DNA of 64,000 nt, from the NCBI GenBank assembly GCA_017630155.1, contig JAGBVU010000005.1:144342-208341 (forward strand). The letters run 5' to 3'. The notes below the pieces were generated by a model that was not told the origin of the DNA, did no database searches, and was given only the letters and a program-made list of their open reading frames with translations. Numbering within the stretch: position 1 is the stretch's first letter; every line of letters begins with the position of its first letter. Of this stretch, positions 1 through 64,000 are shown piece after piece. This stretch comes from Bacteroidales bacterium. Its GTDB lineage: Bacteria; Bacteroidota; Bacteroidia; Bacteroidales; UBA932. The position numbers were made by a program, and so were the translations under genes.

Positions 1-590
1 CCCGTACAAGTTCGGTGCTGCTCAAGAAATTTGAGATACAGACCCGCACAATGTCGCACCATAAGTTCAACGAACATAAAAATGCAGAGGCGATATGCGA
101 GAGGATCCTCGCCGGAGCCGATGTGGCACTTATCTCAGATGCCGGCACACCTGGTATCTCAGATCCTGGATTTCTCCTTGTCCGTACCTGTGTGGAGCAT
201 GGGGTGGAGGTGGAGACCCTTCCCGGTGCTACCGCCTTTGTCCCTGCACTGGTAAACTCAGGTTTCCCCTGCGATAGGTTCGCATTCGAAGGATTCCTCC
301 CTGTGAAGAAGGGTCGCCAGACCAAATTGACAGAGTTGGCCACAGAGCCAAGGACCATGATATTTTATGAATCTCCATACCGTCTGGCAAAAACATTGAC
401 CCAGATGTGTGAATTCTTTGGCCCGGAGCGACGTGCATCTGTGTCGAGGGAGATAAGCAAAGTGCATGAGGAGACCCGCAGAGGGACCCTCGCAGAGCTG
501 AGTGCCTGGTATACCCAGAATGAACCAAAAGGTGAAATAGTGTTGATAGTGGAGGGGACGGATTATGTGGGAAAAAGAGAAAATATCTAA
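1..590 (+). CDS. rsmI: 16S rRNA 2'-O-methyltransferase RsmI, 5' end outside window
   Basis: ORF 15..590 stays open to the window edge. The translation has the tetrapyrrole-methylase-like RsmI pattern (ISDAGTPGISDPGF, FEGFLP, FYESPYR). Confidence 0.85.
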   Translation, partial: RTSSVLLKKFEIQTRTMSHHKFNEHKNAEAICERILAGADVALISDAGTPGISDPGFLLVRTCVEHGVEVETLPGATAFVPALVNSGFPCDRFAFEGFLPVKKGRQTKLTELATEPRTMIFYESPYRLAKTLTQMCEFFGPERRASVSREISKVHEETRRGTLAELSAWYTQNEPKGEIVLIVEGTDYVGKRENI

Positions 591-1470
591 GAGCCTTTCG
601 ATAGGGTTAATAGCACTTGTATTCATATTTCTTTCGCTGCAGTTTGTCTTCTTCGTGGCGAAAGTTATCCAGATCAGAAAGTACAATAAGGAGCTGGCGG
701 CTGAGCAATCGGTGGCCGGAGAGAACCAGTTTGTGGCCGGAGGTGAGTCATCTGTGGCCAGAAGGGAGTCGTCGGAGGCAGGTGATAAGTCTTCTGCAGC
801 CTCTGTAGCTGGTGGAGGTATTCCCGCGACTGAAAATCGCGAAAAATGGACGCGGGACGGGGAAAAAACGGCTGCCGCGTCTGAATTTGGCCAAAATCGA
901 GCGCGGGAAGTCGATGGGGCTCCGTCAGATGGGAAATTGCCTGAAGGGCAACAGAAAAACCACCAGCGAACAGGTGACTCAGCCGTGCACACAAAGAGCC
1001 TCTCCGGAGTGGTGGCGCGGACCTTCTCTCTGGAGAAACTTCCACCGAGGACCTCCTACAAGCCAAAACCGAAAGTGGAACTAAACAGTGCCGATACCAC
1101 TGCATTGATGACCCTCTACGGTATCGGTGGCTATTATGCTCGGAAGATAGTTGACTTCAGACAGCGACTGGGCGGGTCTTTCGCTTCGCCGGAGCAGCTG
1201 ATGGACATTTACGGGATAGATTCTGCCAGATATGTCGGTTTTGCAGATAGGGTGTATGTCGACACTTCGCTGATAATCCCTCTGGATCTGTATCATATGC
1301 CAGTAGATTCTATGGCCAGACATCCGTACATCGGCAAATATGCGGCCCGGGGTATCGACCGCTACCGCCGAACAGTAGACTCGGCCACCTTCACCCTCGA
1401 TGCCCTCCTTGATAACGGCATACTGCAAAGCCCATATGTCCAGAGGCTGAAGATGTATCTGAAGAAGTAG
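565..1470 (+). CDS. ComEA-like helix-hairpin-helix DNA-binding membrane protein
   Basis: N-terminal TM helix (LSIGLIALVFIFLSLQFVFFVA), a low-complexity acidic/Ser linker, then C-terminal HhH repeats (LMTLYGIGGYYARKIVDFR; LMDIYGID). Confidence 0.7.
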   Translation: MWEKEKISKSLSIGLIALVFIFLSLQFVFFVAKVIQIRKYNKELAAEQSVAGENQFVAGGESSVARRESSEAGDKSSAASVAGGGIPATENREKWTRDGEKTAAASEFGQNRAREVDGAPSDGKLPEGQQKNHQRTGDSAVHTKSLSGVVARTFSLEKLPPRTSYKPKPKVELNSADTTALMTLYGIGGYYARKIVDFRQRLGGSFASPEQLMDIYGIDSARYVGFADRVYVDTSLIIPLDLYHMPVDSMARHPYIGKYAARGIDRYRRTVDSATFTLDALLDNGILQSPYVQRLKMYLKK

Positions 1471-1650
1471 TCCTGTCTCATCGAAGTTTGCTTATTCTCT
1501 GCCGGTGGTGTCGTTGGCGAAAGGACTGTGCGCGTGAGATCCCTTTGGAGGTGCTTCTGGATGAGGTTGGTGCGCACAGTCAGGGTTTGTGGGCCGGGAC
1601 TGTGCGCATTTTCGGCTCTGTAGGGCAGATTTTGCGTCCAGTCCTTTTGC

Positions 1651-1745
1651 AGTGGGTCTCTTCATCGTGGTGAGTCTTTTTTCGTGGTGAACTTTTCATC
1701 ACGGTGGGACTTTTTCATTACGGTGGGACTTTTGGCGGGACAGTT
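1651..1745. repeat. Degenerate tandem repeat, about 5 units of 17-19 bp (consensus near CGGTGGGACTTTTTCAT)
   Basis: Successive units read directly: agtgggtctcttcat / cgtggtgagtctttttt / cgtggtgaacttttcat / cacggtgggactttttcat / tacggtgggacttttgg. Located upstream of the ABC exporter operon. Confidence 0.7.
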
Positions 1746-1803
1746 GTGGGGCTCGTGAGTTTGCGATCTTGGGGTGATTCTTTGATTTTATCGTCAAATA
1801 AAA

Positions 1804-1811
1804 TATATTTG
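1804..1811 (+). promoter_or_regulatory. Bacteroidota-type -7 box TATATTTG for the ABC exporter operon
   Basis: Matches the TAnnTTTG consensus and lies 22 nt upstream of the ATG at 1833. Confidence 0.45.
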
Positions 1812-1832
1812 TATGATAAAATTTTATTGACG

Positions 1833-2753
1833 ATGAATGTGATAGAATGTAACGGGATTGTCAAGCAGTTCGGAAATTACAGAGCACTTGACAATGTCTC
1901 CATAGCAGTCCCTGAGGGTAAGATTTTCGGACTGCTCGGCCCTAATGGTGCCGGTAAGACTACCCTCATCCGTATTATAAATCAGATTACCATTCCCGAT
2001 GCAGGTCAGGTCTATTTCGGTGGAAAAGAGGCACAGCCTGATGATGTATATAACATAGGTTACCTTCCTGAGGAGCGTGGTCTCTATAAAAAAATGAAGG
2101 TGGGAGAGCAGGCTATGTATCTTGCCCGTCTCAAAGGGATGACATCAGCTCAGGCAGAGAAGGAACTCAAAAAATGGTTTGTCAAATTCGGTATCCAGTC
2201 GTGGTGGGGTAAAAAGGTGGAGGAGCTCTCCAAAGGTATGGCGCAGAAGGTGCAGTTCATTACCACAGTCCTTCATCAGCCTAAGCTCCTTATCCTTGAT
2301 GAGCCGTTTTCGGGTTTTGACCCTGTTAATGCCCAGCTTATAAGAGATGAGATTCTGGCTTTGAAGGCAAACGGTACATCCATAATACTCTCAACACACA
2401 ATATGGAGTCTGTGGAGGCCCTTTGTGATGAGATTGCCCTTATCAACAAGTCAAAACTCATCGTAACAGGCGGTGTGGACGAGATTCGTCGTGAGCACGG
2501 ACAGAATCAGGTAGAACTCATCTACAGAGGATCTGAGCCACTTCCTCTCAAAGAGTCTGAGTTTGTTCTAAATGCCTATGACGAGGAGTTCAAAGGGAAC
2601 AGACGTGCTATCATAGAGATGGAACGTGATGTCAAATCGGGTGCAGTTCTTGCAGATATTCTGAAACAGACACAAGATATAATCTCATTCAAGGAGCTCA
2701 TTCCAAGTATGAACGATATTTTCATTAAACTTGTAAGTGGGGAGGCTAAATAG
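1833..2753 (+). CDS. ABC transporter ATP-binding protein (ABC-2/NatA-like)
   Basis: Walker A GPNGAGKTT, signature LSKGMAQK, Walker B LLILDEP. Start moved from 1704 to the ATG at 1833 (MNVIECNG...) because the extension is Gly-rich repeat DNA and overlaps the promoter box. Confidence 0.9.
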   Translation: MNVIECNGIVKQFGNYRALDNVSIAVPEGKIFGLLGPNGAGKTTLIRIINQITIPDAGQVYFGGKEAQPDDVYNIGYLPEERGLYKKMKVGEQAMYLARLKGMTSAQAEKELKKWFVKFGIQSWWGKKVEELSKGMAQKVQFITTVLHQPKLLILDEPFSGFDPVNAQLIRDEILALKANGTSIILSTHNMESVEALCDEIALINKSKLIVTGGVDEIRREHGQNQVELIYRGSEPLPLKESEFVLNAYDEEFKGNRRAIIEMERDVKSGAVLADILKQTQDIISFKELIPSMNDIFIKLVSGEAK

Positions 2754-2754
2754 T

Positions 2755-4101
2755 ATGAATCTAGGAAAAATACAATTGGTGGCGGGTCGTGAATACTCTA
2801 TCCGCGTAAAGAAGAAATCTTTTATTTTTACAACAATACTTACACCTATTCTTTTTGCAGCACTGATGATTGTACCTTCGGTGGTGATGCTTATGGGTGG
2901 CAATGAAGAGATCCGTAAGGTGGTGGTAGTGGACAATTCCGGTGTTGTGGCCCCTACACTTGTAGATACAGAGATTGTCGATTATGAGGTGCTTCAAGGT
3001 GTTTCTGTCGATTCACTTAAGGCAAATTTTGAAGCTACAGGTGCTTATGCGATCGTAGAGATCTCACAGCTCGATGAGAACAAAAATGTGAGCATTACAG
3101 CATATTCGGCTAAGCAGATGAATATGGAGCTCAAGTCTTCCATCAAGAGGAGTGCCAATGCTGCATTGGAGGCATATAAGCTTGAGTCATATGACATTGA
3201 GAATCTTGATAAAATACTTGAAGATGTGAAGTCGGATGTCCAGCTTTCTGCATATACCATCGGTGATGATGGTGATGCTAAGAAATCTATGGTAGAGATA
3301 AGTATGGCCATGTCGTACATTATGAGTTTCTTCATCTATATTTTCGTCTTTATGTTCGGAAATATGGTGATGAACAGTGTGATTCAAGAGAAATCAAACC
3401 GTATTGTGGAGGTTATAGTATCCTCTGTGAAACCTTTTGATCTGATGCTTGGTAAAATACTGGGTGTGGCAGGTGTAGCGGTGACACAGTTCCTCATCTG
3501 GGTGGTCCTTACTGTTGTACTGGTATTTGGCTTCCAGGCAGTGATGGGCCCTGAACTCTTTACAGGTGGTGCGCAGCAGATGACCCAGATGGCAGGTGTG
3601 GATGCAGAGGCTATGATGGCTGCAGCTGCTGCACCAAGCGGTCCGTTGGCAGATATCATGGGTGCATTGTCACAAATCAATTTCCCTTACATAATCGGAT
3701 GCTTCCTTATCTATTTTGTATTGGGTTACCTCCTTTATGCAGCTATGTTTGCAGCAGTGGGATCAGCAGTGGAAAATGAGGCAGATACCCAGCAGCTTAC
3801 ATTGCCTATATCATTGCCTTTGATTCTCGGTCTGTTCATTATGCTCCATACCTTTGAGCATCCTGAGAGTTCGCTTTCTTTCTGGGCATCAATGATACCT
3901 TTCACTTCACCTATGGTGATGCTTGCCAGGATTCCGTTTGAAGGGGCTGTCCCTACATGGGAGCTTCTGCTATCTATTGGCCTCCTTTTCGTGACATTCC
4001 TTGCTATCGTTTACCTCTCTGGTAAGATTTACCGTGTAGGTATTCTTATGTACGGCAAAAAGGCCTCTTGGAAAGATCTTTGGAAATGGATAAAATACTA
4101 A
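2755..4101 (+). CDS. ABC-2 type transporter permease (NatB-like)
   Basis: One N-terminal TM helix, a large extracytoplasmic loop, then a cluster of C-terminal TM helices. The ATG at 2755 sits 1 nt after the ATPase stop. Confidence 0.85.
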   Translation: MNLGKIQLVAGREYSIRVKKKSFIFTTILTPILFAALMIVPSVVMLMGGNEEIRKVVVVDNSGVVAPTLVDTEIVDYEVLQGVSVDSLKANFEATGAYAIVEISQLDENKNVSITAYSAKQMNMELKSSIKRSANAALEAYKLESYDIENLDKILEDVKSDVQLSAYTIGDDGDAKKSMVEISMAMSYIMSFFIYIFVFMFGNMVMNSVIQEKSNRIVEVIVSSVKPFDLMLGKILGVAGVAVTQFLIWVVLTVVLVFGFQAVMGPELFTGGAQQMTQMAGVDAEAMMAAAAAPSGPLADIMGALSQINFPYIIGCFLIYFVLGYLLYAAMFAAVGSAVENEADTQQLTLPISLPLILGLFIMLHTFEHPESSLSFWASMIPFTSPMVMLARIPFEGAVPTWELLLSIGLLFVTFLAIVYLSGKIYRVGILMYGKKASWKDLWKWIKY

Positions 4102-4103
4102 CT

Positions 4104-4850
4104 ATGAAGAGAATATTTATTGCTTTAGCGCTCCTTTCCGGAGCAATGCTCTCTGCCTCGGCTCAGAGTTTTACCTATAAGTGGGAGAGAGTACCTATGG
4201 ATTCTACCTGGATGAAAGAGGGGACATCAAAGGTTGAGGAGATTATCGCCAAATACCATCCCGGAATAGAGGATTTGATGGAGATTATCGGATACTCTTC
4301 TGAGGAACTCTCTAAAGGGAATCCTGAGAGCGGACTTTCAAACCTTGCAGCAGATGCCCTTCTGTATGCAGCCCAACCACTTCTGAAAGAGGGTGACAAA
4401 GCGTTCGCACTTACCAACTTTGGCGGTATCAGGGCAGATCTCCCCAAGGGGGCAATAAGGGTTTATGATATCTACTCCACATTCCCTTTTGACAATGCCC
4501 TTGTAATTGTGGAGCTTCCAGGGTACAGGGTGCGTGAGATAATGAAGAACTTTGCAAAGAAGGGGAGGTTCGAGGCTCTCGCCGGTGTGCAGATTGAGGT
4601 CAAAGATAAAGGTCTCAAAAAGTGCTATATCGGAGGTGAGAAACTCAATGATGACAAGTACTACAAACTGGTGACTATTGACTTTCTTCTCGACGGAGGT
4701 GATGCGCTCAGTTTGCGCAAGGGTGCCAAAGAGATTGTGATGTCGGATATTTTTGTGAGGGATGGTGTGGTCAAATATATTAAGGACAAATCTGAAGCGG
4801 GCCATGTTTTCAACAATCAGCGTGATGGCCGAATAGTAATCAAAAAATAG
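4104..4850 (+). CDS. 5'-nucleotidase C-terminal (substrate-binding) domain protein, secreted
   Basis: Signal peptide MKRIFIALALLSGAMLSASAQ. Motifs NFGGIRADL and TIDFLLDGGD are typical of the UshA/5'-nucleotidase C-terminal domain. Confidence 0.8.
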   Translation: MKRIFIALALLSGAMLSASAQSFTYKWERVPMDSTWMKEGTSKVEEIIAKYHPGIEDLMEIIGYSSEELSKGNPESGLSNLAADALLYAAQPLLKEGDKAFALTNFGGIRADLPKGAIRVYDIYSTFPFDNALVIVELPGYRVREIMKNFAKKGRFEALAGVQIEVKDKGLKKCYIGGEKLNDDKYYKLVTIDFLLDGGDALSLRKGAKEIVMSDIFVRDGVVKYIKDKSEAGHVFNNQRDGRIVIKK

Positions 4851-4859
4851 CAAGGCAAT

Positions 4860-5705
4860 ATGAGAAGAAGATTTATTATAGGTTTGGCAGCTGCGGTGGC
4901 TCTTTTGAGCGGCTGTGCAGGTATGGGCTCCAAGGAGCTCGTCATTCTCCATACAAATGATACCCATTCGCAGATTGAGACTATCCGTACAGGTCGTGGC
5001 AAAGGGCTTGGTGGTGTGGACCGTCGTGCAGAGTATATTGACCAGGTAAGGAAGGATCACAGAAATGTGTTGCTTCTGGATGCCGGAGACTGGGATCAGG
5101 GTACACCTTACTTTACAGTATTCAAGGGCGATATGGAGATAGAGCTTATGAATGCTATGGGGTACGATGTGGCTTGTTTGGGTAATCACGAATTTGACAA
5201 TGGCCAGCAGGAGCTGGCACGCAGACTTGCTATGGCAGAATTTGATGTGGTGTGTGCAAATTATGATTTCTCTGCTTCACCTGCAGGACTTGACAAATAT
5301 GTAAAACCATATGTGATCATCAATAAAGGTGGCCTTAAGATAGGTGTTTTCGGACTCCTTGTAAATATCAAATCAGTCGTTTCTGCAAAATCACGTGATG
5401 CCCTTGTATATAAGGATCCTATAGAGGTGTCTAATGAGTTGGCAAAGATGCTTAAGGAGGAACAGAAGTGCGATTTGGTGATAGCTCTATCACATCTTGG
5501 CTACAGTGCTTACAATCCAAAGGCTGCGTCAGACATAAATCTGGCTCAGAATACCAGAAATATCGATATCATCGTGGGCGGTCACTCCCACACTTTCCTC
5601 AAGGAGGAGAAGATTTTCCAGAATCTTGACGGTAAGGATGTAATAGTCCTACAGGCAGGAGCCCAAGGTGAATATGTCGGCAGACTAGATTTGAAATTCG
5701 AATAG
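4860..5705 (+). CDS. Metallophosphoesterase (5'-nucleotidase N-terminal catalytic domain) lipoprotein
   Basis: Lipobox LLSGC. Calcineurin-like phosphoesterase motifs HTNDTHS, DAGDW, GNHEFD and GGHSH. Confidence 0.85.
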   Translation: MRRRFIIGLAAAVALLSGCAGMGSKELVILHTNDTHSQIETIRTGRGKGLGGVDRRAEYIDQVRKDHRNVLLLDAGDWDQGTPYFTVFKGDMEIELMNAMGYDVACLGNHEFDNGQQELARRLAMAEFDVVCANYDFSASPAGLDKYVKPYVIINKGGLKIGVFGLLVNIKSVVSAKSRDALVYKDPIEVSNELAKMLKEEQKCDLVIALSHLGYSAYNPKAASDINLAQNTRNIDIIVGGHSHTFLKEEKIFQNLDGKDVIVLQAGAQGEYVGRLDLKFE

Positions 5706-5721
5706 AATAATTATATAGACT

Positions 5722-5874
5722 CTCACCATCGGGTGCTGGGAAAGAGGAAACCGTGCTACCCCTCTGGCCGCAGAGGTCGTGAGCGAATAGTGAGCATCCA
5801 GTGGATGCTCACAGCGAGCAGCCCGCACCGTAGGTGTGGGAGGGATTGTTTCCTCGCCAGCACCCGATGGTGGT
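5722..5874. repeat. ~150 bp multi-stem palindromic element between convergent genes
   Basis: Outer 15 bp perfect stem accatcgggtgctgg / ccagcacccgatggt, second stem gaggaaac / gtttcctc, and inner hairpins ctctg-gccg-cagag and gtgagcatcc-agt-ggatgctcac. Confidence 0.75.
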
Positions 5875-5890
5875 AGATGTGGATAGTGTG

Positions 5891-6454
5891 CTAATATCCG
5901 GTCTTGTAATCTTTAGGGAATTTGGCGCCGAGGTCAAGCTCGTGATATAGTTTCTGGATTCTGGCCAAATCAGCTTTAGCATCGTCGGTAAGTTCGACTT
6001 TTTGTCCTCTGCCGACGATTTTTCTTTTCCAGTCGTAGTAACCCATATAGACAGGTACACCTGCTGTTCTGGCTATAGTGTGGAAACCGGCTTTCCATTT
6101 GGTGACAGCTTTTCTGGTCCCCTCTGGGGCAATAGCCAAGTGGAAGGTCTCCTCTTTCTCGAAGGCTTCTACCATCTGACGGACAAGCGTTGCCCCCCCC
6201 TTGCGCGAGCGGTCTACTGGGATGCCACCCATCCACCTTACGATAGGGCCGAGCGGCCAGAAGAAAAACTCTTTCTTTACCATCACTTTGGCGTCACCAC
6301 CCACCGAACGGTAGTATAGGTATGATATTATCAGGTCCCAGATGGAGGTGTGTGGGACACCGAGGATTATACATTTCTTTTCGGGGGCCATAGGCTCTCC
6401 CGCTTTCCATCCGAGGCTTTTCAGCAGAAATCCTGCAACTTTTTGATTAAGCAT
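5891..6454 (-). CDS. 1-acyl-sn-glycerol-3-phosphate acyltransferase family protein
   Basis: HX4D acyltransferase motif (HTSIWD) and the APEGTR motif. Confidence 0.8.
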   Translation of the reverse strand: MLNQKVAGFLLKSLGWKAGEPMAPEKKCIILGVPHTSIWDLIISYLYYRSVGGDAKVMVKKEFFFWPLGPIVRWMGGIPVDRSRKGGATLVRQMVEAFEKEETFHLAIAPEGTRKAVTKWKAGFHTIARTAGVPVYMGYYDWKRKIVGRGQKVELTDDAKADLARIQKLYHELDLGAKFPKDYKTGY

Positions 6455-6456
6455 AA

Positions 6457-8304
6457 CTATACGTTTTCTAAGATGATATCAGAACGGAGATTTTCACGGA
6501 CAAAGTTTTGTCTGTCGATAGTGTTTTGTCCCATATAGAATTCAAGAAGATTGGCTATGTTGTCATCCTGGCTCAGACGTACCTGGTCAAGACGGATATT
6601 CTCACCGATAAACTCCTTGAACTCATCTGGTGATATCTCACCCAGACCTTTGAATCGGGTGATCTCAGGGTTGGACCCGAGCTCTTTTATTGCAGCCAAC
6701 TTCTCCTCCTCATTGTAGCAGTAGAGGGTGGTCTTTTTGTTCCTGACCCTGAACAATGGTGTCTGGAGGATGAAAAGGTGGTTCCTCCTGATAAGTTCAG
6801 GATAGAATTTCAGGAAGAATGTGATTAACAGAAGACGGATGTGCATACCATCCACATCGGCATCGGTAGCGATGACGATCTTGTTGTATCTCAAGTTATC
6901 AAGATCCTCATCCACATTGAGGGCTGCTTTGAGGAGGATTAGCTCCTCGTTGCTGTATATCTCTTTGTTGCTCTTCTGGTACGAGTTGAGGGGTTTGCCT
7001 CGGAGGCTGAAAACTGCCTGAGTATTGGCATTGCGGCTTTTGGTGATCGATCCGCTCGCAGAGTCACCCTCAGTGATGAAAAGGGTCGATTCTGAAGCGA
7101 GTGCATTCTTTGCGTCGTTGTAGTGGACGCGACAGTCGCGGAGTTTCCTGTTGTGGAGGCTCGCCTTCTTTACTTTCTCCTTGGTAGATTTCTGGATTAC
7201 TGAGATGGCTTTTCTCTCTTTTTCCGATTCCTGGATCTTTTTCAGGAGTATGGTAGCGGTCTCAGTGTGCTTGTGAAGGTAGTTGTCAAGCTCCTCCTGC
7301 ACAAAGTCACCGATGAAGTTGCGGACAGTGGTGTCCTCATTGACCATCTTCGAATTGAGCTTGGTCTTGGTCTGGTTACCGAAGATTGGCTCTATGACAC
7401 GGATGCTGATGGCACCCACCATTGACTGGCGAATATCAGAGGGCTCAAAGTCCTTTTTCAGGTGCTCCTTGATGGTCTTGGCTACTGCCTCCCTGAATGC
7501 AGAGAGGTGTGTACCACCCTCAGTGGTGTTCTGTCCGTTGACAAATGAAGCGATATCTTCGCCATTGCCGTCACCGTGGGTGATTACAAGTTCGATGTCG
7601 TGGCCTACCAGGTGGATAGGGGGGTAGAGGGTCTCCGATCCGAGGTTCTCTGTCACAAGGTCAAGAAGACCGTTCTTCGATTTGTATTCGGTGCCGTTGA
7701 ATTTGAGGCTCAGACCGGTGTTCAGGTAGGAGTAGTTCTTTATCATCTCCTCCACGAACTCGGTATTGTACCTGTACGAAGGGAAGACTTTGTCGTCAGC
7801 TGTGTATTTGACAAATGTTCCGTTTTTCTGACCGGTGTCCTCGTGGTATCCGCTGTTGAGGAGGTTACCGGCCGAGAACTCTGCCCACTTCGAACGACCT
7901 TCACGGAATGACTCGATGTAGAAATATGATGAGGTGGCGTTTACAGCCTTTAGACCCACACCGTTAAGACCTACCGATTTCTGGAACACATCACTATCAA
8001 ATTTACCGCCTGTGTTGAGTTTGCTTGCACAGTCGATCACACTCTCGAGTGGAATTCCACGACCATAGTCACGAATGGATACCGTATTGTCCTCGATATC
8101 TATCTTGATCTCCTTTCCGTTCCCCTGTGAGAATTCGTCGATGGAGTTATCGAGCACCTCTTTTATGAGGATATAGATACCGTCATCGGGGCGGGAGCCG
8201 TCACCAGTGTTGCCGATATACATACCGGGCCTTTGGCGAATGTGTTCGTTCCACTCCAGCGTCTTGATAGCGTCATCTGTGTATTCCTTGGTAATAGTGC
8301 TCAT
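6457..8304 (-). CDS. parE: DNA topoisomerase IV subunit B (type IIA topoisomerase B subunit)
   Basis: GHKL ATPase N-terminus (LEWNEHIRQRPGMYIG, EVLDNSIDE), TOPRIM EGDSA and DADVDG. The 615 aa length fits Bacteroidota ParE better than GyrB. Confidence 0.8.
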   Translation of the reverse strand: MSTITKEYTDDAIKTLEWNEHIRQRPGMYIGNTGDGSRPDDGIYILIKEVLDNSIDEFSQGNGKEIKIDIEDNTVSIRDYGRGIPLESVIDCASKLNTGGKFDSDVFQKSVGLNGVGLKAVNATSSYFYIESFREGRSKWAEFSAGNLLNSGYHEDTGQKNGTFVKYTADDKVFPSYRYNTEFVEEMIKNYSYLNTGLSLKFNGTEYKSKNGLLDLVTENLGSETLYPPIHLVGHDIELVITHGDGNGEDIASFVNGQNTTEGGTHLSAFREAVAKTIKEHLKKDFEPSDIRQSMVGAISIRVIEPIFGNQTKTKLNSKMVNEDTTVRNFIGDFVQEELDNYLHKHTETATILLKKIQESEKERKAISVIQKSTKEKVKKASLHNRKLRDCRVHYNDAKNALASESTLFITEGDSASGSITKSRNANTQAVFSLRGKPLNSYQKSNKEIYSNEELILLKAALNVDEDLDNLRYNKIVIATDADVDGMHIRLLLITFFLKFYPELIRRNHLFILQTPLFRVRNKKTTLYCYNEEEKLAAIKELGSNPEITRFKGLGEISPDEFKEFIGENIRLDQVRLSQDDNIANLLEFYMGQNTIDRQNFVRENLRSDIILENV

Positions 8305-8356
8305 GTCCTCTCCTTTGATGTAATTCCAAACGGCAAAATTAGGAAGAAAATGGAAA

Positions 8357-8386
8357 TAAAAAAAGCCAACCTGAACGGTCGGCTTT
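8357..8386 (-). terminator. Rho-independent terminator after hpf
   Basis: On the minus strand, stem gccgacc/ggttggc is followed by a T-run. Confidence 0.6.
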
Positions 8387-8405
8387 TGTGGAACGAAACT
8401 ATCTG

Positions 8406-8696
8406 TTATTTGTTGAATCGTTTTTCTTTGGTTTTGACAAGCATGTCTTTAAGAAGGTCTGCGCAGTCGTTTACTGCGTCTTCAAATGTAGCCGCACTAC
8501 GTTCAACAATCAAATCATCTCCCGGAATAGCAACCCTGACCTTCACCTTCTTCACGTGGTCAGGTTCTACTGAGAGTGCGACCTCTACTCTGATGATGTT
8601 GTCGAAAAATTTCTCCAATTTGCCGAGCTTCTTGTCGATGAAGTCTAGAAGCTTCTGGTCTGCATCAAACTTGAGTGATTGAACTCTGATTTCCAT
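8406..8696 (-). CDS. hpf: Ribosome hibernation promoting factor (short HPF/RaiA)
   Basis: 96 aa with the typical sigma-54-modulation/HPF pattern (IRVQSLKFDADQKLLDFIDKKLGKLEKFF...). Confidence 0.85.
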   Translation of the reverse strand: MEIRVQSLKFDADQKLLDFIDKKLGKLEKFFDNIIRVEVALSVEPDHVKKVKVRVAIPGDDLIVERSAATFEDAVNDCADLLKDMLVKTKEKRFNK

Positions 8697-8697
8697 A

Positions 8698-9621
8698 TTA
8701 CCTCCGTTTTTTTGCCCTTGGATGGGCGGTTAAAAATGTGTTTTTGAGCTGCTCGAAGGATGTGTGGGTGTAAACCTGTGTCGCCGCTAGCGACGAGTGC
8801 CCGAGCATCTCTTTTATGCTGTTAAGGTCAGCTCCGTGATTCATAAGATGTGTGGCAATCGAATGTCTCAGGACGTGGGGGGATTTTCTCCCCGAAAACC
8901 CTTCTAACCCACCGAGCTCCTCCTTTACCACTTTATCCACAAATCCGGGATAAACAGCTTTACCTTTGTCTGTTACAAAGAACATTCCATCTGTCCCCTC
9001 CGGAAACTCACCCTTAATTCTTTTCAAATATAATAAAATTTCCTCACAAATGGAAATCGGGACAGGAATTTCTCTCAATTTATCCCCTTTTCCCACTATT
9101 CTGAAAACTTTTCTCCCGCTGTCAAAGTCCCCCACCTTAAGGGATACTATTTCGCTCCGACGCATCCCCGTGCCGTACATCACCAGTACCATCATTTTAT
9201 TGCGCAGCATGTGGAAATCTCCTTCCTGGTCAGGAGGCTCGGCGAGGTACCCCTCCAATGCCCCTTCGGTGTAGAATTCGGGGAGTCTGGACCCCTCTTT
9301 AGGGCGGAAGACCCTCTTGGCCGGGTTGGATTCGAGGAGCGATGCTGTCATCAGATATGAGCAGTAGCTGCTCAGTGCTGAGAGGCGCAGGTTCATCGAA
9401 CGGGGGGAGAGCCCCGATTCAAGCCCATGGGCAATGAAACCGCGGATATTGTTCGTGGTGAGGGTCCCGATGAGTTCCTCCTCAGGGGTGATGGCGGGAT
9501 CTGCATCTGAAAGGATGAATGCGTAGAACTCCTCCAGCGCACTTTTGTACAGGGCTGATGTGCGTGGAGAGTACCTTTTCTGGACCCTTATGTATTCCAA
9601 AAATTTCTCTATACAATTCAT
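8698..9621 (-). CDS. Tyrosine recombinase, XerC/XerD family
   Basis: Phage-integrase fold catalytic residues (GMRRSE, HVLRHSIATHL, GHSSLAATQVYTH). It sits in an hpf/rpsU housekeeping context. Confidence 0.85.
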   Translation of the reverse strand: MNCIEKFLEYIRVQKRYSPRTSALYKSALEEFYAFILSDADPAITPEEELIGTLTTNNIRGFIAHGLESGLSPRSMNLRLSALSSYCSYLMTASLLESNPAKRVFRPKEGSRLPEFYTEGALEGYLAEPPDQEGDFHMLRNKMMVLVMYGTGMRRSEIVSLKVGDFDSGRKVFRIVGKGDKLREIPVPISICEEILLYLKRIKGEFPEGTDGMFFVTDKGKAVYPGFVDKVVKEELGGLEGFSGRKSPHVLRHSIATHLMNHGADLNSIKEMLGHSSLAATQVYTHTSFEQLKNTFLTAHPRAKKRR

Positions 9622-9656
9622 TTTTACCTCCCTATTGCAAATTTACAAAAAATATC

Positions 9657-9664
9657 TACCTTTG
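9657..9664 (+). promoter_or_regulatory. -7 box TACCTTTG for rpsU
   Basis: Matches TAnnTTTG, with an ATTG -33-like element about 20 nt upstream. The ATG is at 9697. Confidence 0.5.
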
Positions 9665-9696
9665 CAGTCCGAAAATAAAAAGGAGGTGGTAAAAAG

Positions 9697-9888
9697 ATGA
9701 TCATAGTACCGGTAAAAGAGGGCGAAAACATTGAGAAAGCGCTTAAGAAATTCAAACGTAAATTCGAGAAAACAGGTATCGTTCGCGAGCTTCGCGGAAG
9801 AAAAACCTTTGAGAAACCCTCTGTGAAGAAGAGAGCTCAGCTTCAGAAAGCTATCTACGTACAGCACCTTCATACTAACGAGGACTAA
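9697..9888 (+). CDS. rpsU: 30S ribosomal protein S21
   Basis: 63 aa: MIIVPVKEGENIEKALKKFKRKFEKTGIVRELR... Confidence 0.95.
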   Translation: MIIVPVKEGENIEKALKKFKRKFEKTGIVRELRGRKTFEKPSVKKRAQLQKAIYVQHLHTNED

Positions 9889-9908
9889 TTACGTACCAAT
9901 ACAAATAA

Positions 9909-9938
9909 AAACCGACTTCATCAGAAGCCGGTTTTTTT
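9909..9938 (+). terminator. Rho-independent terminator after rpsU
   Basis: Stem aaccgacttc / gaagccggtt followed by TTTTTTT. Confidence 0.7.
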
Positions 9939-9988
9939 GTTTCAGCTGTGTAGGTCATGTTTTTATGGGTGTGTAGAGAGGCTGAAAC

Positions 9989-11104
9989 CTATCTGTAGTG
10001 GCACTCGATCCAATAAGGTACTTTGAGAATGTCGTGCTCTTTGTGTTCGTCGCAAGTGGGGAAGAAGTTTTCAAGCATGCCGGGGAGGATCTTCAGACCG
10101 TTGCGGCTGTTGCATACATAGTGCATTATTCTGGCCTGCTTGCCCGGGTATATTACGAAGAAACTCTTGAATGTGCCGTTGTCTCCCCAGTGCCATAGTG
10201 CTCCGTCGTCTGTCAGTCCCACTCCAAGACCCCAACTGATAGGGAGGTCTTCATAGATTCTCCACTCACTGTCCTCCCTCTCGAACTGTGGGGTAATCAT
10301 CTCCTGGAATGTCTCATCGGAGAGATTTCCTCCATCTGCCAACTTCTCCAGGAATTTGACGTAGTCAGCAGCACAGGTCATGAGCGTGTAGCCTGAGTTT
10401 GCCCTTGGGTAGCGCACTACATCGACAGGTGTGCCGTCCTCCTTGTGCCCGACAGTCACCTGCCCCTCAAAGGAGTCTCTCCATCCGTACCAGGAGTTTG
10501 GCATCCCGAAAGGTTCGAATACATATTTGGTGGCCAGCTCGTTAAGGGTCATTCCTGTAAGGTGTTCAAGTGTGTGCTGCAGATATGCAAATCCTTCACC
10601 TGAGTAGGTGAACATCCCGGTGGAGTCGCTCTCTTCGTAAGGTTTTTTCTTGAATGTGATGGTGCTTGTGGGCCAGGCATCCGATGATGGTGATGCTGCC
10701 CAGTTCTTGAGCCCTGTGCGGTGTGAAAGGACGTGGCGCGCAGTGAGCATTCTGGCGTATATGCTGTCCTGCCCGGCAGCGAAGCGGCCGTTGTCATAGT
10801 ACTCCATAAGTGGAGTGTCAAGGTCAAACAGCCCTTCGTCGTAAAGGCTCATTGCGATGTATGAGAAGAGGACTTTGCTCAGTGATGCTGCCTGAAAAAC
10901 TGTAGTGTCTGCAATCCCTTCACCGTAGATGAAATAGCTCTCATTGAATTTGTTGGAGAGATTTTTTTCCTCTGCCAGAACTGCTTGTATCCCTGTGATT
11001 CCGTGCTTTTCCATAAGTGGCTGCAGGTCCATTTGTGTCTGGTCAGAACTTTTGCAACTGACCAATGTCAGGCAGAAAATCGAAATAAAAAGTGCTTTTC
11101 TCAT
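9989..11104 (-). CDS. Serine hydrolase / class C beta-lactamase-family lipoprotein
   Basis: Lipobox LVSC and an SxxK active-site motif (ASLSKV). Confidence 0.75.
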   Translation of the reverse strand: MRKALFISIFCLTLVSCKSSDQTQMDLQPLMEKHGITGIQAVLAEEKNLSNKFNESYFIYGEGIADTTVFQAASLSKVLFSYIAMSLYDEGLFDLDTPLMEYYDNGRFAAGQDSIYARMLTARHVLSHRTGLKNWAASPSSDAWPTSTITFKKKPYEESDSTGMFTYSGEGFAYLQHTLEHLTGMTLNELATKYVFEPFGMPNSWYGWRDSFEGQVTVGHKEDGTPVDVVRYPRANSGYTLMTCAADYVKFLEKLADGGNLSDETFQEMITPQFEREDSEWRIYEDLPISWGLGVGLTDDGALWHWGDNGTFKSFFVIYPGKQARIMHYVCNSRNGLKILPGMLENFFPTCDEHKEHDILKVPYWIECHYR

Positions 11105-11164
11105 AAAATTGGTTTTTATACTTCAAAAGTAGTGATTTTTTAGATACTTAATATATAAAAATGT

Positions 11165-11172
11165 TATCTTTG
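11165..11172 (+). promoter_or_regulatory. -7 box TATCTTTG for mutAB
   Basis: TAnnTTTG match 45 nt upstream of the mutA ATG. Confidence 0.4.
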
Positions 11173-11216
11173 CGTGATTAAAAGAAACACACTCATTTAT
11201 TAATAATCATAAAAAT

Positions 11217-13133
11217 ATGGCAGAAAAACTTTTTACTGAATTTCCAGCGGTCCCTACCGAGAAATGGGAAGAGGTAATTCTAAAAGACCTTAAATGTGCA
11301 GATCTAGAAGCTGCACGTGCCGCATACGAGAAAAAACTCGTATGGAAAACACAAGAGGGTTTCAGCGTTCGTCCATACTACCGTGCAGAGAATCTTGCAG
11401 AGCTTCCTCACGTAGGTTCAAACCCTGGAGCATTCCCTTATGTTAGAGGTACCAAACAAAACAATGACTGGTTCATCCACCACAGTGTATGCTGCTGCAC
11501 TTGCGACTATGCAAAAGCAAATGCTGAGGCTAAAGAGCTCCTTTCAAAAGGTATCGAGTCTGTAGGTTTCTACATGGATGGCTCTAAAGTTCAGACTGTA
11601 GCTGATTATGAAGTTCTTTTGAACGGTATCGATCTTGCTAAAGTTCCTGTAAGCTTCCAGGAGAGCTGTGTGAAATCTGTTGAGTCTCTTAAAAACTTCT
11701 TGGCTTATGCAGATTCTAAAGGTGTTGAGAAAGATGTTCTAAGAGCTACTTTCGATTTCAACCCTCTACACACTTTGACCACTAAAGGTTATTTCTGTGA
11801 AGAGTCATTTGCACTTCTTGCAGAGGCTGTTAAAGTGGCTGCTGACTATAAGAGAGTTAAAGTTATCGCTGTAGATGCTACCACATTCAACGGTTGTGGC
11901 GCTACTTCTACTCAGGAGCTTGCATTTGCTCTTGCTGAAGGTAGCGAATATCTTTCACGCTTGACCGAACTTGGTCTTGATGTTAAAGATGTGGCTAAGA
12001 AGATGACCTTCTGCTTCTCAGTAGGAAGCTCATATTTTATGGAGATCGCCAAATTCCGTGCTGCACGTATGTTGTGGGCTAACGTTGTTGACGCTTACGG
12101 TACAGATTCAGAGTGCGCTAAGAAGATGGAACTTCGTGCTACCACCAGCGAGTGGAACCAGACTGTTTACGATGCTTACGTAAATATGTTGAGAGTTACC
12201 ACTGAGGCTATGAGTGCTTCTATCGCAGGTGTTGACTATCTTGAGGTTCTTCCTTTCGACTACTCATTCAGAACACCTAACGAGTTCTCAAACCGTATCG
12301 CACGTAACGTACAGAGCATCCTTAAAGGTGAGTCTCACTTCGATAAAGTAGTAGACCCTTCTGCTGGTTCATACTATATCGAGACCCTTACCAACTCTAT
12401 CGCTAACTCTGCTTGGGCTCTATTCCGCTCAGTAGAAGAGGCTGGTGGTTATGTTGCTAAATTCAAAGAGGGCTTCATCCAATCAGAGATCAAGGCTGTG
12501 GCTGACAAGAAAGACAAAAACCTTGCAATGCGCAAAGATATCCTTCTTGGTTCTAACCAGTATCCTAACTTCCTTGAGAAAGCTGAAGATTGCATCACTA
12601 CAGATATCGTTTCAAGAGACGTTCTTACCTACAATGGTATCAAATTCGAAACTCCTGCATGCACTTGCGAGCAGGTAGCTGAGCCTTTGAAACCTTATCG
12701 TGGTTCACAGGTATTCGAGGCTATGCGTCTTGCAACTGACAGAAGCGAGAAACAGCCTATGGCATTCATGCTTACCTTCGGTAACTTGGCTATGTGCCGT
12801 GCAAGAGCACAGTTCTCATGCAACTTCTTCGCTACTGCAGGTATCAAAGTTGTGGACAACAACCGTTTCTCATCTGTAGAAGAGGGTGTTAAAGCTGCTC
12901 TTGAGGCTGGTGCTGACATCGTAGTGGCTTGTTCATCTGACGAAGAATATGCAGAAGCAGTTCCTCAGATCGCTGAACTTATCGGTGACAAAGCTATCGT
13001 AGTAGTAGCTGGTGCTCCTGCTTGCCAGGCAGAACTTGAAGAGAAAGGTATCAAGAATTTCATCAACGTGAAGAGCAACGTTCTTGAGACTTTGAAAGAC
13101 TACCAGGCTAAACTTGGTATTAAAGCACTTTAA
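11217..13133 (+). CDS. mutA: Methylmalonyl-CoA mutase small (beta) subunit
   Basis: 638 aa MCM-like TIM barrel plus a C-terminal Rossmann domain lacking the DxHxxG B12 motif, immediately upstream of the large subunit. Confidence 0.85.
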   Translation: MAEKLFTEFPAVPTEKWEEVILKDLKCADLEAARAAYEKKLVWKTQEGFSVRPYYRAENLAELPHVGSNPGAFPYVRGTKQNNDWFIHHSVCCCTCDYAKANAEAKELLSKGIESVGFYMDGSKVQTVADYEVLLNGIDLAKVPVSFQESCVKSVESLKNFLAYADSKGVEKDVLRATFDFNPLHTLTTKGYFCEESFALLAEAVKVAADYKRVKVIAVDATTFNGCGATSTQELAFALAEGSEYLSRLTELGLDVKDVAKKMTFCFSVGSSYFMEIAKFRAARMLWANVVDAYGTDSECAKKMELRATTSEWNQTVYDAYVNMLRVTTEAMSASIAGVDYLEVLPFDYSFRTPNEFSNRIARNVQSILKGESHFDKVVDPSAGSYYIETLTNSIANSAWALFRSVEEAGGYVAKFKEGFIQSEIKAVADKKDKNLAMRKDILLGSNQYPNFLEKAEDCITTDIVSRDVLTYNGIKFETPACTCEQVAEPLKPYRGSQVFEAMRLATDRSEKQPMAFMLTFGNLAMCRARAQFSCNFFATAGIKVVDNNRFSSVEEGVKAALEAGADIVVACSSDEEYAEAVPQIAELIGDKAIVVVAGAPACQAELEEKGIKNFINVKSNVLETLKDYQAKLGIKAL

Positions 13134-13158
13134 TAATCACCTGAAAAAATAATTTAAT

Positions 13159-15288
13159 ATGCGTCCTAATTTTAAAGATATCAAATATTGCGGAGCAGCC
13201 GCTTGCAAAGCTGAGGCTCCTGCACAGGAAACTTGGAAGACCCCTGAGCAAATCGACGTTAAAGGGATCTACACCGCTGAGGACCTAAATGGTATGGAGC
13301 ATCTGAATTATGCAGCAGGTGTCGCTCCTTTCCTTCGTGGACCTTACAGCACAATGTATGTACAAAAACCTTGGACTGTTCGTCAGTACGCAGGTTTCTC
13401 TACAGCTGAAGAGTCAAACGCTTTCTACCGCAGAAACTTGGCTGCCGGTCAGAAAGGTCTTTCTGTAGCATTTGACTTGGCTACACACCGTGGATACGAT
13501 GCTGACCACCCAAGGGTAGTTGGTGACGTAGGTAAAGCTGGTGTAAGTATCTGTAGCGTTGAGGATATGAAGGTTCTTTTCGACCAGATTCCTCTAAACA
13601 AAATGTCAGTTTCTATGACTATGAACGGTGCCGTTCTTCCTGTTATGGCATTCTACATCGTAGCAGGTCTTGAGCAAGGTGCCAAACTTGAAGAGATGGC
13701 TGGTACTATCCAGAACGACATCTTGAAAGAGTTCATGGTTCGTAACACTTACATCTATCCACCTGAGTTCTCAATGAGAATTATCGGCGATATCTTCGCT
13801 TATACTTCTAAATATATGCCTAAGTTCAACTCTATCTCTATCTCTGGTTACCACATGCAGGAAGCAGGTGCTACCAACGATATCGAGATGGCTTACACTT
13901 TGGCAGACGGTCTTGAGTATCTCCGTACTGGTGTTAAAGCCGGTATCGATGTAGATGCTTTCGCACCTCGTCTATCATTCTTCTGGGCTATCGGTATGAA
14001 CCACTTTATGGAGATTGCCAAGATGCGTGCTGCACGTATGATCTGGGCAAAACTTGTAAAACAGTTCAATCCTAAGAACCCTAAATCTCTATCACTAAGA
14101 ACACACTGCCAGACTTCAGGTTGGTCACTAACTGAGCAGGATCCTTTCAACAACGTAGCTCGTACTTGTATCGAGGCTATGGGTGCTGCACTTGGTCACA
14201 CTCAGTCACTTCACACCAACGCTCTTGATGAGGCTATCGCACTTCCTACCGACTTCTCAGCACGTATCGCACGTAACACCCAGATCTACATCCAGGAGGA
14301 GACCAACGTATGCCGTGGTATCGACCCTTGGGCTGGTTCATACTATGTAGAGACCCTTACCAAAGAACTTGCTGATAAAGCTTGGAAACTTATCCAGGAG
14401 GTTGAAGAACTTGGTGGTATGGCTAAAGCTATCGAGACAGGTATTCCTAAACTTCGTATCGAAGAGGCTGCTGCCCGTAAACAGGCTCGTATCGACTCAG
14501 GTATTGAGAAGATCATCGGTCTTAACGAGTACAGACTTGAGAAAGAGGATCCTATCGAGATCTTGGCAGTGGACAACACTAAAGTTCGTGAATCTCAGGT
14601 TAAGAGACTTCAGGAGCTTCGTGCTAACCGTGACAATGCAAAAGTTAAAGAGTGTCTTGCAGCTATCACTCACGCAGTGGAGACTAAGACCGGTAACCTT
14701 CTTGAGCTTGCTGTTGAGGCTGCTAAGAACAGAGCTACCCTTGGTGAAATCTCTGACGCTTGCGAAGCTGTAGTAGGCAGATATAAAGCAGTTATCCGTA
14801 TGAATACAGGTGTTTACTCATCAGAAGTTAAGAACGATTCAGAGTTCGAACAAGCTAAAGTTAAAGTAGCTGAATTCGCTAAGAAAGAGGGTCGTCAACC
14901 TCGTATCATGATCGCTAAACTTGGTCAGGACGGTCACGACCGTGGTGCTAAAGTGGTAGCTACCGGTTATGCTGACTGCGGTTTCGACGTGGATATGGGT
15001 CCTCTATTCCAGACTCCAGAAGAGGCTGCTAAACAGGCTGTTGAGAACGACGTACACGTAGTGGGTGTATCTTCACTTGCTGCTGGTCACTTGACACTTG
15101 TTCCTCAGATCGTTGCTGAGCTTGCTAAACTTGGCCGTGAAGACATCCTTGTAGTTTGTGGTGGTGTAATCCCTGCACAGGACTACGATGCACTTTACAA
15201 AGCCGGTGCAGCTGCTATCTTCGGTCCTGGTACAAAAGTAGCTTTGGCTGCTTCTACTATCGTTGACCTTTTGTCACAGAGATTCTAA
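13159..15288 (+). CDS. mutB: Methylmalonyl-CoA mutase large (alpha) subunit
   Basis: 709 aa with [10 protein letters not shown] and RQYAGFST motifs and the C-terminal B12-binding [11 protein letters not shown] (DxHxxG) motif. Confidence 0.95.
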
Positions 15289-15316
15289 TCTGATTAAGAT
15301 AGAATATAATAAAGTA

Positions 15317-15349
15317 AGAGGCCTTCAAATCTGAAGGCCTCTTTTTTAT
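15317..15349. terminator. Bidirectional hairpin terminator between convergent mutB and the nine-gene operon
   Basis: Stem agaggccttca / tgaaggcctct with A/T runs on both sides. Confidence 0.7.
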
Positions 15350-15351
15350 TA

Positions 15352-16644
15352 TTATATATTCTTGACAGCTTTTACTATCTCTTCTGCAGGGAGATCAGGG
15401 TCAAGGACCAGATGTGGTTTGGCGTAGACTATGTTCTGCTCTGATTTGGCAAGTTCTTCTCCGCCACCTGTTATATTGAGCATAATCACGTCTTCTTTGG
15501 ATACTTTCCCCTCTTTGACTGCAGCTGCAAGTGAGGCAACAGCGACAGCAGCAGCGTTGTGGATGTCGATACCCTCAAGTTCTGCAAACCTGGCTTTCCA
15601 CTGGTGAAGTTCATCGTTGGTCACTTTGAACATGTCACCGCCGGCGTCTTCCATAGCATCAAAAAGGCCACCTGCGATAGAGTAAGGCGGTTTCCTGTTG
15701 GAAAGGACCTTGGCATCTATCACTGCAGCAGCATTGCGTGCCTGATCGGGAGTCATATCGACCAGTTGTCTTGAATGGAGTTTCCACGAATCGTACATGA
15801 TGGTGAAAGGGTCGTTCTGTGAAGGGTAGAGTTTCATTTTGTGTGTGCCCCAACGGCCGTCTTCGATAAGTCTGAGGTTGTTCTCCCAGGCGGCAATGGT
15901 ACCTGTGCCGCTGCCGATGGCCTGGAAATATGCATCTGGTATCCTTCCGATAACCTCTACGGCAGAGAGGAGGGTAGTACCCATACCGTCACGACGTGCC
16001 ACATTCTTGGCACCACCTTCTGCCATAAAATCAGGATCTGTACACACTTTATCGGCAAGTGCTATGGCATCAAAATAGTCTGAACCTTTTGGGGAGGCTA
16101 TTATTTTAACACATTCATTGAGAGGCTCTGTGAACCAAAGGGCATTGATGTTGTCCTCAGGGATAGATATCAGGAGTGGGATGTTGTTCTCGGAGCACAC
16201 TTTGGCGAAGGCTCTCGCAGTGTTTCCTGCGGATGCCACTACCAGGGTCTTTTTGTTGTCGGCAGAGAGTCTTCCGCAGACAGAGTAGGCCTCTGTCTCC
16301 TTGAAGGAGCCGGTGGACATTCTTGCCCCCATCTTTGGCCACCAACCGGAGAAGGTGATATATAGATTCTCAAGTCCGAGTTCGGATGCAAGTGCAGTGC
16401 TTTTGTATGTCACAGGGGCGCATGAGCCTTTCAATGTCCTGCGTACAGGGAGCCAGCCTGCATATCTGTATAGCCCCTCAAGATCCTCTCGGGGTGTGTA
16501 TTGTTTCTCTTCATATTCTGCCTTTATGAGGCTTGGCTTTTCGCAATCGGGGTCTGCAAGAGACCATCCGGTATCTTCAAATTTATGTTTGTCTGCGAAG
16601 CAGACGAGTGTGTATCCGGTGGCTTTGAGTTCCATATCTTTCAA
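15352..16644 (-). CDS. Threonine-synthase-fold PLP enzyme, probable cysteate synthase
   Basis: Fold-type II PLP lysine motif (STGSFKETE) and a Gly-rich PLP loop (GSGTGT). The N-terminus does not look like canonical ThrC. The cysteate synthase call rests on family resemblance plus operon context and was not verified by HMM. Confidence 0.55.
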   Translation of the reverse strand: MKDMELKATGYTLVCFADKHKFEDTGWSLADPDCEKPSLIKAEYEEKQYTPREDLEGLYRYAGWLPVRRTLKGSCAPVTYKSTALASELGLENLYITFSGWWPKMGARMSTGSFKETEAYSVCGRLSADNKKTLVVASAGNTARAFAKVCSENNIPLLISIPEDNINALWFTEPLNECVKIIASPKGSDYFDAIALADKVCTDPDFMAEGGAKNVARRDGMGTTLLSAVEVIGRIPDAYFQAIGSGTGTIAAWENNLRLIEDGRWGTHKMKLYPSQNDPFTIMYDSWKLHSRQLVDMTPDQARNAAAVIDAKVLSNRKPPYSIAGGLFDAMEDAGGDMFKVTNDELHQWKARFAELEGIDIHNAAAVAVASLAAAVKEGKVSKEDVIMLNITGGGEELAKSEQNIVYAKPHLVLDPDLPAEEIVKAVKNI

Positions 16645-16650
16645 GTAGTT

Positions 16651-18462
16651 TTATTTCTTTTCAATTGATTGCAAGGCGACTTCTGCAATGTCGATTACAG
16701 GGATTGCCGAGTGCCTTTTGAATGTGTTTTTACAGAGTGGGCAGGCTGTCACTATGGCGTCGGGAGAGGCCACGGTGAGGTTGTTGAGTGCATTCTCTAT
16801 CAGCCTTTTCCTCTGTTCATCCCCCAGACTGAGGCTGCCGAGGCTACCGCCGCAACATATGCTCTCAGCTCCGTTCTTTGTCCCCTCGAGCAGTTCACCT
16901 GCAGCACGGATTATATCTCTTGGCTCCTCATATATACCGCACCCCCTTCCGAGCTCGCAAGGGTCGTGGTATGCAAATTTAATATCAGATTTTGATATAT
17001 CAATCCTCTTTTCAGAGATAAGTCTCTTGATATATTCGGTATGGTGCAGGATCTCTATACCCTCAAGTTTGTAGTTCTCTTTGAATATCCGGTAGCAGAT
17101 GGGACAACTCAATAGAAGGGTGGTGGCCCCTGATGCCATTATTATACTGGTGTTTTTCTCTATCATCTGCTGTGCTGCATCGCGGCGTCCGGCCATAAGC
17201 ATTGGCCTTCCGCAGCATATACCACCATTTTCGTCCATTATGGTGTAATCTTCCCCGGCTTTCTCCAAAATAGAGACAAGGGATCTCTTTATCGCTGGGG
17301 TGAGGTGTGTCATGCACCCGGCAAAATAGAGAATCTTGCCGCTTCCCTGAGGGATAAACTGCTTCCCGTCTATCGATGAGTAATCGGGTGTGAGATTATA
17401 TTTCCTAGTAGAACGCTGTGCTATCCTGAGTTTATCCCCCTCAACCCCTACAGGGCATACGGATGAGCATTTTCCGCAGAGGAGGCATTTGTCGCTTATC
17501 TGGTCGATTCTCTTTTTGTTGTTGCGTTTCAACTGCCTGTTGAGGTAGACTGTGGCATCCTTGATATTGGCCTTGGCTGCACTCAGAGGGCAGGCATCAA
17601 TGCACACACCGCAGCCCGGGCAAGAGTAGACTTGCAGTCTCGAAATTCCTTTGCGGGAGTATCTGATGGGGATACCTGCATTGCGCATAGGGATTAGGAG
17701 TATCTCAGCCGGGATGTGCATATATCTGCTGAAAGGGAGAATGAACATGAATACACCCAGTGCAATCGAGTATGCCCACCACACGGGGAGTGCCTGTGTA
17801 GGGTCGCTGTAGAATGAGTGGAGCAGGTGATTGAGTGTCTTGGTGAGGAAAGATCCGCCGCTTATATCAGCGGTGAACCCCTCTGCCAGGAGTCTCAGCG
17901 GGAAGATGCTCCACAATGAGTATAGTCCGATGAGGTCGGTGAGGCTTGGTCTGGTGGTCCTTCTCATCCCGAAAAGTAGGGAGTATGCCCTTTTGAGCAT
18001 AGCCAGAATGATTCCGCTAAGAATCATAAGGAGGAAGAAGTCCATCAGGAAGAAGAAGAATGATCCCGACATTGTGTGGTCTGTCACCGCGACGAAGTAT
18101 CTGAAGAATATAGGGTACCATATACGGTGAATCCTTTCTGGAGTATACAGGAATACCTCTATGTGACCTACCACTATTATCATGAACCATCCGAATGCGA
18201 TGCTGGAGTGCATATAGCCCAGGAGTTTGTTCCTCTTCCATAGTTTGACGTGGAAAAGGCAGTCACAGAACCACTCCTTGATATTTTTGGCCATTATCCT
18301 GGGGTTGATCAGGGAGAGGAAGAATTTTTTTCTGTCCCCAGGGGTCAGTTCGTATATCACCCTTATTGCCCCTCCGATGCACCAGACCAGGACAAAGGTC
18401 ATCCCCAGGACAAAGGGCATGATGAAGCTATTGAATCCCGACGGGTGAAGATAATCTACCAT
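16651..18462 (-). CDS. Membrane-anchored Fe-S oxidoreductase: NarI/DsrM/HdrE-like heme-b membrane domain fused to an HdrD/DsrK-like module
   Basis: N-terminal ~260 aa has about 6 TM helices with conserved His residues and the NarI-type motif PFSRYMHIP. This is followed by two CxxCxxCxxxCP ferredoxin motifs (CPGCGVCIDACP, CLLCGKCSSVCP) and two complete CCG domains (ICCGRP...SCPICY; ICCGGS...ACPLCK). Confidence 0.75.
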   Translation of the reverse strand: MVDYLHPSGFNSFIMPFVLGMTFVLVWCIGGAIRVIYELTPGDRKKFFLSLINPRIMAKNIKEWFCDCLFHVKLWKRNKLLGYMHSSIAFGWFMIIVVGHIEVFLYTPERIHRIWYPIFFRYFVAVTDHTMSGSFFFFLMDFFLLMILSGIILAMLKRAYSLLFGMRRTTRPSLTDLIGLYSLWSIFPLRLLAEGFTADISGGSFLTKTLNHLLHSFYSDPTQALPVWWAYSIALGVFMFILPFSRYMHIPAEILLIPMRNAGIPIRYSRKGISRLQVYSCPGCGVCIDACPLSAAKANIKDATVYLNRQLKRNNKKRIDQISDKCLLCGKCSSVCPVGVEGDKLRIAQRSTRKYNLTPDYSSIDGKQFIPQGSGKILYFAGCMTHLTPAIKRSLVSILEKAGEDYTIMDENGGICCGRPMLMAGRRDAAQQMIEKNTSIIMASGATTLLLSCPICYRIFKENYKLEGIEILHHTEYIKRLISEKRIDISKSDIKFAYHDPCELGRGCGIYEEPRDIIRAAGELLEGTKNGAESICCGGSLGSLSLGDEQRKRLIENALNNLTVASPDAIVTACPLCKNTFKRHSAIPVIDIAEVALQSIEKK

Positions 18463-18776
18463 AACTTGCTTATATTAAGGATTATACTGCGGGTATTTAT
18501 TCCGCGTGGGCACACCATTGTGCATTTCCCGCACAACATGCAGGCTGAGAGCATCTTGCGGACCTCCTCATTTCTTCCCCTCTGGAGGTTAAGGAGCACC
18601 TTCCTTACACTCATCCCGGTGTATCCGGCAGCTGTGCATGTAGCACTGCAGGAGCCGCACGCCATGCATCGGAGTGCATCGGGTTCGACCTCGGTAAGCT
18701 TGTTAAAAAATGTCCTGTCCACCTGATCCAAATTTATTGCGGAGCTGGGTGAAAGGGAAAATCCAAATTTATTCAT
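18456..18776 (-). CDS. Small 2x[4Fe-4S]-type ferredoxin-like protein
   Basis: 106 aa with CMACGSCSATC and CMLCGKCTMVCP. It overlaps both neighbours by 7-8 nt. Confidence 0.7.
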   Translation of the reverse strand: MNKFGFSLSPSSAINLDQVDRTFFNKLTEVEPDALRCMACGSCSATCTAAGYTGMSVRKVLLNLQRGRNEEVRKMLSACMLCGKCTMVCPRGINTRSIILNISKLW

Positions 18777-19794
18777 CTCTCTTGCCCCTTATTTGATAAT
18801 CAATCTCCAAAGCAGCAGAGCGTGCCTCTGCCAATGTCTCCGGGACCGTTTTGGGTCCGGTGCAGGCACCTGCATAGAAAACACCACCCCTTGGGGAGGA
18901 TGTTATGTCAGAGATATTGTTTGCACTCTGGAGGAAGTGGTCTGAATCGGTGGGGAGTGATATCATCGATGCCAGTTTGGTGCTGTCAGGGTTGCAAAGC
19001 ATGCCCGACATCAGGACAAGCAGGTCCAATGTCACCTTGATGGGTTTCCCCAGGAGTGTATCTTCTGCCTTGATTACCACCTTGCCATCTATATTCTCGC
19101 TCACCTCAGAGACCCTTCCTCTGATGAAATGGATCCCGTGATCCCTTTGGGCTTTGGTGTAGAAGTCCTCGAACTTCTTTCCGAAGAGTCTCAGGTCCAT
19201 ATAGAAGCAGTATATGTCTGCATTGGGGTGCATCTCTTTGAGTTCAATAGCCTGTTTGATGGCGGTGATGCAGCACACTTTTGAGCACTGTCCATTGCCG
19301 GCCTTCTCGTCACGGGATCCGACGCAGTGGACAAATCCCACTTTCTCCCTGGATGATTTGTCTATCCTATCATCTTTCGCACCATTGAACCATCTCTCCA
19401 GGTCGGAGTTTGTGATGACGTGGTTGTAGATGCCGTATCCGTACTCCTCTTTGCGGGAGGCTTCAAACATCTTGAACCCGGTGGTCATCAGTATATATTT
19501 GGTGTTGATGGTCACACCGTTGGAGAGGATTATGTTGTAACTGTCCCTCAGACGGTTCACCTGTGATATCTCTGTGTTGAGAAAGATGTTGGCCCCTTTG
19601 CTGTCGGCTGTAAGACGGTCAATGAGATCTTTGGCCGGAGTGAGGTCCGGGAAGAGCCTGTTCCACTCTGCCACATGGCCGCCAAGGTGGTCACTTTTCT
19701 CTATTATGATAGGGGTGTGGCCCATCCTGATGAGCTGCTTAGCAGCCTCCATACCAGCGATGCCACCACCTACTATTACTATTATATCCTTCAT
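18769..19794 (-). CDS. HdrA-like FAD-dependent Fe-S flavoprotein (short, sHdrA-sized)
   Basis: Dinucleotide fold GGGIAGMEAA. Exact HdrA cluster signature CxGxRDx7CSxxCC (CVGSRDEKAGNGQCSKVCC). Confidence 0.8.
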   Translation of the reverse strand: MKDIIVIVGGGIAGMEAAKQLIRMGHTPIIIEKSDHLGGHVAEWNRLFPDLTPAKDLIDRLTADSKGANIFLNTEISQVNRLRDSYNIILSNGVTINTKYILMTTGFKMFEASRKEEYGYGIYNHVITNSDLERWFNGAKDDRIDKSSREKVGFVHCVGSRDEKAGNGQCSKVCCITAIKQAIELKEMHPNADIYCFYMDLRLFGKKFEDFYTKAQRDHGIHFIRGRVSEVSENIDGKVVIKAEDTLLGKPIKVTLDLLVLMSGMLCNPDSTKLASMISLPTDSDHFLQSANNISDITSSPRGGVFYAGACTGPKTVPETLAEARSAALEIDYQIRGKRDE

Positions 19795-19806
19795 ATTCAG
19801 ATCTTT

Positions 19807-20877
19807 TTAGAAGCATTTGATCCCAGATGGGAGCTCTGGCTTCATTATGTCTTTGCTGTTGAGCCCCTTGTATTTTTCTTCAGGACTGTATTCTATCCCT
19901 ATCTTGTCCAGTAGTGGCTCCACTGCCACCTGATGGAGCTGGAGACCTAAGTCCCATGGGTCATAGCCCAATACCAGCCCAGCTACCTCTTCATATGTGA
20001 AGACAGGTATTCCGAAGCCGTTCTGGCCGTATGTTTTCCCCTCCATCTCAGCTATAACATATTGCCATCTGTCGAGGAAGTATGGGCATCCGGGACAATT
20101 GGTGATAATCATGTCGGGTTTGTACGGGGCCATCGACTCGAATTTCTTGTGGGTATTTGAGAGGGAGTAGCCCCTGTTGGCCTTGACGTGGTATTGTCTG
20201 AATCCGTAGCCGCAGCAGTGCCTCCTCTCGGGGTAGTCGATAATATTGCCGCCCCATGACTCTATCATACCTGTCAGGACGTATGGGTACTCAGCCCCAC
20301 CCACACCCTTTGAAGGGAACATCTTCGAGTAGTGGCAGCCTATGTGTTCCACCACGCGGAGAGGTTCTCCGGTCTCTTTGTTGACAAGGTGAAATTTTGC
20401 CTTCTCTGCTATCTCGTTGCGGAACTTGAATATAAGGTCGCTCGAGTGGGCGAGGTATTTGGGCTTCTTGAACTCCTTGCGGCAAGATTTCCAAAGCATC
20501 TCCCTTATCTTGGCTTCCAGCTCGGGGAACTCGTGCCAGGTCTCAAGTATTTCAGTGTAGTTTCCAAATGAGGTGATGCAAGAGGCGACATAGTTCTCAT
20601 AACCCGCCTCAGTCATCAGAGCGAACTGCCTGGCCACTATGGTCATAGCGGTCTCCTGCGGAATGGTGTCGCAGTGGTATGCTATACCTCCACAGGTGGT
20701 GTGGTGTTCATTTTCATATATATCCTTACCAAGGACATTCCTGCAAATCTCCATAAACATCTTCTCCGAAGCGGGGAAGAAATTCTGGCGGATACAGCTC
20801 CGTACATAGTACCAGTTGTCGTCAGGAATCTCCTTCTGGTAGTCGCTCCATATTTTCTGTTTCCCTTGATAAATCAT
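19807..20877 (-). CDS. HdrB-like CCG-domain protein
   Basis: C-terminal CCG domain (GCHYS...HCCGYG...NCPGC) and a degenerate N-terminal copy (TCGG). Confidence 0.75.
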   Translation of the reverse strand: MIYQGKQKIWSDYQKEIPDDNWYYVRSCIRQNFFPASEKMFMEICRNVLGKDIYENEHHTTCGGIAYHCDTIPQETAMTIVARQFALMTEAGYENYVASCITSFGNYTEILETWHEFPELEAKIREMLWKSCRKEFKKPKYLAHSSDLIFKFRNEIAEKAKFHLVNKETGEPLRVVEHIGCHYSKMFPSKGVGGAEYPYVLTGMIESWGGNIIDYPERRHCCGYGFRQYHVKANRGYSLSNTHKKFESMAPYKPDMIITNCPGCPYFLDRWQYVIAEMEGKTYGQNGFGIPVFTYEEVAGLVLGYDPWDLGLQLHQVAVEPLLDKIGIEYSPEEKYKGLNSKDIMKPELPSGIKCF

Positions 20878-20879
20878 AC

Positions 20880-21578
20880 TCAGTCGTTGTTGAAATGCTC
20901 ATTTGAGCAGTGTTCGAATGTGTGTCTGAAGTACTCTTCCATATCCATCCCCATCTCCTCTGCCTTGGCCCTTGAATATCTCTCCACGCACTCCATCCTC
21001 TCGGTGGCCCCTGTGATGTCAAAAATTTTCTTGAGTTCGTCGAGGGACTCCTGTGGTATATCCCTCAATGCCCCCGGACCGGTGCCGTGGAAATTGGCCC
21101 CTTGTCTTGCGTAGCTCTCCTCAAGGTGTTCGGTGTGCCATTTCCATACAGGGCCCGACTCCACATGGTCCTCCCATTTGAAGGTGTCGGGGTGGATGCA
21201 GTAGCCGTATTTGAGGATATTGCCGGTCATTATTTTTGTAAGGGGGTAGAGTTGTCTCCCCTTTTCAGACTCCACGAAGTATCCCAATCTTGCAGAGAGG
21301 TCCCGCAGTGCCATAATGACTAGCCCTGGACCATTCTTCCTCGGGCATCTGGTAAGGCAAGAGAGGCACTCTCCGCAATACCAGATAGTGTCACTTTTCA
21401 GCAGTTTCTCTATCTCCCCGTCATCGCCCCTCTGGATAGTGTCGACTATCTTGCGGGGATCATACTTGTAGAACTCTGCAGCAGGGCAAATGGCCGTGCA
21501 GGTCCCGCAGTTGATGCAGGTCTTCAGACCCTCCTTTATCCTGTAATCCTCTTTTAACAGATCGTATAGTTTTCCCAT
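20880..21578 (-). CDS. HdrC-like 4Fe-4S dicluster protein
   Basis: CINCGTCTAICP and CGECLSCLTRCP motifs. Its size and its position upstream of the HdrB-like gene match HdrC. Confidence 0.75.
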   Translation of the reverse strand: MGKLYDLLKEDYRIKEGLKTCINCGTCTAICPAAEFYKYDPRKIVDTIQRGDDGEIEKLLKSDTIWYCGECLSCLTRCPRKNGPGLVIMALRDLSARLGYFVESEKGRQLYPLTKIMTGNILKYGYCIHPDTFKWEDHVESGPVWKWHTEHLEESYARQGANFHGTGPGALRDIPQESLDELKKIFDITGATERMECVERYSRAKAEEMGMDMEEYFRHTFEHCSNEHFNND

Positions 21579-21587
21579 AATTACCCT

Positions 21588-22373
21588 TTACATAGGTTTG
21601 ATTTTGCGTGCTAGACGGGCACAAACTCCAGGGAGGAACCTTTTGATATGGACCATCAGCAGCTCCTTTCTCCCCACAAGCACCTCACGGCGCCCTTTGG
21701 CGATGGCACGTACAATAATCTGTGCAGCCCTCTCAGCGCTCATTCCACCTTTCTGCCCTGGGTCAAGCACTCCGTGGGGTTTCCCACCCTTGTCAAGTGC
21801 ATAGAGGGATATATTTGTCTGAACCCTCCCCGGACACACGATGGTGACGCCGATTCCGGCATTGTAATACTCTGCTTGCAGCGTCTCGAAAAAGCCGTAG
21901 AGAGCAAATTTGGAGGAGCTGTATCCGCAGCGCAATGGGAAGCCGAAGCGTCCCGCAATAGATGTGGTTACCGCTATTTTGCCCCCTCCACGCTCCACCA
22001 TCCTGGGGAGAATTGCCTTGGCAATGGCTACAGGGGCAAAATAATTGACCTCCATAATCTTGCGAACCATCTCCATAGAGGTATCCTCCACATTGGTCCT
22101 CTGGCTGATCCCTGCATTGAGCATGACAATGTCAATCCCCCCGACAGCATCCCAAGCATTGGCAGTAAGCTCCTCTATCCCCTCGGGATTGCCGAGTTCG
22201 TAGGGGAGGACCACCACCTCAGGTGCTCCGAGGGAGCGGCACTTTTGCGCTACTGGCTCCAGCCTTTCAGCTGAAGAGGAGGTGAGGACAAGCCTCGCCC
22301 CCTCAGCTGCATATTTGCAGGCGCACGCTGCCCCGATTCCGGAGGATGCGCCTGTAATCCAAACAGATGACAT
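21588..22373 (-). CDS. Short-chain dehydrogenase/reductase (candidate 3-keto reductase of the sulfonolipid/sphingoid pathway)
   Basis: TGASSGIG cofactor motif, NAG, and catalytic YSSSK. Confidence 0.85.
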   Translation of the reverse strand: MSSVWITGASSGIGAACACKYAAEGARLVLTSSSAERLEPVAQKCRSLGAPEVVVLPYELGNPEGIEELTANAWDAVGGIDIVMLNAGISQRTNVEDTSMEMVRKIMEVNYFAPVAIAKAILPRMVERGGGKIAVTTSIAGRFGFPLRCGYSSSKFALYGFFETLQAEYYNAGIGVTIVCPGRVQTNISLYALDKGGKPHGVLDPGQKGGMSAERAAQIIVRAIAKGRREVLVGRKELLMVHIKRFLPGVCARLARKIKPM

Positions 22374-22376
22374 GTC

Positions 22377-23642
22377 TTATTTCAATAGTGCCATATTAGG
22401 CATCTCTTTGTCAAATTCGCCGCGGTCAAGTCTCTCTTTGATGTCGCGGAATGCTGCCAGTGTCCTCTCCACATCCTCCATGCTGTGTGCAGCGGTAGGG
22501 ATGATACGGAAGATTACCATTCCCGGAGGAATTACAGGGTAGATAACTACTGAGCAGAAGATGTGGTACTCCTCGCGAAGAGCTACCGCAATGTTGGAAG
22601 CCTGGTTTACACCCGCTTTCACGTGAACCGGGGTAACGCAAGCCTCAGCAGGTCCTATGTCGAAGCCCATCTCGCGGAAACCCTCCTGAAGACGTCTTGT
22701 CACTTTCCATAGTTTGGCGCGAAGCTCATCACCCTCAGGGCTGTTGATAATCTCAAGTCTCCTCAAGCAACCCTCTACGATAGGCATAGGGAGTGACTTG
22801 GCGTAGATCTGTGAACGCATATTGTATTTGAGATAGTCGATGATATCCCTGTCAGAAGCGACAAAACCTCCGATGATGGCCATCGATTTGGCGTAGGCAC
22901 CGATGTAGATGTCGATCTCATCCATCACACCGAAATGTTCTGATGTACCGCGGCCGTTAGGACCCATTACACCGAAACCGTGGGCATCGTCGATCATGAT
23001 GCGGAAGTTGTATTTCTTCTTCAGGGCAGCTATCTGGTCCAGGATACCGAGGGCACCTGTCATGCCGAATACACCCTCAGTGATAAGTAGTACGCCGCCA
23101 CCATTCTTGTCGGCCTCAGCGCAAGCTTTGGCAAGTACGCGGTCGCAATCCTTGATATCGTTGTGGCGGAATTTGTATTTGCTGCCGATGTGGAGACGGA
23201 TACCGTCAAGAAGGCAAGCGTGGTCCTCTGCATCGTATACGATAACATCGTGACGCCCTACAAGTGCGTCGATGGTCGATACAATACCCTGATAACCGAA
23301 GTTGAACTCAAATGCGGCCTCTTTCTTCTCGAACTCAGCCAGACGGCGTTCGAGCTCTTCGTGAAGGTGAGTCTGGCCGGTCATCATACGGCTACCCATA
23401 GGGTAGGCAAGACCCCAGCGTGCAGCTGCTTCAGCGTCGATTTTGCGGATCTCGGGGTGGTTGGCCAGACCGAGATAGTTGTTGAGACTCCAGCAAAGGA
23501 CATCCTGTCCGTTGAACTTCATATAAGGGCCCAATTCACCCTCAAGTCTTGGAAATGCGAAATAACCTTCAGCTTTCTCACGGTATTGGCCGATAGGGCC
23601 ACCTGTAGATTTTCTTATTCTGTCAAAAATGTCAAGTTGCAT
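22377..23642 (-). CDS. Alpha-oxoamine synthase family PLP enzyme (serine palmitoyltransferase / cysteate-fatty-acyltransferase-like)
   Basis: AONS/KBL/SPT family pattern (NNYLGLANHP, DDAHGFG, PLP-Lys in AYAKSM). Substrate (serine versus cysteate) cannot be read from the sequence alone. Confidence 0.8.
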   Translation of the reverse strand: MQLDIFDRIRKSTGGPIGQYREKAEGYFAFPRLEGELGPYMKFNGQDVLCWSLNNYLGLANHPEIRKIDAEAAARWGLAYPMGSRMMTGQTHLHEELERRLAEFEKKEAAFEFNFGYQGIVSTIDALVGRHDVIVYDAEDHACLLDGIRLHIGSKYKFRHNDIKDCDRVLAKACAEADKNGGGVLLITEGVFGMTGALGILDQIAALKKKYNFRIMIDDAHGFGVMGPNGRGTSEHFGVMDEIDIYIGAYAKSMAIIGGFVASDRDIIDYLKYNMRSQIYAKSLPMPIVEGCLRRLEIINSPEGDELRAKLWKVTRRLQEGFREMGFDIGPAEACVTPVHVKAGVNQASNIAVALREEYHIFCSVVIYPVIPPGMVIFRIIPTAAHSMEDVERTLAAFRDIKERLDRGEFDKEMPNMALLK

Positions 23643-23657
23643 AGCTATATGTTTTAT

Positions 23658-24737
23658 TTATTTTACTTTTTCTCTTGATACAAGCCCCATCATCCTGAAA
23701 AGGAATTTAGGGAGCGATTTTTTAGGGTCCCTCTTTTTCATATCGATAAACCATCCGAGTTTTTTGGCCACAGGGACCTTGTGTGTCTCCACAAACTCTA
23801 TAAGTGTGCCGTCAGGATCCTCGATGTAGGTGAAGTGACCCGATGCATCACCCATGTCAAATTGCTCTCCGCCGGGGCAGCTGTCCACTGTGAAAGGGTG
23901 CCCTTTCTCTGCACAGAATTTGCCCAGAGCCTTCATCCCTGTAACATCGAAGCATATCTGGATAAAGCCGGGATCTCCCCAGTAACGACCCTCGTATATC
24001 TTTCGGGGTGTACGTTCCAGTGCCTGGACAAGTTCTATGGTAGAACCTCCGAAGAGTGCGGCAAAAGCACCCTCCCGCTGAGGAGCTTCAAGGATAACAC
24101 GGCGGCACTGTTTGTCAGCCGAGGGGAGGAAGTAGTTTTTACTGAATCTCCCTGTAGTATCGCTCTTAATGGTGGTGTAGCCGAGGACCTCACTATAGAA
24201 ACGGATGGAGGCCTCCATATTTGTCACACCTACCACAGCACCGATCATACCCCCGGTGAGTTTGCCCTCATCGATGAAGACATCGGGGCGTTCCACTATC
24301 TGGAACCAGTTGCCGTAAAGGTCTTTGACATAGAAGCAAGGGGTGCCGTCTGGCAATGTTTCAGGGGTGCTGCAATCTTTCCATTTGGTGGAGATCTCCT
24401 TGTAGAAAGCCTCCACATCGCGGCATTTGAGTTTTGCTGCGAGGACACCCAGATCACCAACCTCTATAGTGAATGGACAAGGTTGGGGTTCCCTTTTTGA
24501 GTATTGCCATATCTCAAAACCGCCGCCGCCCTGAAGGTTTACGGCGATGCAGGCGTGGCGCTGCTGGGGCTGTCCGCCAGTGTAGGGGAGCATCCTCTCC
24601 GCCACTGTATCGTCTTCCAGTATCCTGATATCGACTCCAAACATGTCAATGTACCAGTTCCACGACTTTCTGAAATCGACGGTACCGACACCTATCTGCT
24701 GGATTCCCGAAATCATAAATGACTCCATAATGTTCAA
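23658..24737 (-). CDS. Two-domain VOC (glyoxalase/dioxygenase) superfamily protein
   Basis: Two tandem beta-alpha-beta-beta-beta VOC-like halves (GIQQIGVGTVDF...; GAVVGVTNMEASIRFY...). First gene of the nine-gene operon. Confidence 0.65.
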   Translation of the reverse strand: MNIMESFMISGIQQIGVGTVDFRKSWNWYIDMFGVDIRILEDDTVAERMLPYTGGQPQQRHACIAVNLQGGGGFEIWQYSKREPQPCPFTIEVGDLGVLAAKLKCRDVEAFYKEISTKWKDCSTPETLPDGTPCFYVKDLYGNWFQIVERPDVFIDEGKLTGGMIGAVVGVTNMEASIRFYSEVLGYTTIKSDTTGRFSKNYFLPSADKQCRRVILEAPQREGAFAALFGGSTIELVQALERTPRKIYEGRYWGDPGFIQICFDVTGMKALGKFCAEKGHPFTVDSCPGGEQFDMGDASGHFTYIEDPDGTLIEFVETHKVPVAKKLGWFIDMKKRDPKKSLPKFLFRMMGLVSREKVK

Positions 24738-24802
24738 GTTTTAGATTGGTTTTAGTTCGTTTTAGTAAACGGTTATATAGTAAAAGGTTTTACTATCGAC
24801 TG

Positions 24803-24810
24803 CAAATGTA
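24803..24810 (-). promoter_or_regulatory. -7 box TACATTTG (minus strand) for the nine-gene operon
   Basis: Reverse complement of caaatgta, 66 nt upstream of the VOC start codon. Confidence 0.45.
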
Positions 24811-24866
24811 TGAAAAATTTTTAAAATGGACCTTTTTGTGTGTGAAAAGTGGGTGGCGAGAGGGCA

Positions 24867-24996
24867 GTCGCGACTTCGGAGTTAAGGTTCTTCAGGCGTT
24901 CGCTCCGCTCACTCCCACCACGCCTTACGGCGCGGTCCCCCCGCTATCAAGCGCGTGTGCTTAGGCCTTCAGAACCTTAATCTCCACAGCCGCGAC
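24867..24996. repeat. ~130 bp palindromic (MITE/REP-like) element, copy 1
   Basis: Termini gtcgcgacttcggagttaaggttcttcag ... cttcagaaccttaatctccacagccgcgac pair with each other. The whole element is the reverse complement of 48505..48629, roughly 85-90 percent identical by eye. Confidence 0.85.
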
Positions 24997-25034
24997 AGAA
25001 AAACGCCGAAAGCTGTCATAGGGAGTTCAGCGAT

Positions 25035-25150
25035 CTACACACATGCAAGAAATCAGGCAAAAACTTGCAGGTGTGTAGTAAAAGTCGTCGGAAACTGAGG
25101 TGATTCGGGACACACATGCAAGAAATCTGGCGAAAACTCGTAGGTGTGTG
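25035..25150. repeat. Two tandem ~44 bp hairpin units, 74 bp apart
   Basis: ctacacacatgcaagaaatcaggcaaaaacttgcaggtgtgtag and cacacatgcaagaaatctggcgaaaactcgtaggtgtgtg. Each folds as acacac(a)tgcaag / cttgca(g)gtgtgt. Confidence 0.75.
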
Positions 25151-25234
25151 GTGAAATGTACAGCGACGCACGGGAAATGCCCGATATCTGCTGCGTCAGG
25201 TGGGGGATGACTTATTTTGACTGCTTGACAGGCT

Positions 25235-25717
25235 TTAATCTTTGTGTGATTTGTCCCGTCTCATTTGTCTTGCCAATTCTTTTCCTCTTTCGGTGGCCAT
25301 GCCGCGTGGATCAGGCTGTATACCGCACCTGACCAAATCGAGTCTGTCTGCATCAAAGCATGTATCTATGGTAATATCGCCTGTATGATGACAGACAGTG
25401 TGATGTTTGCATGCATTGTATAGCAGATCAAACTCCTCATCTGTAAGTTCTTTCAGCAGCGTGTCACGAAGTGGTACAAGATTGTGTGCAGCCCGAATCC
25501 CATGATTGATATCCCTGAAATTGTCTCTTCGCCATTTGTCATGAAGATAGGCAAACAGGGTGACAACTCTCAAATTGACCCCTTCTACTGCCAGACGATG
25601 TCCATTGCTCTCCACATTCCTCCAGTGTTCCTTTCCGTGGGTACGGCCCAGCTCCCAGCCGGCAGCTGCAAATTCAATGACGCGTTGGCGTAACTCCTCA
25701 AACTCTTTGTCTTCCAT
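25235..25717 (-). CDS. HD-domain phosphohydrolase superfamily protein
   Basis: H...HD...D pattern (HGKEHW, AYLHDKWRRD, FDADRLD). Confidence 0.65.
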   Translation of the reverse strand: MEDKEFEELRQRVIEFAAAGWELGRTHGKEHWRNVESNGHRLAVEGVNLRVVTLFAYLHDKWRRDNFRDINHGIRAAHNLVPLRDTLLKELTDEEFDLLYNACKHHTVCHHTGDITIDTCFDADRLDLVRCGIQPDPRGMATERGKELARQMRRDKSHKD

Positions 25718-26480
25718 TTTTTATCAAATAGGCGATTAGTAATATTACCAGGCAAAAGATCCATCTCTGCAACATGTTGTGGTTGATGCAAAACAATGGA
25801 AATATGAAAGGTGTGGTGAAGCCGATAAAATCGAAGAATCTGGGAAATTTTTGCAGGAGCTTGTCCCATTGGGCCGATTTGGCCCAACTGAATGCGGCTA
25901 TTAAGATTGCAGCGATGGGAATCAAGTTTGCAAGATCTACTAAAGCACTTACAACATGAACGTTGTCAAAATTGTTCCAGTGTATATTTTTGACAAGTGT
26001 CCCACCAAAAAGCAAAATGAGACCCACCGATGCCAGAACAGCAGATTTCCATCCATCGAGGTTGAGATCCTTTTTGGAAAGTAAGATACCCATGGAGATA
26101 AAGATGCTGGCATAGAGCAGATAGCATATATCGAAAATAATAATATAAAGTGATAAGCACATGAATCTATTCCGCAGCTCCATTATGCCGAAAAGCGTCA
26201 TGAGGATTATATAAAGGATAGAGCCGATAACGCCTAAAGCAATACATTTGTTTTTATATCTGCCGGTAAAACCTTCAGTTTTCCTGTTGCCAATCTGGAT
26301 TCCAAGCCACATAGCCCATAAAGATACGGCAAGTGTACGTGATGAACCATAACATACTCTGAAGATTGGAACAGATATAGCTTGAATCTCCTCTATAAAG
26401 GTACGGAGTAGAGACAGGACAAGAACAAATAGTATAAAGATAAAGACTGAAAGTTTTTGTGACGATCTTTCCATTTTCAT
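25698..26480 (-). CDS. Polytopic membrane protein, unknown function
   Basis: About 8 hydrophobic helices. Overlaps the HD gene start by 20 nt. No recognisable motif. Confidence 0.6.
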   Translation of the reverse strand: MKMERSSQKLSVFIFILFVLVLSLLRTFIEEIQAISVPIFRVCYGSSRTLAVSLWAMWLGIQIGNRKTEGFTGRYKNKCIALGVIGSILYIILMTLFGIMELRNRFMCLSLYIIIFDICYLLYASIFISMGILLSKKDLNLDGWKSAVLASVGLILLFGGTLVKNIHWNNFDNVHVVSALVDLANLIPIAAILIAAFSWAKSAQWDKLLQKFPRFFDFIGFTTPFIFPLFCINHNMLQRWIFCLVILLIAYLIKNGRQRV

Positions 26481-26499
26481 AGTGTTTTAAATAAAAATA

Positions 26500-27234
26500 T
26501 TAACTTCTGCACCCTTCATTGGCGTTTTTTAACTGCAGTTCTTCAAGGAAGTTTTTATCCCTTTCTCCCTTTTCTTGAAGAAGTTTGCCTGCATTGCCCA
26601 TCGTATTGTCCATCGATTTGATAAGTGCTGGTATGAACAGCTCCAGATTCTCTTTGTCTGTGCATAGAGTGGAGGTGTCGCTAACAAAATCGCACCTGTC
26701 ATCGGATATTCCGAAGAAGCATTTGGTCAAAGTGTCTGTGAAGCAGAGCTCCCTCTCGATATCCATATAGAAATCCTGCATGCTATTGTCCATTCCCATT
26801 ACCATTCGAAGTCTCAAAATATTGCATCCCAACTGAGAGGAGCATTCATTGATAAGGCCATAATTGAAATCCTGATACCTGAATACTACCCATGGCCCAT
26901 TTATTCTGACATCTTCATAGCCCAGTTTTATCAGTGCTGACTCCAAGTCTTCTAAAGTGATAATCGAAGTTCCTTTGGAAACCTCTTTTCCAGTATGTTT
27001 CTCTTCTTCAGTACCTTTCTCATCTTGCTTCTTTTTCATTGCCTCCAATTCAGAAAGTCTGTTTACTAGCATGGTGATGTGTACAATAAATCCAATCACA
27101 GCACAGGCGGCAAAAATGGCTATTAATATATAAATGAATGATTCGGTATTGGTAAACCTTGATAGACCAGTTAATAGAATGATAATAGTTATTATCTCGG
27201 CACAAATGGCCGGTATGTGTTTATTCATGTTCAT
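26500..27234 (-). CDS. Membrane-anchored protein, unknown function
   Basis: Two N-terminal TM helices, a charged linker and a ~150 aa soluble Cys-containing domain. No family assigned. Confidence 0.6.
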   Translation of the reverse strand: MNMNKHIPAICAEIITIIILLTGLSRFTNTESFIYILIAIFAACAVIGFIVHITMLVNRLSELEAMKKKQDEKGTEEEKHTGKEVSKGTSIITLEDLESALIKLGYEDVRINGPWVVFRYQDFNYGLINECSSQLGCNILRLRMVMGMDNSMQDFYMDIERELCFTDTLTKCFFGISDDRCDFVSDTSTLCTDKENLELFIPALIKSMDNTMGNAGKLLQEKGERDKNFLEELQLKNANEGCRS

Positions 27235-27238
27235 AATG

Positions 27239-28156
27239 CTATTTTATTTTATATGGTGGCCTTTTTCTCCACACCACATAGCTGGTGTTTTTAGGGAGTC
27301 CTCTACGACCTTTGAGGATATTTTCGTCTCCGAATTTGTGATGGGTCCCATCTTCTGAGACTGCCCATCCGAAAGCATTGGATCCCACCAGATAGATGGC
27401 ATTGTCCACCCCGAGATCCACCAATACCTGTGCAAAGTCGTGGAATGATTCCTGGGTAAGGCTCTCCACTACGAGAATCTCCCCTTTGCGGTCGCAGATG
27501 GCTCTGCGGATGCTTTTACCTTTGGGCTCGTTATCGACCAATAGGCCATTATCTACAAGTGGATATTGCCTGAAGAAATATCCCCCTTTAGCTGTCGATT
27601 CTTCGAACAGAGGTGTGTTCTCGGCCACCCCGATGGAAATTTTGTCATCTATTATTGCGCAGTAGCCACGTTTGGCAAGTCCCCTTGACTTCTGTTCACC
27701 CTTCAAAACAAATGCACCGACAATACCGCCATTGTCTGCACGGACATCTGCAGCCTGTGCAGCAAAAATTATCTCAGGGTCGCTTTTGTCCAGCTTCCCT
27801 AGATGGAGGGTCATCTGCGCATTGTGCGGGATATAGATCCTTAGGGGAATATCATTGATGGTGGTGTCCACTATCTCTGTAAATCCAGCAGCAGTGGAAT
27901 CAATCTCGGAACCGATCCACCCTTTGTCCACCGGCTCCGAAGTAATATATGCCACCTCAGGCTCGAATAGGGCAGGCTCCGGTTCGTAGAGGGTACTTTG
28001 CCTGATTTTTACCAGTACAACGATGAGTATTCCCAGCACAATGATGATTATTGCTGAAATAAGGTATCTCTTCAAATTTGAAGATGGCACCCATTTGGAT
28101 TTGGTGTAGCCTATCACACGTATTTGGTCATCCCTTATATCGTCAAACTCTTTCAT
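27239..28156 (-). CDS. Membrane-anchored protein, possibly phosphodiester glycosidase (DUF2233/NAGPA-like)
   Basis: One TM helix, then a domain whose C-terminal part (VDLGVDNAIYLVGSNAFGW) resembles the LDGGGS region of that family. Confident it is coding; the function call is weak. Confidence 0.5.
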   Translation of the reverse strand: MKEFDDIRDDQIRVIGYTKSKWVPSSNLKRYLISAIIIIVLGILIVVLVKIRQSTLYEPEPALFEPEVAYITSEPVDKGWIGSEIDSTAAGFTEIVDTTINDIPLRIYIPHNAQMTLHLGKLDKSDPEIIFAAQAADVRADNGGIVGAFVLKGEQKSRGLAKRGYCAIIDDKISIGVAENTPLFEESTAKGGYFFRQYPLVDNGLLVDNEPKGKSIRRAICDRKGEILVVESLTQESFHDFAQVLVDLGVDNAIYLVGSNAFGWAVSEDGTHHKFGDENILKGRRGLPKNTSYVVWRKRPPYKIK

Positions 28157-28157
28157 A

Positions 28158-28532
28158 CTATTTGATATCTTCCTCCAAAAGCTCCTTCAACTGCTTGAGT
28201 GCCTCTTTCGATGCCGATACCGAGTGGCTGAATGTGGCATTGTCCGAAAGTATAAGTTTCTGCTTCTGCACATTGATGTAGTAGATGTAGGAGCGATTGA
28301 TAATTAAACTTTTACCGATGCGGATGAATGTATTCCTTTCTGAACCCAACTGTTCGGACATGATCTTCTCGATCTGCCCGAGCTGGAAAGTGAGGACACG
28401 TGTCTCACCATCACTCTGGACTATTGTGGAATAGTTTCCATCCGATGCCACATAAACCACCCGCTCCGGTGCTATTCTCACCAGATCCACTGAGGTTGAT
28501 ATGACAATGTGTTTTTTCATCTTTAATTTCAA
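28158..28532 (-). CDS. Stand-alone LytTR DNA-binding domain protein
   Basis: 124 aa with the LytTR pattern (IAPERVVYVASDGNYSTIV...FIRIGKSLIINRSYI). Its stop is 1 nt from the next gene's start. Confidence 0.8.
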   Translation of the reverse strand: MKLKMKKHIVISTSVDLVRIAPERVVYVASDGNYSTIVQSDGETRVLTFQLGQIEKIMSEQLGSERNTFIRIGKSLIINRSYIYYINVQKQKLILSDNATFSHSVSASKEALKQLKELLEEDIK

Positions 28533-28580
28533 GCAAATTTAAAAATCATTTAACCAAGGAGCAAGGGCGTGAGCTTGCAA

Positions 28581-28611
28581 TGTATGAAATGTGTGGCTGG
28601 ATGTATGAAAT
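28581..28611 (-). promoter_or_regulatory. Two perfect 10 bp direct repeats (minus strand ATTTCATACA) at 21 bp spacing upstream of the LytTR gene
   Basis: tgtatgaaat at 28581-28590 and at 28602-28611. The proximal copy overlaps a near-consensus -7 box (TACATTGC). Confidence 0.5.
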
Positions 28612-28619
28612 TAATGAAA

Positions 28620-29153
28620 TCAGAACTCCAGACGGAAACCCTTGCTTTTGAGTTCCGCATATTTTTCCGGGTTGAAACTGTAGTTTATAGGGATCCTGCT
28701 TCCGGCATTTTTGGGTCTGGTCCCAACCTCAGTCAGAATGCCGAGCTTGAGCATCTTGTTTGAGAAATTCCTTCTGTCAAACTTCACCTCGAGAATAGAT
28801 TCATAAAGCTCCTGAAGCTGCGGCATCGTGAACACATCGGGGAGAAGTTCGAAACCGATAGGGGCAAAATGGATTCTCTCTTTCAAGGTCTTGAGGGCCA
28901 CTCTTAGAATTCTGTCATGGTCAAAGGCCAGCTGGGGAACCTCATCAATAGGAAACCATTGGGCATCGGCTGCATCATCTCCACCCTTTACTTCGCTCTT
29001 TTTTACCAGAGCATAATATGCAATAGTTATCACCCTCTCACGTGGGTCCCTGTTCACCTCGGAGAAACATCCGAACTGCTCCATGTAATGGGTATCAAGA
29101 CCGGTCTCCTCCATCAATTCTTGTAAAGAATGGATGATATTTTTCGTTACCAA
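28620..29153 (-). pseudogene. Nudix hydrolase / NrtR-like regulator, 5'-truncated
   Basis: The ORF begins inside the Nudix box (..LQELMEETGL), so the upstream Gx5Ex7 half and the N-terminal beta-strands are missing. A C-terminal winged-helix-like part is present. The first 8 codons lie in AT-rich foreign DNA and overlap the helicase ORF tail. Confidence 0.6.
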
Positions 29154-31698
29154 GATTAATAATGTATAAATTCTTTTTAGCTCTCGTGATGGCAGTGTAT
29201 ATTAGTTCAGGATAATTTTCAGCATCACTAGTTTTACTTGGCCGTTGTATTACAAGAAAAATATTATCTGCTTCCCATCCTTTGTAACTATAAATGGTTG
29301 ACAATTTTAGCATATTAGAACTCATCGTAAAATGAGTTTTTCTATTTGTACGAATCTCCTCTATTGCATTACGGAAGCATTTATCTTTTACGTCATTATA
29401 TTTATTTAAAATTATGTCGTACTCTTCCTTCGTTTCAAACACACTCATACTTGACTTTCCTGTAGATTGAGAATATGCGTACTGAATTTCTCGTAAAATA
29501 TCAACTCTTTGAGATAGTATGGCAGTTTTCTGGATTTCTAATTTATCATTATCTATGCAATGTAAAATACAATTGGCTATTGTGTCAGCACTGGCATCTA
29601 CTGACAAGTAATCATACCTTGGTACTTTGTTGTCAAATGACAATATTAATTCATTCTGCTCAATTTCATCAGGATTTTCAAAAAACTCATTTTGAAACTG
29701 AGACGCAAGATTCACGATATGCTGATTATTAAGCCTACGTCCCACTTTTAACCTATTCCAAGGGCCCCACGTTCTACCTCCTAAATTCGGTGTACTATTA
29801 AATGTTCGACGACAATAAACATCTTGCTTTTCATCTCCAAAAATAACAAGTTCTCCACCTTCTTTAAGGAAATTATTATAAAGAATGTGGTACCAATTAT
29901 ATTCATAGTCTTGGGCTTCGTCAATGAATATCGCAGAATACTTTGGAAGATTATCAACTACTTCACTGAAGAAGTTCAGTGTATTGTAAGATGTCAAATC
30001 TAATTTTAGATTATAATTTTTGGCCTGAGTAGTAATGAAGTTATGATAATTGGTAATTACAAATTTATTCCAAGGAAAATCAGCAGGAACACGTCCTATT
30101 CTATATCGGATATAGTTTGCCAATGTAATATTATAGGTTAGTATGAGTATACGTCCTCCTGTTCGCAGTTGAGATTTAACAGCACTGGATGCCAATATCT
30201 GCGTCTTACCCGATCCAGCAACGCCTTTAATTCTAATTTGTCGTCCGTCAAAGCTTTTTGCAAGTTCTCTTTGTCTTTTTGTTAACACAATTTCTCCGTC
30301 TCCCTCATTATATGAGTGCCATTGCATCGTAAGCATTTTTATGATTTCTGAGCTAGCTTCTTTTGTAAATTCTTTACGCGTGCGCTTGACATCTAAGCTA
30401 TATAATATTTCATTATTATTAAAATCTTCAGTTGATAGGGTTACAACTCCTGATATAATATTGGGATTATGAGCATCTTTCTTTTCACCTGCATATACTG
30501 AATCAATTGCTACTCTTGTACTATTTGTAAACCAAATAGCAGGGCGCACAATATACCAGCCTACATTTGACACTAAAGCCGCTTTTAACAATTGTGTAGA
30601 GTGTTGTTCTATAAGGTTTGTCCTGTACGTGTATACTCGAGACAGTGGAGATGGTATTGCTAATCCACCTCTTGATAACATCCCGTTATTCAATGTAAAT
30701 TGATCCAAATTTTCTGAAAACACATTGAGAATTACTATACCTTTTCCCGGCCTGATTAATACAATGTCTGGTTTGTCTCCCTTAAGATCAGGAGAAAGAA
30801 AAATTCGATCATTTTCACTGAGGGTACTGGATATTTTCCGATACACATTAAGAACATCTTGTGACACAAGACCATTTCTTACCATTGCATCAAGGTCGTA
30901 ATCATCATAAGCACCTTCATCTGTATAGTGACCTTCATGGACTACTGCAATAGAATTACTAGTGTTTTCAAAATAAAATCCTTTAGTTTTACAACTAAAT
31001 GTATGAAAAGTATCAGAGGTGACACCAAAACATGGGTCATAGATATCAGAAAACACAGATGTGTTATAGAAATATCTTGAAAATTCATCTATTCTTGAGC
31101 AATTGTCATTAGTCGGTCCAACACACACAACAAACTGCTTACCACGCGCATCTGCAACAATTTTTGCTGTCTTTTGCAATGAAATAGATATTATATCCAA
31201 TATATTTGAGAAAAGATGAATAGTCCCTGGTAGTGTAAGATTGAGCTCTGAAATCTGTGGCACCGGACTATCATTTGATGCAGGCAAGAAGTTCTGAATA
31301 CCTATAACTTCAACATTCCAGCCTTCTAATGCTTTAGATATATTTTCTACAGCCCTTGATAAGGCAATGGGAGATGGTTCTATGAGAGTCACTCTTTTAA
31401 GTCTTCTCAATAGATATGGATCTCGCGCATACAAACTATCCATCATACAAATAGTACCAATACCTTGCCCACACCCCCAATCGACAATTTCGAAAGTTGA
31501 TGGCAGTTCTTCATAAGGAAAGTTCTGCAATGCACTTAGGCATTTGCATTTATGCATTTCACCATATGCACATATATATGCGTTTAATTCATCAGTTGAC
31601 TTTAAAAGTTTTTTGCCATGATCAATATACGCCCATGGATTTCTCCTCCAGCTGAACGGCAATTCTAGCCTTGCTCTTTCAATAATACGGTCTATCAT
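29095..31698 (-). CDS. Fusion protein: class I SAM-methyltransferase-like domain, NERD/PD-(D/E)xK-like region, and UvrD/SF1 helicase
   Basis: Methyltransferase motif I VDWGCGQG (aa 72-79) with LIEPS after it. Strand pattern DIVLIRPGKGIVILNVF (aa 311-327). Walker A GVAGSGKT (aa 492-499), Walker B FIDEAQD (aa 591-597), and a UvrD_C-like end YSYKGWEADNIF...YTAITRAKKNLYIIN. AT-rich. Confidence 0.8.
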   Translation of the reverse strand: MIDRIIERARLELPFSWRRNPWAYIDHGKKLLKSTDELNAYICAYGEMHKCKCLSALQNFPYEELPSTFEIVDWGCGQGIGTICMMDSLYARDPYLLRRLKRVTLIEPSPIALSRAVENISKALEGWNVEVIGIQNFLPASNDSPVPQISELNLTLPGTIHLFSNILDIISISLQKTAKIVADARGKQFVVCVGPTNDNCSRIDEFSRYFYNTSVFSDIYDPCFGVTSDTFHTFSCKTKGFYFENTSNSIAVVHEGHYTDEGAYDDYDLDAMVRNGLVSQDVLNVYRKISSTLSENDRIFLSPDLKGDKPDIVLIRPGKGIVILNVFSENLDQFTLNNGMLSRGGLAIPSPLSRVYTYRTNLIEQHSTQLLKAALVSNVGWYIVRPAIWFTNSTRVAIDSVYAGEKKDAHNPNIISGVVTLSTEDFNNNEILYSLDVKRTRKEFTKEASSEIIKMLTMQWHSYNEGDGEIVLTKRQRELAKSFDGRQIRIKGVAGSGKTQILASSAVKSQLRTGGRILILTYNITLANYIRYRIGRVPADFPWNKFVITNYHNFITTQAKNYNLKLDLTSYNTLNFFSEVVDNLPKYSAIFIDEAQDYEYNWYHILYNNFLKEGGELVIFGDEKQDVYCRRTFNSTPNLGGRTWGPWNRLKVGRRLNNQHIVNLASQFQNEFFENPDEIEQNELILSFDNKVPRYDYLSVDASADTIANCILHCIDNDKLEIQKTAILSQRVDILREIQYAYSQSTGKSSMSVFETKEEYDIILNKYNDVKDKCFRNAIEEIRTNRKTHFTMSSNMLKLSTIYSYKGWEADNIFLVIQRPSKTSDAENYPELIYTAITRAKKNLYIINLGNEKYHPFFTRIDGGDRS

Positions 31699-32744
31699 AG
31701 TCCAATTATCGTTTCACTAATTGGTAAGTTTTTATGTCTCTTAAAGTTTTGGTTTGCTAATTCTTTCGAGGAATTAGCATAGCAATACTCACATTGATGG
31801 ATGCAGGTATTGTATTCTCCGATATCTTTGCTTTCTATGCAGCCACAAAACACTCTCTGACCTTTATCTTTCCTACCCTTTTTCTTTACAGCATATTTCC
31901 CATTACCAAGGTCTATAGCTCCATCAGGTATCTCACCAAATATACCAGTTTCTTCGATTGTTACCCCTAAATGCTGCATGAGCTCTATATCACGATGAGC
32001 AAGTCGTATAATGAGATCGTCATCAATACACTTATTATGACTTATACCATGTTGTTCTATATCAATTTTTTCTCCGCATGTGGCTAACTCGAACCCCCAC
32101 TTCTTATTTAATAGCGATAACTTTTTCGCAAAGTCATTCATTAAGTCAGGAGTCCATTCAATATAATTTATTCCACACTTTTTGAGGTTGGCTTCAACTT
32201 TCCTATATGAAGCAATATCAACAAAACTAAACACAAGTTTTTCCGTGTACCCTTTAAGATTATTACCGATATATTCTATTTTGCGTAATAAATCATCAAT
32301 ACTAATCTTATCAGTTAAAATCAATGGGTCAAATCTCCAGATAACCCGCCCTTTACCAAGAATTTTTACAAGTTCTTTAAATGTTTCTATTCTTGTATCT
32401 ACACTTGGAACTGACTTCTCCAATTCCTCTGAGACATAATCATTGAGTGTAAATTGAATGTAACAACCAATACCCTTATCTTGTAATTTTGATAGGTATG
32501 GAATCAGCGGTCGCGGATTTTTAGACCAGAATACTATAAATCGGGTATGCTTATAAGATATGTAGCTTTTTACTCCGTTAAAAGGATTAATCCAAGCAGA
32601 ATATCCTTTATCCAGTCTATGAAAAAACCAATCTGCATAAAATGCCGGTATATCTGTACTTCGGCTTGCTGACACTATGATGGGTTCCTGAGCAGGGACC
32701 ATTTCACCACTTTCCCTTGTTATATAAGGTTTAGAGTTGAGCAT
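31695..32744 (-). CDS. DUF1848-like protein with a C-terminal radical-SAM-type Cys cluster
   Basis: 349 aa. C-terminal CGC (aa 300-302) followed by CIHQCEYC, a CX3CX2C motif (aa 314-321). Its stop overlaps the helicase start (ATGA). The family name comes from recollection of PF08902 and was not verified. Confidence 0.65.
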   Translation of the reverse strand: MLNSKPYITRESGEMVPAQEPIIVSASRSTDIPAFYADWFFHRLDKGYSAWINPFNGVKSYISYKHTRFIVFWSKNPRPLIPYLSKLQDKGIGCYIQFTLNDYVSEELEKSVPSVDTRIETFKELVKILGKGRVIWRFDPLILTDKISIDDLLRKIEYIGNNLKGYTEKLVFSFVDIASYRKVEANLKKCGINYIEWTPDLMNDFAKKLSLLNKKWGFELATCGEKIDIEQHGISHNKCIDDDLIIRLAHRDIELMQHLGVTIEETGIFGEIPDGAIDLGNGKYAVKKKGRKDKGQRVFCGCIESKDIGEYNTCIHQCEYCYANSSKELANQNFKRHKNLPISETIIGL

Positions 32745-32821
32745 TTACAAATATTTTATTTAGATTTTAGCTGAATACGCCACCACAATTACCGCATTGA
32801 CTCTATTGTCAATGTGCTATA

Positions 32822-32829
32822 CAAAGTTA
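32822..32829 (-). promoter_or_regulatory. -7 box TAACTTTG (minus strand) for the DUF1848-helicase operon
   Basis: Reverse complement of caaagtta, about 78 nt upstream of the ATG at 32744. Confidence 0.4.
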
Positions 32830-32915
32830 CATAAATTATAATATCCTAACAAAACCACCTTTTCAACCATCTTACCCAACTTTACAACCCTATCACAACA
32901 CTCACCCCTCTTTTT

Positions 32916-33515
32916 TTACTCCACCAAAAACACTCTACTCTCTTTGTTGTGTGCTTTGGCAATCATCATGTCTTTTATTTTTGCTTGGAAGTCATCTTCT
33001 GGTGTGTAATCATTGAGTATGGCCAGGCATTTGTCAAATTCACCGATCTCTCTATACATTTCAGATCTGAACAGAGGATTCCCAATAAAGATTGGCTGGC
33101 CTAAACTTTTCACTATGATTTCCCTCAGCAAATCTAAATGTTCTGGTTCGGCCTCAATTTCACTATGGCGTATCTTGTCGTTGAAAGCCCACACGACTAT
33201 CATAGTTAGAAGTTCCAGATTACTGATTTCAGTATCGTAAAGTTCACTGTATGCCTCTACGGCTTCTTCGAACATCAACCAACCTAGTTCAGATGAGTAC
33301 GTGTTACCATTTTCAAATTTGGCTTCGCGCAAATAGAAGTAATGCCCGCAAAAAGAGCATTTCTGAACAGGTGACACTCGGGGCAGCATAGGCGCAATTT
33401 GGCGCATATCAGACCAAAGCATTGCATCGCATGTGTTTCCGGACATCAGTTGGAAAATCTCATTTTTGCCCCCACAGTGGGGACAAACAGCAAGTTTACA
33501 AAAAGCAGGAAGCAT
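32916..33515 (-). CDS. Zinc-ribbon protein, unknown function
   Basis: CPHCGG ... CSFCGH pair at the N-terminus and a helical C-terminal half. No family recognised. Confidence 0.55.
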   Translation of the reverse strand: MLPAFCKLAVCPHCGGKNEIFQLMSGNTCDAMLWSDMRQIAPMLPRVSPVQKCSFCGHYFYLREAKFENGNTYSSELGWLMFEEAVEAYSELYDTEISNLELLTMIVVWAFNDKIRHSEIEAEPEHLDLLREIIVKSLGQPIFIGNPLFRSEMYREIGEFDKCLAILNDYTPEDDFQAKIKDMMIAKAHNKESRVFLVE

Positions 33516-33630
33516 AATGATAAATATTAATGTTATGGTTTTCTATGATTTTATCACATAAGCAGCACTATGTAATAACACTACGAAGTTACAACCATCA
33601 CAACATTGAACGAAATATTATGCCCCCGAA

Positions 33631-33661
33631 TGTATGAAATGGTAGCTAAGGTGTACGAAAC
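33631..33661 (-). promoter_or_regulatory. Second pair of ATTTCATACA-type direct repeats at 21 bp spacing
   Basis: tgtatgaaat at 33631-33640 and tgtacgaaac at 33652-33661, 116 nt upstream of the zinc-ribbon gene. Confidence 0.4.
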
Positions 33662-33796
33662 TGAGTGCCATGACAATTTTCAACATTTTTACTTAAAAAA
33701 AATAGCCATCATCGCTCCTGATGAAAGCTCTTTTGATCTGTAATCAGCAACTATATTTCCCCGAATTTTCTTAATTCCCCGTTTTTAGGGTTTAAG

Positions 33797-34672
33797 TTAT
33801 TCCTCCTGTTCGTAATAATACGAGTAATCGATGCCCTTCATGAAGGTTTCGCGGTCGTGGATTTTGTCTGTAAGAGCTGATGCGAGAAGTTTGTGGATAG
33901 GGGTGGGGTTGACTACGCTGGTCTGCATGGCCTGGAGGTAGTCGTTTTTGTTGATTTGGCTCCAGTCGACACATCTCTGTAAGCGTTTTTTGAGGATGAG
34001 GTCGAGCCATATACGGGTGGAGCGGCCATTGCCTTCCATGAATGGATGGGCGACGTTCATTTCTACGTATTTGTCAACGATCTGGTCTAATGTATCTTCC
34101 GGCATTGATTCTATCTTCTGCAGTTCGTGTGGGAGATATTCTGCAAGGCAGAAAGTGAATCCTCCTTTGCTGATGGTCTTGTTGCGGATTTGACCGGCAA
34201 AGTCGTAGAGACCGCCGAAGATGTAGGCATGAATCTGCTGCAGGGACTTTATTGTTCCAACATCTTCATATGCCACGAGGTTGCTTTCCATGAAGGTGTA
34301 TGCCTTCTTCTTACTTTTGCCGTCTATTGTGTTGTCACTGTATGTGAACCAGTCGAGGAATGCATTTGCTCTATTGTTCGGATAGTGCTTAGCGAGGATT
34401 TCCACACATTCATTGTCAAGAGCATCTGCAGTTCGCTTCTTTCCGTCAGGAGCCTCAAATTTGAAGTCGTGAGTGATACTCACGAGTTGAACTCCATCTG
34501 CGTTCAGTTTCTTCTTCAGCCAACGCCAATAGTTTCCAGCCTTGACATAGTCATCTCCCTTATTGATTGCACGGACGATGTCAATCGCAGAAAACCACCA
34601 CTTGGAATTGATTTCATCCCAAATGGCTCTGACCTCGCGGTCATTGAAGAATCTGATGAATATCTTACTCAT
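33797..34672 (-). CDS. Bro-N domain / Fic (AMPylase-type) family protein
   Basis: N-terminal Bro-N-like pattern (FNDREVRAIWDEINSKWWFSAIDIVRAI). Canonical Fic motif HPFMEGNGRSTR. Confidence 0.85.
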   Translation of the reverse strand: MSKIFIRFFNDREVRAIWDEINSKWWFSAIDIVRAINKGDDYVKAGNYWRWLKKKLNADGVQLVSITHDFKFEAPDGKKRTADALDNECVEILAKHYPNNRANAFLDWFTYSDNTIDGKSKKKAYTFMESNLVAYEDVGTIKSLQQIHAYIFGGLYDFAGQIRNKTISKGGFTFCLAEYLPHELQKIESMPEDTLDQIVDKYVEMNVAHPFMEGNGRSTRIWLDLILKKRLQRCVDWSQINKNDYLQAMQTSVVNPTPIHKLLASALTDKIHDRETFMKGIDYSYYYEQEE

Positions 34673-34804
34673 AGAAGCAAAGGTACTAAATTTATAGCAC
34701 GGGACCTATATGTTCTCTAAATATCTCACCGCAATTCCCTGAGACTTGGCGTAGGTAATTTCGTTACGGGTGCTTTCGTGCAAAACAGTGTCGAGGACAG
34801 ATGG

Positions 34805-35278
34805 CTATGGAGAAATTATAAAACAAAGAGCCGTCATCGCTCTGACATTTTTATCTGTAACTCGCAACAAATTGCGGTAATGTGTCCAAGATAGTATTTG
34901 GGATTTTCCACTCACTGTGTGGAAAATCTCAGTGAAGAACTTATAAAACTCAACAAACTGATAGAGATTGCTCTTTGTGAATCCCTTACCATATACATTC
35001 GTGAGGTGATCGGCAAGTCGTTTGATAATTTCCTTACCATACTCAACTCTATTCACTCCCTGCAATTCTTCATCAACAATACGCTTACCCAACAGCCAAT
35101 TACGCTGTACCATAGCCACATTAACGGCGTGATATGCATAATTGCGTGTTTGTTCAATGATATTCTGTGAATCCTTAAAAATATCACCTGTATTGCTAGC
35201 CTTTAGTATCTCTATGTCTTGTTTCATAATGCAGAGATATATACTTTTGTCGAAATGAGACACATACAATGATTCCAT
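34805..35278 (-). pseudogene. 3'-truncated copy of the DUF1016/YhcG-type PDDEXK nuclease gene
   Basis: The first ~148 codons are near-identical to the N-terminus of 44174..45289. The nuclease half is absent, and the reading frame runs into unrelated sequence. Confidence 0.85.
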
Positions 35279-35336
35279 CTAGTAGAACAAAACGGCCCAG
35301 ATCTTTAACGAATCTGGGCCTATTTTTTTATTTATT
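34847..35336. repeat. ~490 bp direct repeat, copy 1 (pairs with 44857..45347)
   Basis: About a dozen mismatches over ~490 bp by eye. It includes the nuclease gene 5' half, its upstream region, a hairpin terminator and the last 9 nt of the 45339..47390 gene. Confidence 0.9.
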
Positions 35337-35521
35337 GCCTTCGTGCAAAACGGAGTCCAGCATAGATGGCCCTAGATAGGCCTCTGATCACGATTCCGCT
35401 GGACACCTGAACCATTTAGCTCGGTTATCCAAGCCAACGCCATTCACAACTCCTTGTAAAGCACTTTAGACTGGACAATTACTAGTAGGCTCATATGAAA
35501 AGTACTATAATTATATATCTA

Positions 35522-38500
35522 TCATTTCAATAAACTTATCTCATCAGTAGACATTCCAACAATCTGTAATAATGTGATCATATCATCTGTATTTGTTGCC
35601 CATAGAGTCGGCTCATGTTGGAAATTATGCTTACACAACTCATTCCACTTAGAACGTTCAGATTCAAGAGAAGCAGACAAGAATAAGAGCTTACAATTAG
35701 TATTTCTAGAATCACGGCTTTCAATCATAGATTCTTTTCTTACAAATGCATCAGACTTCTTATCCATTTGCTGGAGCAATTCATTGACATCAGTGTATCT
35801 GCGGTCAACATACGGATAATTTTCCTCACCCACCACATGCTTGTAAATAGAAAAGCCCTTCAATCTTGACCATAATGCGTTGATTAATGTCTCTTTAAGA
35901 GTATTCTTGAACTTAATTATCTGATCTTCACTTATATTGTACTGATTCTTGAACATTGAAGACAACCTAATCTCCTTAGTTATACTATCTTTCTGTTCTT
36001 CAAAGTATGAATCAAGACAAGGGTTAGATATCAATGATAGGAACGGTTCTCTATTCATTGGCTCAATCTTCACACTTTCCTCTTCTTCAGCACGCCAAAC
36101 CTTAAGATTACCGACATACGATTTCATACCGTTATACTTAGTATGAAGATTCTTTGACAATTTGGAAAGAGAGTCAATAATCATACCGGCAACATGGGTC
36201 TTGATATGTATTATATCTATCTCCCTAGTCCTCTTTGTTATCTCGTCAGTTATTCTGTCTAATCGATGTTTGTAATCCTCATCCAGATCCACTTTCTTAT
36301 GTTTCCTTTGTTTAGACCACAAAGCGAAGACGAGAGAGCCTACGACTAACAAACCGTAAACGATATAACTCACAGTACTAAATAACACATCCTCTACTGA
36401 TTCACTATACGAGCACACTAAAATAAATGTCAACAGGATAGTTGCAGCCACACCCCAGAACACCCATTTTGTAACCTTAGTTTTCTTATCAAAAGCCTCA
36501 AGCTGCACAGTACGCTCTTCATGAACACGTTCCTTTGAAGAATGCAAGTCGCGTTTTTCCATCTCAAGACGCTTAATAGATCCGTCGCAAATAGAATTTC
36601 TCGTCGCATTGTTTCCAAGAAGCTGCGTCAAAGTATTATATTCAACCGTTTTTGCACTGAATTTGGTACTGAGTGTTGCCAGATTTACCTTTTCTTCCTC
36701 TATAAGATTCTTCAATATCGCTGCCTTAATCTGGGAGTTTGACATATCGAATGATATTGTTGTCTTATTGTCCTTTCCTCCTACCGTGAGTTTATTGTCT
36801 GAAATCTGAGTAATAATACAAGCAATATTCATCAGACTCGGATCAGCTATGTAAGAATATGGTATATAGCAATATCCTCTATCACCAAATCTTGTTCCCC
36901 ATGAATTCCTTACAATGAAGATCTTCTCCTCCTCACTGTAACCACAGAGAATCATCGCATGATTTCCACTTTCCCCAGAAATCTCTTCAGAGGTTGGTCG
37001 AGAAATGAATCCCTCTACTGGCTCGAATGAGTCATAAATCTTCAATGATATTGCTACAGGGTATCCTTCAGAAATTGCTGATTTTATATCATCAAGGGTG
37101 CCCTTTACATTCAACGCCTTAATTATCTTGTTACTCTGTGCATCATCATAGGCCTCTTGCGAAGGATTTATATCTAATGTTTCCGAATACGGACAGAAAC
37201 GTTCATGGCAAACACCCTTATCAGTAATTGAAGATATTACTTCAAAGAGAGAACTTCCTGTATCTTCTTTCTCCTTATTGTTGGCTTTGCGCACATTATA
37301 GTAAACAAAGCTCTCACTCAAATCTGGCTCGCTTATACTATTCCTTTTAAGGATATATTCGAAAATGCCGACAATTGAGAATGCAGAACATGCACCAATT
37401 TCACCCTGATCTTTAATCGTAGTAAAGAACGGTCTCAAATCCACCTTTGCAGGAAGATTTGTCTTTGGAACATAATCCTCAGAACAAGGAATTTCAGTAA
37501 CATTCGCCTGCAGCTGGTACGTTTTACCCTCAAAAACAAAACCGTCACGAGTTAATCTCTTCTGGCTTTCAGTATTATCTTTTATTAAAACCTCTACCCC
37601 CTCTAATTCCTCTGACTTATGACGAATGTAATTTGAAGACTCCCTCATCCTAACCTTGATCGCCTTCACATCATCTATAATCGCACTCGCAGATGCCACT
37701 GCTGTCTTTGCTGAACCTGAAAGTGCTGCATACTCTGCAATAGACTCTCGTTCTGTTTTCTCTGTAGCAACGTCTGTTTCTTCTATCGACGTTGTAGGAT
37801 ATAGCGCAGCTAGATTATTATTCAATTGAACAAACAAATCTAGCACTTCCCTAGCACAGTCATCAATTACAAGTTGACGCTTATTGAACATATATCCAGT
37901 CAATAAATCGTCATCCTCGCCTAAAAGTTGAGCTAATGTCGCCTTCTTCTCTGGCAAAGACAAGTTATCGTCATCGACAAAAGACTGGAAGACATCAGTC
38001 AAACGTTGAACCTCGGTCTGAAGTTCCGGATGTATCTGAGCTATTATTTCATCTTGTTGTTCTCCCCTATCAAGTCTCGCCTTTACAGATTTATTATAGA
38101 AAGAGGTAAATATCTCTACATTCTCTTTCAGAATCTTTTGTACAATCTGAGAGACCTTATTTACATCTACCTCTTCTTGGCGTACCTTTTCCCTATCAAG
38201 GATATTGATATAGGCTTTATGCAATAGATATTGCACAAAGTAATACTTGTCAAAACTTAGAACAGAGAGGCCTAGTGCATGTATCAATCTATCCTCCGAC
38301 TCTGCAGCAGGATTAAATAGTTCCTGATAATGATTTAAGGAAAGAAGAGTATATTCTCCAATGATTCTCACAAAGGACTCAAGCACCAGATTCAATGCAA
38401 CTCCCGCAGAGTTACAGTTCTGCAATAGAATCGCATGCGCTATCTGTCTTTGAGTTTTATTGAATTCAATGATTTCATTGATGGTCTTCTTAGTCTGTTG

Positions 38501-39025
38501 TTGGTACTCATTTACCTTAAGAGGCAACAAGTCGGCATCCTTCTCGAACAGATAGGCAAGATCGTAAGGAAGCAACAAAAGGTCAACATTGTAGTTCTGC
38601 GGGATTGCATTTATTGCTCCTAAAAACTCCTTGATTGTTGACCAACACTTTGCATCATATGTCTTCAGGTGAAAACACACATGCAATGATGTAGAATCTC
38701 CAGGATTGTTAATCGTTACTTGACGATTATATAATTCAGAGTAAAAGCTCTTCAAATACTCGCTTCTATTCGCTGCCGGGATACGATATTTCTCAACAGA
38801 CTTTACTGAGTACAAGTTATCAATACCTGCAACAAACTTACTGGCATCATCTAGAGCAGGTATGGCCTCATAAAAAATAGAGTCTCCTTCCCGCTTGTCA
38901 TCAAATAATATGGCACGAAAAAAATCCGTCGACTTTTCATTACCATACTTAATGATGTACTCCTGAAGATTGCAAAGCATCTGCTCGGCATTACTGCCGA
39001 GCATTATATGCACCGTGTGTCTCAT
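35522..39025 (-). CDS. Multidomain membrane protein: degenerate tubulin-like N-domain, papain-like (C1) cysteine peptidase, coiled coil, 2 TM helices, C-terminal domain
   Basis: Peptidase C1 triad motifs KDQGEIGACSAFS (Cys546), GNHAMILCGY (His689), VRNSWG (Asn707). TM helices at about aa 853-875 and 884-903. The N-terminus aligns by eye to the GTPase of the upstream gene but has lost the glycine loops. Confidence 0.8.
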   Translation of the reverse strand: MRHTVHIMLGSNAEQMLCNLQEYIIKYGNEKSTDFFRAILFDDKREGDSIFYEAIPALDDASKFVAGIDNLYSVKSVEKYRIPAANRSEYLKSFYSELYNRQVTINNPGDSTSLHVCFHLKTYDAKCWSTIKEFLGAINAIPQNYNVDLLLLPYDLAYLFEKDADLLPLKVNEYQQQTKKTINEIIEFNKTQRQIAHAILLQNCNSAGVALNLVLESFVRIIGEYTLLSLNHYQELFNPAAESEDRLIHALGLSVLSFDKYYFVQYLLHKAYINILDREKVRQEEVDVNKVSQIVQKILKENVEIFTSFYNKSVKARLDRGEQQDEIIAQIHPELQTEVQRLTDVFQSFVDDDNLSLPEKKATLAQLLGEDDDLLTGYMFNKRQLVIDDCAREVLDLFVQLNNNLAALYPTTSIEETDVATEKTERESIAEYAALSGSAKTAVASASAIIDDVKAIKVRMRESSNYIRHKSEELEGVEVLIKDNTESQKRLTRDGFVFEGKTYQLQANVTEIPCSEDYVPKTNLPAKVDLRPFFTTIKDQGEIGACSAFSIVGIFEYILKRNSISEPDLSESFVYYNVRKANNKEKEDTGSSLFEVISSITDKGVCHERFCPYSETLDINPSQEAYDDAQSNKIIKALNVKGTLDDIKSAISEGYPVAISLKIYDSFEPVEGFISRPTSEEISGESGNHAMILCGYSEEEKIFIVRNSWGTRFGDRGYCYIPYSYIADPSLMNIACIITQISDNKLTVGGKDNKTTISFDMSNSQIKAAILKNLIEEEKVNLATLSTKFSAKTVEYNTLTQLLGNNATRNSICDGSIKRLEMEKRDLHSSKERVHEERTVQLEAFDKKTKVTKWVFWGVAATILLTFILVCSYSESVEDVLFSTVSYIVYGLLVVGSLVFALWSKQRKHKKVDLDEDYKHRLDRITDEITKRTREIDIIHIKTHVAGMIIDSLSKLSKNLHTKYNGMKSYVGNLKVWRAEEEESVKIEPMNREPFLSLISNPCLDSYFEEQKDSITKEIRLSSMFKNQYNISEDQIIKFKNTLKETLINALWSRLKGFSIYKHVVGEENYPYVDRRYTDVNELLQQMDKKSDAFVRKESMIESRDSRNTNCKLLFLSASLESERSKWNELCKHNFQHEPTLWATNTDDMITLLQIVGMSTDEISLLK

Positions 39026-39029
39026 AGAC

Positions 39030-41771
39030 CTATAGATGTTTCTTTACGTAATCGAGTTCCAAAGTTATAAGCTCTCTGATTCTCTCAAATCCCTTTGCCT
39101 TTATTTGGTCCTTTGTCATATTTATCTGAGAGTAAGCATTCAGATAGTTAGCCTTCGCAGCAGATATTATCTTTAAAACAGCCTCCTGCCCCTTTTGAGA
39201 AACAAGGGTTTCAATAATATCAGTAAACTCTTTCAATATCACGGCCTTGTTCCTTCTAAACTCATCATAAGCCTCATCGCGATATTTGCCCAAATCTACC
39301 CAGTTATCATCCAGAGTATCTCCTAGTTCCTGACTCTGGAACTGATATGTACCATTGTCATTTCTCACAAGGCCAAAAATAAAGCCCTTAACCCACATTT
39401 CAAGTAAATCGTCATCAGAAGCCCTCTTAGGAACAATAGCATACTCTTCTCTTACCATTCTTGTCAACATATTATTGTCGAAATGGCAGTTTACATTACA
39501 ATCCTCATATTCTCTCTTGTATTCCTGAATTGATGAGATTGCGTATGCCGGAACTACACCAACCTGTCTATAGATGATGATTCTATCGTTCACGCCGATG
39601 TTTGCAAAATCCACATCCGCAGTACCATGTATCTTACCCTTGAAATAGTTGTCCTTAAAGAGACGACTCGTTGCTTTATTTGGTACACCCACATAGAAAC
39701 TATCTCTAGGATTTTCCTTTGGAGCATAACCTCTATAATTGTATCGGAACAATGGCATAGACTTCTTGACTGCCAATTCTACAACATGCTTGAAATCGTC
39801 TTCTGACAATTTATCAATTATCTGATCAATTGTTGTCTCTGCCAATGACTTTGCGACATGAGTGCGTGATGTATAACGCAAGAGCATATCCTCTACCTCT
39901 CCTGAAGACAACTCATGGAATCCGTATATTTTTCCTTCATTGATTAGTGTCCTTACAAAATCCGAAATCTGGATATCATCCTGCTTAACAGACACTTTTG
40001 ATGCCGCTTCTAGGGCAAGGTCGATCTGGAAAGTACGAGAAGTCTTACCCACACTGTTCTGGATCTTTGAAAGATCAGATGTAAACTTCTTATATATACC
40101 ATTAAGAGTGCTATGTATAACCTTCACTTTATCCTCAGCAATCTGAAGCATTGACAGAATATTGTTAAACACAGTGAGCGCAGAGGTCCTACGAACGATC
40201 TCTCTCTGACATACCACAAGCTGCCTTACCGCATCAGCCACATCTGTAGCTCTATCCTCTAAAGTCGACGACTTCTTAAAGAACTTGGAGTCATATTCTT
40301 TAAGATCCGCTACTGCGGTTTCCATCGCAGTTCTCAGCCTTGGCTCCTTGTCAACAAAGTCTTCTTTCTCTTTCTGCATCTCTCCGATGAAGAGATTTAC
40401 CTGAGTACGAATACCCTCAATAATTTTTGCCGCAGTTGAAACACCACACTCTTTATTGATATTTGCCACCAAGAGTTCACGAAGTTCCTTCCTAACTCTT
40501 GATGTCAAAGTAGTAATCTTAGGTGACACGAATTCATCAGCCAACTGCTGAGCTGCAATGTACTGCTGGATTTCAGGAGTTGGATTAGCATACTCGTTGA
40601 TAGTGATATCATACTTTGGATTCTTATCAGCAATGAAATCAATAACGTGGTCATTATTATTGTTTTCTCTGATATTCACTTTCTCAGAATCAATCCAAGA
40701 GTTTACAATCACATCAATATCCTCACATGTATTTTGTAATCTCTCAATGAGACTCTTTGCTGCCTTGATTGAATATATCTTACTAATTGACGAACTCTTG
40801 TAAAGAATCTCGCAAACACCCATACCTGCAGCCCATGCCTTTTTGTTCTCAATATCCATTGAGCCTTCTGCAATATTCTTCTCAAGGTTATCACTCACAC
40901 TCGCTGATGCAGTGGACAGCTCTCCTGCTGAGGTAACCAGAGCAAGACTTATCATCTCGGTCAGTTCATCAATATGAGTATACGAATCATTATTCTCATT
41001 CTTATTATCAATGAAAACGACCGAATTGAATGGTCGCTCTTTTATCTCATAACTATCTCTTATGTACTCCAATTTGACAGGAGTAGATCCAATACCCATA
41101 TGCATGAGATAGTCAAGATCCTGAATTGCACCATATGCATTTGGTGCAACTTTTGCCATACCTGAATTAGACATCGACTTGAACACATCCGGAAGGACCG
41201 CATAACCTGTAAGTTTGCATCCCGGAGCCTCCTTACGAAGCAGATATGCCATATTTAAGAAAGTGCCACATCCTGTTCCACCACACACAGAGAATATCAT
41301 ATGAATCTCTGTATCTGAGCCCAAGAGCTCATACTTATCGTTATTGATTATTCTTGCATTTGTAATCTGGTCAAGAATGCTTCTAATCTTCTGCGCTACC
41401 TGAACATAATTAACTGTGAATGCAAATCTTCCATTTGTCCTTACCTGTCCTGCGCCCTGATTCAGGGAAGACAATGCATACAAGTTCTTATCTGGCACCC
41501 AAGAAAAGTACTCCTTATTCACATCATATATAGGTCGAGGATCTCGAACAATAATAGGAAGCTGCTCATTTGGCAAAAGGGAAATTTCCTCACCCGTTGT
41601 AGATGGGAGAGTCTTCTTATATTGATTTCCATCTGTATCAATACCCATGAAGCCGATCATAGGTGGAACCTCACCATATGTATCAACGAACATCTTCTTT
41701 GTGTGAAGAAGCGCATTCATACCTGTACCACCCATTCCGACGTACAGGCATCTTTTAATTTTTGAGCCCAT
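39030..41771 (-). CDS. Tubulin/FtsZ-superfamily GTPase-like protein with a long helical C-terminal extension
   Basis: T1-like GMGGTGMNA (aa 12-20), T3-like NQGAGQVRTNG (aa 104-114), and T4 signature-like CGGTGCG (aa 163-169), in the correct order. 913 aa. Confidence 0.7.
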   Translation of the reverse strand: MGSKIKRCLYVGMGGTGMNALLHTKKMFVDTYGEVPPMIGFMGIDTDGNQYKKTLPSTTGEEISLLPNEQLPIIVRDPRPIYDVNKEYFSWVPDKNLYALSSLNQGAGQVRTNGRFAFTVNYVQVAQKIRSILDQITNARIINNDKYELLGSDTEIHMIFSVCGGTGCGTFLNMAYLLRKEAPGCKLTGYAVLPDVFKSMSNSGMAKVAPNAYGAIQDLDYLMHMGIGSTPVKLEYIRDSYEIKERPFNSVVFIDNKNENNDSYTHIDELTEMISLALVTSAGELSTASASVSDNLEKNIAEGSMDIENKKAWAAGMGVCEILYKSSSISKIYSIKAAKSLIERLQNTCEDIDVIVNSWIDSEKVNIRENNNNDHVIDFIADKNPKYDITINEYANPTPEIQQYIAAQQLADEFVSPKITTLTSRVRKELRELLVANINKECGVSTAAKIIEGIRTQVNLFIGEMQKEKEDFVDKEPRLRTAMETAVADLKEYDSKFFKKSSTLEDRATDVADAVRQLVVCQREIVRRTSALTVFNNILSMLQIAEDKVKVIHSTLNGIYKKFTSDLSKIQNSVGKTSRTFQIDLALEAASKVSVKQDDIQISDFVRTLINEGKIYGFHELSSGEVEDMLLRYTSRTHVAKSLAETTIDQIIDKLSEDDFKHVVELAVKKSMPLFRYNYRGYAPKENPRDSFYVGVPNKATSRLFKDNYFKGKIHGTADVDFANIGVNDRIIIYRQVGVVPAYAISSIQEYKREYEDCNVNCHFDNNMLTRMVREEYAIVPKRASDDDLLEMWVKGFIFGLVRNDNGTYQFQSQELGDTLDDNWVDLGKYRDEAYDEFRRNKAVILKEFTDIIETLVSQKGQEAVLKIISAAKANYLNAYSQINMTKDQIKAKGFERIRELITLELDYVKKHL

Positions 41772-41782
41772 TGTGTTATTAT

Positions 41783-42712
41783 TTATGATATTACTATTTT
41801 TGATTTACTACCTGTCTGGATATTCTCCAGAGTATATTCCTGTGCTTTTTTCAGAATACGAGAATCGACCATAAAGTCCTTTCCTTGTCGTATTCTAATG
41901 CTGCTCTTATCCCTTGGTTCAAAAGCGACATCAGATGTCCATCTCGGATCAACTACAAACTTCGTTTCACCAACAAAGGTCTTCTCAAAGAATCCTTGTT
42001 TTGCCTTATCTTTTGATGATGTCAGAATAACTTTATGAAATCCTCGTGCTCTAACTACATTGGAAAACTGATCGCTCTGAATACTGATATTTCCGATTTT
42101 AAAAGTTGGAAAGAAAATCGGCTTGAGAATAAAAATCCAAACTAGCAATGCGATGATAATTCCCGAAAAGCTAAATGTCATTCCCTCTGCTAAAGGATTC
42201 CATACTTTCTTCTTTTCCGCGGTTACTTCCATCAAAGCAGTATTATCATCATTGAACTGAGAAGGATCCGTGTCGTTAATTCTATCAAGTCCTCCATCTT
42301 CAAGAACTTTGATATACCAATAATGAACTTTACTTTCTGCACCTTTAGTAAACACAACCCCTACTGTAAGCTTTTCAGTTGTAGGAGGGACTGTTATAGT
42401 ATTGCCATCTACCTGCTGCTTATCAACAAATAGCTGCATCTCATTCTCCATAACTTGAACATAACGACCAGAGTCATTCTTCTTAAAGATACCAAGTACC
42501 AATGGCTCACGCATATGATTCCTTGAATCCTCATTGAAATCAAAGCATATAGTCTTTGTTAATGTATCAGGGACATGCTTCTTCCACAAGAAATCATCAT
42601 ATACTTTAGAACGTCCCCACGAAGTAGATGGGAGTTTTGTCTCCGAATCACATCCTATCGCTAAAAATAAGACTAGCGAAACTAAGAAAGCAAACTTTAT
42701 TTTAGAGCACAT
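41783..42712 (-). CDS. Lipoprotein with C-terminal TM helix, unknown function
   Basis: Start moved to the ATG at 42712 (MCSKIKFAFLVSLVLFLAIGC, lipobox). Hydrophobic helix FSGIIIALLVWIFILKPIFF near aa 190-210 of that form. Confidence 0.6.
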   Translation of the reverse strand: MCSKIKFAFLVSLVLFLAIGCDSETKLPSTSWGRSKVYDDFLWKKHVPDTLTKTICFDFNEDSRNHMREPLVLGIFKKNDSGRYVQVMENEMQLFVDKQQVDGNTITVPPTTEKLTVGVVFTKGAESKVHYWYIKVLEDGGLDRINDTDPSQFNDDNTALMEVTAEKKKVWNPLAEGMTFSFSGIIIALLVWIFILKPIFFPTFKIGNISIQSDQFSNVVRARGFHKVILTSSKDKAKQGFFEKTFVGETKFVVDPRWTSDVAFEPRDKSSIRIRQGKDFMVDSRILKKAQEYTLENIQTGSKSKIVIS

Positions 42713-43715
42713 AGAACGACACGGTTTTTTCTGGTTTGTTAATAAGCTGAACTCTTGTAGATTCATCAAGCAATCGCGTGTTTTTATGAGGACCATCCGT
42801 TGAGACAGGAGTCATTTGCAATGTAATATCATTATATGATTCCCAGCTCATTGCCATTATATCCGACTTTGAACGTTTGAATTTAGGATGTACCTCAAAT
42901 GAATAATTTTCATCCATGGTCACAACCTCATCAATCTCTATATAAGGATTATCTTCTGTCTTGAAATGAACTTGATATCCAGGCTGCACATCACCGCCAT
43001 ATGACGAGAACTTCACAGATTTTGGTTCGCCATACTCGTCACGTACACTTATGACAAGACCTATTCCCTTAGTCGCACTTACATTCAGCTGTCGGATATC
43101 ACCTATACCTGACATATCGCCATCCGAAAGATCAACTGTTTCAAAATTACATATCTCCTTAAGTTTGATAATCAGGTCCCCATTCTCTTTCGCGGCATCC
43201 GTCAAAAGGATATAGTAACCATACACATCCTTCGATTTCGCAATCTGACACCAATTATCAAGGATATGCTTCAATTTGTTAGGATCAACATTATCTACTC
43301 CATCCGTCATTAGCTTCATAATATCAATCTTATCCGTAGTAAAGATTTTATCAATCGCATGCTGCAGCGGGGCAGAGATGTTTGTATTGGTAATATTGTC
43401 GTTTTTGTATGCTTTAATTTTTGATTTGAGATTAGCTTTTCCCTGAGGAGTTGCAAACTCTTTCCAAACGTCACAATACTTTGAATTTTGGAAAGGCACA
43501 ACTACGATTTCTGTTCTCTCATTAGTAATAGACTCAATATCTTTAATCATTGCAGTCACCACCTTGTCATAAATATTCGGAGAGCCGTTATATCCTTTCA
43601 TTGATAAAGTAACATCCCAAAGATATGTCATACGGATATCTTTGTATGAATCACTTCTTGCTGTGCCTGCTATTAAGGCAAACATCAAACAACATAAATA
43701 CTTAGTGTTTTTCAT
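42702..43715 (-). CDS. Secreted von Willebrand factor A (vWA) domain protein
   Basis: Signal peptide MKNTKYLCCLMFALIAGTARS. MIDAS-like DVTLS (DxTxS) at aa 34-38 and the downstream LMTDG motif. C-terminal beta-rich domain. Confidence 0.7.
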   Translation of the reverse strand: MKNTKYLCCLMFALIAGTARSDSYKDIRMTYLWDVTLSMKGYNGSPNIYDKVVTAMIKDIESITNERTEIVVVPFQNSKYCDVWKEFATPQGKANLKSKIKAYKNDNITNTNISAPLQHAIDKIFTTDKIDIMKLMTDGVDNVDPNKLKHILDNWCQIAKSKDVYGYYILLTDAAKENGDLIIKLKEICNFETVDLSDGDMSGIGDIRQLNVSATKGIGLVISVRDEYGEPKSVKFSSYGGDVQPGYQVHFKTEDNPYIEIDEVVTMDENYSFEVHPKFKRSKSDIMAMSWESYNDITLQMTPVSTDGPHKNTRLLDESTRVQLINKPEKTVSFYVL

Positions 43716-43914
43716 AGAAACGCATTATAATATACCATTAAAACGAAAGCGTGGCGCTGAAGCTTATCTAACTGACTGGTCCTAGGAATAACCGCGTGAA
43801 TAAATAAGCGACAACCCCACGCCGTAAATCCGGATTGGATACGACGAAGGAGCGAGCTTATCCTCTTCACTTATGAATTTCCTAGGTTCGTCAGTGAGAA
43901 CAAACTACACTTTC
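43716..43914 (-). other. ~200 nt GC-richer structured insert between the promoter and the vWA gene, flanked by an 11 bp direct repeat
   Basis: gtgtttttcat occurs at 43705-43715 and 43915-43925. Nested complementary arms: aaacgaaagcgtg / cactttcgtgttt and ctgac..cctaggaa / ttcctagg..gtcag. Confidence 0.5.
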
Positions 43915-43935
43915 GTGTTTTTCATCATGTATGTG

Positions 43936-43943
43936 CAAATATA
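43936..43943 (-). promoter_or_regulatory. -7 box TATATTTG (minus strand) upstream of the four-gene operon
   Basis: Reverse complement of caaatata. It ends about 8 nt before the ATGATG of the 7-codon upstream ORF. Confidence 0.4.
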
Positions 43944-44056
43944 AATATTTATCCGTTTATAAACGAATAAATACGGATTTATTCCTCACTTAAAGAATAT
44001 TACATAAATCATCTCATTGCTGTCCGGTAAGTTCCGGACAGCAATGAGTCTCCTAA

Positions 44057-44097
44057 TAAAAACAAAGAGCCATCATCGCTCCTGATGACAGCTCTTT
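44057..44097 (-). terminator. Hairpin terminator after the DUF1016 gene; sequence shared with 33703-33741 and half of it with 34822-34845
   Basis: On the minus strand, aaaagagctgtcatcaggagcgatgatggctcttt is followed by gtttttatt. Confidence 0.6.
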
Positions 44098-44173
44098 TGA
44101 TTCTGTTGCGGTCGTAGGTTTTCTTCGATTTGTGGATCACTTTATTTGCATATACAGAAACACTCCCGACTAA

Positions 44174-45289
44174 TTATTCTTCGGGAGTGTCTTGCTGTAA
44201 TTTGAATATCTCTTTTTGCAATTCTATCTCTTCTTTCAATTGGTCAATTGATGGCAGATAGGTTAAATATCTTGCTTGGAATAACCGTTCATTATCGTGA
44301 AGCACTGAGTAACGAGCCATATCCTCACTTGTTTCAGAACAAAGGATAAGCCCAATGGTCGGATTATCGCCTTCTGTTCTTTTAATGCTATCGTACATTC
44401 TTACATACATGTCCATCTGTCCGACATCTTGATGTGTAATCCTTGATGCTTTAAGGTCTATCAATAAGAAACATTTGAGGATATAGTTGTAAAATACCAA
44501 ATCAATGAAATAATCACCTATATCGGTTTTAATATGTTGCTGACGAGCAACAAAAGCATAACCCTTACCTAACTCCATAACAAACTTTTGGATATGGGTA
44601 ATGATAGATGATTCCAATTTGGTCTCTGAAAAGTCAGAATTTGGAGACAATCCCAAGAACTCTGCTACAACGGGATTTTTGATGAACTCCAATTTATCTT
44701 GCTGGTATGGTGCTGTAATCTGTTTCATCTCCTCTTTGACCACCTGCTTATTCTGTGATTGTAGCAAACGGTAGTAATATTGTGAAGCGATGTTTCGGTC
44801 AAGTGTTCTTGCACTCCATACTTCAGTTATAGATTCGTTAAGATACCAATCTCTGGCATTTTTATCTGTAACTCGCAACAAATTGCGGTAATGTGTCCAA
44901 GATAGTATTTGGGATTTTCCACTCACTGTGTGGAAAATCTCAGGGAAGAACTTATAAAACTGAACAAACTGATAGAGATTGCTCTTTGTGAATCCCTTAC
45001 CATATACATTCGTAAGGTAATCGGCAAGTCGTTTGATAATTTCCTTACCATACTCAGCTCTATTCTCTCCCTGCAATTCTTCATCAACAATACGCTTACC
45101 CAACAGCCAATTACGCTGTACCATAGCCACATTAACGGCTTGATATGCATAATTGCGTGTTTGTTCAATGATATTCTGTGCATCCCTAAAAATATCACCT
45201 GTATTGCTAGCCTTTAGTATCTCTATGTCTTGTTTCATAATGCAAAGATATATACTTTTGTCGAAATGAGACACATACAATGATTCCAT
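44174..45289 (-). CDS. PDDEXK nuclease domain protein (DUF1016 / YhcG family)
   Basis: 371 aa. N-terminal helical DUF1016 region and a C-terminal restriction-endonuclease-like core (DLVFYNYILKCFLLIDLK = D...(D/E)xK pattern). Confidence 0.8.
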   Translation of the reverse strand: MESLYVSHFDKSIYLCIMKQDIEILKASNTGDIFRDAQNIIEQTRNYAYQAVNVAMVQRNWLLGKRIVDEELQGENRAEYGKEIIKRLADYLTNVYGKGFTKSNLYQFVQFYKFFPEIFHTVSGKSQILSWTHYRNLLRVTDKNARDWYLNESITEVWSARTLDRNIASQYYYRLLQSQNKQVVKEEMKQITAPYQQDKLEFIKNPVVAEFLGLSPNSDFSETKLESSIITHIQKFVMELGKGYAFVARQQHIKTDIGDYFIDLVFYNYILKCFLLIDLKASRITHQDVGQMDMYVRMYDSIKRTEGDNPTIGLILCSETSEDMARYSVLHDNERLFQARYLTYLPSIDQLKEEIELQKEIFKLQQDTPEE

Positions 45290-45347
45290 CTAGTAGAACA
45301 AAACGGCCCAGATCTTTAACGAATCTAGGCCTATTTTTTTATTTATT
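44857..45347. repeat. ~490 bp direct repeat, copy 2 (pairs with 34847..35336)
   Basis: See copy 1. This copy lies in its native context: a full-length nuclease gene and the true 3' end of the neighbouring gene. Confidence 0.9.
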
Positions 45348-47390
45348 AAAAATATCATAATCCACCCACTTGTCGCATTCACCCCTTACAAGTCTCCCTT
45401 TGGCGGTGTCGGGGTACTTCTGGGCTACTGTCCTGAAGTGGTTCAGCCTATAGTGGAGGTCGGCGGCCAGTTCCGGATCAGTAACGGTCTGGAGTGCCTC
45501 GTCTATAAGTGATTGCGCCCGTCTCCTGGCGGCAGATGTGTATTTGTCACTCTCCCAATCCCTTTTGATGCATACCTGATCTACAAAGTTTGTCCCTTTA
45601 TAGTATTGGGTAAGCCCCCAATGGGTTTCAAATGATTGGCGGATCTCTATCCCGAGTTTATACATATACTTTCCCTTGATATCAGGATTTGTTACAATAC
45701 CGATCTTTTTTTCGAGTATATGCATCTCCAGAGCAAACTCATATCTGTTGAGGTAGGGTCCCATATGATCACCCACTTTCAGACTCGCCCAATACCCTTG
45801 GCTAACATTCTCCAGATACCCAACAGCTTCACTGTAACGGAGATTCCTCAGACATTGCGTCCCCAGGATATCATTCAGGTAGTCGCTGTCTGTATATCCA
45901 CGCTGATTGAGGTATCTGTCGAACTCCGATTTGGGATTCCTGATATTCGCTGTATAGCACTTTGCCACATCCAGCCCCAGACTGTCAATCATCTCAAAGA
46001 AATGGTTTGAGTAATGGAGATCGCTCTTGACCCCAACCACCTTCGGGAGAAAATTGTCTGCCATATTTGCCAGCTGGAGGGCACGGTTTGTTTTCCCTAT
46101 TTCGAGCATGCGGGGGCAAACCTCTGCCAGGAGAATGCGCCTTAGCATATCATTCCAGTAATAATAGCTGATCATTCTGCCCAGCTTACTACCATCGATG
46201 GTCTCAAGAACCACATCTTGATCGATGTTGTTGACTATTTTATCCTCCAACCATCTGAGTTGCCCGAGTAGCTTGACTTCGTATGAGCTGTCATATGTGG
46301 AGCTCTTGGAGTCAAGATAGATTCTGAATACCTTCAGCGATTCCTTCAGGAATTGGCTGCACTTCTGCCCCTCTGCCAGTTTCAGATAGCGCATAGCCAT
46401 CCATGTATCTTTCACCAAATCATATAGAAATGCCCTGGTATAGTACCATATAGCCTTGTCCGTAACCTCTGCGCTCCTTATCATTCTGTTACAAAGGGAG
46501 CACAAATCATTGTATTCGGGTGTAGCTGTGAATGAGTGGTCCCAATCCCAATACAGATTTGGTTCCATCTGCCTGACGCATTTCTGCAGCGCCTTGGGGA
46601 TGTTATGGTGGTTAGGATCGCATTCGCAAATCATGCTCAATGCTTTCACCGCAGAAATTCTTTCCCCGCTGAGGTAAGAGCAATAGAGCATCGATTCGAT
46701 GTCTCCCATTTGTGCGAAATATTCTATATCGCTTCCGAGCTGCCCCATGTGGTATCTGGCTCCCGCAATGTACGGTTCTATCATTCTCCTCATAAGATTC
46801 TCCCTAGGGAGCAATTCCACCTCCTCTTCCCATATCCTTATGCACTCATCATATCTTGCAAGGGTGAATAGTGCCCTGACCCCCTGTAGCAGATATCTCT
46901 CCCTGAGTGCAGGAATATCTGCTGACAATGAGACCTGGGCAACCTCTTCAAGGGTCATCCTTGCCCCGATTTTCATTAATGGGTAATACCAACGGGAATT
47001 GCGTTTGGCACGGATATACTCATTGGTCTTAGCCAGGAGGAGGAAATCAAGGATGGCTGTATCTTTTTTGGTAATCCTTTCCAGAAATCTGTTGTTGTAG
47101 GTGCTGTCGCGTCTAGTCGCTACCTTCTCAATCTCTTCCAGCGGCATATCATAGACAACATAGTGGATTTCATGCAGAGGGATGCTGTAGGAGGTCATCT
47201 TTTGCCACTCCCTGCAGTTTTCGGTGCGATCCTGAGAGGCGTCCCCCACCAATGCATTGTTCTCCCCCTCATAGACTCTGTACATATAGTATGCTGCAGG
47301 CAGGTTGGATGGAACCCAACACCCGTTGGCATACTTTGGAAGGCTTATGGCCAATAAGCTAATGAGCAAGTATTTGTGCAATCTCTTCAT
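45339..47390 (-). CDS. Putative lipoprotein, unknown function (683 aa)
   Basis: Signal/lipobox-like N-terminus (LLAISLPKYANGC) and a helical repeat-like body. No family recognised. Confidence 0.6.
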   Translation of the reverse strand: MKRLHKYLLISLLAISLPKYANGCWVPSNLPAAYYMYRVYEGENNALVGDASQDRTENCREWQKMTSYSIPLHEIHYVVYDMPLEEIEKVATRRDSTYNNRFLERITKKDTAILDFLLLAKTNEYIRAKRNSRWYYPLMKIGARMTLEEVAQVSLSADIPALRERYLLQGVRALFTLARYDECIRIWEEEVELLPRENLMRRMIEPYIAGARYHMGQLGSDIEYFAQMGDIESMLYCSYLSGERISAVKALSMICECDPNHHNIPKALQKCVRQMEPNLYWDWDHSFTATPEYNDLCSLCNRMIRSAEVTDKAIWYYTRAFLYDLVKDTWMAMRYLKLAEGQKCSQFLKESLKVFRIYLDSKSSTYDSSYEVKLLGQLRWLEDKIVNNIDQDVVLETIDGSKLGRMISYYYWNDMLRRILLAEVCPRMLEIGKTNRALQLANMADNFLPKVVGVKSDLHYSNHFFEMIDSLGLDVAKCYTANIRNPKSEFDRYLNQRGYTDSDYLNDILGTQCLRNLRYSEAVGYLENVSQGYWASLKVGDHMGPYLNRYEFALEMHILEKKIGIVTNPDIKGKYMYKLGIEIRQSFETHWGLTQYYKGTNFVDQVCIKRDWESDKYTSAARRRAQSLIDEALQTVTDPELAADLHYRLNHFRTVAQKYPDTAKGRLVRGECDKWVDYDIFNK

Positions 47391-48342
47391 CGCTGTAATG
47401 TTTTATGTGTTCACTCTCCAGATGGTACAATATGTTCCCATCGGCCGGCTTCCCAAGATTTTTCTCCACCAGCCTCTTTACTGATTCTATCTGGGGATAT
47501 GTGGGGCGTTCATACCTTATAACTTCTTTTTCCGATTTCACAGAATCCCTCTCGGAGACAATCGATATAAAATTCTCCCCATGGAATTTCACTCCCCATC
47601 CGAAAATAGGGTAGGAGTAGTCAAGTGGGATAGGGTATGTCCTCTTATTCATCAGATAAGGCTTTACATCATTGAGGTCAAGGATAGAATTCTTTGTGCG
47701 GAACTCTTTGAGCGCTCCGGTGTTGTAGAGCATCAGTACACCCTTGTCTGCGGGAGGAGGATTTTCCCCCAGTTGATGCAGCCTCACAGTAATGCTGAGG
47801 TCTATCCCCTTGTCAGAGAGTAAATTTTTGGTGTGCTGGCACAATGAAGAATAGATCCCCTTGGTGGTGGCTGTCCAGTCGCAGTCAAACTGCACCTCCC
47901 GGATATTGCCACACTCGTTGTGAGAGCACATGGCGAGCAATCTGTCGGTAATCAGCTCAGCATATTCCCTCTCTTGCCCCGACATTGCACGAAGTGCTTC
48001 CAGTGTAATGTATGTAACAGGGACAATCTCTACCCCCTTAGGGATAGATGACTCAAACCTTGTGGTGGCGATAGGGACAATCTCCTGCTTCCTTGTCCAT
48101 TGGTTTGTCTCCAGAGCCACATCAAACATCCGGAGATAGATTCGCCCGATGCTTTGTTTTTCTATAAAAGCCATCTCTGCCGAGTCTGGTGAAAACACAG
48201 TCTTCCAATGGTAGATGGAACTCTGATATGCAGACTTTTTCCCTGTGGTTCCGGTGCAACTCCATATCAGTGTCGAAGCAGTTGTAAAAATGAAAAGAAA
48301 TTTAAGCAATGACCTCATCTTGAAATTCGTTATCTGTCTCAA
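47359..48342 (-). CDS. Putative lipoprotein, unknown function (327 aa)
   Basis: Lipobox TLIWSC. Overlaps the downstream gene by 32 nt. Confidence 0.6.
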   Translation of the reverse strand: MRQITNFKMRSLLKFLFIFTTASTLIWSCTGTTGKKSAYQSSIYHWKTVFSPDSAEMAFIEKQSIGRIYLRMFDVALETNQWTRKQEIVPIATTRFESSIPKGVEIVPVTYITLEALRAMSGQEREYAELITDRLLAMCSHNECGNIREVQFDCDWTATTKGIYSSLCQHTKNLLSDKGIDLSITVRLHQLGENPPPADKGVLMLYNTGALKEFRTKNSILDLNDVKPYLMNKRTYPIPLDYSYPIFGWGVKFHGENFISIVSERDSVKSEKEVIRYERPTYPQIESVKRLVEKNLGKPADGNILYHLESEHIKHYSDEEIAQILAH

Positions 48343-48504
48343 ATTTCACAACAAAGTTTCACACTTCCCACCATTTTATCACCGACTGTACAAACTCACC
48401 GTATTGGTGTATGAAATTGTGCACGGAACTGAAATTCAACACCGACGCGTGGGAAAAGCCCGGTATCCGCTGCGTCGGGTATAGAAGAACTTTCTGAAGG
48501 AGTA

Positions 48505-48629
48505 GCGGCCACGGAGATTAAGGTTCTGAAGGCCTAAGCACCCGCGCTTGATAGCGGGGAGACCGCCGCGTAAGCGGTGGTGGGAGTGAGCGTAGCGAAC
48601 GTCTGAAGAACCTTAACTCCGAGCCGCGA
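48505..48629. repeat. ~125 bp palindromic (MITE/REP-like) element, copy 2, inverted relative to 24867..24996
   Basis: gcggccacggagattaaggttctgaag ... cttcagacgttcgc... The reverse complement aligns to copy 1 along its full length. Confidence 0.85.
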
Positions 48630-48656
48630 TAGAAAAGAAAAATCAGTTTTTTTCAT

Positions 48657-48664
48657 TATATTTG
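48657..48664 (+). promoter_or_regulatory. -7 box TATATTTG for hutU
   Basis: TAnnTTTG match 25 nt upstream of the ATG at 48689. Confidence 0.45.
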
Positions 48665-48688
48665 TAACCGACACAAATGTAAAAGGTT

Positions 48689-50698
48689 ATGAACGACTTT
48701 CAAAAAGCTATATTAGCAGGTATTCCGGATATCCTTCCGGAGCCAAAAAGCTATGACACAAATATAAACCACGCACCCAAAAGGAAAGATATCCTTACCC
48801 CTGCCGAGAAGAAACTGGCACTGAAAAATGCCCTCAGGTATTTCCCTACCAAGCATCACGCCACACTACTCCCCGAATTCAGACAGGAACTCGAGACATA
48901 CGGCCGCATCTACATGTACCGCTTCCGTCCGGACTATAAAATCCACGCCAGAAGCATAGACGAATTCCCACACAAAAGCCGTCAGGCAGCAGCGATCATG
49001 CTGATGCTTTCAAACAACCTCGACTACGCAGTGGCACAACACCCCCACGAACTTATCACATACGGAGGAAACGGCGCAGCATTCCAGAACTGGGCACAAT
49101 ACCTCCTCACTATGCAATACCTCGCCCAGATGACAGACGAGCAGACACTTGTTCTATACTCGGGACACCCCCTCGGCCTCTTCCCCTCACATAAGGAGGC
49201 ACCACGTCTTGTCATCACAAACGGAATGGTGATCCCCAACTACTCATCCAAAGACCACTGGGAGAAATTCAACGCCCTGGGCGTATCCCAATACGGACAG
49301 ATGACAGCGGGATCATTTATGTACATAGGACCTCAGGGAATCGTACACGGCACCACCATCACTGTCCTTAACGCAGCCAGAATGCATTGTGCGAAGCACC
49401 AAGCTGTGGTAAGTGATGAAGATATCAAAGGGAAACTCTTCGTAAGCTCCGGCCTCGGAGGAATGTCGGGAGCTCAGCCAAAGGCGGCAGTTATCGCCGG
49501 TGTGGTGGGTATAGTGGCAGAGATCAATCCTAAGGCTGTCCAGAAACGCTACGAACAGGGTTGGGTAGATGAAGTCTATACAGACCTTGACCAGCTTATC
49601 GCCAGGGCCCTTAAAGCACGCGACGCAAAAGAGGCTGTCTCACTTGCATATCAGGGCAATGTGGTGGACCTTTGGGAGAAACTCGCTGCAGAGAATATAA
49701 ATGTCGACCTCGGCTCAGACCAGACATCACTCCATAACCCATGGGCAGGCGGTTACTACCCAGTAGGGTACTCACTCGAAGAGTCAAATGAGATGATGGC
49801 CAAAGAGCCTGAAAAATTCAAGGAGGCTGTACAGGAGACTCTCCGCCGCCACGCAGCTGCTATCAACAAACTTACAGCCCAGGGTATGTACTTCTTCGAT
49901 TATGGCAATGCATTCCTCCTCGAGGCATCGCGAGCAGGTGCCGACATCCTGAAAGAGGACGGCACCTTCAAATACCCTTCATATGTTCAGGATATTATGG
50001 GTCCTCTATTCTTCGATTACGGATTCGGCCCATACCGTTGGGTTTGTACATCGTCCAAGCCTGAAGATCTGGCCGAGACAGACCGCCTCGCTGCAGAGGT
50101 TCAGGAGGAGATCCTCAAAACTGCTCCAGTCGAGATCCAGTCACAGCTGAAGGACAATATACATTGGGTGAAGGAGGCTGCCAAAAACCACCTGGTAGTG
50201 GGCTCACAGGCCCGTATCCTCTATGCTGATGCAGAGGGTCGTACCAAGATAGCACTTGCCATGAACCAGGCTATCCGTGAAGGTAAAATATCTGCCCCTA
50301 TCGTTCTGGGACGTGACCACCACGATGTGTCAGGAACAGACTCACCTTACCGCGAGACCTCAAATATCTATGACGGCTCAAGCTTTACAGCCGATATGGC
50401 TATCCATAATGTCATCGGAGACTCATTCCGCGGAGCCACCTGGGTATCTATCCACAACGGAGGTGGAGTCGGCTGGGGAGAGGTGATAAACGGCGGCTTC
50501 GGTATGGTTATCGACGGCACTCCGGAGGCCGACCGCAAGATAGTGGAGATGCTCCATTGGGATGTGAACAATGGTATCGCACGCCGCAGCTGGGCGCGCA
50601 ATAAAGGTGCAATGTTCGCTATCCAGAGGGAGATGGAGCGTACCCCAAATCTCAAAGTGACCCTCCCTAATCTAGTAGACGAGAGCTTGTTTGAATAA
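48689..50698 (+). CDS. hutU: Urocanate hydratase
   Basis: 669 aa with urocanase hallmarks (YGGNGAAFQNW, GQMTAGSFMYIGPQGIVHGT, GLGGMSGAQ). Confidence 0.95.
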   Translation: MNDFQKAILAGIPDILPEPKSYDTNINHAPKRKDILTPAEKKLALKNALRYFPTKHHATLLPEFRQELETYGRIYMYRFRPDYKIHARSIDEFPHKSRQAAAIMLMLSNNLDYAVAQHPHELITYGGNGAAFQNWAQYLLTMQYLAQMTDEQTLVLYSGHPLGLFPSHKEAPRLVITNGMVIPNYSSKDHWEKFNALGVSQYGQMTAGSFMYIGPQGIVHGTTITVLNAARMHCAKHQAVVSDEDIKGKLFVSSGLGGMSGAQPKAAVIAGVVGIVAEINPKAVQKRYEQGWVDEVYTDLDQLIARALKARDAKEAVSLAYQGNVVDLWEKLAAENINVDLGSDQTSLHNPWAGGYYPVGYSLEESNEMMAKEPEKFKEAVQETLRRHAAAINKLTAQGMYFFDYGNAFLLEASRAGADILKEDGTFKYPSYVQDIMGPLFFDYGFGPYRWVCTSSKPEDLAETDRLAAEVQEEILKTAPVEIQSQLKDNIHWVKEAAKNHLVVGSQARILYADAEGRTKIALAMNQAIREGKISAPIVLGRDHHDVSGTDSPYRETSNIYDGSSFTADMAIHNVIGDSFRGATWVSIHNGGGVGWGEVINGGFGMVIDGTPEADRKIVEMLHWDVNNGIARRSWARNKGAMFAIQREMERTPNLKVTLPNLVDESLFE

Positions 50699-51665
50699 GT
50701 TCGGTAAACTCTTCCGGTGTTACGCCGGAGATATAACTGTTCAGGTCAATATCGGATACGGCGGCAAATATGTCGTCGTATCTGTTCAATACACCTGTCA
50801 GTCTGGCCTCAAGCTCTGATGTGGGGGCGGTAAAGAAGTAGTCACCGTGTATGCGGCACTCCTGGATTATCCCCTTTTCCACATTGAGATATACCTCAAT
50901 GAATCCTGACGGGAGCTTTACAGAATTTGAGAATGTGTATTTTGGGGATACGCCGAAATTCCACTCATTGGTGGAGTATTTCTCTTCATAAAGGGCCTGG
51001 ATCTTCTCAAGTTCTGCCGGTGTATAGTCAGATGCACCCTCCTCTTTGGCCACTTCGCTGTAGATGTATTGGATGAAATCCCCAATCTCCATCGGGGTAG
51101 GGAGGTGCTGGCTGATGTTTGTGACGCGGGATCTGGTGGACTGTACCCCCTTTCCTACAAACTTCTCAGGGCGGGCATTAAGGGCACCGCTAAGATCAGA
51201 TATGGATGCGGAGAACATCAGTGTCCCGTGCTGCAGGACCCTGTCGCGATAGACACAAATGGCATTGCCCGAGAATTTTTTCCCATCTATAAGGAGGTCG
51301 TTGCGGCCCTCCAGATAAGCCTCCACCCCCAGTTTGCGGAGCGCTGCGATGATAGGGGCTGTGAATCTGGCAAACATGGCGCTGGTATCCTCCCCCTCCA
51401 CTTTCTTGTCAATAAAGGTGAAGTTGATATTGCCCAGGTCGTGGAATACGGCTCCCCCTCCGCTCAGTCTCCTTACTACAGGGATATTGTTCTGGTGGAT
51501 AAACTGGCCGTTGATCTCGGCAGCGGCGTTCTGGTTCTTGCCAATGATTACCGATGGTGCATTGCGCCATAGGCGGAAAATCGGTTCAGTGCAGTGCTTG
51601 AGAAGATACTCTTCGGCTGCAAGGTTGAAATATGGGTCATGCCCTTTGTCGACGATACATCTCAT
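50667..51665 (-). CDS. lplA: Lipoate-protein ligase A
   Basis: NLAAEEYLL, RRLSGGGAVFHD and GKKFSGNA motifs. Its convergent 3' end overlaps hutU by 32 nt. Confidence 0.85.
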   Translation of the reverse strand: MRCIVDKGHDPYFNLAAEEYLLKHCTEPIFRLWRNAPSVIIGKNQNAAAEINGQFIHQNNIPVVRRLSGGGAVFHDLGNINFTFIDKKVEGEDTSAMFARFTAPIIAALRKLGVEAYLEGRNDLLIDGKKFSGNAICVYRDRVLQHGTLMFSASISDLSGALNARPEKFVGKGVQSTRSRVTNISQHLPTPMEIGDFIQYIYSEVAKEEGASDYTPAELEKIQALYEEKYSTNEWNFGVSPKYTFSNSVKLPSGFIEVYLNVEKGIIQECRIHGDYFFTAPTSELEARLTGVLNRYDDIFAAVSDIDLNSYISGVTPEEFTELIQTSSRLLD

Positions 51666-52242
51666 ATTTGTGTAGTGAAAGTTTCAGGATATAGTATACC
51701 AGAAGCCCTATGGCAGCCCCGAGAAGGGCGCCGCAGATGACATCCAGCGGGTAGTGCTTTGCGAGATAGATGCGGCTGTAGCTGATAGTCACAGCCCATA
51801 AGAAGATGAAGATGGAGTACCACTTCTTTCTGAAAATCAGTGAGGTGAGTGTGGCCAGGCCAAATGTGTTGGCAGCATGGCCCGACACGAAACCATAGCT
51901 TCCACCTTTCCCCTCCAGCAGTCTGACAAGACCTTCAAGGGAGGGCTCGTGACCTGGTCTGAACCTTTGGACAGACTCCTTCAACAGGAGAGATATCTGG
52001 TCGCACAGACCGAAGCAGACAGCGACAGCCGCTACAGAGAACAAACCCACGACCCATCTCTGGAGATCGTCGGACTTGAATCTTTGCCACTTGGGGTGGA
52101 AGAGGAGTGCTGTTATTATAAGGTATAGCGGTATCCAGACCGGTATGGAAGAGAAGAACAGCATCACTTTATCTGAAATAGGGGAGTTCCACCCATTGAT
52201 GGCCAGAAGAAGCTCCCTATCCAGATTGAGCAGTTGTTCCAT
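51637..52242 (-). CDS. PAP2 family phosphatase (membrane)
   Basis: KxxxxxxRP (KESVQRFRP), SGH (FVSGHAAN) and SRxxxxxHxxxD (SRIYLAKHYPLD) motifs. Confidence 0.85.
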   Translation of the reverse strand: MEQLLNLDRELLLAINGWNSPISDKVMLFFSSIPVWIPLYLIITALLFHPKWQRFKSDDLQRWVVGLFSVAAVAVCFGLCDQISLLLKESVQRFRPGHEPSLEGLVRLLEGKGGSYGFVSGHAANTFGLATLTSLIFRKKWYSIFIFLWAVTISYSRIYLAKHYPLDVICGALLGAAIGLLVYYILKLSLHKYEMYRRQRA

Positions 52243-52247
52243 AGCGG

Positions 52248-53240
52248 TTATTGGTTAAGAGTTTTCCACAAAAGGTCCTTCAGCTGTGGGATACCCTCAC
52301 CGGTCAGCGATGATATGAAGATACAGGGGAGAGTGCGTGGAAGGTGTTTTTTGATCTCTTTTTTGAGCTCATCATCCAGCATGTCCGCTTTGGTGATGGC
52401 GAGTACCCTCTCTTTGTCCATCAGTTCAGGGTTGTAGAGTTTCAGCTCCTTGAGAAGGACCTTATAATCCTCCTTGATGTCCTGACTGTCTGCAGGAATC
52501 ATGAACAGAAGCATCGAGTTTCTCTCGATATGGCGGAGGAATCTGGTCCCGAGACCTTTTCCTGTGTGAGCCCCTTCGATGATACCTGGTATGTCAGCCA
52601 TTACGAACGATTTGTTGTCGTAGTAGTTTACGATACCGAGGTTTGGCTCAAGAGTGGTAAATGCGTAGTCAGCAATCTTGGGTTTGGCTGCTGAAACTAC
52701 AGACAGGAGAGTCGATTTTCCGGCATTCGGGAAACCGACAAGACCTACATCGGCAAGGAGTTTGAGCTCCAGGATGAACCACCCCTCCACACCAAGTTCG
52801 CCAGGCTGTGCATAGCGGGGTGTCTGGTTGGTGGCAGATTTGAAGTTTGCGTTTCCAAGGCCGCCGCGGCCACCTTTTACCAGGATCTTCTCCTCACCTG
52901 GTTCGAGTACCTCAAAAAGTACCTCTCCGGTCTCTGCATCCTTGGCAACAGTTCCAAGGGGGACATCCAGATAGATGTCCTTGCCATTGGCACCCTTGCA
53001 TAGACTGCCGCTCCCGGCTTCACCATGGTCAGCTTTGATGTGTTTGCGGTATTTGAGGTGGATCAGGGTCCAGAATTGTGGATTACCCCTCAGGATGATA
53101 TGTCCGCCGCGACCACCATCTCCACCATCAGGTCCCCCTTTAGGGACAAATTTCTCGCGGCGAAGGTGCATCGAACCATTGCCTCCGTTGCCGGATGCAC
53201 AGAAGATGCGTACGTAGTCTATGAAGTTTGAATTAGCCAT
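52248..53240 (-). CDS. obg: GTPase Obg
   Basis: Gly-rich Obg fold (GGDGGRGG), G1 [10 protein letters not shown]3 DIPG. Confidence 0.95.
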
Positions 53241-53281
53241 ATTGTGTAGAAGATCCTGCGGTCAGGGCCGCAGGATGACTT

Positions 53282-53848
53282 TTATTTTATTAGTTTGGAA
53301 ATGTTCTTGAATACCTCCTCGATGGTCCCTGTTCCATCCACTTCCTGATATTTCCCCTGTCTCTTGTAGAAATCGATAAGGGGTTCAGTTTTGTGGTGGT
53401 AGGTGTCTATCCTGTTCTGGATAATCTCCCTTTTGGTGTCATCGATTCTCCCTTCTATCAGTGCCCTATGCTGGATACGTTCAAATACCATCATGTCGGG
53501 GAGAGATATTGAAAGGATAGATGTTACTTCATCACCTCTGTCGGCAAGCAGGTTGTCGAGGGTCTCAGCCTGGGCGATAGTGCGTGGGAAGCCGTCAAAA
53601 AGGAAACCGTACACGTGGGTGTTCTCCTCAATGCAGTTTTTGATCATACCTACCACCACCTCGTCAGGGACGAAGTTTCCGGCATTGATCAGAACTGCAG
53701 CCTGGTTGCCAAGTTCGGTCCCTTTCTTTATCTCCTGGCGTAGCAGATCGCCTGTTGAGATGTGATGCAAATTATATTTTTCAGCTAGAAGCTTAGCCTG
53801 TGTACCCTTGCCAGCACCTGGAGGGCCAAACAATACGTAATATTTCAT
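53282..53848 (-). CDS. adk: Adenylate kinase
   Basis: P-loop GPPGAGKGTQ and the GDLLR motif. Short lid form. Confidence 0.95.
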   Translation of the reverse strand: MKYYVLFGPPGAGKGTQAKLLAEKYNLHHISTGDLLRQEIKKGTELGNQAAVLINAGNFVPDEVVVGMIKNCIEENTHVYGFLFDGFPRTIAQAETLDNLLADRGDEVTSILSISLPDMMVFERIQHRALIEGRIDDTKREIIQNRIDTYHHKTEPLIDFYKRQGKYQEVDGTGTIEEVFKNISKLIK

Positions 53849-54402
53849 TACTCTGGATCTTGATTTGGGTCTAATACATAAATATCCTTGTACTGACGGC
53901 CAAGTTCGTCATAGTCAAGGCCAAAGCCCACTATGAAGTCGTTGGGGATGGAGAGTGCAGGATAATCTATCTTGATGTCTTTGTTGTATGATTCGGGTTT
54001 GATAAGCAGTGTGCACACCTTAATGTCGGCTGCACCGGCCTCTTTCAGGAGCTGTACAAGTTCTACAATGGTATTCCCTGTGTCGACAATATCCTCCACG
54101 ATAAGGACATTTTTCCCTTTTATATTCTTGTTAAGACCAAGCAACTGCTTTACACAACCTGTAGATTGAGTGCCGTCATATGAGGACATCTTGATAAATG
54201 ATACCTCAGCCTGGATATCAAGATATTTCATAAGTGAAGCGGTAAACATGAACGAGCCGTTCAGCACACTGAGAAAAATAGGGTGTTCCTTATCTCTGTA
54301 ATCATCACAAATTCTTGCTGCGACAGATTTAATAGCCTTCTCGATCTCTTCATTTGGAAGAGAAGGGATGAAATACTTGTCGTGAAGTTTAATCCTTGCC
54401 AT
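53848..54402 (-). CDS. hpt: Hypoxanthine phosphoribosyltransferase
   Basis: PRPP-binding loop VLIVEDIVDTGNT. Start moved to the ATG at 54402 (MARIKLHDKYF). Confidence 0.9.
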   Translation of the reverse strand: MARIKLHDKYFIPSLPNEEIEKAIKSVAARICDDYRDKEHPIFLSVLNGSFMFTASLMKYLDIQAEVSFIKMSSYDGTQSTGCVKQLLGLNKNIKGKNVLIVEDIVDTGNTIVELVQLLKEAGAADIKVCTLLIKPESYNKDIKIDYPALSIPNDFIVGFGLDYDELGRQYKDIYVLDPNQDPE

Positions 54403-54441
54403 CGTTTTGCACATATTTTTTGAAGATGCGAAAATAAACAT

Positions 54442-54449
54442 TAATTTTG
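54442..54449 (+). promoter_or_regulatory. -7 box TAATTTTG for purE
   Basis: TAnnTTTG match 22 nt upstream of the ATG at 54471. Confidence 0.45.
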
Positions 54450-54470
54450 TTTAAACCGAAAAAATAGGAC

Positions 54471-54983
54471 ATGAAACCAGTAGTATCTATAATTATGGGC
54501 AGCACTTCTGACATGCCCGTTATGAAACAAGCGGCAGAATTCCTCGATTTGATGGAAATTCCCTTTGAAATCAATGCATTGTCGGCACACAGAGTTCCCG
54601 AGATGGTGATGGATTTTGCTACCAACGCTTATGAAAGGGGGATAAAGGTAATAATCGCAGGGGCTGGTGGAGCAGCTCACCTCCCAGGTGTTATTGCAGC
54701 ATATACACCGGTACCTGTAATCGGTGTCCCTATCAAATCTTCAAATTCGATTGACGGTTGGGACTCAGTACTCTCAATCCTTCAGATGCCTTCAGGTATC
54801 CCTGTAGCAACAGTTGCCCTTGACGGTGCCAAGAATGCAGGTATCCTCGCTTTCCAGATTCTCGCCACAGGCGACCCTGAGCTTATGAAGAAGATGGTCG
54901 AGTTTAAAAAGGATCTCGCTGCCAAGATAGGCAAGGCCAATAAAGATCTGCAGGAGGTCAAATACAAATTCAAGACAAATTAA
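54471..54983 (+). CDS. purE: 5-(carboxyamino)imidazole ribonucleotide mutase
   Basis: IMGSTSD, SAHR and GAGGAAHLPG motifs. Confidence 0.95.
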   Translation: MKPVVSIIMGSTSDMPVMKQAAEFLDLMEIPFEINALSAHRVPEMVMDFATNAYERGIKVIIAGAGGAAHLPGVIAAYTPVPVIGVPIKSSNSIDGWDSVLSILQMPSGIPVATVALDGAKNAGILAFQILATGDPELMKKMVEFKKDLAAKIGKANKDLQEVKYKFKTN

Positions 54984-54996
54984 ACACTAAATAAAA

Positions 54997-56733
54997 TTGG
55001 ACATGTGGGGGAGAGATGAGGCGCTGAGATATATAAAGATTGTCATATTCCCTATGGCAATCTTTTTTTTATCCATTGCACCGGCAGGTGTGGCAGCGCA
55101 AACATTGCCCGAAGGGGTGATGAGGATATTGGAGGCAGAGGCTGAGAGGGGATTGGGGGATCTGGAAGAGCTGGTGAATTATTGTGAGCATCTGATGGAG
55201 AATCGTATCGATATCAATAGTGCCACAGAGGGGGAGCTTGCAGCGTTTCCCCTCCTTTCACCGTTTCAGGTGGCAAGCATAGTGGAGTATAGGGACCAAT
55301 ATGGGGCGATCCTTTCTGCAGGGGAGCTGGCTCAGGTCGATGGCTTCAATGAGGAGAAGGTGGAGAGGATATTGCCCTTCATCACCTTTGGGGAGGATCC
55401 CTCTATTGCCCCGGAGGTGGGTGAGAGGATATCGCATAAGGTGATATTGAGGGGCAATGGTAAGTTTGAGAAAGGGGCCCCTTTGGGGTATTATGGGAAA
55501 TACCGTTTCAGGGTAGGGGAGAATCTGCAGGTGGGCACAACTCTCTCCGGCAAGGGGGCGTCTGCACATTTGCAGGTGGGGAGTGTGGATCTTTGCAGGG
55601 GGCTCTATCTTAAAAGTGGAGTGGTGGGGGATTATACGGTGAGGCTGGGGCAAGGGTTGCTGCTTTGGAACTCATTTTCCCTCTCCGGAGTAGGGGACCC
55701 CTCTTCGATGCTCAAACTTGGAGGTGGAATTTACCCCTATACTGCATCATCTCCCCAAGAGGCTTTCCGTGGGGTGGGGGCAACATTGCTCTTCTGTGAC
55801 AATTGGGAGCTCTCCCTTTTCTATTCTGAGCAAGGTGAAAATGTGGCTGGGGGCTCCCTGGGGTTCAGTGGCGACCGATGGAGGGTCGGGATCAATGGGG
55901 CTGCGTGGAGGGGAGATCTGTGGAGTGGTAGTGTGAGTGCTGACGGGCTCTGGTCCATCGGAAGATACAGAGTTTTTTCGGAGGTGGCAATAGATTCAGA
56001 TGGGGACGGGGCTGCTCTGGTCGGGGCAGTTCTACCATTCTCATCCTCATTTGAGTGTTCTGCGCTGGCAAGGTGGTACTCCCCTGAATACTCCGCTCAA
56101 TATGGGGGTGCATTTTCATCCATATCTTCATGCAAGGATCAGTTGGGTGGTGTGGTAAATATCCTTTGGATTCCGCAGAGGGAGCTTTTATTCAGAGGGT
56201 ATGTGGATGTTGTCTACTATCCTGCCCCAAGGTGGGGTGTCAAGGTCCCCTCCTTCGAGGTGGAGTCCTCTTGTGAGGGGGAATGGACCAGAGGGGAGAG
56301 CAAACTGATGCTCCGGTGGAGGTACAGATTCTATGGGTACGAAGGGAGGCATCAGCAGGGGCTCAGACTCCACTACAGCTATCACCCCGCTTCCGGGTTC
56401 TATCTGGCGGCAAGAGCAGAGGTGGTGTGGAACAATCTCGCCACATCTTCTCCGCTGGAACCGGGTGTTGCCCTTTATGCTGAGTGCGGATATACACCGC
56501 TGCGCAAAAAGTGGGAAGTGGCAGTCAGAGGGACAGTCTATCATATAGACAAATGGGAGAACAGGATATATTTCTATGAGAGGGACCTACCGCAGAGCTT
56601 CTCGGTTCCAGCCCTGTACAGGAGGGGATGGGATCTGTATGGCTATATAAAATATGCCCCACTCTCTCGAGTAGGGCTATATCTTAAGGTCTCCACCAAG
56701 ATGTTGAAGGGGCAGATTAATTTGACTTTTTAA
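54997..56733 (+). CDS. Helix-hairpin-helix domain protein with a large beta-rich C-terminal domain (possible outer-membrane barrel)
   Basis: Signal-like N-terminus, HhH region (INSATEGELAAFPLLSPFQVASIVEYR), and a Gly/aromatic-rich alternating C-terminal 400 aa ending in an aromatic residue (INLTF). Confidence 0.6.
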   Translation: MDMWGRDEALRYIKIVIFPMAIFFLSIAPAGVAAQTLPEGVMRILEAEAERGLGDLEELVNYCEHLMENRIDINSATEGELAAFPLLSPFQVASIVEYRDQYGAILSAGELAQVDGFNEEKVERILPFITFGEDPSIAPEVGERISHKVILRGNGKFEKGAPLGYYGKYRFRVGENLQVGTTLSGKGASAHLQVGSVDLCRGLYLKSGVVGDYTVRLGQGLLLWNSFSLSGVGDPSSMLKLGGGIYPYTASSPQEAFRGVGATLLFCDNWELSLFYSEQGENVAGGSLGFSGDRWRVGINGAAWRGDLWSGSVSADGLWSIGRYRVFSEVAIDSDGDGAALVGAVLPFSSSFECSALARWYSPEYSAQYGGAFSSISSCKDQLGGVVNILWIPQRELLFRGYVDVVYYPAPRWGVKVPSFEVESSCEGEWTRGESKLMLRWRYRFYGYEGRHQQGLRLHYSYHPASGFYLAARAEVVWNNLATSSPLEPGVALYAECGYTPLRKKWEVAVRGTVYHIDKWENRIYFYERDLPQSFSVPALYRRGWDLYGYIKYAPLSRVGLYLKVSTKMLKGQINLTF

Positions 56734-58465
56734 TCTTAAGTTTCATTCCCGGATAGATCTTGGCACCCGATTTCATCCCGTTGAGGTCCATAATGTTCTG
56801 AGCACTTACACCAGGGAACTTTTTGGCAATGTCCCAAAGGTTGTCTCCAGATTTGACTGTGTAGATAACATATCCTCCGGATGTGGTGGTTTTGGCTTTG
56901 GTGGTGCTGCTGCCTGACGATTTTGATGATGCTACAGGGCCACCACCTTTATATATTACAAGTCTCTGGCCGACACGGATGTTGGTCTTGACACCATTCC
57001 ATCTCTGGATATCCCTCACTTTTACACCATACTTGATAGCGATGTGGCTGAGTGTCTCTCCACTTTTTACCTTGTGGGTTATCCTCTGTGAGTTGGTTGA
57101 ACCGCTCTCTTTGATTTTCTTGAGGGTGGCGGGGCTGAAATATACTGAGTCTCTGTATTTGTAGATAGAGTCTTCGTATTGTACAAATTTACCTGTATAG
57201 TTGTAGGGTATGCGGAGTACATATTCCCTCTCCACACCTGGAACTATATCGTGAAGATATTGTGGGTTGAGGTCGCGCAGCTGCTGTTTAGGGAGCCCAG
57301 TGTAGTGCTCAACCTGTTCGAAGTGGAGCATTTTGTTCACTTTTATTGTGTCTGTGTGGACAGGCATATTGACAGGAATAGGGGTGAGCTGATGCTCCTG
57401 ATAGTAATTTAACATATAGAGTGCAGCTATGAAAGATGGGATATATCCTCTGGTCTCCCTTGGGAGGAATGGATATACATCCCATATCTCTTTTGAACCT
57501 CCACACCTTCTTATCGCTTTGTTTACATTTCCTGCGCCGCAGTTGTATGATGCAATAGCAAGTGGCCAGCTGCCGAACATCCTGTATGCGTCCTGCAGGT
57601 AGCGAGCTGCAGCGTGGCACGATTTGAATGGATCGAGGCGCTCATCCACATAGGAGTTGATCAGGAGGTTGTACCTGATGGCTGTGCCGTACATAAACTG
57701 CCACATACCTTTTGCCTTCACCCTTGAAACTGCCCTTGGGTTGAGGGCTGACTCGATGATGGCCATAGCCTTGAGCTCCAGAGGGAGTTGGTACTGGTCC
57801 AGAATCTCCTCGATGATAGGCATGTAGTATCTGCACAGGCCGAGCATGGTTTCGGATTGTTTGGATATGCGCTCGGTGTATGTGATGATGTAGTTTCTGA
57901 TGATGCTGTTGTAAGGGACGGAGATGAAAGAGTTCATCTTCTGAAGTCTCTCGATATATACAGAGTCTGGGATGTTTGAGAGGAGGACAGCTGTGTCAAG
58001 GTCCACATTTTTCTCAAGATTTTCGAGAAGCTCCATATTTTTCTGGTGGTACCAGATGCTCATAAGGGAGTCGGTGTCCTCCAATGTCAGGGAGTCACTT
58101 GGTACATAGCCCGGGACCAAATCCAATGACCCTTCATTGAGGGTATCTGAAGAGGTGACCAGTTCATAATCTGTAATCTCCATCCTGAGGGTGTCGATAA
58201 GTCTCAAGAGAGAATCATTGGCGGCATAAAGGCTGTCTCTCTGTTTGAGCAGGCTTGGACGTCTCTCCTCTTTTGGAGGGAATATTTTTTTGAAAAAATC
58301 GTCGCCCTTCTTCTCCCTCTTTACATTTTCTGTGGCAGACACAGTCACTGTATCTGTCTCAGCAGTGAGTGTGACATAGGTGGTGTCTGTATTTGCTGTA
58401 TTCTGTGCAAATGAAACAGATGTGAATAGTGAAAGGGTCAGTAAACTGATAACAAGTCTCTTCAT
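56717..58465 (-). CDS. Lytic transglycosylase (SLT domain) with two C-terminal LysM domains
   Basis: SLT catalytic region (AIIESALNPRAVSRVKAKGMWQFM) and two LysM repeats (HKVKSGETLSHIAIKYG; YTVKSGDNLWDIAKKF). Confidence 0.85.
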   Translation of the reverse strand: MKRLVISLLTLSLFTSVSFAQNTANTDTTYVTLTAETDTVTVSATENVKREKKGDDFFKKIFPPKEERRPSLLKQRDSLYAANDSLLRLIDTLRMEITDYELVTSSDTLNEGSLDLVPGYVPSDSLTLEDTDSLMSIWYHQKNMELLENLEKNVDLDTAVLLSNIPDSVYIERLQKMNSFISVPYNSIIRNYIITYTERISKQSETMLGLCRYYMPIIEEILDQYQLPLELKAMAIIESALNPRAVSRVKAKGMWQFMYGTAIRYNLLINSYVDERLDPFKSCHAAARYLQDAYRMFGSWPLAIASYNCGAGNVNKAIRRCGGSKEIWDVYPFLPRETRGYIPSFIAALYMLNYYQEHQLTPIPVNMPVHTDTIKVNKMLHFEQVEHYTGLPKQQLRDLNPQYLHDIVPGVEREYVLRIPYNYTGKFVQYEDSIYKYRDSVYFSPATLKKIKESGSTNSQRITHKVKSGETLSHIAIKYGVKVRDIQRWNGVKTNIRVGQRLVIYKGGGPVASSKSSGSSTTKAKTTTSGGYVIYTVKSGDNLWDIAKKFPGVSAQNIMDLNGMKSGAKIYPGMKLKIKKSN

Positions 58466-58474
58466 ATAAATGTG

Positions 58475-59413
58475 TCAGAATGATAAATTTAATTGCAAAC
58501 CAAAAGAGTTCTGCTGTCTTAAGGTTATATTTTGGTTTTGGTTTGGTGTTTCAAGTGGAGTGATGACTGTAGGGGATATGTCCATTGAGAGGTCATCTGT
58601 GATTTCGAAGTTGTGCATTGTGGCAAACACATTGGCATCTATGACCTGAAGCAGATAGACAGCCACTGTAGCCAGGATGGAGTAGTCCCTCATGCGCCTA
58701 TATGTGTCCCTGTAGTGGTTGAGGTTGCTGACAGAGGTGCTCCCTGTGTACCCTCCATTGGGGTCAGATGCCTGGATGCTCAGCTCCTTGTATCTTTTAT
58801 ATTGTTTTCCGTTGTAGTTCCATGCATAACCGGCTACAGCCAGACCTGTGTACCAGATGGGGATGTGCCAGTAGTCCTTATTGTATATCTGCCCCAAACC
58901 GGGAAGGAGGACAGAGTATAGTGTGGCCCTTGTGGGGTCAGGGTCCTGGTAAGAGTCATAATTGCAAACACCATCGAGGATTGAGCCCCAATACACAAGG
59001 GCAGCCCCTGCGAAAAGGATGGTGCTGTATGTCTTGTGTGACGGATCGCCAGTTTTCTTGTACTTGGAGAGGAAGTATCCACCTCCGGCAGCCATACCTC
59101 CAATTCCGAGGTAGACTATGGGAAGCTTCCAGTAATCTTTGTTGTATATCTGAGCTGTGCCGGGGAGGACTATGGAACCTCCGAACATCCAGCTCATTTT
59201 GATGGTGTCTTTGTGGGCAAGGCCACGGAAATAATCTTTTGCAGAGAATATTTGTGTTGCTGAAATGGTGTCGTTCTCCGAAGATGTGGTACTGTTGCCG
59301 AAAAGGCCACCCAGACCACCACCATCATCTTCACCCATTCCGAAGTTGAATTGGGCGTAGCCTGAGACAGTAGATATGAGCAACAGTATGGATAGGAGAA
59401 CTATTTTTCGCAC
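58475..59413 (-). CDS. DUF5683-type membrane protein
   Basis: Repeated PG(T/L)(A/G)QIYNKDYW motif. Conserved position downstream of parB in Bacteroidota. Confidence 0.7.
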   Translation of the reverse strand: MRKIVLLSILLLISTVSGYAQFNFGMGEDDGGGLGGLFGNSTTSSENDTISATQIFSAKDYFRGLAHKDTIKMSWMFGGSIVLPGTAQIYNKDYWKLPIVYLGIGGMAAGGGYFLSKYKKTGDPSHKTYSTILFAGAALVYWGSILDGVCNYDSYQDPDPTRATLYSVLLPGLGQIYNKDYWHIPIWYTGLAVAGYAWNYNGKQYKRYKELSIQASDPNGGYTGSTSVSNLNHYRDTYRRMRDYSILATVAVYLLQVIDANVFATMHNFEITDDLSMDISPTVITPLETPNQNQNITLRQQNSFGLQLNLSF

Positions 59414-59418
59414 GGCCT

Positions 59419-60327
59419 CTATTGTTGTTTTATTCCCTCCAGATCTTTCAGGAATGATTCCACCTCCTGGTCGTTTGCAAATTGGATGGTTATGCTCCCT
59501 TTTCCTGAGTCTGCCCTTTTGAGGCTGATGTGATTATTGAAATATCTCCCGACAATTTCAAGTACCCTGTAGTATGGGTCCGGGAGATTGACAGGTTTGT
59601 CCTCTTTGGCTGGCTTGGGCTCAAGAAGGGCTTTTGCTTTCTGCTCAGCCTGTCTTACCGACAGATCGTTCTTTATGATAATGTCGCATAGTTTTACTTG
59701 CTGTGCCGCATCTTCAAGTGACAGGATGCATTTGGCGTGTCCCATAGAGATTTTACCCTCTCTAAGGGCGATCTGCACTATTGCAGGAAGTTTGAGCAGG
59801 CGTAGATAGTTGGTGACAGTGGCCCTTTTTTTTCCTACCCTTTCTGCCATTGCCTCCTGGGTGAGGTTGCACTCCTCTATAAGTCTCTGGAAGCTCAAGG
59901 CCACCTCTATGGAGTCAAGGTTCTCCCTCTGAATGTTCTCTACGATAGCCATCTCGAGCATCCCCTGGTCATCAGCTTTTCTTATGTATGCAGGGATATG
60001 GGTAAGACCAGCTATTTTGGCTGCCCTGAATCTGCGTTCGCCACTTATGATCTGGTACTTTCCGTTCTCAATACCCCTTACGGTTATGGGTTGGATAAGA
60101 CCGAGTTGTTTGATGGAGTCCGCCAGAGCTTCAAGTGCCTCCTCTTCAAAAACTGTACGGGGCTGGTATGGATTGACAGTAATGTCGTCCAATGAGATCT
60201 CAGATATAGATACTGGGCTGGATGTTGGGCCCGGTATAGTCACTGGGGGTGTGTGCGGTTCGAACTTCCCTTCATAACCGGATATGAGGGCACCGAGACC
60301 TTTTCCTAATGCAGATTTCTTAGCCAT
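59419..60327 (-). CDS. parB: Chromosome partitioning protein ParB
   Basis: ParB box GERRFRAA and an HTH region. Confidence 0.95.
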   Translation of the reverse strand: MAKKSALGKGLGALISGYEGKFEPHTPPVTIPGPTSSPVSISEISLDDITVNPYQPRTVFEEEALEALADSIKQLGLIQPITVRGIENGKYQIISGERRFRAAKIAGLTHIPAYIRKADDQGMLEMAIVENIQRENLDSIEVALSFQRLIEECNLTQEAMAERVGKKRATVTNYLRLLKLPAIVQIALREGKISMGHAKCILSLEDAAQQVKLCDIIIKNDLSVRQAEQKAKALLEPKPAKEDKPVNLPDPYYRVLEIVGRYFNNHISLKRADSGKGSITIQFANDQEVESFLKDLEGIKQQ

Positions 60328-60333
60328 AGTATC

Positions 60334-61101
60334 TTATGAGTTCTTTTTTATAATTTCTTTTGCCAGATTAAGGTAGTTGTTGGAGCCTGGGGATACAGCA
60401 TCATACAGGATGGCGGGTTTGCCATGTGATGGGGCCTCGCTCAATCGTACATTTCTTTGGATGAGGGTATTGAATACCATCTCTCCGAAGTGTTGCCTTA
60501 CCTCTTCCACCACCTGGTTTGCCAGACGGAGACGTCCGTCAAACATAGTGAGGAGAAATCCTTCGATTGTCAGTGCAGGGTTGAGTTTGTTCTGTACCAG
60601 CTTGATGGTGTTTAGGAGTTTGCCAAGACCTTCGAGGGCGAAATATTCGCATTGGACTGGGATGATTACAGAATCAGCCGCTGTGAGGGAGTTGACCGTG
60701 ATAAGGCCCAAAGATGGAGAGCAGTCTATGATGATGTATTCATACTTGTCGATAACCTTCTGAAGTGCGTTCTTGAAAACGTTTTCGCGGTTTTCGATGG
60801 AGAGCATCTCTATTTCTGCACCCACCAGATTGATGTGTGATGGGACAAGCTTAAGATCTGCAATCTCTGTGTCAAGTGTCACCTCTTCAAATGTTCTGTC
60901 TCCAATCAGCACCTCATAGAGTGTCCTGGTAGAGTCTGTGTCGGGGTCAAAATTTAGTCCCGATGTCGCATTTGCCTGAGGGTCAGCGTCGATAAGGAGT
61001 GTCTTTTTCTCCATTACTGCCAATGATGCTGCCAAGTTGATTGCAGTGGTGGTCTTGCCTACTCCACCTTTCTGGTTTGCGATTGCTATTACTTTTCCCA
61101 T
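60334..61101 (-). CDS. parA: Chromosome partitioning ATPase ParA/Soj
   Basis: Deviant Walker [12 protein letters not shown]. Confidence 0.95.
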
Positions 61102-61127
61102 AATCGATATTATTCTCCAATAACGAG

Positions 61128-61135
61128 CAAATTTA
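61128..61135 (-). promoter_or_regulatory. -7 box TAAATTTG (minus strand) for parAB
   Basis: Reverse complement of caaattta, about 27 nt upstream of the parA ATG. Confidence 0.45.
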
Positions 61136-61166
61136 CAAAATCTTTTTATCTGCGCGATATTTATGT

Positions 61167-61174
61167 TAGATTTG
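61167..61174 (+). promoter_or_regulatory. -7 box TAGATTTG for the lipid kinase gene
   Basis: TAnnTTTG match 26 nt upstream of the ATG at 61200. Confidence 0.45.
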
Positions 61175-61199
61175 TCCCATATTTCTAAACTTATTTACG

Positions 61200-62129
61200 A
61201 TGAGTAATTCAAAGTGGATGGTGATAGCCAATCCGAAGGCTGGGAAAAATAAGGTACTTGAGGAGTGGCATCTGATAGATAGTGCCCTCAAGGGGGCAGG
61301 AGTGGAGTTTGATTCGGTATTCTCCAAGAGCAAGTACCACTCTATAGAGCTGGCTGTAAAGGCAGTAAGGGATGGTTACAGGAATATAATAGCGGTGGGT
61401 GGTGATGGAACCATTCACGAGGTGGTCAATGGAATATTTCTCCAGAAAGAGGTTCCTACCGATGATGTCAGATTGGGGGTTATTCCGGCAGGTTCCGGTA
61501 ATGATTGGGTGAAGATGTATGGTATCCCTGCCGACTATGTAAAGTGTGCTGAGATAATTGCAGCGGGGAGGGTGGTCAAACAGGATATCTTCCGTGTGGA
61601 GGTGGAGGAGTCTAAAGTTAAGCAGAGCAGATATATGATCAACGGTTCGGGGGTCGGCTTGGATGCGGTCATCTGTCGTGAGTGCAATGCTATGAAAGAG
61701 AAGGGTCAGAGTGGGAAGTGGATATATGTAAAGGCTGCTGCCAAATCTTTTCTGAAGATGAGCCCCAAGCTATTCCGTGTAGAGGTGGATGGAGAGATTT
61801 TCTTCAAGGGTAAGGCTCTCTCTGTGGCATTGGCCAATGGAGTTTATAGCGGAGGCGGGATGATCCAGGCTCCAGATGCTGTAATGGACGATGGAATGGT
61901 GAATGTCACTGTTATAGGCAATATGTCCAGAGCTAAGATCCTGGTCCGCTTCAAGGAGCTTTTCTCAGGGAGAATCTACCAGATTCCCGATATTTACCAT
62001 ACAGTGGGCAAGAGTGTAAGAATCTTTATCGAAGGGGATGAGTTCCCAGTGGAGGTGGATGGAGAGGTTATAGGAGGGACACCTGTAGAGCTAGCAGTAT
62101 TGCCGAAGGCACTCAGTATAGTCTGCTGA
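61200..62129 (+). CDS. Diacylglycerol kinase family lipid kinase (YegS-like)
   Basis: DAGK catalytic domain motifs (VGGDGTIHEV, PAGSGNDW). Confidence 0.85.
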   Translation: MSNSKWMVIANPKAGKNKVLEEWHLIDSALKGAGVEFDSVFSKSKYHSIELAVKAVRDGYRNIIAVGGDGTIHEVVNGIFLQKEVPTDDVRLGVIPAGSGNDWVKMYGIPADYVKCAEIIAAGRVVKQDIFRVEVEESKVKQSRYMINGSGVGLDAVICRECNAMKEKGQSGKWIYVKAAAKSFLKMSPKLFRVEVDGEIFFKGKALSVALANGVYSGGGMIQAPDAVMDDGMVNVTVIGNMSRAKILVRFKELFSGRIYQIPDIYHTVGKSVRIFIEGDEFPVEVDGEVIGGTPVELAVLPKALSIVC

Positions 62130-62133
62130 GTGT

Positions 62134-64000
62134 TTAGAGAGGATCTACGTCGATTATAACATTTTCAAAATAGTAGAGCGCTGATGAGAGTTGGCGCTTT
62201 ATTTTTTGTGCCCCCTTGTTTTTGTGGAGACGTATCTGGAACATGCAACTCTCCTCTGAAATGGGGATGGGTCCATCGAAATCTGTTGCTCCGGACATTT
62301 TTATTGCTTTTGTCACTTCCTCTCCCTTCTGTTCCATTTTTTGGAAGCTGTCGCAGTGCATGGTGATCTGAATTATTCTGCTGAATGGGGGGAGGTTGAG
62401 CTCTGCCCTTTCCTGGAGCAATGTCTCAAATGGGACTTTACCACAGAGGTGTTTGAAGATATTGTGGCGATAGAGTGATGTCTGCACGATGACCTGTCCC
62501 TCGCTTTTACCACTTTTGGCAATCTCTACTATCTTCATTATTTGTTGGAGTGCTCGCTCTTCAGCTCTGAAATTTTTGGGAGAGAGGAGTGCTTCGCCTT
62601 GGATTACCACGATAAAAGAGGGTTTGGCCTTGAGAGATTCCAACTGCTGGATCTCTGTGAAGATCTCTGTTTTGATCCCCTCGAGAGCATCTTCAAGTTC
62701 GGGACGCCACTCCTGTTCTGCCTGGGGAAATGCCCACTTGGGGCGGAAAATGGCGGTTTTGATCCCCTTTGCAGCCCTCTCACGCAGTGCAGCCAGGGCA
62801 ATATTTGTAAGTGCCCCTTTGGTCGATCCTGTCCGGAACTCCTTTGAGAAGTCCACTATCTTCAGAGATTCTGTAGCATCATTTGGATGGTCTGCCAAAA
62901 GCTCTTGTGGGAGGGACAGTTCCTGATATTTCCCTATCATCACATTGTGTAGGGACTCAAATGATGGGGTGGGGGAGCTGAGGATGATGTCCGCGTTGTG
63001 CAGTTGGGCCAATATCAGTGCCGTATCCCTGCCGTGATAGCGTGGGGTAGGCTCTGACTGTTTGTAAAGAGGGCTATGCTCCTCATCTACAATGATAAGG
63101 CCCAGATTTCTGAATGGGAGGAAGAGGGCTGAACGGAGGCCAATTATAATAAGGGGTGAGTGGTGGTCTCCTCTTGTGCTGCAGATGGTGTCTGTATAGG
63201 TTCCAATGGTATGACAAGTACCCTCTGATGCCGGATGGGAAGCTTCTCCATTTCCGGTGAGGAGAGCCTTGGTCGCTTCGCGCTTTTTGGCTGTGGTCTG
63301 TCCGGAGTGGTATGTGATTATTTTGTCGCCGAAGTGTGGGGATAGTGCTTTCTCCATCTTACGGCAAGATGCTATGTCCGGGGTGAGGATAAGGGTGCTT
63401 TTCCCTCTTTGGACCTGTCTGCTTACCAGGTCCAGATACAATCCGTTCTTGATGGCAGGGTCTTGTGGGCTCTTTAGAAATTTGGGCACGGAGTGGGCGT
63501 TTTTGGTGCCCAAAGTGGCGGTTTCTGGGTTTTCGGGCACGGATTTGCCGGTTTGGGTGTCCGAAGTGCTTGCTTCTGTTGCTGCGGCCATCCATTCGGT
63601 GGTTTTGCTGACCAAAATGTCTGGCTTTTTCGCTGCAGCCGCACATTTACAGGCTTTGGTGTCAGTTTTTGGGAGGGATTCAGCAGATTTCTTCTCCCGT
63701 TTGGTGAGGAGCTCCATCAGGAATGGGGTGGCTGCCTTGAGTGCCTCCCCTGAGCTGCACATATAGTAGTCGGCGATGGTGCGCCAGAACCGTATATCTT
63801 CAGGGGTTGCCGTAATCTCAGTATCGATGGAGAGGATATCCCTTATCTTCCTGATGTCGTATCTCGGGGTCTGCGATATCTCCTCCACATACCCCTTGTA
63901 CTTCCTGTATCCAAGCATCACCTCCACCCTTGAACCAATCTGGATTTTTGGTACAAGCTCATCGGGGACAGAGTAGGTCACTGTGTCCCGAAATCTTACC
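62134..64000 (-). CDS. priA: Primosomal protein N' (PriA) homolog, N-terminus outside window; helicase motifs look degenerate
   Basis: N-terminal 3'-DNA-binding-domain pattern (TYSVPDELVPKIQIGSRVEVMLG), DEEH box (IIVDEEH), and a C-terminal domain. The frame stays open upstream of the GTG at 63981. See the findings for the missing motifs. Confidence 0.7.
   Translation of the reverse strand, partial: VRFRDTVTYSVPDELVPKIQIGSRVEVMLGYRKYKGYVEEISQTPRYDIRKIRDILSIDTEITATPEDIRFWRTIADYYMCSSGEALKAATPFLMELLTKREKKSAESLPKTDTKACKCAAAAKKPDILVSKTTEWMAAATEASTSDTQTGKSVPENPETATLGTKNAHSVPKFLKSPQDPAIKNGLYLDLVSRQVQRGKSTLILTPDIASCRKMEKALSPHFGDKIITYHSGQTTAKKREATKALLTGNGEASHPASEGTCHTIGTYTDTICSTRGDHHSPLIIIGLRSALFLPFRNLGLIIVDEEHSPLYKQSEPTPRYHGRDTALILAQLHNADIILSSPTPSFESLHNVMIGKYQELSLPQELLADHPNDATESLKIVDFSKEFRTGSTKGALTNIALAALRERAAKGIKTAIFRPKWAFPQAEQEWRPELEDALEGIKTEIFTEIQQLESLKAKPSFIVVIQGEALLSPKNFRAEERALQQIMKIVEIAKSGKSEGQVIVQTSLYRHNIFKHLCGKVPFETLLQERAELNLPPFSRIIQITMHCDSFQKMEQKGEEVTKAIKMSGATDFDGPIPISEESCMFQIRLHKNKGAQKIKRQLSSALYYFENVIIDVDPL

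Follow-up and report, generated by a model that had tools for sequence, protein, structure and literature searches.

A low-GC two-gene cassette inserted in an NrtR gene

Within the window (the whole 64,000-nucleotide stretch of DNA that was analysed), two minus-strand genes encode a DUF1848 protein (P0001) and a protein fusing methyltransferase-like, nuclease-fold and helicase domains (P0002). Their positions, together with those of the other features discussed below, are collected in Table 1. The sequence-only reading had proposed an operon-coupled pair with an ATGA stop/start overlap, AT-rich and inserted into a Nudix/NrtR-like gene that it truncated, and each of these points was borne out. 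The ORFs and the junction sequence (GGA CTA TGA / ATG ATA) agree on the overlap, GC content is 34–37% at 29–33 kb versus 44–52% in the flanks, and the same-genus genome G007 carries the empty site (locus L119; blastn and alignments). Identity with G007 stops at 32917, the stop of a 199 aa ORF, and picks up again at 29114. Between these points, a 3,802 nt low-GC block carrying both genes as one unit stands where G007 has 547 nt that include the 5′ end of NrtR. In G007, the homologue of the 199 aa ORF is immediately followed by an intact 243 aa NrtR ORF, to which the remnant in the window is 99% identical; the remnant matches NCBIfam NtrR over profile positions 72-230 of 245. This remnant lies outside the module and marks the insertion site. 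At the right junction, the helicase gene reads into the Nudix-box EETG region of NrtR; the 867 aa ORF taken earlier as the helicase gene is real, but its final six codons and stop (DGGDRS-stop) are NrtR-derived DNA. The neighbours of the cassette in the window are PDC-S04 and PDC-S02 candidates (PADLOC).

Table 1. Features of the cassette and its insertion site (positions in the window).
Feature	Position	Strand	Basis
Whole inserted cassette	29115..32916	-	blastn and alignments against same-genus G007 locus L119; GC 34-37%
Upstream non-coding leader of the cassette itself	32745..32916	-	sequence
Weak candidate for a sigma-70-like site, TTGAAA-17-TATTAT	32866-32838	-	consensus scan, 10/12 matches
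DUF1848 gene (P0001), 349 aa, predicted radical-SAM-like beta/alpha barrel Fe-S enzyme	31695..32744	-	Pfam PF08902; AF2 model
Codons of invariant C223 (32076-32078) and C239 (32028-32030)	32028..32078	-	alignment A2
C-terminal cysteine cluster, CGC-x11-C-x3-C-x2-C (C300-G-C302...C314-x3-C318-x-Y-C321)	31782..31847	-	alignment A2
ATGA stop/start overlap of the two genes	31695..31698	-	sequence
Helicase-fusion gene (P0002), 867 aa	29095-31698	-	
Class I SAM-methyltransferase-like domain, residues 1 to about 250	30949..31698	-	alignment A1; weak Methyltransf_31/23 hits of relatives
PD-(D/E)xK (NERD-like) fold domain, residues about 258-460	30319..30927	-	AF2 model, pLDDT 86; VIA
UvrD-type SF1 helicase core, residues 471-858	29125..30288	-	Pfam AAA_19, UvrD-helicase and UvrD_C_2 above cut-offs
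Right junction	29095..29114	-	G007 alignment and sequence; last helicase codons and TGA stop are NrtR DNA
NrtR remnant (Nudix domain tail and winged helix)	28620..29114	-	Pfam NrtR_WHD and NUDIX; NCBIfam NtrR

The pair is conserved but patchily distributed

DUF1848 lies directly upstream of the helicase fusion in 67/76 related loci, with an intergenic gap of at most 10 nt in 62/71, and the gene order is also kept in three distant homologues. Two related loci (L016 and L051) have a helicase fusion with no DUF1848 in the flank. No further gene is conserved with the pair: among 132 flanking ORFs, no Pfam family occurs more than 5 times. These ORFs are rich in defence and mobile-element families, including AAA_15/AAA_21, T5orf172, RhuM, Schlafen AlbA_2, Fic, WYL, integrase, transposase and relaxase.

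Searches of the 7 same-genus genomes did not recover the helicase fusion, and the 23 other same-family genomes searched contained no relative of it; a weak match in one of the family (G016; E 8.4e-4) spans only helicase-core residues 485-574. Species-representative genomes hold 361 relatives, mostly in gut or rumen Bacteroidales and a few in Clostridia, Helicobacter, Lactobacillales and Desulfovibrionaceae. Several studies' metagenomes of animal gut and faeces also contain cassette DNA. We consider it likely that the pair is a mobile conflict module.

DUF1848 is a predicted iron–sulphur enzyme

The earlier assignment of the 349 aa protein to DUF1848 was secured by a match across the entire Pfam profile (E 1.1e-92; 311 bits, cut-off 30.5). 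Its C-terminal cysteine motif is present as described, and recurs in 74/77 DUF1848 ORFs of related loci, the three exceptions being cut or broken, so it is no chance occurrence. The C-terminal placement had been singled out as a property of this protein; it is real but not peculiar to P0001, being a feature of the whole DUF1848 family in alignment A2 (39 sequences, including a clade at only 35-40% identity). Seven cysteines are invariant in this alignment (C223, C239, C300, C302, C314, C318 and C321), and C223, C239, C300 and C302 are candidate ligands of a second cluster.

The AF2 model of P0001 (pLDDT 91.5) is a beta/alpha barrel, and 17 of its 18 top VIA matches are radical SAM enzymes (Z 8-9.9), led by MqnE (Z 9.9; 3.6 Å over 201 residues) and followed by HemN, HydG, spore photoproduct lyase and BioB (Z about 9). 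The radical SAM scores (Z 8-10) are modestly higher than those of generic TIM barrels (Z 7-7.9), and Foldseek returned weak barrel hits only. At a threshold of E 0.01, P0001 did not match Pfam Radical_SAM (PF04055), and no solved structure is sequence-related to it. Of the barrel with a SAM/4Fe-4S site that the earlier reading had proposed to look for, the model shows the barrel and its radical SAM likeness, but SAM-binding motifs were not identified. With the radical SAM superfamily (MqnE, HemN, spore photoproduct lyase, BioB) P0001 has in common the barrel core, the CxxxCx(aromatic)C motif and additional cysteines that could ligate an auxiliary cluster. The cysteine triad follows strand 1 in radical SAM enzymes, whereas it is C-terminal in P0001, where it may instead hold an auxiliary or structural cluster. 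Overall, we judge that DUF1848 is probably an Fe-S, radical-SAM-like enzyme, predicted to bind an Fe-S cluster and cleave SAM. A large stand-alone DUF1848 clade has no methyltransferase-like neighbour and looks core in one family (51/63 genomes); therefore the enzyme does not depend on a methyltransferase-like partner.

The helicase fusion has a degenerate nuclease domain

We compared P0002 with its relatives in alignment A1 (26 homologues, down to 38% identity). The N-terminal domain had been read as carrying SAM-binding motif I but no motif IV, and both observations hold. VDWGCGQG (motif I) and LIEPS (motif II) are invariant or nearly so, with E107 of the latter kept in at least 90% of sequences, and no (D/N/S)PP(Y/F) motif, which is motif IV of nucleic-acid methyltransferases, was found in P0002. 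Further invariants are Y41, Y45, GEMH46-49, K52, DWGCGQ73-78, P108, FSN163-165, D168, R202, T227 and C236. The nearest named clusters in the Atlas are methyltransferases, and the domain occurs in 1,087 representative clusters.

The adjoining region, read as NERD-like with its ExK replaced, has a PD-(D/E)xK fold in agreement with that description (VIA matches VC1899, Z 9.9; Can2, Z 9.6; McrC, Z 8.3). P310-D311 is kept, but the (D/E)xK position reads N-V-F in P0002 and N/D/K/T/S/G-x-F/L/C/N in 26/26 homologues, while a plasmid NERD-UvrD relative retains EVK. As judged from the alignment, the catalytic (D/E)xK is lost family-wide in the helicase fusions. The UvrD-type helicase is complete, as had been claimed: GSGKT, DEAQD, FGDxxQ, KGW and YTAITRA are intact, and invariant residues include R655, R736 and Y834/T838/R839. 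Between its nuclease-fold core and its helicase, P0002 is at its most divergent (29% mean identity), compared with 46-47% for the methyltransferase-like and helicase parts.

DUF1848 tracks the methyltransferase-like domain

Fusions join the methyltransferase-like domain to SF1 UvrD, SF1 Upf1-like and SF2 DEAD helicases; 38 long relatives comprise 20 with DEAD, 11 with AAA_11/12 and 7 with UvrD. DUF1848 adjoins the DEAD-type fusions in 4/4 cases and the Upf1-like type at locus L140. Thus the pairing of DUF1848 with the helicase gene noted earlier is conserved, but the tie is to the methyltransferase-like domain and not to SF1 helicases as such, or to any helicase type. The same domain also occurs in promiscuous fusions with HEPN, PIN, REase domain and ART/ARG partners.

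The first gene differs between the sister four-gene systems of L134 and L142, whose other three genes are homologous. In 80 metagenome loci, judged where upstream DNA was sufficient, this slot held DUF1848 in about 36, an AlkB-like protein (2OG-FeII_Oxy_2) in 13 and both in 5; none of the loci with enough upstream DNA had neither. The five loci with both genes show that DUF1848 and the AlkB-like protein are not simply equivalent. The AlkB family of Fe(II)/2-oxoglutarate dealkylases occupies the slot beside the same helicase, ART/ARG and methyltransferase-like genes, and its equivalence to DUF1848 is one of gene context alone, the fold and cofactors being unrelated.

Comparison with known systems

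The pair had not been recognised as a named system, and the PADLOC hits were likewise limited to models of accessory or candidate status (RTasDUF1848 and C3a187 'NERD+UvrD'). The cassette is probably an undescribed system. RTasDUF1848, the UG25 model, matches P0001 at E 9e-39. In UG25 (Class 1 UG/Abi reverse transcriptases), DUF1848 beside a methylase fusion is already known and defence-island scoring was inconclusive (Mestre et al. 2022, PMC9226505). Both UG25 and the cassette combine DUF1848 with a protein bearing an N-terminal methyltransferase or methyltransferase-like domain, two domains that may or may not be homologous. However, UG25 has a reverse transcriptase where the cassette has an SF1 helicase with a degenerate nuclease domain, and the cassette has no RT gene within it or next to it. 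A defence function for UG25 is likewise putative.

Residues 283-864 of P0002 align with C3a187 (E 1.5e-42) and, at 28-32% identity, with plasmid 'NERD domain-containing proteins' (e.g. of Leclercia pLEC-000f). These NERD-UvrD proteins have the same order of PD-(D/E)xK domain then SF1 helicase, but retain the catalytic PD...EVK and have no methyltransferase-like domain at the N-terminus; at L227, the one plasmid locus inspected, there was no DUF1848 partner. A UvrD-like SF1 core is common to P0002, Gabija GajB and Nhi-type helicases. GajB gave many weak matches (E from 2.5e-13 upward) confined to generic helicase motifs, Nhi gave no match to P0002, and Gabija has a GajA/OLD nuclease partner that the cassette lacks.

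A putative module for nucleic-acid modification

Our favoured explanation, put forward tentatively, is that the two genes form a self-contained, horizontally mobile conflict module that modifies, rather than cuts, nucleic acid, most likely of phages or other mobile DNA. The SF1 helicase would load onto the target nucleic acid and unwind it, the PD-(D/E)xK domain without its (D/E)xK would serve only for binding or recognition, and the methyltransferase-like domain would write a SAM-dependent base modification on the exposed strand. In DUF1848, the C-terminal CxxxCxYC would hold a [4Fe-4S] cluster and the four other invariant cysteines a second one. As obligatory partner of the methyltransferase-like domain, DUF1848 would process or remove the mark by radical chemistry, playing the role of the AlkB-like dioxygenase in the sister systems. 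We infer the substrate, the division between writer and eraser and the defence role. The evidence leans towards nucleic-acid modification chemistry, and a role for DUF1848 as eraser or dealkylase is possible but doubtful. The modification reading offered from the sequence fits the comparative evidence, namely fusion to three helicase families and a DUF1848 that alternates or combines with an AlkB-like dioxygenase.

An unlikely alternative is a self-marking restriction-like system, in which the methyltransferase-like domain and DUF1848 hypermodify host DNA and the helicase polices unmarked incoming DNA; the chemistry would be akin to a methylation step with subsequent radical or oxidative elaboration. 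A SAM-binding domain beside a radical-SAM-like enzyme on a DNA motor would suit it, as would the defence-rich neighbourhoods and a sister slot that can hold a dioxygenase, enzymes that can elaborate marks as well as erase them. However, neither an active nuclease nor another killing domain is present in the pair, given the family-wide (D/E)xK loss, nor is there a target-recognition subunit or a (D/N/S)PP(Y/F) motif, and a modification enzyme on a translocating helicase is odd for whole-genome marking. It seems improbable that DUF1848 is instead a TIM-barrel nuclease, lyase or glycosylase whose Fe-S/zinc site is structural or DNA-sensing. Such an enzyme would supply the cutting lost by the NERD domain, perhaps at methyltransferase-marked bases, and the family that acquired DUF1848 is exactly the one without the nuclease residues; the weaker fold matches include non-radical TIM barrels, AP_endonuc_2-type proteins among them, and the lack of a Radical_SAM match at E 0.01 or better points the same way. 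Against this, CxxxCx(aromatic)C is a radical SAM signature, the top structural matches are almost all radical SAM enzymes, and interchange with AlkB-like proteins fits base chemistry better than hydrolysis.

A housekeeping or stress DNA/RNA repair module, with a repair helicase, a damage-reversal enzyme and no conflict role, would suit the repair functions of UvrD-type helicases and AlkB, the 'DNA repair photolyase' label that JGI gives to two relatives, and the core-like behaviour of the stand-alone DUF1848 clade in one family. We give this little credence, since the distribution is patchy, including the seven congeners in which the fusion was not found, the low-GC insertion destroyed a host gene, and defence and mobile-element genes abound in the flanks; the divergence of the region before the helicase and the promiscuous fusions of the methyltransferase-like domain also argue against it. 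Antiviral radical SAM enzymes are a known precedent, and viperin is among the structural matches of P0001 (VIA Z 8.1). DUF1848 might convert a nucleotide, as viperin does, into a chain terminator or signal while the helicase fusion senses infection, as the sequence-only reading had allowed with its nucleotide-derived effector. This seems very unlikely, and nothing points to such an effector: many other radical SAM enzymes match as well as viperin does, neither a nucleotide kinase nor a receptor-effector partner is present, and polymer substrates are indicated by the obligate link to a methyltransferase-like domain and to helicases of three families, as well as by the alternation with AlkB.

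Returning to the modification module, the plasmid relatives keep EVK where the P0002 family has NVF, which suggests that the effector role passed from the nuclease to the methyltransferase-like domain and DUF1848. The two-gene cassette is widespread in gut anaerobes, and DUF1848 would suit strict anaerobes of the gut because its chemistry would need no oxygen.

A two-gene cassette interrupts a host Nudix gene

The sequence-only reading had described two AT-rich, translationally coupled genes, encoding a 349 aa DUF1848 protein (P0001) and an 867 aa methyltransferase-like/NERD-like/SF1 helicase fusion (P0002). Both features hold: stop and start codons overlap as ATGA at 31695-31698 (junction sequence ...GGA CTA TGA / ATG ATA GAC...), and GC content is 34-37% over 29-33 kb versus 44-52% in host DNA on either side. 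We compared the window with locus L119 of a same-genus genome that has an empty site (G007). Identity spans a 199 aa ORF to its stop codon, ends at 32917 and picks up again at 29114, within the Nudix/winged-helix gene NrtR. Between these points, 547 nt of G007 DNA, including the 5′ end of NrtR, is replaced by 3,802 nt of the window (29115-32916). NrtR is an intact 243 aa ORF in G007 and the remnant in the window is 99% identical to it, confirming the earlier proposal that the module inserted into and truncated this gene. The block carries its own 172 nt leader, and from this comparison we conclude that both genes arrived together with it. The natural C-terminus of P0002 was lost: the last six codons and the stop (DGGDRS and stop) come from NrtR DNA, in its Nudix-box region, and in the alignment its homologues terminate in ...FFQNYI or similar.

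None of the seven same-genus genomes searched yielded the helicase fusion. The 23 other same-family genomes had no relative either, giving one weak match (G016, E 8.4e-4) restricted to residues 485-574 of the helicase core. Several studies of animal gut and faeces have the cassette DNA in their metagenomes; no RNA dataset is listed as containing it. The 199 aa ORF was considered as a third cassette component and rejected, since it occurs at the empty site; it is conserved there (93% nucleotide identity) and adjoins NrtR, and is therefore a host gene. Pfam, NCBIfam and PADLOC profiles gave it no family match, only a sub-threshold zinc-ribbon match.

Features of the window, the fusion protein and the sister-system loci
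Feature	Position	Strand	Remark
P0001, DUF1848 protein	31695-32744	(-)	349 aa
P0002, fusion protein	29095-31698	(-)	867 aa
Methyltransferase-like domain	P0002 residues 1 to about 250		
PD-(D/E)xK-fold domain	P0002 residues about 258-460		
SF1 helicase	P0002 residues 471-858		complete
Host ORF beside NrtR	32916-33515		199 aa
Second variable block	33742-44060		about 10.3 kb
Fic protein	33797-34672		PDC-S04 / NmFic-like
DUF1016_N fragment	34805-35278		truncated copy inside variable region
Peptidase_C1 protein	35522-39025		1,167 aa
Tubulin_2 protein	39030-41771		913 aa
Protein without family match	41783-42796		337 aa
Weak VWA-like protein	42702-43715		
YhcG/DUF1016 PD-(D/E)xK gene	44174-45289		full length, PDC-S02 type; far edge of variable region
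Four-gene operon, L134	2897-8071	(-)	same-order genome
Four-gene operon, L142	619-5458	(+)	metagenome

A second block near the cassette is also absent from G007, and its protease, tubulin-like and VWA cluster may be another uncharacterised conflict system. The G007 DNA matches window positions 44198-44061 and then jumps to 33741, so cassettes may be exchanged at this hotspot through the repeated DUF1016 sequence.

The DUF1848-helicase pairing is conserved

The pairing recurs elsewhere, as the sequence-only reading would predict: DUF1848 lies immediately upstream in all three distant homologues. A scan of one genome per species gave 361 relatives, most in gut or rumen Bacteroidales and a few in Clostridia, Helicobacter, Lactobacillales and Desulfovibrionaceae. 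Among the best 80 of these, 76 loci share the same architecture. DUF1848 is directly upstream on the same strand in 67 of the 76, upstream with a larger gap in five, downstream in one and absent from the flank in two; one could not be judged. Between the DUF1848 stop and the helicase ATG there are at most 10 nt in 62 of 71 loci, most commonly 2 nt, and the genes overlap in 11 of 71 (by 4 nt in six, 1 nt in four and 11 nt in one). The loci surveyed here and below are best-scoring subsets of larger hit lists, and the counts therefore describe those samples rather than the whole family.

No third gene is conserved, the commonest family among 132 flanking ORFs being seen five times. The flanks are dominated by defence and mobile-element families, including AAA_15/AAA_21, T5orf172/MUG113, RhuM, Schlafen AlbA_2, Fic, WYL/WCX, integrase, transposase and relaxase. 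Two phage-labelled sequences also carry DUF1848. One is a human faecal contig labelled 'Bacteriophage sp.', an unverified assignment (L224, MT836254.1), with the full pair of DUF1848 and methyltransferase-NERD-helicase genes. In the other, a 735 kb uncultured phage genome (L226, LR756501.1), the DUF1848 gene shares 40% identity with P0001 and no methyltransferase-like gene lies within 6 kb of it.

The helicase fusion has a methyltransferase-like head and a nuclease fold without the catalytic (D/E)xK

P0002 was aligned end to end with 26 homologues, down to 38% identity. The class I SAM motif I (VDWGCGQG) is invariant in the 26, as is consistent with the earlier reading, and the acidic residue expected at the end of strand 2 in class I methyltransferases (E107 in LIEPS) is nearly so. 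The absence of a DNA methyltransferase motif IV, (D/N/S)PP(Y/F/W), was also borne out, the equivalent stretch being a conserved HLFSNILD. A further family signature is Y41/Y45/GEMH/K52. P0002 itself has no Pfam methyltransferase match; Methyltransf_31 matches relatives around the cut-off of 27 bits (29.6 in P0314, 26.0 in P0354). In Atlas, the named clusters nearest to the domain are methyltransferases (scores 0.92-0.95).

The middle domain was predicted to adopt a PD-(D/E)xK fold (residues 258-470, pLDDT 86). In VIA, an exhaustive structural comparison, nearly all of the 50 matches listed are PD-(D/E)xK nucleases, including VC1899 (Z 9.9), Can2 (9.6) and McrC (8.3). The NERD-like assignment stands for the fold; Pfam NERD (PF08378) gave no match at E 0.01 or better. 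The PADLOC 'NERD+UvrD' model matches from residue 287. P310-D311 is retained, and the suspected replacement of ExK is real: the site reads N-V-F, none of the 26 homologues has the lysine there, nor is the acidic residue conserved. P0002 therefore shares the fold of PD-(D/E)xK nucleases but not their catalytic signature. EVK (IVEVKD) stands at the same position in a NERD-UvrD relative from a plasmid (28.7% identity over residues 283-864).

The helicase is of the complete UvrD type that had been recognised, with GSGKT, DEAQD, FGDxxQ, KGW and YTAITRA invariant in the homologues and Pfam scores above cut-off for UvrD_C_2 (35.1 vs 27.4), AAA_19 (32.4 vs 25.1) and UvrD-helicase (31.7 vs 23). NCBIfam returned only generic helicase fragments for P0002, and a sequence search of solved structures nothing meaningful. 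Based on the domain folds, the motifs and the EVK-bearing relative, we regard P0002 as a former NERD-UvrD helicase-nuclease: its nuclease chemistry has gone and a methyltransferase-like head has been added. Its fastest-evolving region lies between the nuclease-fold core and the helicase (29% mean pairwise identity, compared with 46-47% for the methyltransferase-like and helicase parts).

DUF1848 is predicted to form a radical-SAM-like barrel

P0001 is a full-length DUF1848 protein, as had been proposed (Pfam PF08902, 311.1 bits against a cut-off of 30.5, E 1.1e-92, profile positions 1-262 of 262). The PADLOC accessory model RTasDUF1848 also matches (E 9e-39), and NCBIfam has no model for it. 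Searches of solved structures found none related by sequence to P0001 or to the DUF1848 profile. DUF1848 is a large, strongly conserved family with no solved structure or studied member: relatives remain 56-65% identical even where their helicase partners are only 34-45% identical. The searchable literature gave one passing mention, of a UG25 methylase-RT fusion neighboured by DUF1848 (PMC9226505).

We aligned 39 sequences, comprising helicase-linked copies (56-65% identical to P0001) and a stand-alone clade (35-40%). Seven of the 41 invariant positions are cysteines (C223, C239, C300, C302, C314, C318 and C321). The last three form the C-terminal CX3CX2C motif noted previously (C314-x3-C318-E-Y-C321), which has the radical SAM spacing and the usual aromatic residue and is found in 74 of 77 DUF1848 ORFs of related loci, the other three being cut or broken. 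Radical SAM enzymes carry CxxxCxxC, usually Cx3Cx-aromatic-C, as three ligands to a [4Fe-4S] cluster. The triad of DUF1848 is placed atypically, at the C-terminus and not after strand 1, where the loop (SASR-TDIP) is cysteine-free. P0001 thus has the radical SAM motif but is not recognised by the sequence model, Radical_SAM (PF04055), at E 0.01 or better.

AlphaFold2 modelling on the 39-sequence alignment gave a confident beta/alpha barrel (pLDDT 91.5, pTM 0.90). Foldseek against the PDB gave only weak, generic TIM-barrel matches. In VIA, 17 of the top 18 matches are radical SAM enzymes (Z 8.0-9.9, rmsd 3.2-4.9 A over 156-216 residues), with generic TIM barrels next in the list and close behind (Z 7-7.9). 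The best are MqnE (Z 9.9, 3.6 A over 201 residues), HemN (9.2), and HydG, spore photoproduct lyase and BioB (9.0 each), followed by Elp3, NifB, PFL-activase, Cfr and viperin (8.0-8.8). Most of these alignments start, in the target, past its N-terminal cluster loop. From the VIA ranking, the C-terminal motif and the cysteine-free strand-1 loop we read DUF1848 as a putative radical-SAM-like barrel in which the triad that would bind the cluster has shifted to the C-terminus; the margin over other barrels is modest. The remaining cysteines, C223, C239, C300 and C302, are candidate ligands of a second cluster. Complex prediction for DUF1848 with the methyltransferase-like domain (residues 1-285) scored 0.21, below the mark, and speaks neither for nor against binding.

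DUF1848 and the methyltransferase-like domain form a dyad with a variable motor

The methyltransferase-like domain is widespread, with 1,087 representative clusters. Among 38 long relatives outside the NERD-UvrD type, the helicase is SF2 DEAD (the DpdF/PsyrT kind) in 20, Upf1-like AAA_11/AAA_12 in 11 and UvrD-type in seven. DUF1848 adjoins the DEAD-type fusion in all four loci recovered, and the Upf1-like fusion at one locus (L140). As it neighbours NERD-UvrD, DEAD, Upf1-like and, in published work, RT fusions, the conserved dyad is DUF1848 plus the methyltransferase-like domain, and the nucleic-acid motor is the variable part. A second copy of the domain sometimes lies about 1 kb downstream of the DUF1848-helicase pair. 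A few relatives of the domain have other partners: REase_MTES_1575, PIN (PIN_4), HEPN (HEPN_Swt1), BspA-type LRR, Sel1 or WG repeats (L075:9529-11361, L027:4517-5302, P0364, P0314 and P0307).

A sister system extends the association. At L134 a four-gene operon encodes, in order, DUF1848, a 347 aa SF1 helicase, a 2CompART/2CompARG protein (ADP-ribosyltransferase plus glycohydrolase) and a 501 aa protein with the methyltransferase-like domain at its C-terminus. L142 has the same last three genes (helicases 37% identical, E 1e-61; ART/ARG proteins 25%, E 7e-33; methyltransferase-like proteins about 29%), and its first gene encodes an AlkB-like 2OG-FeII_Oxy_2 dioxygenase. PADLOC names none of the components except the AlkB-like gene, as CARF_2OG. 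The system is widespread, with at least 542 relatives in a metagenome scan, a fourth protein of about 485-500 aa and a helicase of about 347 aa.

We surveyed the first slot in 80 metagenome loci (L144-L223) drawn from the best-scoring matches, judging those with sufficient upstream DNA. It held DUF1848 only in about 36 loci, the AlkB-like gene only in 13, both in five and neither in none. Strict mutual exclusion was rejected on account of the five loci with both. AlkB enzymes remove base methylation oxidatively and require oxygen; a radical enzyme would not. Contig names fit an oxygen-related split, anecdotally: three of the AlkB-only loci are on contigs with marine or TARA names, and a DUF1848-only one comes from human gut.

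A putative conflict module acting by base modification

This locus and about 200 related ones now tie DUF1848 to a specific methyltransferase-like domain on helicases of three families, and to an operon slot shared with AlkB-like dioxygenases. The most economical reading, in which we infer every functional step, is a mobile conflict module: the helicase would deliver a SAM-dependent writer to exposed nucleic acid, and DUF1848 would act as its chemical partner on that substrate, most probably by processing or erasing the mark. The lineage that acquired the methyltransferase-like domain and DUF1848 is precisely the one that lost the nuclease residues, which suggests that modification replaced cleavage as the effector. 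The ART/ARG fusion of the sister system is itself a writer/eraser pair and fits this theme.

The earlier impression that the pair matches no named system was upheld: in PADLOC (2023) its matches are confined to accessory or candidate models and to weak ones with GajB, AbiO and mad2, and the searchable literature on DUF1848, sister-system parts and related defence themes gave no description beyond the UG25 note. Unlike DRT/UG25, neither protein nor the neighbouring ORFs scanned has a UG/Abi RT domain. Unlike Gabija, there is no GajA (OLD-family ATPase-nuclease) neighbour and the cassette consists of two genes only. A self-marking restriction-like system is a rival with a SAM-binding motif in its favour, but the pair differs from restriction-modification in having neither motif IV nor a nuclease. 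We rate the pair as a helicase-based conflict module with an unusual, uncharacterised effector.

There are other rivals. DUF1848 might be a non-radical nuclease or glycosylase, a view to be set beside the closeness of generic barrels in VIA on one side and the invariant cysteine triad on the other. Plain repair is to be weighed against the defence-rich flanks of the paired copies; in its favour is the stand-alone DUF1848 clade (L120-L139, genomes G061-G337). In one family, which belongs to a different class within the same phylum, 51 of 63 genomes have a gene of this clade. No methyltransferase-like gene lies within 7 kb of it, its flanks vary (aldehyde dehydrogenase, cytochrome b561, TPR, FrhB-like, HsdM), and it appears to be a core, housekeeping gene. 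A nucleotide-derived effector, raised in the sequence-only reading, is unlikely: viperin does not stand out from many other radical SAM enzymes in VIA, and the partnership with a methyltransferase-like domain on three helicase families, like the alternation with AlkB, suggests polymer substrates.

Within the conflict-module reading, a more specific version, which we think improbable, is that DUF1848 is an oxygen-independent radical-SAM-type nucleic-acid dealkylase and that the methyltransferase-like domain writes toxic or signalling base methylation on helicase-exposed strands, the two forming a novel type of writer/eraser immune module in which reversible modification of bases takes the place of a nuclease. 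Its central element, DUF1848 as the anaerobe's counterpart of AlkB, has a similarly low but real probability. The analysis gives an anonymous domain a hypothetical function, in which Fe-S or radical reactions on the bases of nucleic acid are coupled to methylation. Should it hold, this would be a new defence or conflict mechanism with reversible base modification in place of a nuclease. It might also explain how strict anaerobes reach chemistry that aerobes perform with oxygen-dependent AlkB, and on the dealkylase reading the stand-alone clade would be an enzyme that repairs alkylation damage anaerobically and had so far escaped notice. Gut and rumen Bacteroidales carry the cassette in abundance, so it also bears on phage-host dynamics in those microbiomes.

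Follow-up and report, generated by a model that had tools for sequence, protein, structure and literature searches.

A Bacteroidales operon of the vWA/FtsZ-like-1 type with a membrane-anchored papain-like protease: a predicted envelope-spanning sensor with a possible role in conflict

Four genes on the minus strand (35522-43715) lie close together in the window, i.e., the whole 64,000-nt stretch of Bacteroidales DNA that was analysed, see Table 1. Genes 1 and 2 overlap by 11 nt (42702-42712), genes 2 and 3 are 11 nt apart, and genes 3 and 4 are separated by 4 nt. The four-gene set occurs in gut Bacteroidales, and full-length homologues with 44-93% identity and kept synteny are present in more than 70 genomes, so the four ORFs are real genes and not chance reading frames. 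Of the 80 species-level loci, 74 keep the gene order vWA, TM protein, FtsZl1, protease, even where FtsZl1 identity falls to about 35%, and the median intergenic gap across loci is 11 nt. The most conserved parts are the GTPase and peptidase domains, with median identities of 61% and 54%, versus 30-35% elsewhere.

Table 1. Features of the locus. Positions refer to the window, aa numbers to the protein concerned.
Feature	Position	Strand	Details
Fic gene	33797-34672		
Truncated DUF1016_N ORF	34805-35278		
Direct repeat, left copy	34840-35336	.	terminator and first ~146 codons of YhcG/DUF1016 gene, truncated
Strain-variable slot	34843-45336	.	comparison with relative L091
Intrinsic-terminator-like hairpin, operon end	35294-35320	-	10-bp stem and T-run, inside left 495-nt repeat
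Gene 4, multidomain protein, 1167 aa	35522-39025	-	N-domain, C1 peptidase, helical linker, TM hairpin, C-terminal domain
C-terminal cytoplasmic domain (gene 4), aa 903-1167	35525-36319	-	conserved within family
TM hairpin (gene 4), aa 854-872 and 884-902	36320-36466	-	acidic 11-aa loop, Lys/Arg-rich flanks
Papain-family (C1) peptidase domain (gene 4), aa 524-721	36863-37456	-	PF00112; Gln540, Cys546, His689, Asn707; NSWG
N-domain (gene 4), aa 1-520	37466-39025	-	alpha/beta part aa 1-240 (confident model) and helical region
Gene 3, FtsZl1/Tubulin_2 family GTPase, 913 aa, cytoplasmic	39030-41771	-	Pfam PF13809
FtsZl1 long helical/coiled-coil region, aa ~398-571, then mixed C-terminal domain	40059-40580	-	AlphaFold
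FtsZl1 GTPase domain, aa 9-342	40746-41747	-	T1 loop GMGGTGMNA, signature loop CGGTGCG
Gene 2, single-pass membrane protein, 309 aa	41783-42712	-	hydropathy
Gene 1, exported vWA-domain protein, 337 aa	42702-43715	-	Sec signal peptide, MIDAS site
Candidate Bacteroides-type -7 box TATATTTG	43936-43943	-	~220 nt upstream of vWA start codon
Two terminator-like hairpins 3' of YhcG gene	44013-44097	-	between YhcG gene and operon
Full DUF1016/YhcG gene	44174-45289		
Direct repeat, right copy	44851-45347	.	same terminator and 5' part of intact YhcG gene

The MIDAS site of gene 1 is intact (D34-x-T36-x-S38, T111 and D138), and both these residues (92-98% conserved) and the signal peptide are kept across 65 orthologues. 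The Pfam families VWA and VWA_2 score below threshold on this protein (VWA E 2e-3); an identical protein is named 'VWA domain-containing protein' in NCBI. For gene 2, hydropathy indicates an N-terminal lipoprotein-type signal with a lipobox (…LAIGC), after which some 155 aa would be exported; a TM helix spans aa 178-196, and the remaining ~113 aa form a tail on the cytoplasmic side. A Pfam search found no family for this protein, and public assemblies call the same 309-aa start. In about 31 loci, the vWA protein is fused to a gene 2-type protein, the fusion ORFs of 570-640 aa matching both.

Gene 3 clearly belongs to the Tubulin_2 family (PF13809; E 3.4e-48, 165 bits, cut-off 27), and no TM helix was found in it. 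It contains the motifs GMGGTGMNA, NQGAGQVRTNG and CGGTGCG, and the glycine-rich ones (T1, T4) are invariant or nearly so in 19 orthologues. Structurally, its globular Foldseek matches are all weak, but they consist only of tubulin, gamma-tubulin, FtsZ and CetZ. The AlphaFold model of the GTPase domain is of low confidence, while pLDDT is 85-96 within the helical/coiled-coil stretch. The layout agrees with the FtsZl1 architecture in PMC2875224, where FtsZl1 is also described as having no recognisable T7 loop. As the GTPase model is of low confidence and no such loop is recognisable, polymerisation of FtsZl1 is an assumption.

The central part of gene 4 is a papain-family peptidase (Peptidase_C1; E 2.4e-21, 77 bits, cut-off 20.7), in which Gln540 of the oxyanion hole and the catalytic Cys546, His689 and Asn707 are invariant in 22 homologues. 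Hydropathy gave no hydrophobic N-terminal segment, and in a crude scan 54 of 76 orthologues have two TM segments. Both large parts of the protein should be cytoplasmic, because the loop of the TM hairpin is acidic and its flanks are rich in Lys and Arg; the protein is predicted to be cytoplasmic throughout, except for the loop of about 11 aa. For the C-terminal domain, a Pfam search returned no known family.

The N-domain of gene 4 is family-specific: 230 representative clusters match it among 1.84 billion proteins, all 122 long clusters (122/122) also carry a C1 domain, and in Bacteroidales it is always fused to the peptidase. In Myroides, the protein that follows FtsZl1 (716 aa) has an N-terminal part homologous to this domain (hhalign probability 96%, E 5e-9), without protease and without TM helix, so the protease appears to be a module added to a conserved partner. 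It can be speculated from the models that the N-domain represents a second tubulin-like module in degenerate form, since its strand and helix order runs parallel to that of the FtsZl1 GTPase domain. Three weak in-register profile matches between the two domains (E 0.02-0.04) are not significant, GTP motifs are absent from the N-domain, and in Foldseek C11 protease folds rank above FtsZ/CetZ. The operon's only match to a Walker-A pattern, GFVFEGKT at aa 495 of gene 4, falls in a predicted beta-hairpin and was judged spurious.

A preliminary description of this DNA, made from its letters, had called four tightly spaced minus-strand ORFs as one operon, and our re-derived ORFs agree with it in coordinates and spacing. 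Its domain and topology calls were all right: the signal peptide and MIDAS-like DxTxS motif of gene 1 (kept in orthologues despite the sub-threshold Pfam scores), the lipoprotein-type signal and single TM helix of gene 2, the GTP-binding loops and tubulin/FtsZ-like affiliation of the 913-aa protein, and the papain triad and two TM helices without signal peptide of gene 4. The single operon is borne out by the synteny. The proposed span of the envelope is also in line with signal peptides and hydropathy, which place the vWA protein and the N-terminal part of the membrane protein outside the cytoplasm, and FtsZl1 and the protease inside it. The operon is thus predicted to connect an exported metal-binding vWA protein with two cytoplasmic partners, a divergent tubulin-like GTPase and a papain-like protease anchored in the membrane, the membrane protein of gene 2 forming the link.

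The hairpins at 44013-44097 separate the YhcG gene from the operon, which therefore should have its own promoter. The -7 promoter consensus in Bacteroides is TAnnTTTG, and TATATTTG is a candidate for this promoter. An Rfam search of the operon leader gave no match.

The direct repeats of about 490 bp reported earlier are found as copies of about 495 nt with ~97-98% identity, and the neighbouring Fic gene and the truncated and full DUF1016 genes are likewise confirmed. The composition had been overstated: G+C of 25-37% against 48-55% in the flanks becomes, when recomputed, 37-40% in the operon versus ~44-53% in core flanks, in an AT-rich block that spans from about 29000 to 45000 and includes neighbouring genes. 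That the operon is AT-rich holds relative to the core flanks here, but it is not systematic, as the median G+C difference between the operon and its own flanks across the family is -0.008.

The presence of the operon varies across relatives. In the close relative L091, whose flanks are 90-95% identical, the slot contains not the operon but a 256-aa gene together with a defence-type (UG26) reverse transcriptase and a further YhcG. A second lineage shows three states at the HisS-DAGK junction: nothing inserted, a recombinase/Abi-like island, or the operon. The homology of a 91%-identical copy of the cassette ends exactly at the protease stop codon, with nothing shared beyond it, and on a Meiothermus plasmid vWA-FtsZl1-X lies between two IS701 copies, adjoining BrxL. 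The family is rare and patchy (95 matches in 185,579 species genomes). We conclude with high confidence that these four genes represent the vWA/FtsZ-like-1 (Pfam Tubulin_2) neighbourhood as it occurs in Bacteroidales, and that they form an accessory operon that moves horizontally.

The defence-island context in the preliminary description stands for this window, where the flanks match the PADLOC candidates PDC-S04, PDC-S02, NERD+UvrD and RT-associated DUF1848 and the slot can hold the UG26 reverse transcriptase; here the operon is swappable cargo in a defence-gene hotspot. It does not extend to the family, in which about 18 of 207 nearest neighbours (~9%) match PADLOC, a raw rate that establishes no enrichment, and many loci have housekeeping genes as neighbours. 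Clustering of the 381 neighbour ORFs gave 288 clusters, only two of them recurrent. PADLOC models gave no match to any of the four operon proteins, and the operon is not consistently foreign in composition; both observations speak against a conflict reading. In many relatives, though in a minority of loci, an exported Endonuclease_NS (non-specific nuclease) and a DUF6565 lipoprotein form a 3' add-on pair, which is absent from the window.

We suggest, tentatively and with a probability of roughly 0.4, that the operon encodes a GTP-dependent sensor that spans the envelope and has a protease as its effector, and that it probably serves conflict or defence. The exported vWA domain would bind a periplasmic ligand through its MIDAS metal site and would be coupled, covalently in many species, to the single-pass membrane protein, which extends a tail into the cytoplasm. 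This tail and the gene 4 N-domain could dock the soluble FtsZl1 at the inner membrane face. Ligand binding would then alter how FtsZl1 self-assembles in a GTP-dependent way by means of its GTPase domain and long coiled coil, and the assembly would cluster or un-inhibit the membrane-anchored protease, which could cut cytoplasmic or membrane-proximal targets. Because the operon occurs patchily, varies between strains and lies in hotspots where defence genes are otherwise found, the output would most likely be a conflict response directed at phage and other invaders, or else a reaction to attack on the envelope; the attacked cell could stop growing or die as part of it.

The main rival, which we regard as somewhat less likely, is physiological: FtsZl1 assemblies, anchored by the TM protein and the gene 4 protein, would shape, repair or vesiculate the membrane, e.g., in the biogenesis of outer-membrane vesicles or surface structures, and the protease would process a substrate with a structural or regulatory function. 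Published work predicts such a role for the vWA/FtsZl1 family, and it fits the membrane-associated or exported nature of every partner, the housekeeping neighbours at many loci and the PADLOC result. The helical part of FtsZl1 also matches ClyA-type toxins and BDLP weakly in Foldseek (E 4e-3 to 0.06, low TM-scores), but with rmsd above 25 Å these matches probably reflect generic long-helix similarity. However, an operon that is this rare and patchy, and that is swapped for defence-type cargo in close relatives, would be unusual for a physiological machine, and remodelling alone would leave a conserved, apparently catalytically intact protease unexplained.

Less probable still is envelope-stress or cell-surface signalling, in which the vWA/TM pair would sense an outside cue (a metal, surface contact or a host molecule) and the FtsZl1-protease would cleave a regulator, as in regulated anti-sigma factor proteolysis, the periplasmic nuclease and lipoprotein being co-regulated outputs for extracellular DNA. 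The transmembrane sensor layout, the vWA-TM protein fusions, a membrane protease facing the cytoplasm and the recurrent 3' pair would all suit such a pathway. Yet the 288 neighbour clusters include no transcription factor or sigma/anti-sigma gene that is conserved beside the operon, such a pathway gives no reason for a 913-aa GTPase, and the nuclease pair belongs to a minority of loci. Chance adjacency of the protease gene and the vWA/FtsZl1 pair is effectively refuted by the order and tight spacing kept over wide divergence, by an N-domain confined to the gene 4 architecture whose protease-less homologue also follows FtsZl1, and by the 91%-identical copy that shares exactly the cassette.

Among known systems, the solved structure closest to the peptidase domain is PDB 3OIS ('Cysteine protease'; E 7e-29 over ~205 residues), which we take to be xylellain from Xylella fastidiosa. 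It shares with bacterial C1 proteases the catalytic domain, Gln-Cys-His-Asn and the NSWG motif. Unlike these proteases, gene 4 has neither a signal peptide nor a match to an I29-type prodomain, and its peptidase sits mid-protein, facing the cytoplasm, between the 520-aa N-domain and the TM hairpin. FtsZl1 and a tubulin-like N-domain would be a possible parallel to paired tubulins (alpha/beta-tubulin, BtubA/B, the two tubulin genes of Firmicute conflict systems), with homology unproven.

The combination of genes was not recognised in the preliminary description; it is the vWA/FtsZl1 system predicted computationally in 2010 by Makarova & Koonin (PMC2875224), who favoured membrane remodelling. 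A B. caccae trio (BACCAC_02056-02058), including a 'COG4870 cysteine protease', is already in Additional file 5 of that paper, while its main text does not mention a protease or discuss the B. caccae orthologues. Our literature search found no experimental report on the vWA/FtsZl1 system. As in those neighbourhoods, FtsZl1 has an N-terminal divergent GTPase, a long coiled coil and a C-terminal domain, and it adjoins a vWA gene with intact MIDAS and membrane or secreted partners. None of the recurrent partners (Ser/Thr kinases, P-loop GTPase, OmpA-like proteins) is in the present operon. It differs also in its fourth component, a papain-like protease that is anchored in the membrane and joined to a family-specific N-domain, in the split or fused single-pass partner of the vWA protein in Bacteroidales, and in the frequent Bacteroidales add-ons, the exported nuclease and DUF6565 lipoprotein. 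Newly described here are the conserved order, the vWA/membrane-protein and protease/N-domain fusions, the nuclease and DUF6565 extras and the reverse transcriptase in the slot.

Neighbourhoods of a tubulin and an extracellular vWA protein were re-read computationally as conflict systems by Kaur, Burroughs, Iyer & Aravind in 2020 (PMC7159879). The defining components of these GAP1-N2-type systems are GAP1, one or two TRAFAC (DO-type) GTPases and FNIII-repeat proteins, none of which has a Pfam match in the present operon, and they occur in Firmicutes and Actinobacteria, whereas the present operon is from Bacteroidales. Common to both are a tubulin-superfamily protein with a C-terminal coiled coil, a TM protein that displays a vWA domain outside the membrane, and a membrane-proximal NTP-dependent assembly proposed to gate conflict effectors; in the present operon, unlike in those systems, the effector would be a C1 peptidase.

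The order vWA protein, membrane (TM) protein, FtsZl1 GTPase and protease protein is kept in 74 of the 80 loci returned by a genome scan, in which one genome per species was searched with an alignment of FtsZl1, i.e. the FtsZ-like-1 family or Pfam Tubulin_2 (PF13809). This answers the question of co-occurrence raised in the preliminary description. The loci are almost all from Bacteroidales, with the addition of Myroides and a Flavobacterium, and the conserved order persists down to about 35% FtsZl1 identity, with a median intergenic gap of 11 nt. Among the other six loci, three are interrupted by contig ends; the protease gene is missing from the most divergent scanned loci (L077, L078 and L084). 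The most conserved parts of the cassette are the GTPase domain (median identity 61%) and the protease domain (54%), and the least conserved are the exported and linker regions, with 30-35% identity.

In the window, the four minus-strand ORFs lie exactly where they had been placed and are packed as claimed: genes 1 and 2 overlap by 11 nt, genes 2 and 3 are 11 nt apart, and genes 3 and 4 are 4 nt apart. The earlier annotation of the proteins is also correct, and the operon is real and conserved. Terminator-like hairpins are found on both sides of the operon, see the table, and the four genes thus form one transcription unit. From the known Bacteroides consensus we infer that the promoter is the Bacteroides-type -7 box TATATTTG at 43943-43936, about 220 nt 5' of the first start codon. 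The leader of about 220 nt (43716-43935) between this candidate promoter and the start codon seems unusually long; it has no Rfam match, and the Rfam and tRNA scans of the operon region are empty. Identical proteins have been deposited from a Bacteroidales MAG, two as "hypothetical protein" and one as "VWA domain-containing protein".

Features of the operon and its surroundings in the window, and of the genes that follow the operon in loci of relatives (L-numbers)
Feature	Position	Strand	Remark
Gene 1, vWA protein	42702-43715	-	ORF
Gene 2, TM protein	41783-42712	-	ORF; longer alternative start at 42796
Gene 3, FtsZl1	39030-41771	-	ORF
Gene 4, protease protein	35522-39025	-	ORF
Two terminator-like hairpins	44097-44064 and 44048-44013	-	just upstream of operon
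Terminator-like hairpin	35320-35294	-	just downstream of operon
495-nt direct repeat	34840-35336 and 44851-45347		~97-98% identical
DUF6565 / Endonuclease_NS genes after protease gene	L087 9170-10399; L001 8320-9105; L002 13525-14310; L053 6078-7306

The AT-richness of the operon is a real contrast, but a smaller one than first estimated, with 37-40% G+C against about 44-53% in the core flanks, and the AT-rich block (~29000-45000) takes in neighbouring genes besides the operon. A foreign origin as the reason for the AT-richness does not hold as a general rule, as the cassette-minus-flank difference in GC ranges from -0.155 to +0.104 with a median of -0.008.

Judged by its sequence, the gene 3 protein is a clear member of the Tubulin_2/FtsZ-like-1 family. 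It matches PF13809 with an E-value of 3.4e-48 and 165 bits (cut-off 27), aa 9-342 covering profile positions 1-355 of 356, and the domain is carried by all 120 gene 3 homologues among the matches listed. The T1-type (GMGGTGMNA) and T4 (CGGTGCG) loops that had been read in the protein are present and conserved: in 19 orthologues G12, G14, G15 and G17 of the T1 loop (aa 12-20) are kept at 90% or above, and C163-G169 of the signature loop (aa 163-169) are invariant except for position 168. The T6-H7/T7 elements are not identifiable in FtsZl1 (PMC2875224).

In the AlphaFold model of gene 3, high confidence is limited to the long helices at aa ~398-571 (pLDDT 85-96) and to parts of the helix-rich C-terminal domain that follows. 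This layout, with an N-terminal GTPase, an extended coiled coil and a helical C-terminal domain, fits the FtsZl1 architecture of PMC2875224. When this model was searched with Foldseek, the only globular matches were gamma-tubulin, tubulin, FtsZ, CetZ and Odin tubulin, at probabilities of 0.96-1.0 yet with E-values of 0.03-0.1 and TM-scores of 0.43 at most. Because the GTPase domain is modelled at a pLDDT of only ~40-75, these matches are only suggestive of a tubulin fold. Sequence and profile searches of the PDB returned no solved relative. The likeness of the helical region to ClyA-type pore toxins and BDLP (rmsd >25 Å) was taken as generic long-helix similarity. Additional tubulin-like genes are seen in some loci: in L081, for example, a shorter Tubulin_2-like gene (16505-17980, 491 aa, E 1.4e-15) directly follows the protease gene, and in L044 two small ORFs (9221-10044) resemble the FtsZl1 N-terminus, possibly a decaying second copy.

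The gene 1 protein falls below the Pfam VWA threshold. Its description as a signal-peptide vWA protein with a MIDAS-like motif is borne out by 65 orthologues, in which all five MIDAS positions (D-x-T-x-S, T, D) are 92-98% conserved and all of which have a signal peptide. The gene 2 protein matches no known family; it is predicted to have a lipobox-type signal and a single TM helix, with an exported domain (~155 aa) before the helix and a cytoplasmic tail (~113 aa) after it. In about 31 loci the vWA and TM proteins are a single polypeptide of 570-640 aa, which speaks for a direct physical link between the two across the membrane.

The peptidase domain of gene 4 (PF00112, aa 524-721) scores 77.3 bits against a cut-off of 20.7 and matches 146 papain-family PDB chains at E ≤1e-3, the closest being 3OIS (E 7e-29). 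The papain triad noticed earlier (C546, H689, N707) is invariant in 22 homologues of 44-93% identity, and so are Q540 of the oxyanion hole, six residues before the Cys, and S708 and W709 (NSWG motif). As had been said, there is no signal peptide, the protein having no N-terminal hydrophobic segment, and inhibitor_I29, the prodomain typical of C1A enzymes, has no match in it. The TM hairpin (aa 854-902) has Lys/Arg-rich flanks and an acidic 11-aa loop; from this charge pattern the N-domain (the 520 aa preceding the peptidase), the protease and the C-terminal domain are all predicted to be cytoplasmic. An internal, presumably cytoplasmic peptidase that lacks both I29 and a signal is therefore best seen as a C1-fold enzyme in an atypical setting. 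Two further candidate motifs in gene 4 were dismissed: a CARD (aa 264-311, E 0.014) in a region of low model confidence, and a P-loop, whose sole Walker-A-pattern match, GFVFEGKT (aa 495), lies in a predicted beta-hairpin and was judged spurious.

The N-domain is rare, with only 230 representative relatives among 1.84 billion proteins, and the C1 domain accompanies it in 122/122 long relatives. In Myroides, the gene after FtsZl1 encodes a soluble protein of 716 aa without the protease and without the TM hairpin, the N-part of which is homologous to the N-domain (hhalign probability 96%, E 5e-9); this family has 7 members only. It therefore looks like the N-domain protein is a conserved FtsZl1 partner in Bacteroidota, to which a protease and a membrane anchor were added in Bacteroidales. 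Downstream of FtsZl1, Duncaniella has a 745-aa and Meiothermus a 686-aa gene, and in neither of these is similarity to the N-domain detectable.

It can be speculated that the N-domain is itself a paralogue of FtsZl1 that has no GTP motifs. The two would then form a heteropolymer at the membrane, similar to alpha/beta-tubulin, with a protease on every second subunit, and a ligand of the vWA protein would trigger polymerisation and switch the protease on. The order of secondary-structure elements is parallel in the models of the N-domain and the FtsZl1 GTPase domain, and three weak profile matches are in register: two collinear ones between the N-domain and FtsZl1, using hhalign with alignments of 169 and 76 sequences (E 0.038 and 0.11), and one between the N-terminus of the Myroides homologue and the GTPase domain (E 0.021). 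However, these matches have no statistical support, and neither BLASTP nor hhalign with shallow alignments detects the relationship. Foldseek does not favour it either, as its best matches for the N-domain model are clostripain-like proteases of the C11 type (E 1.5e-4, TM 0.17-0.24), with FtsZ/CetZ ranking lower at E 0.04-0.06. We regard this scenario as improbable; if true, the operon would be an abortive-infection or immune system that is cytoskeleton-based and senses the envelope, a kind that is experimentally unprecedented in any organism. A caspase-like His/Cys dyad in the N-domain was also considered and rejected, since QNCNS is without Cys in two homologues and no His is conserved.

Downstream of the protease gene, many relatives have additional operon genes, which encode a DUF6565 lipoprotein and/or an Endonuclease_NS nuclease with a signal or anchor at its N-terminus. 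These are the sole recurrent families among the cassette neighbours (381 ORFs in 288 clusters), and in close relatives they follow with gaps of 4-7 nt. Both are present in an 87%-identical relative; in a 91%-identical copy the nuclease is apparently in two fragments, and in L053 it seems to be split between two ORFs. The window contains neither a nuclease remnant nor a DUF6565 gene. By analogy with NucA/NuiA, the pair could be a nuclease and its inhibitor.

The cassette is accessory and swappable. In the 91%-identical copy the similarity ends exactly at the stop codon of the protease gene. L091, a relative without the cassette, has flanks 90-95% identical to those of the window and the same core genes on either side. 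The place of the operon (window positions 45337 to 34842) is taken there by genes for a 256-aa protein, a defence-associated reverse transcriptase of the UG26 class (PADLOC E 8e-151) and a different YhcG. In the window, each direct repeat contains a terminator hairpin, a promoter region and the first ~146 codons of a YhcG/DUF1016 gene, the left copy being a truncated version of this gene. Similarity to L091 resumes at 34840-34842, and since this left breakpoint is exactly where the left repeat ends, the comparison fits the gain of a 10-kb segment by recombination. This points to homologous recombination as the route by which the 10,011-bp segment was acquired and by which it could be lost again.

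A second variable slot (29098-32913) contains DUF1848 (PADLOC "RTasDUF1848") and a NERD+UvrD-type helicase in the window, and three unrelated small genes, one with a RUBY_RBDX match, in L091. Between the two slots a Fic gene and a 199-aa gene are 95% conserved. In another lineage, the position 3' of HisS is either empty, with HisS leading directly into DAGK, or occupied by a serine-recombinase island with Abi-like genes; this operon and other cargo lie at the same HisS-DAGK site in L002. The region after the operon in L002 (15184-20560) encodes a peptidoglycan-binding protein, a HxsD/two radical-SAM (His-Xaa-Ser type) cluster, an ion channel, HTH genes and another Fic gene.

No close copies of the cassette are found on plasmids or phages, the only matches there being distant FtsZl1 genes on plasmids of Thermaceae, Nostoc and Azospirillum. 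On the Allomeiothermus silvanus megaplasmid pMESIL01 (L089, 6248-14931), a distant trio of vWA, tubulin-like and 686-aa genes is bracketed, like a composite transposon, by two IS701-family transposase genes sharing one protein accession. BrxL, a helicase and a WYL protein are encoded beside this trio. Typical Bacteroidales-like cassettes also occur in MAGs labelled Ructibacterium (Firmicutes) and Eggerthellaceae (Actinobacteria), L053 and L015, and these reflect either binning contamination or cross-phylum transfer.

Two other features of the window lie outside the cassette. At 45339-48342, between urocanase and the hotspot, two overlapping genes (683 and 327 aa) are 95% conserved beside the variable slot in relatives and have no match in Pfam, PADLOC or PHROG. 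Tandem 47-nt hairpin-forming units (ACACACATGCAAG…CTTGCAGGTGTGT) are found at 25037-25083 and 25110-25156; about 165 nt (25037-25201) recur at 81% identity in a different place in L091 (8291-8455, between urocanase and a 319-aa gene), and may be a small mobile or regulatory repeat.

The defence-island context proposed earlier holds locally, as the flanks in the window match the PADLOC candidates PDC-S04 (Fic), PDC-S02 (YhcG), NERD+UvrD and RT-associated DUF1848. It does not extend family-wide: at E ≤1e-8 about 18 of the 207 nearest neighbours in 70 loci match PADLOC, and several loci lie among housekeeping genes. The four operon proteins have no significant match in PADLOC-DB v2.0.0 (best E 0.03-0.085), the nuclease of the relatives has none there, and PADLOC, NCBIfam and PHROGs gave nothing useful for the cassette except a generic phage "peptidase" family. 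A defence role of the operon is plausible.

What is established for the operon is its topology together with intact ligand-binding, GTP-binding and catalytic motifs, an obligate co-occurrence of the four genes, the fusion of its two envelope parts in many loci, and its accessory, swappable nature. We suggest that the exported vWA protein would bind a periplasmic ligand and that the single-pass TM protein would relay the signal to FtsZl1 on the cytoplasmic side of the membrane. FtsZl1, assembling in a GTP-dependent manner, could then engage the N-domain of the protease subunit and thereby activate or cluster the protease. As the output we tentatively favour conflict or defence, with a probability of about 0.4. 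Envelope remodelling, predicted for the vWA/FtsZl1 neighbourhood when Makarova & Koonin described it in 2010 (PMC2875224), would be compatible with the loci among housekeeping genes; given the swappable slot, we find it a somewhat unlikely output. Signalling, which the sensor-like layout of the vWA and TM proteins would fit, is quite unlikely.

If the operon is a defence system, it would represent a new sensor-effector logic of bacterial immunity in gut commensals, in which a periplasmic vWA domain senses, a tubulin-like protein acts as the switch and a protease is the effector. The interest lies mainly in a tractable entry point to the function of FtsZl1 (Tubulin_2), which is more divergent than any other branch of the tubulin/FtsZ superfamily. 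With three or four genes, the Bacteroidales form is compact; it pairs an unambiguous enzymatic output, a protease with intact catalytic residues, with an equally unambiguous extracellular input domain, and orthologues exist in B. caccae ATCC 43185, whose genus can be cultured and genetically manipulated. Both the role of tubulin-like GTPases and the gating of a protease across the envelope by a cytoskeletal-type assembly are therefore directly testable.

Kaur et al. 2020 described tubulin and coiled-coil proteins with extracellular TM-anchored vWA proteins in the GAP1-N2 GTPase-centric conflict systems of Firmicutes and Actinobacteria (PMC7159879). The operon shares with these a tubulin domain with a C-terminal coiled coil and an extracellular vWA on a TM protein. 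In contrast to them, it has no Pfam match to GAP1, the TRAFAC-clade (DO) GTPase or FNIII components, and no GAP1 or TRAFAC GTPase gene recurs among the cassette neighbours. Because these components are missing, the operon is not a member of the GAP1-N2 systems, although the setting is similar.

The combination of genes had not been recognised in the preliminary description, but the vWA/FtsZl1 neighbourhood is the one already described in PMC2875224. No experimental work on FtsZl1 and no papers on the B. caccae locus tags BACCAC_02056-58 were found in the literature searched. Ser/Thr kinases, a diverged P-loop GTPase and OmpA-like proteins, partners that are frequent and not defining in that study, have no Pfam match in the four proteins. 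The common features are a vWA gene with intact MIDAS, here two genes upstream of FtsZl1, and membrane-associated or secreted partners, here predicted from the signal on the vWA protein, the signal and TM helix of gene 2 and the TM hairpin of gene 4. Additional file 5 of PMC2875224 lists BACCAC_02056 (535 aa), BACCAC_02057 (FtsZl1, 913 aa) and BACCAC_02058 ("COG4870 cysteine protease", 1152 aa), whose sizes and order are those of the fused-vWA form of the cassette; the protease is unmentioned in the main text. The operon is thus a previously tabulated but undescribed variant of the vWA/FtsZl1 neighbourhood.
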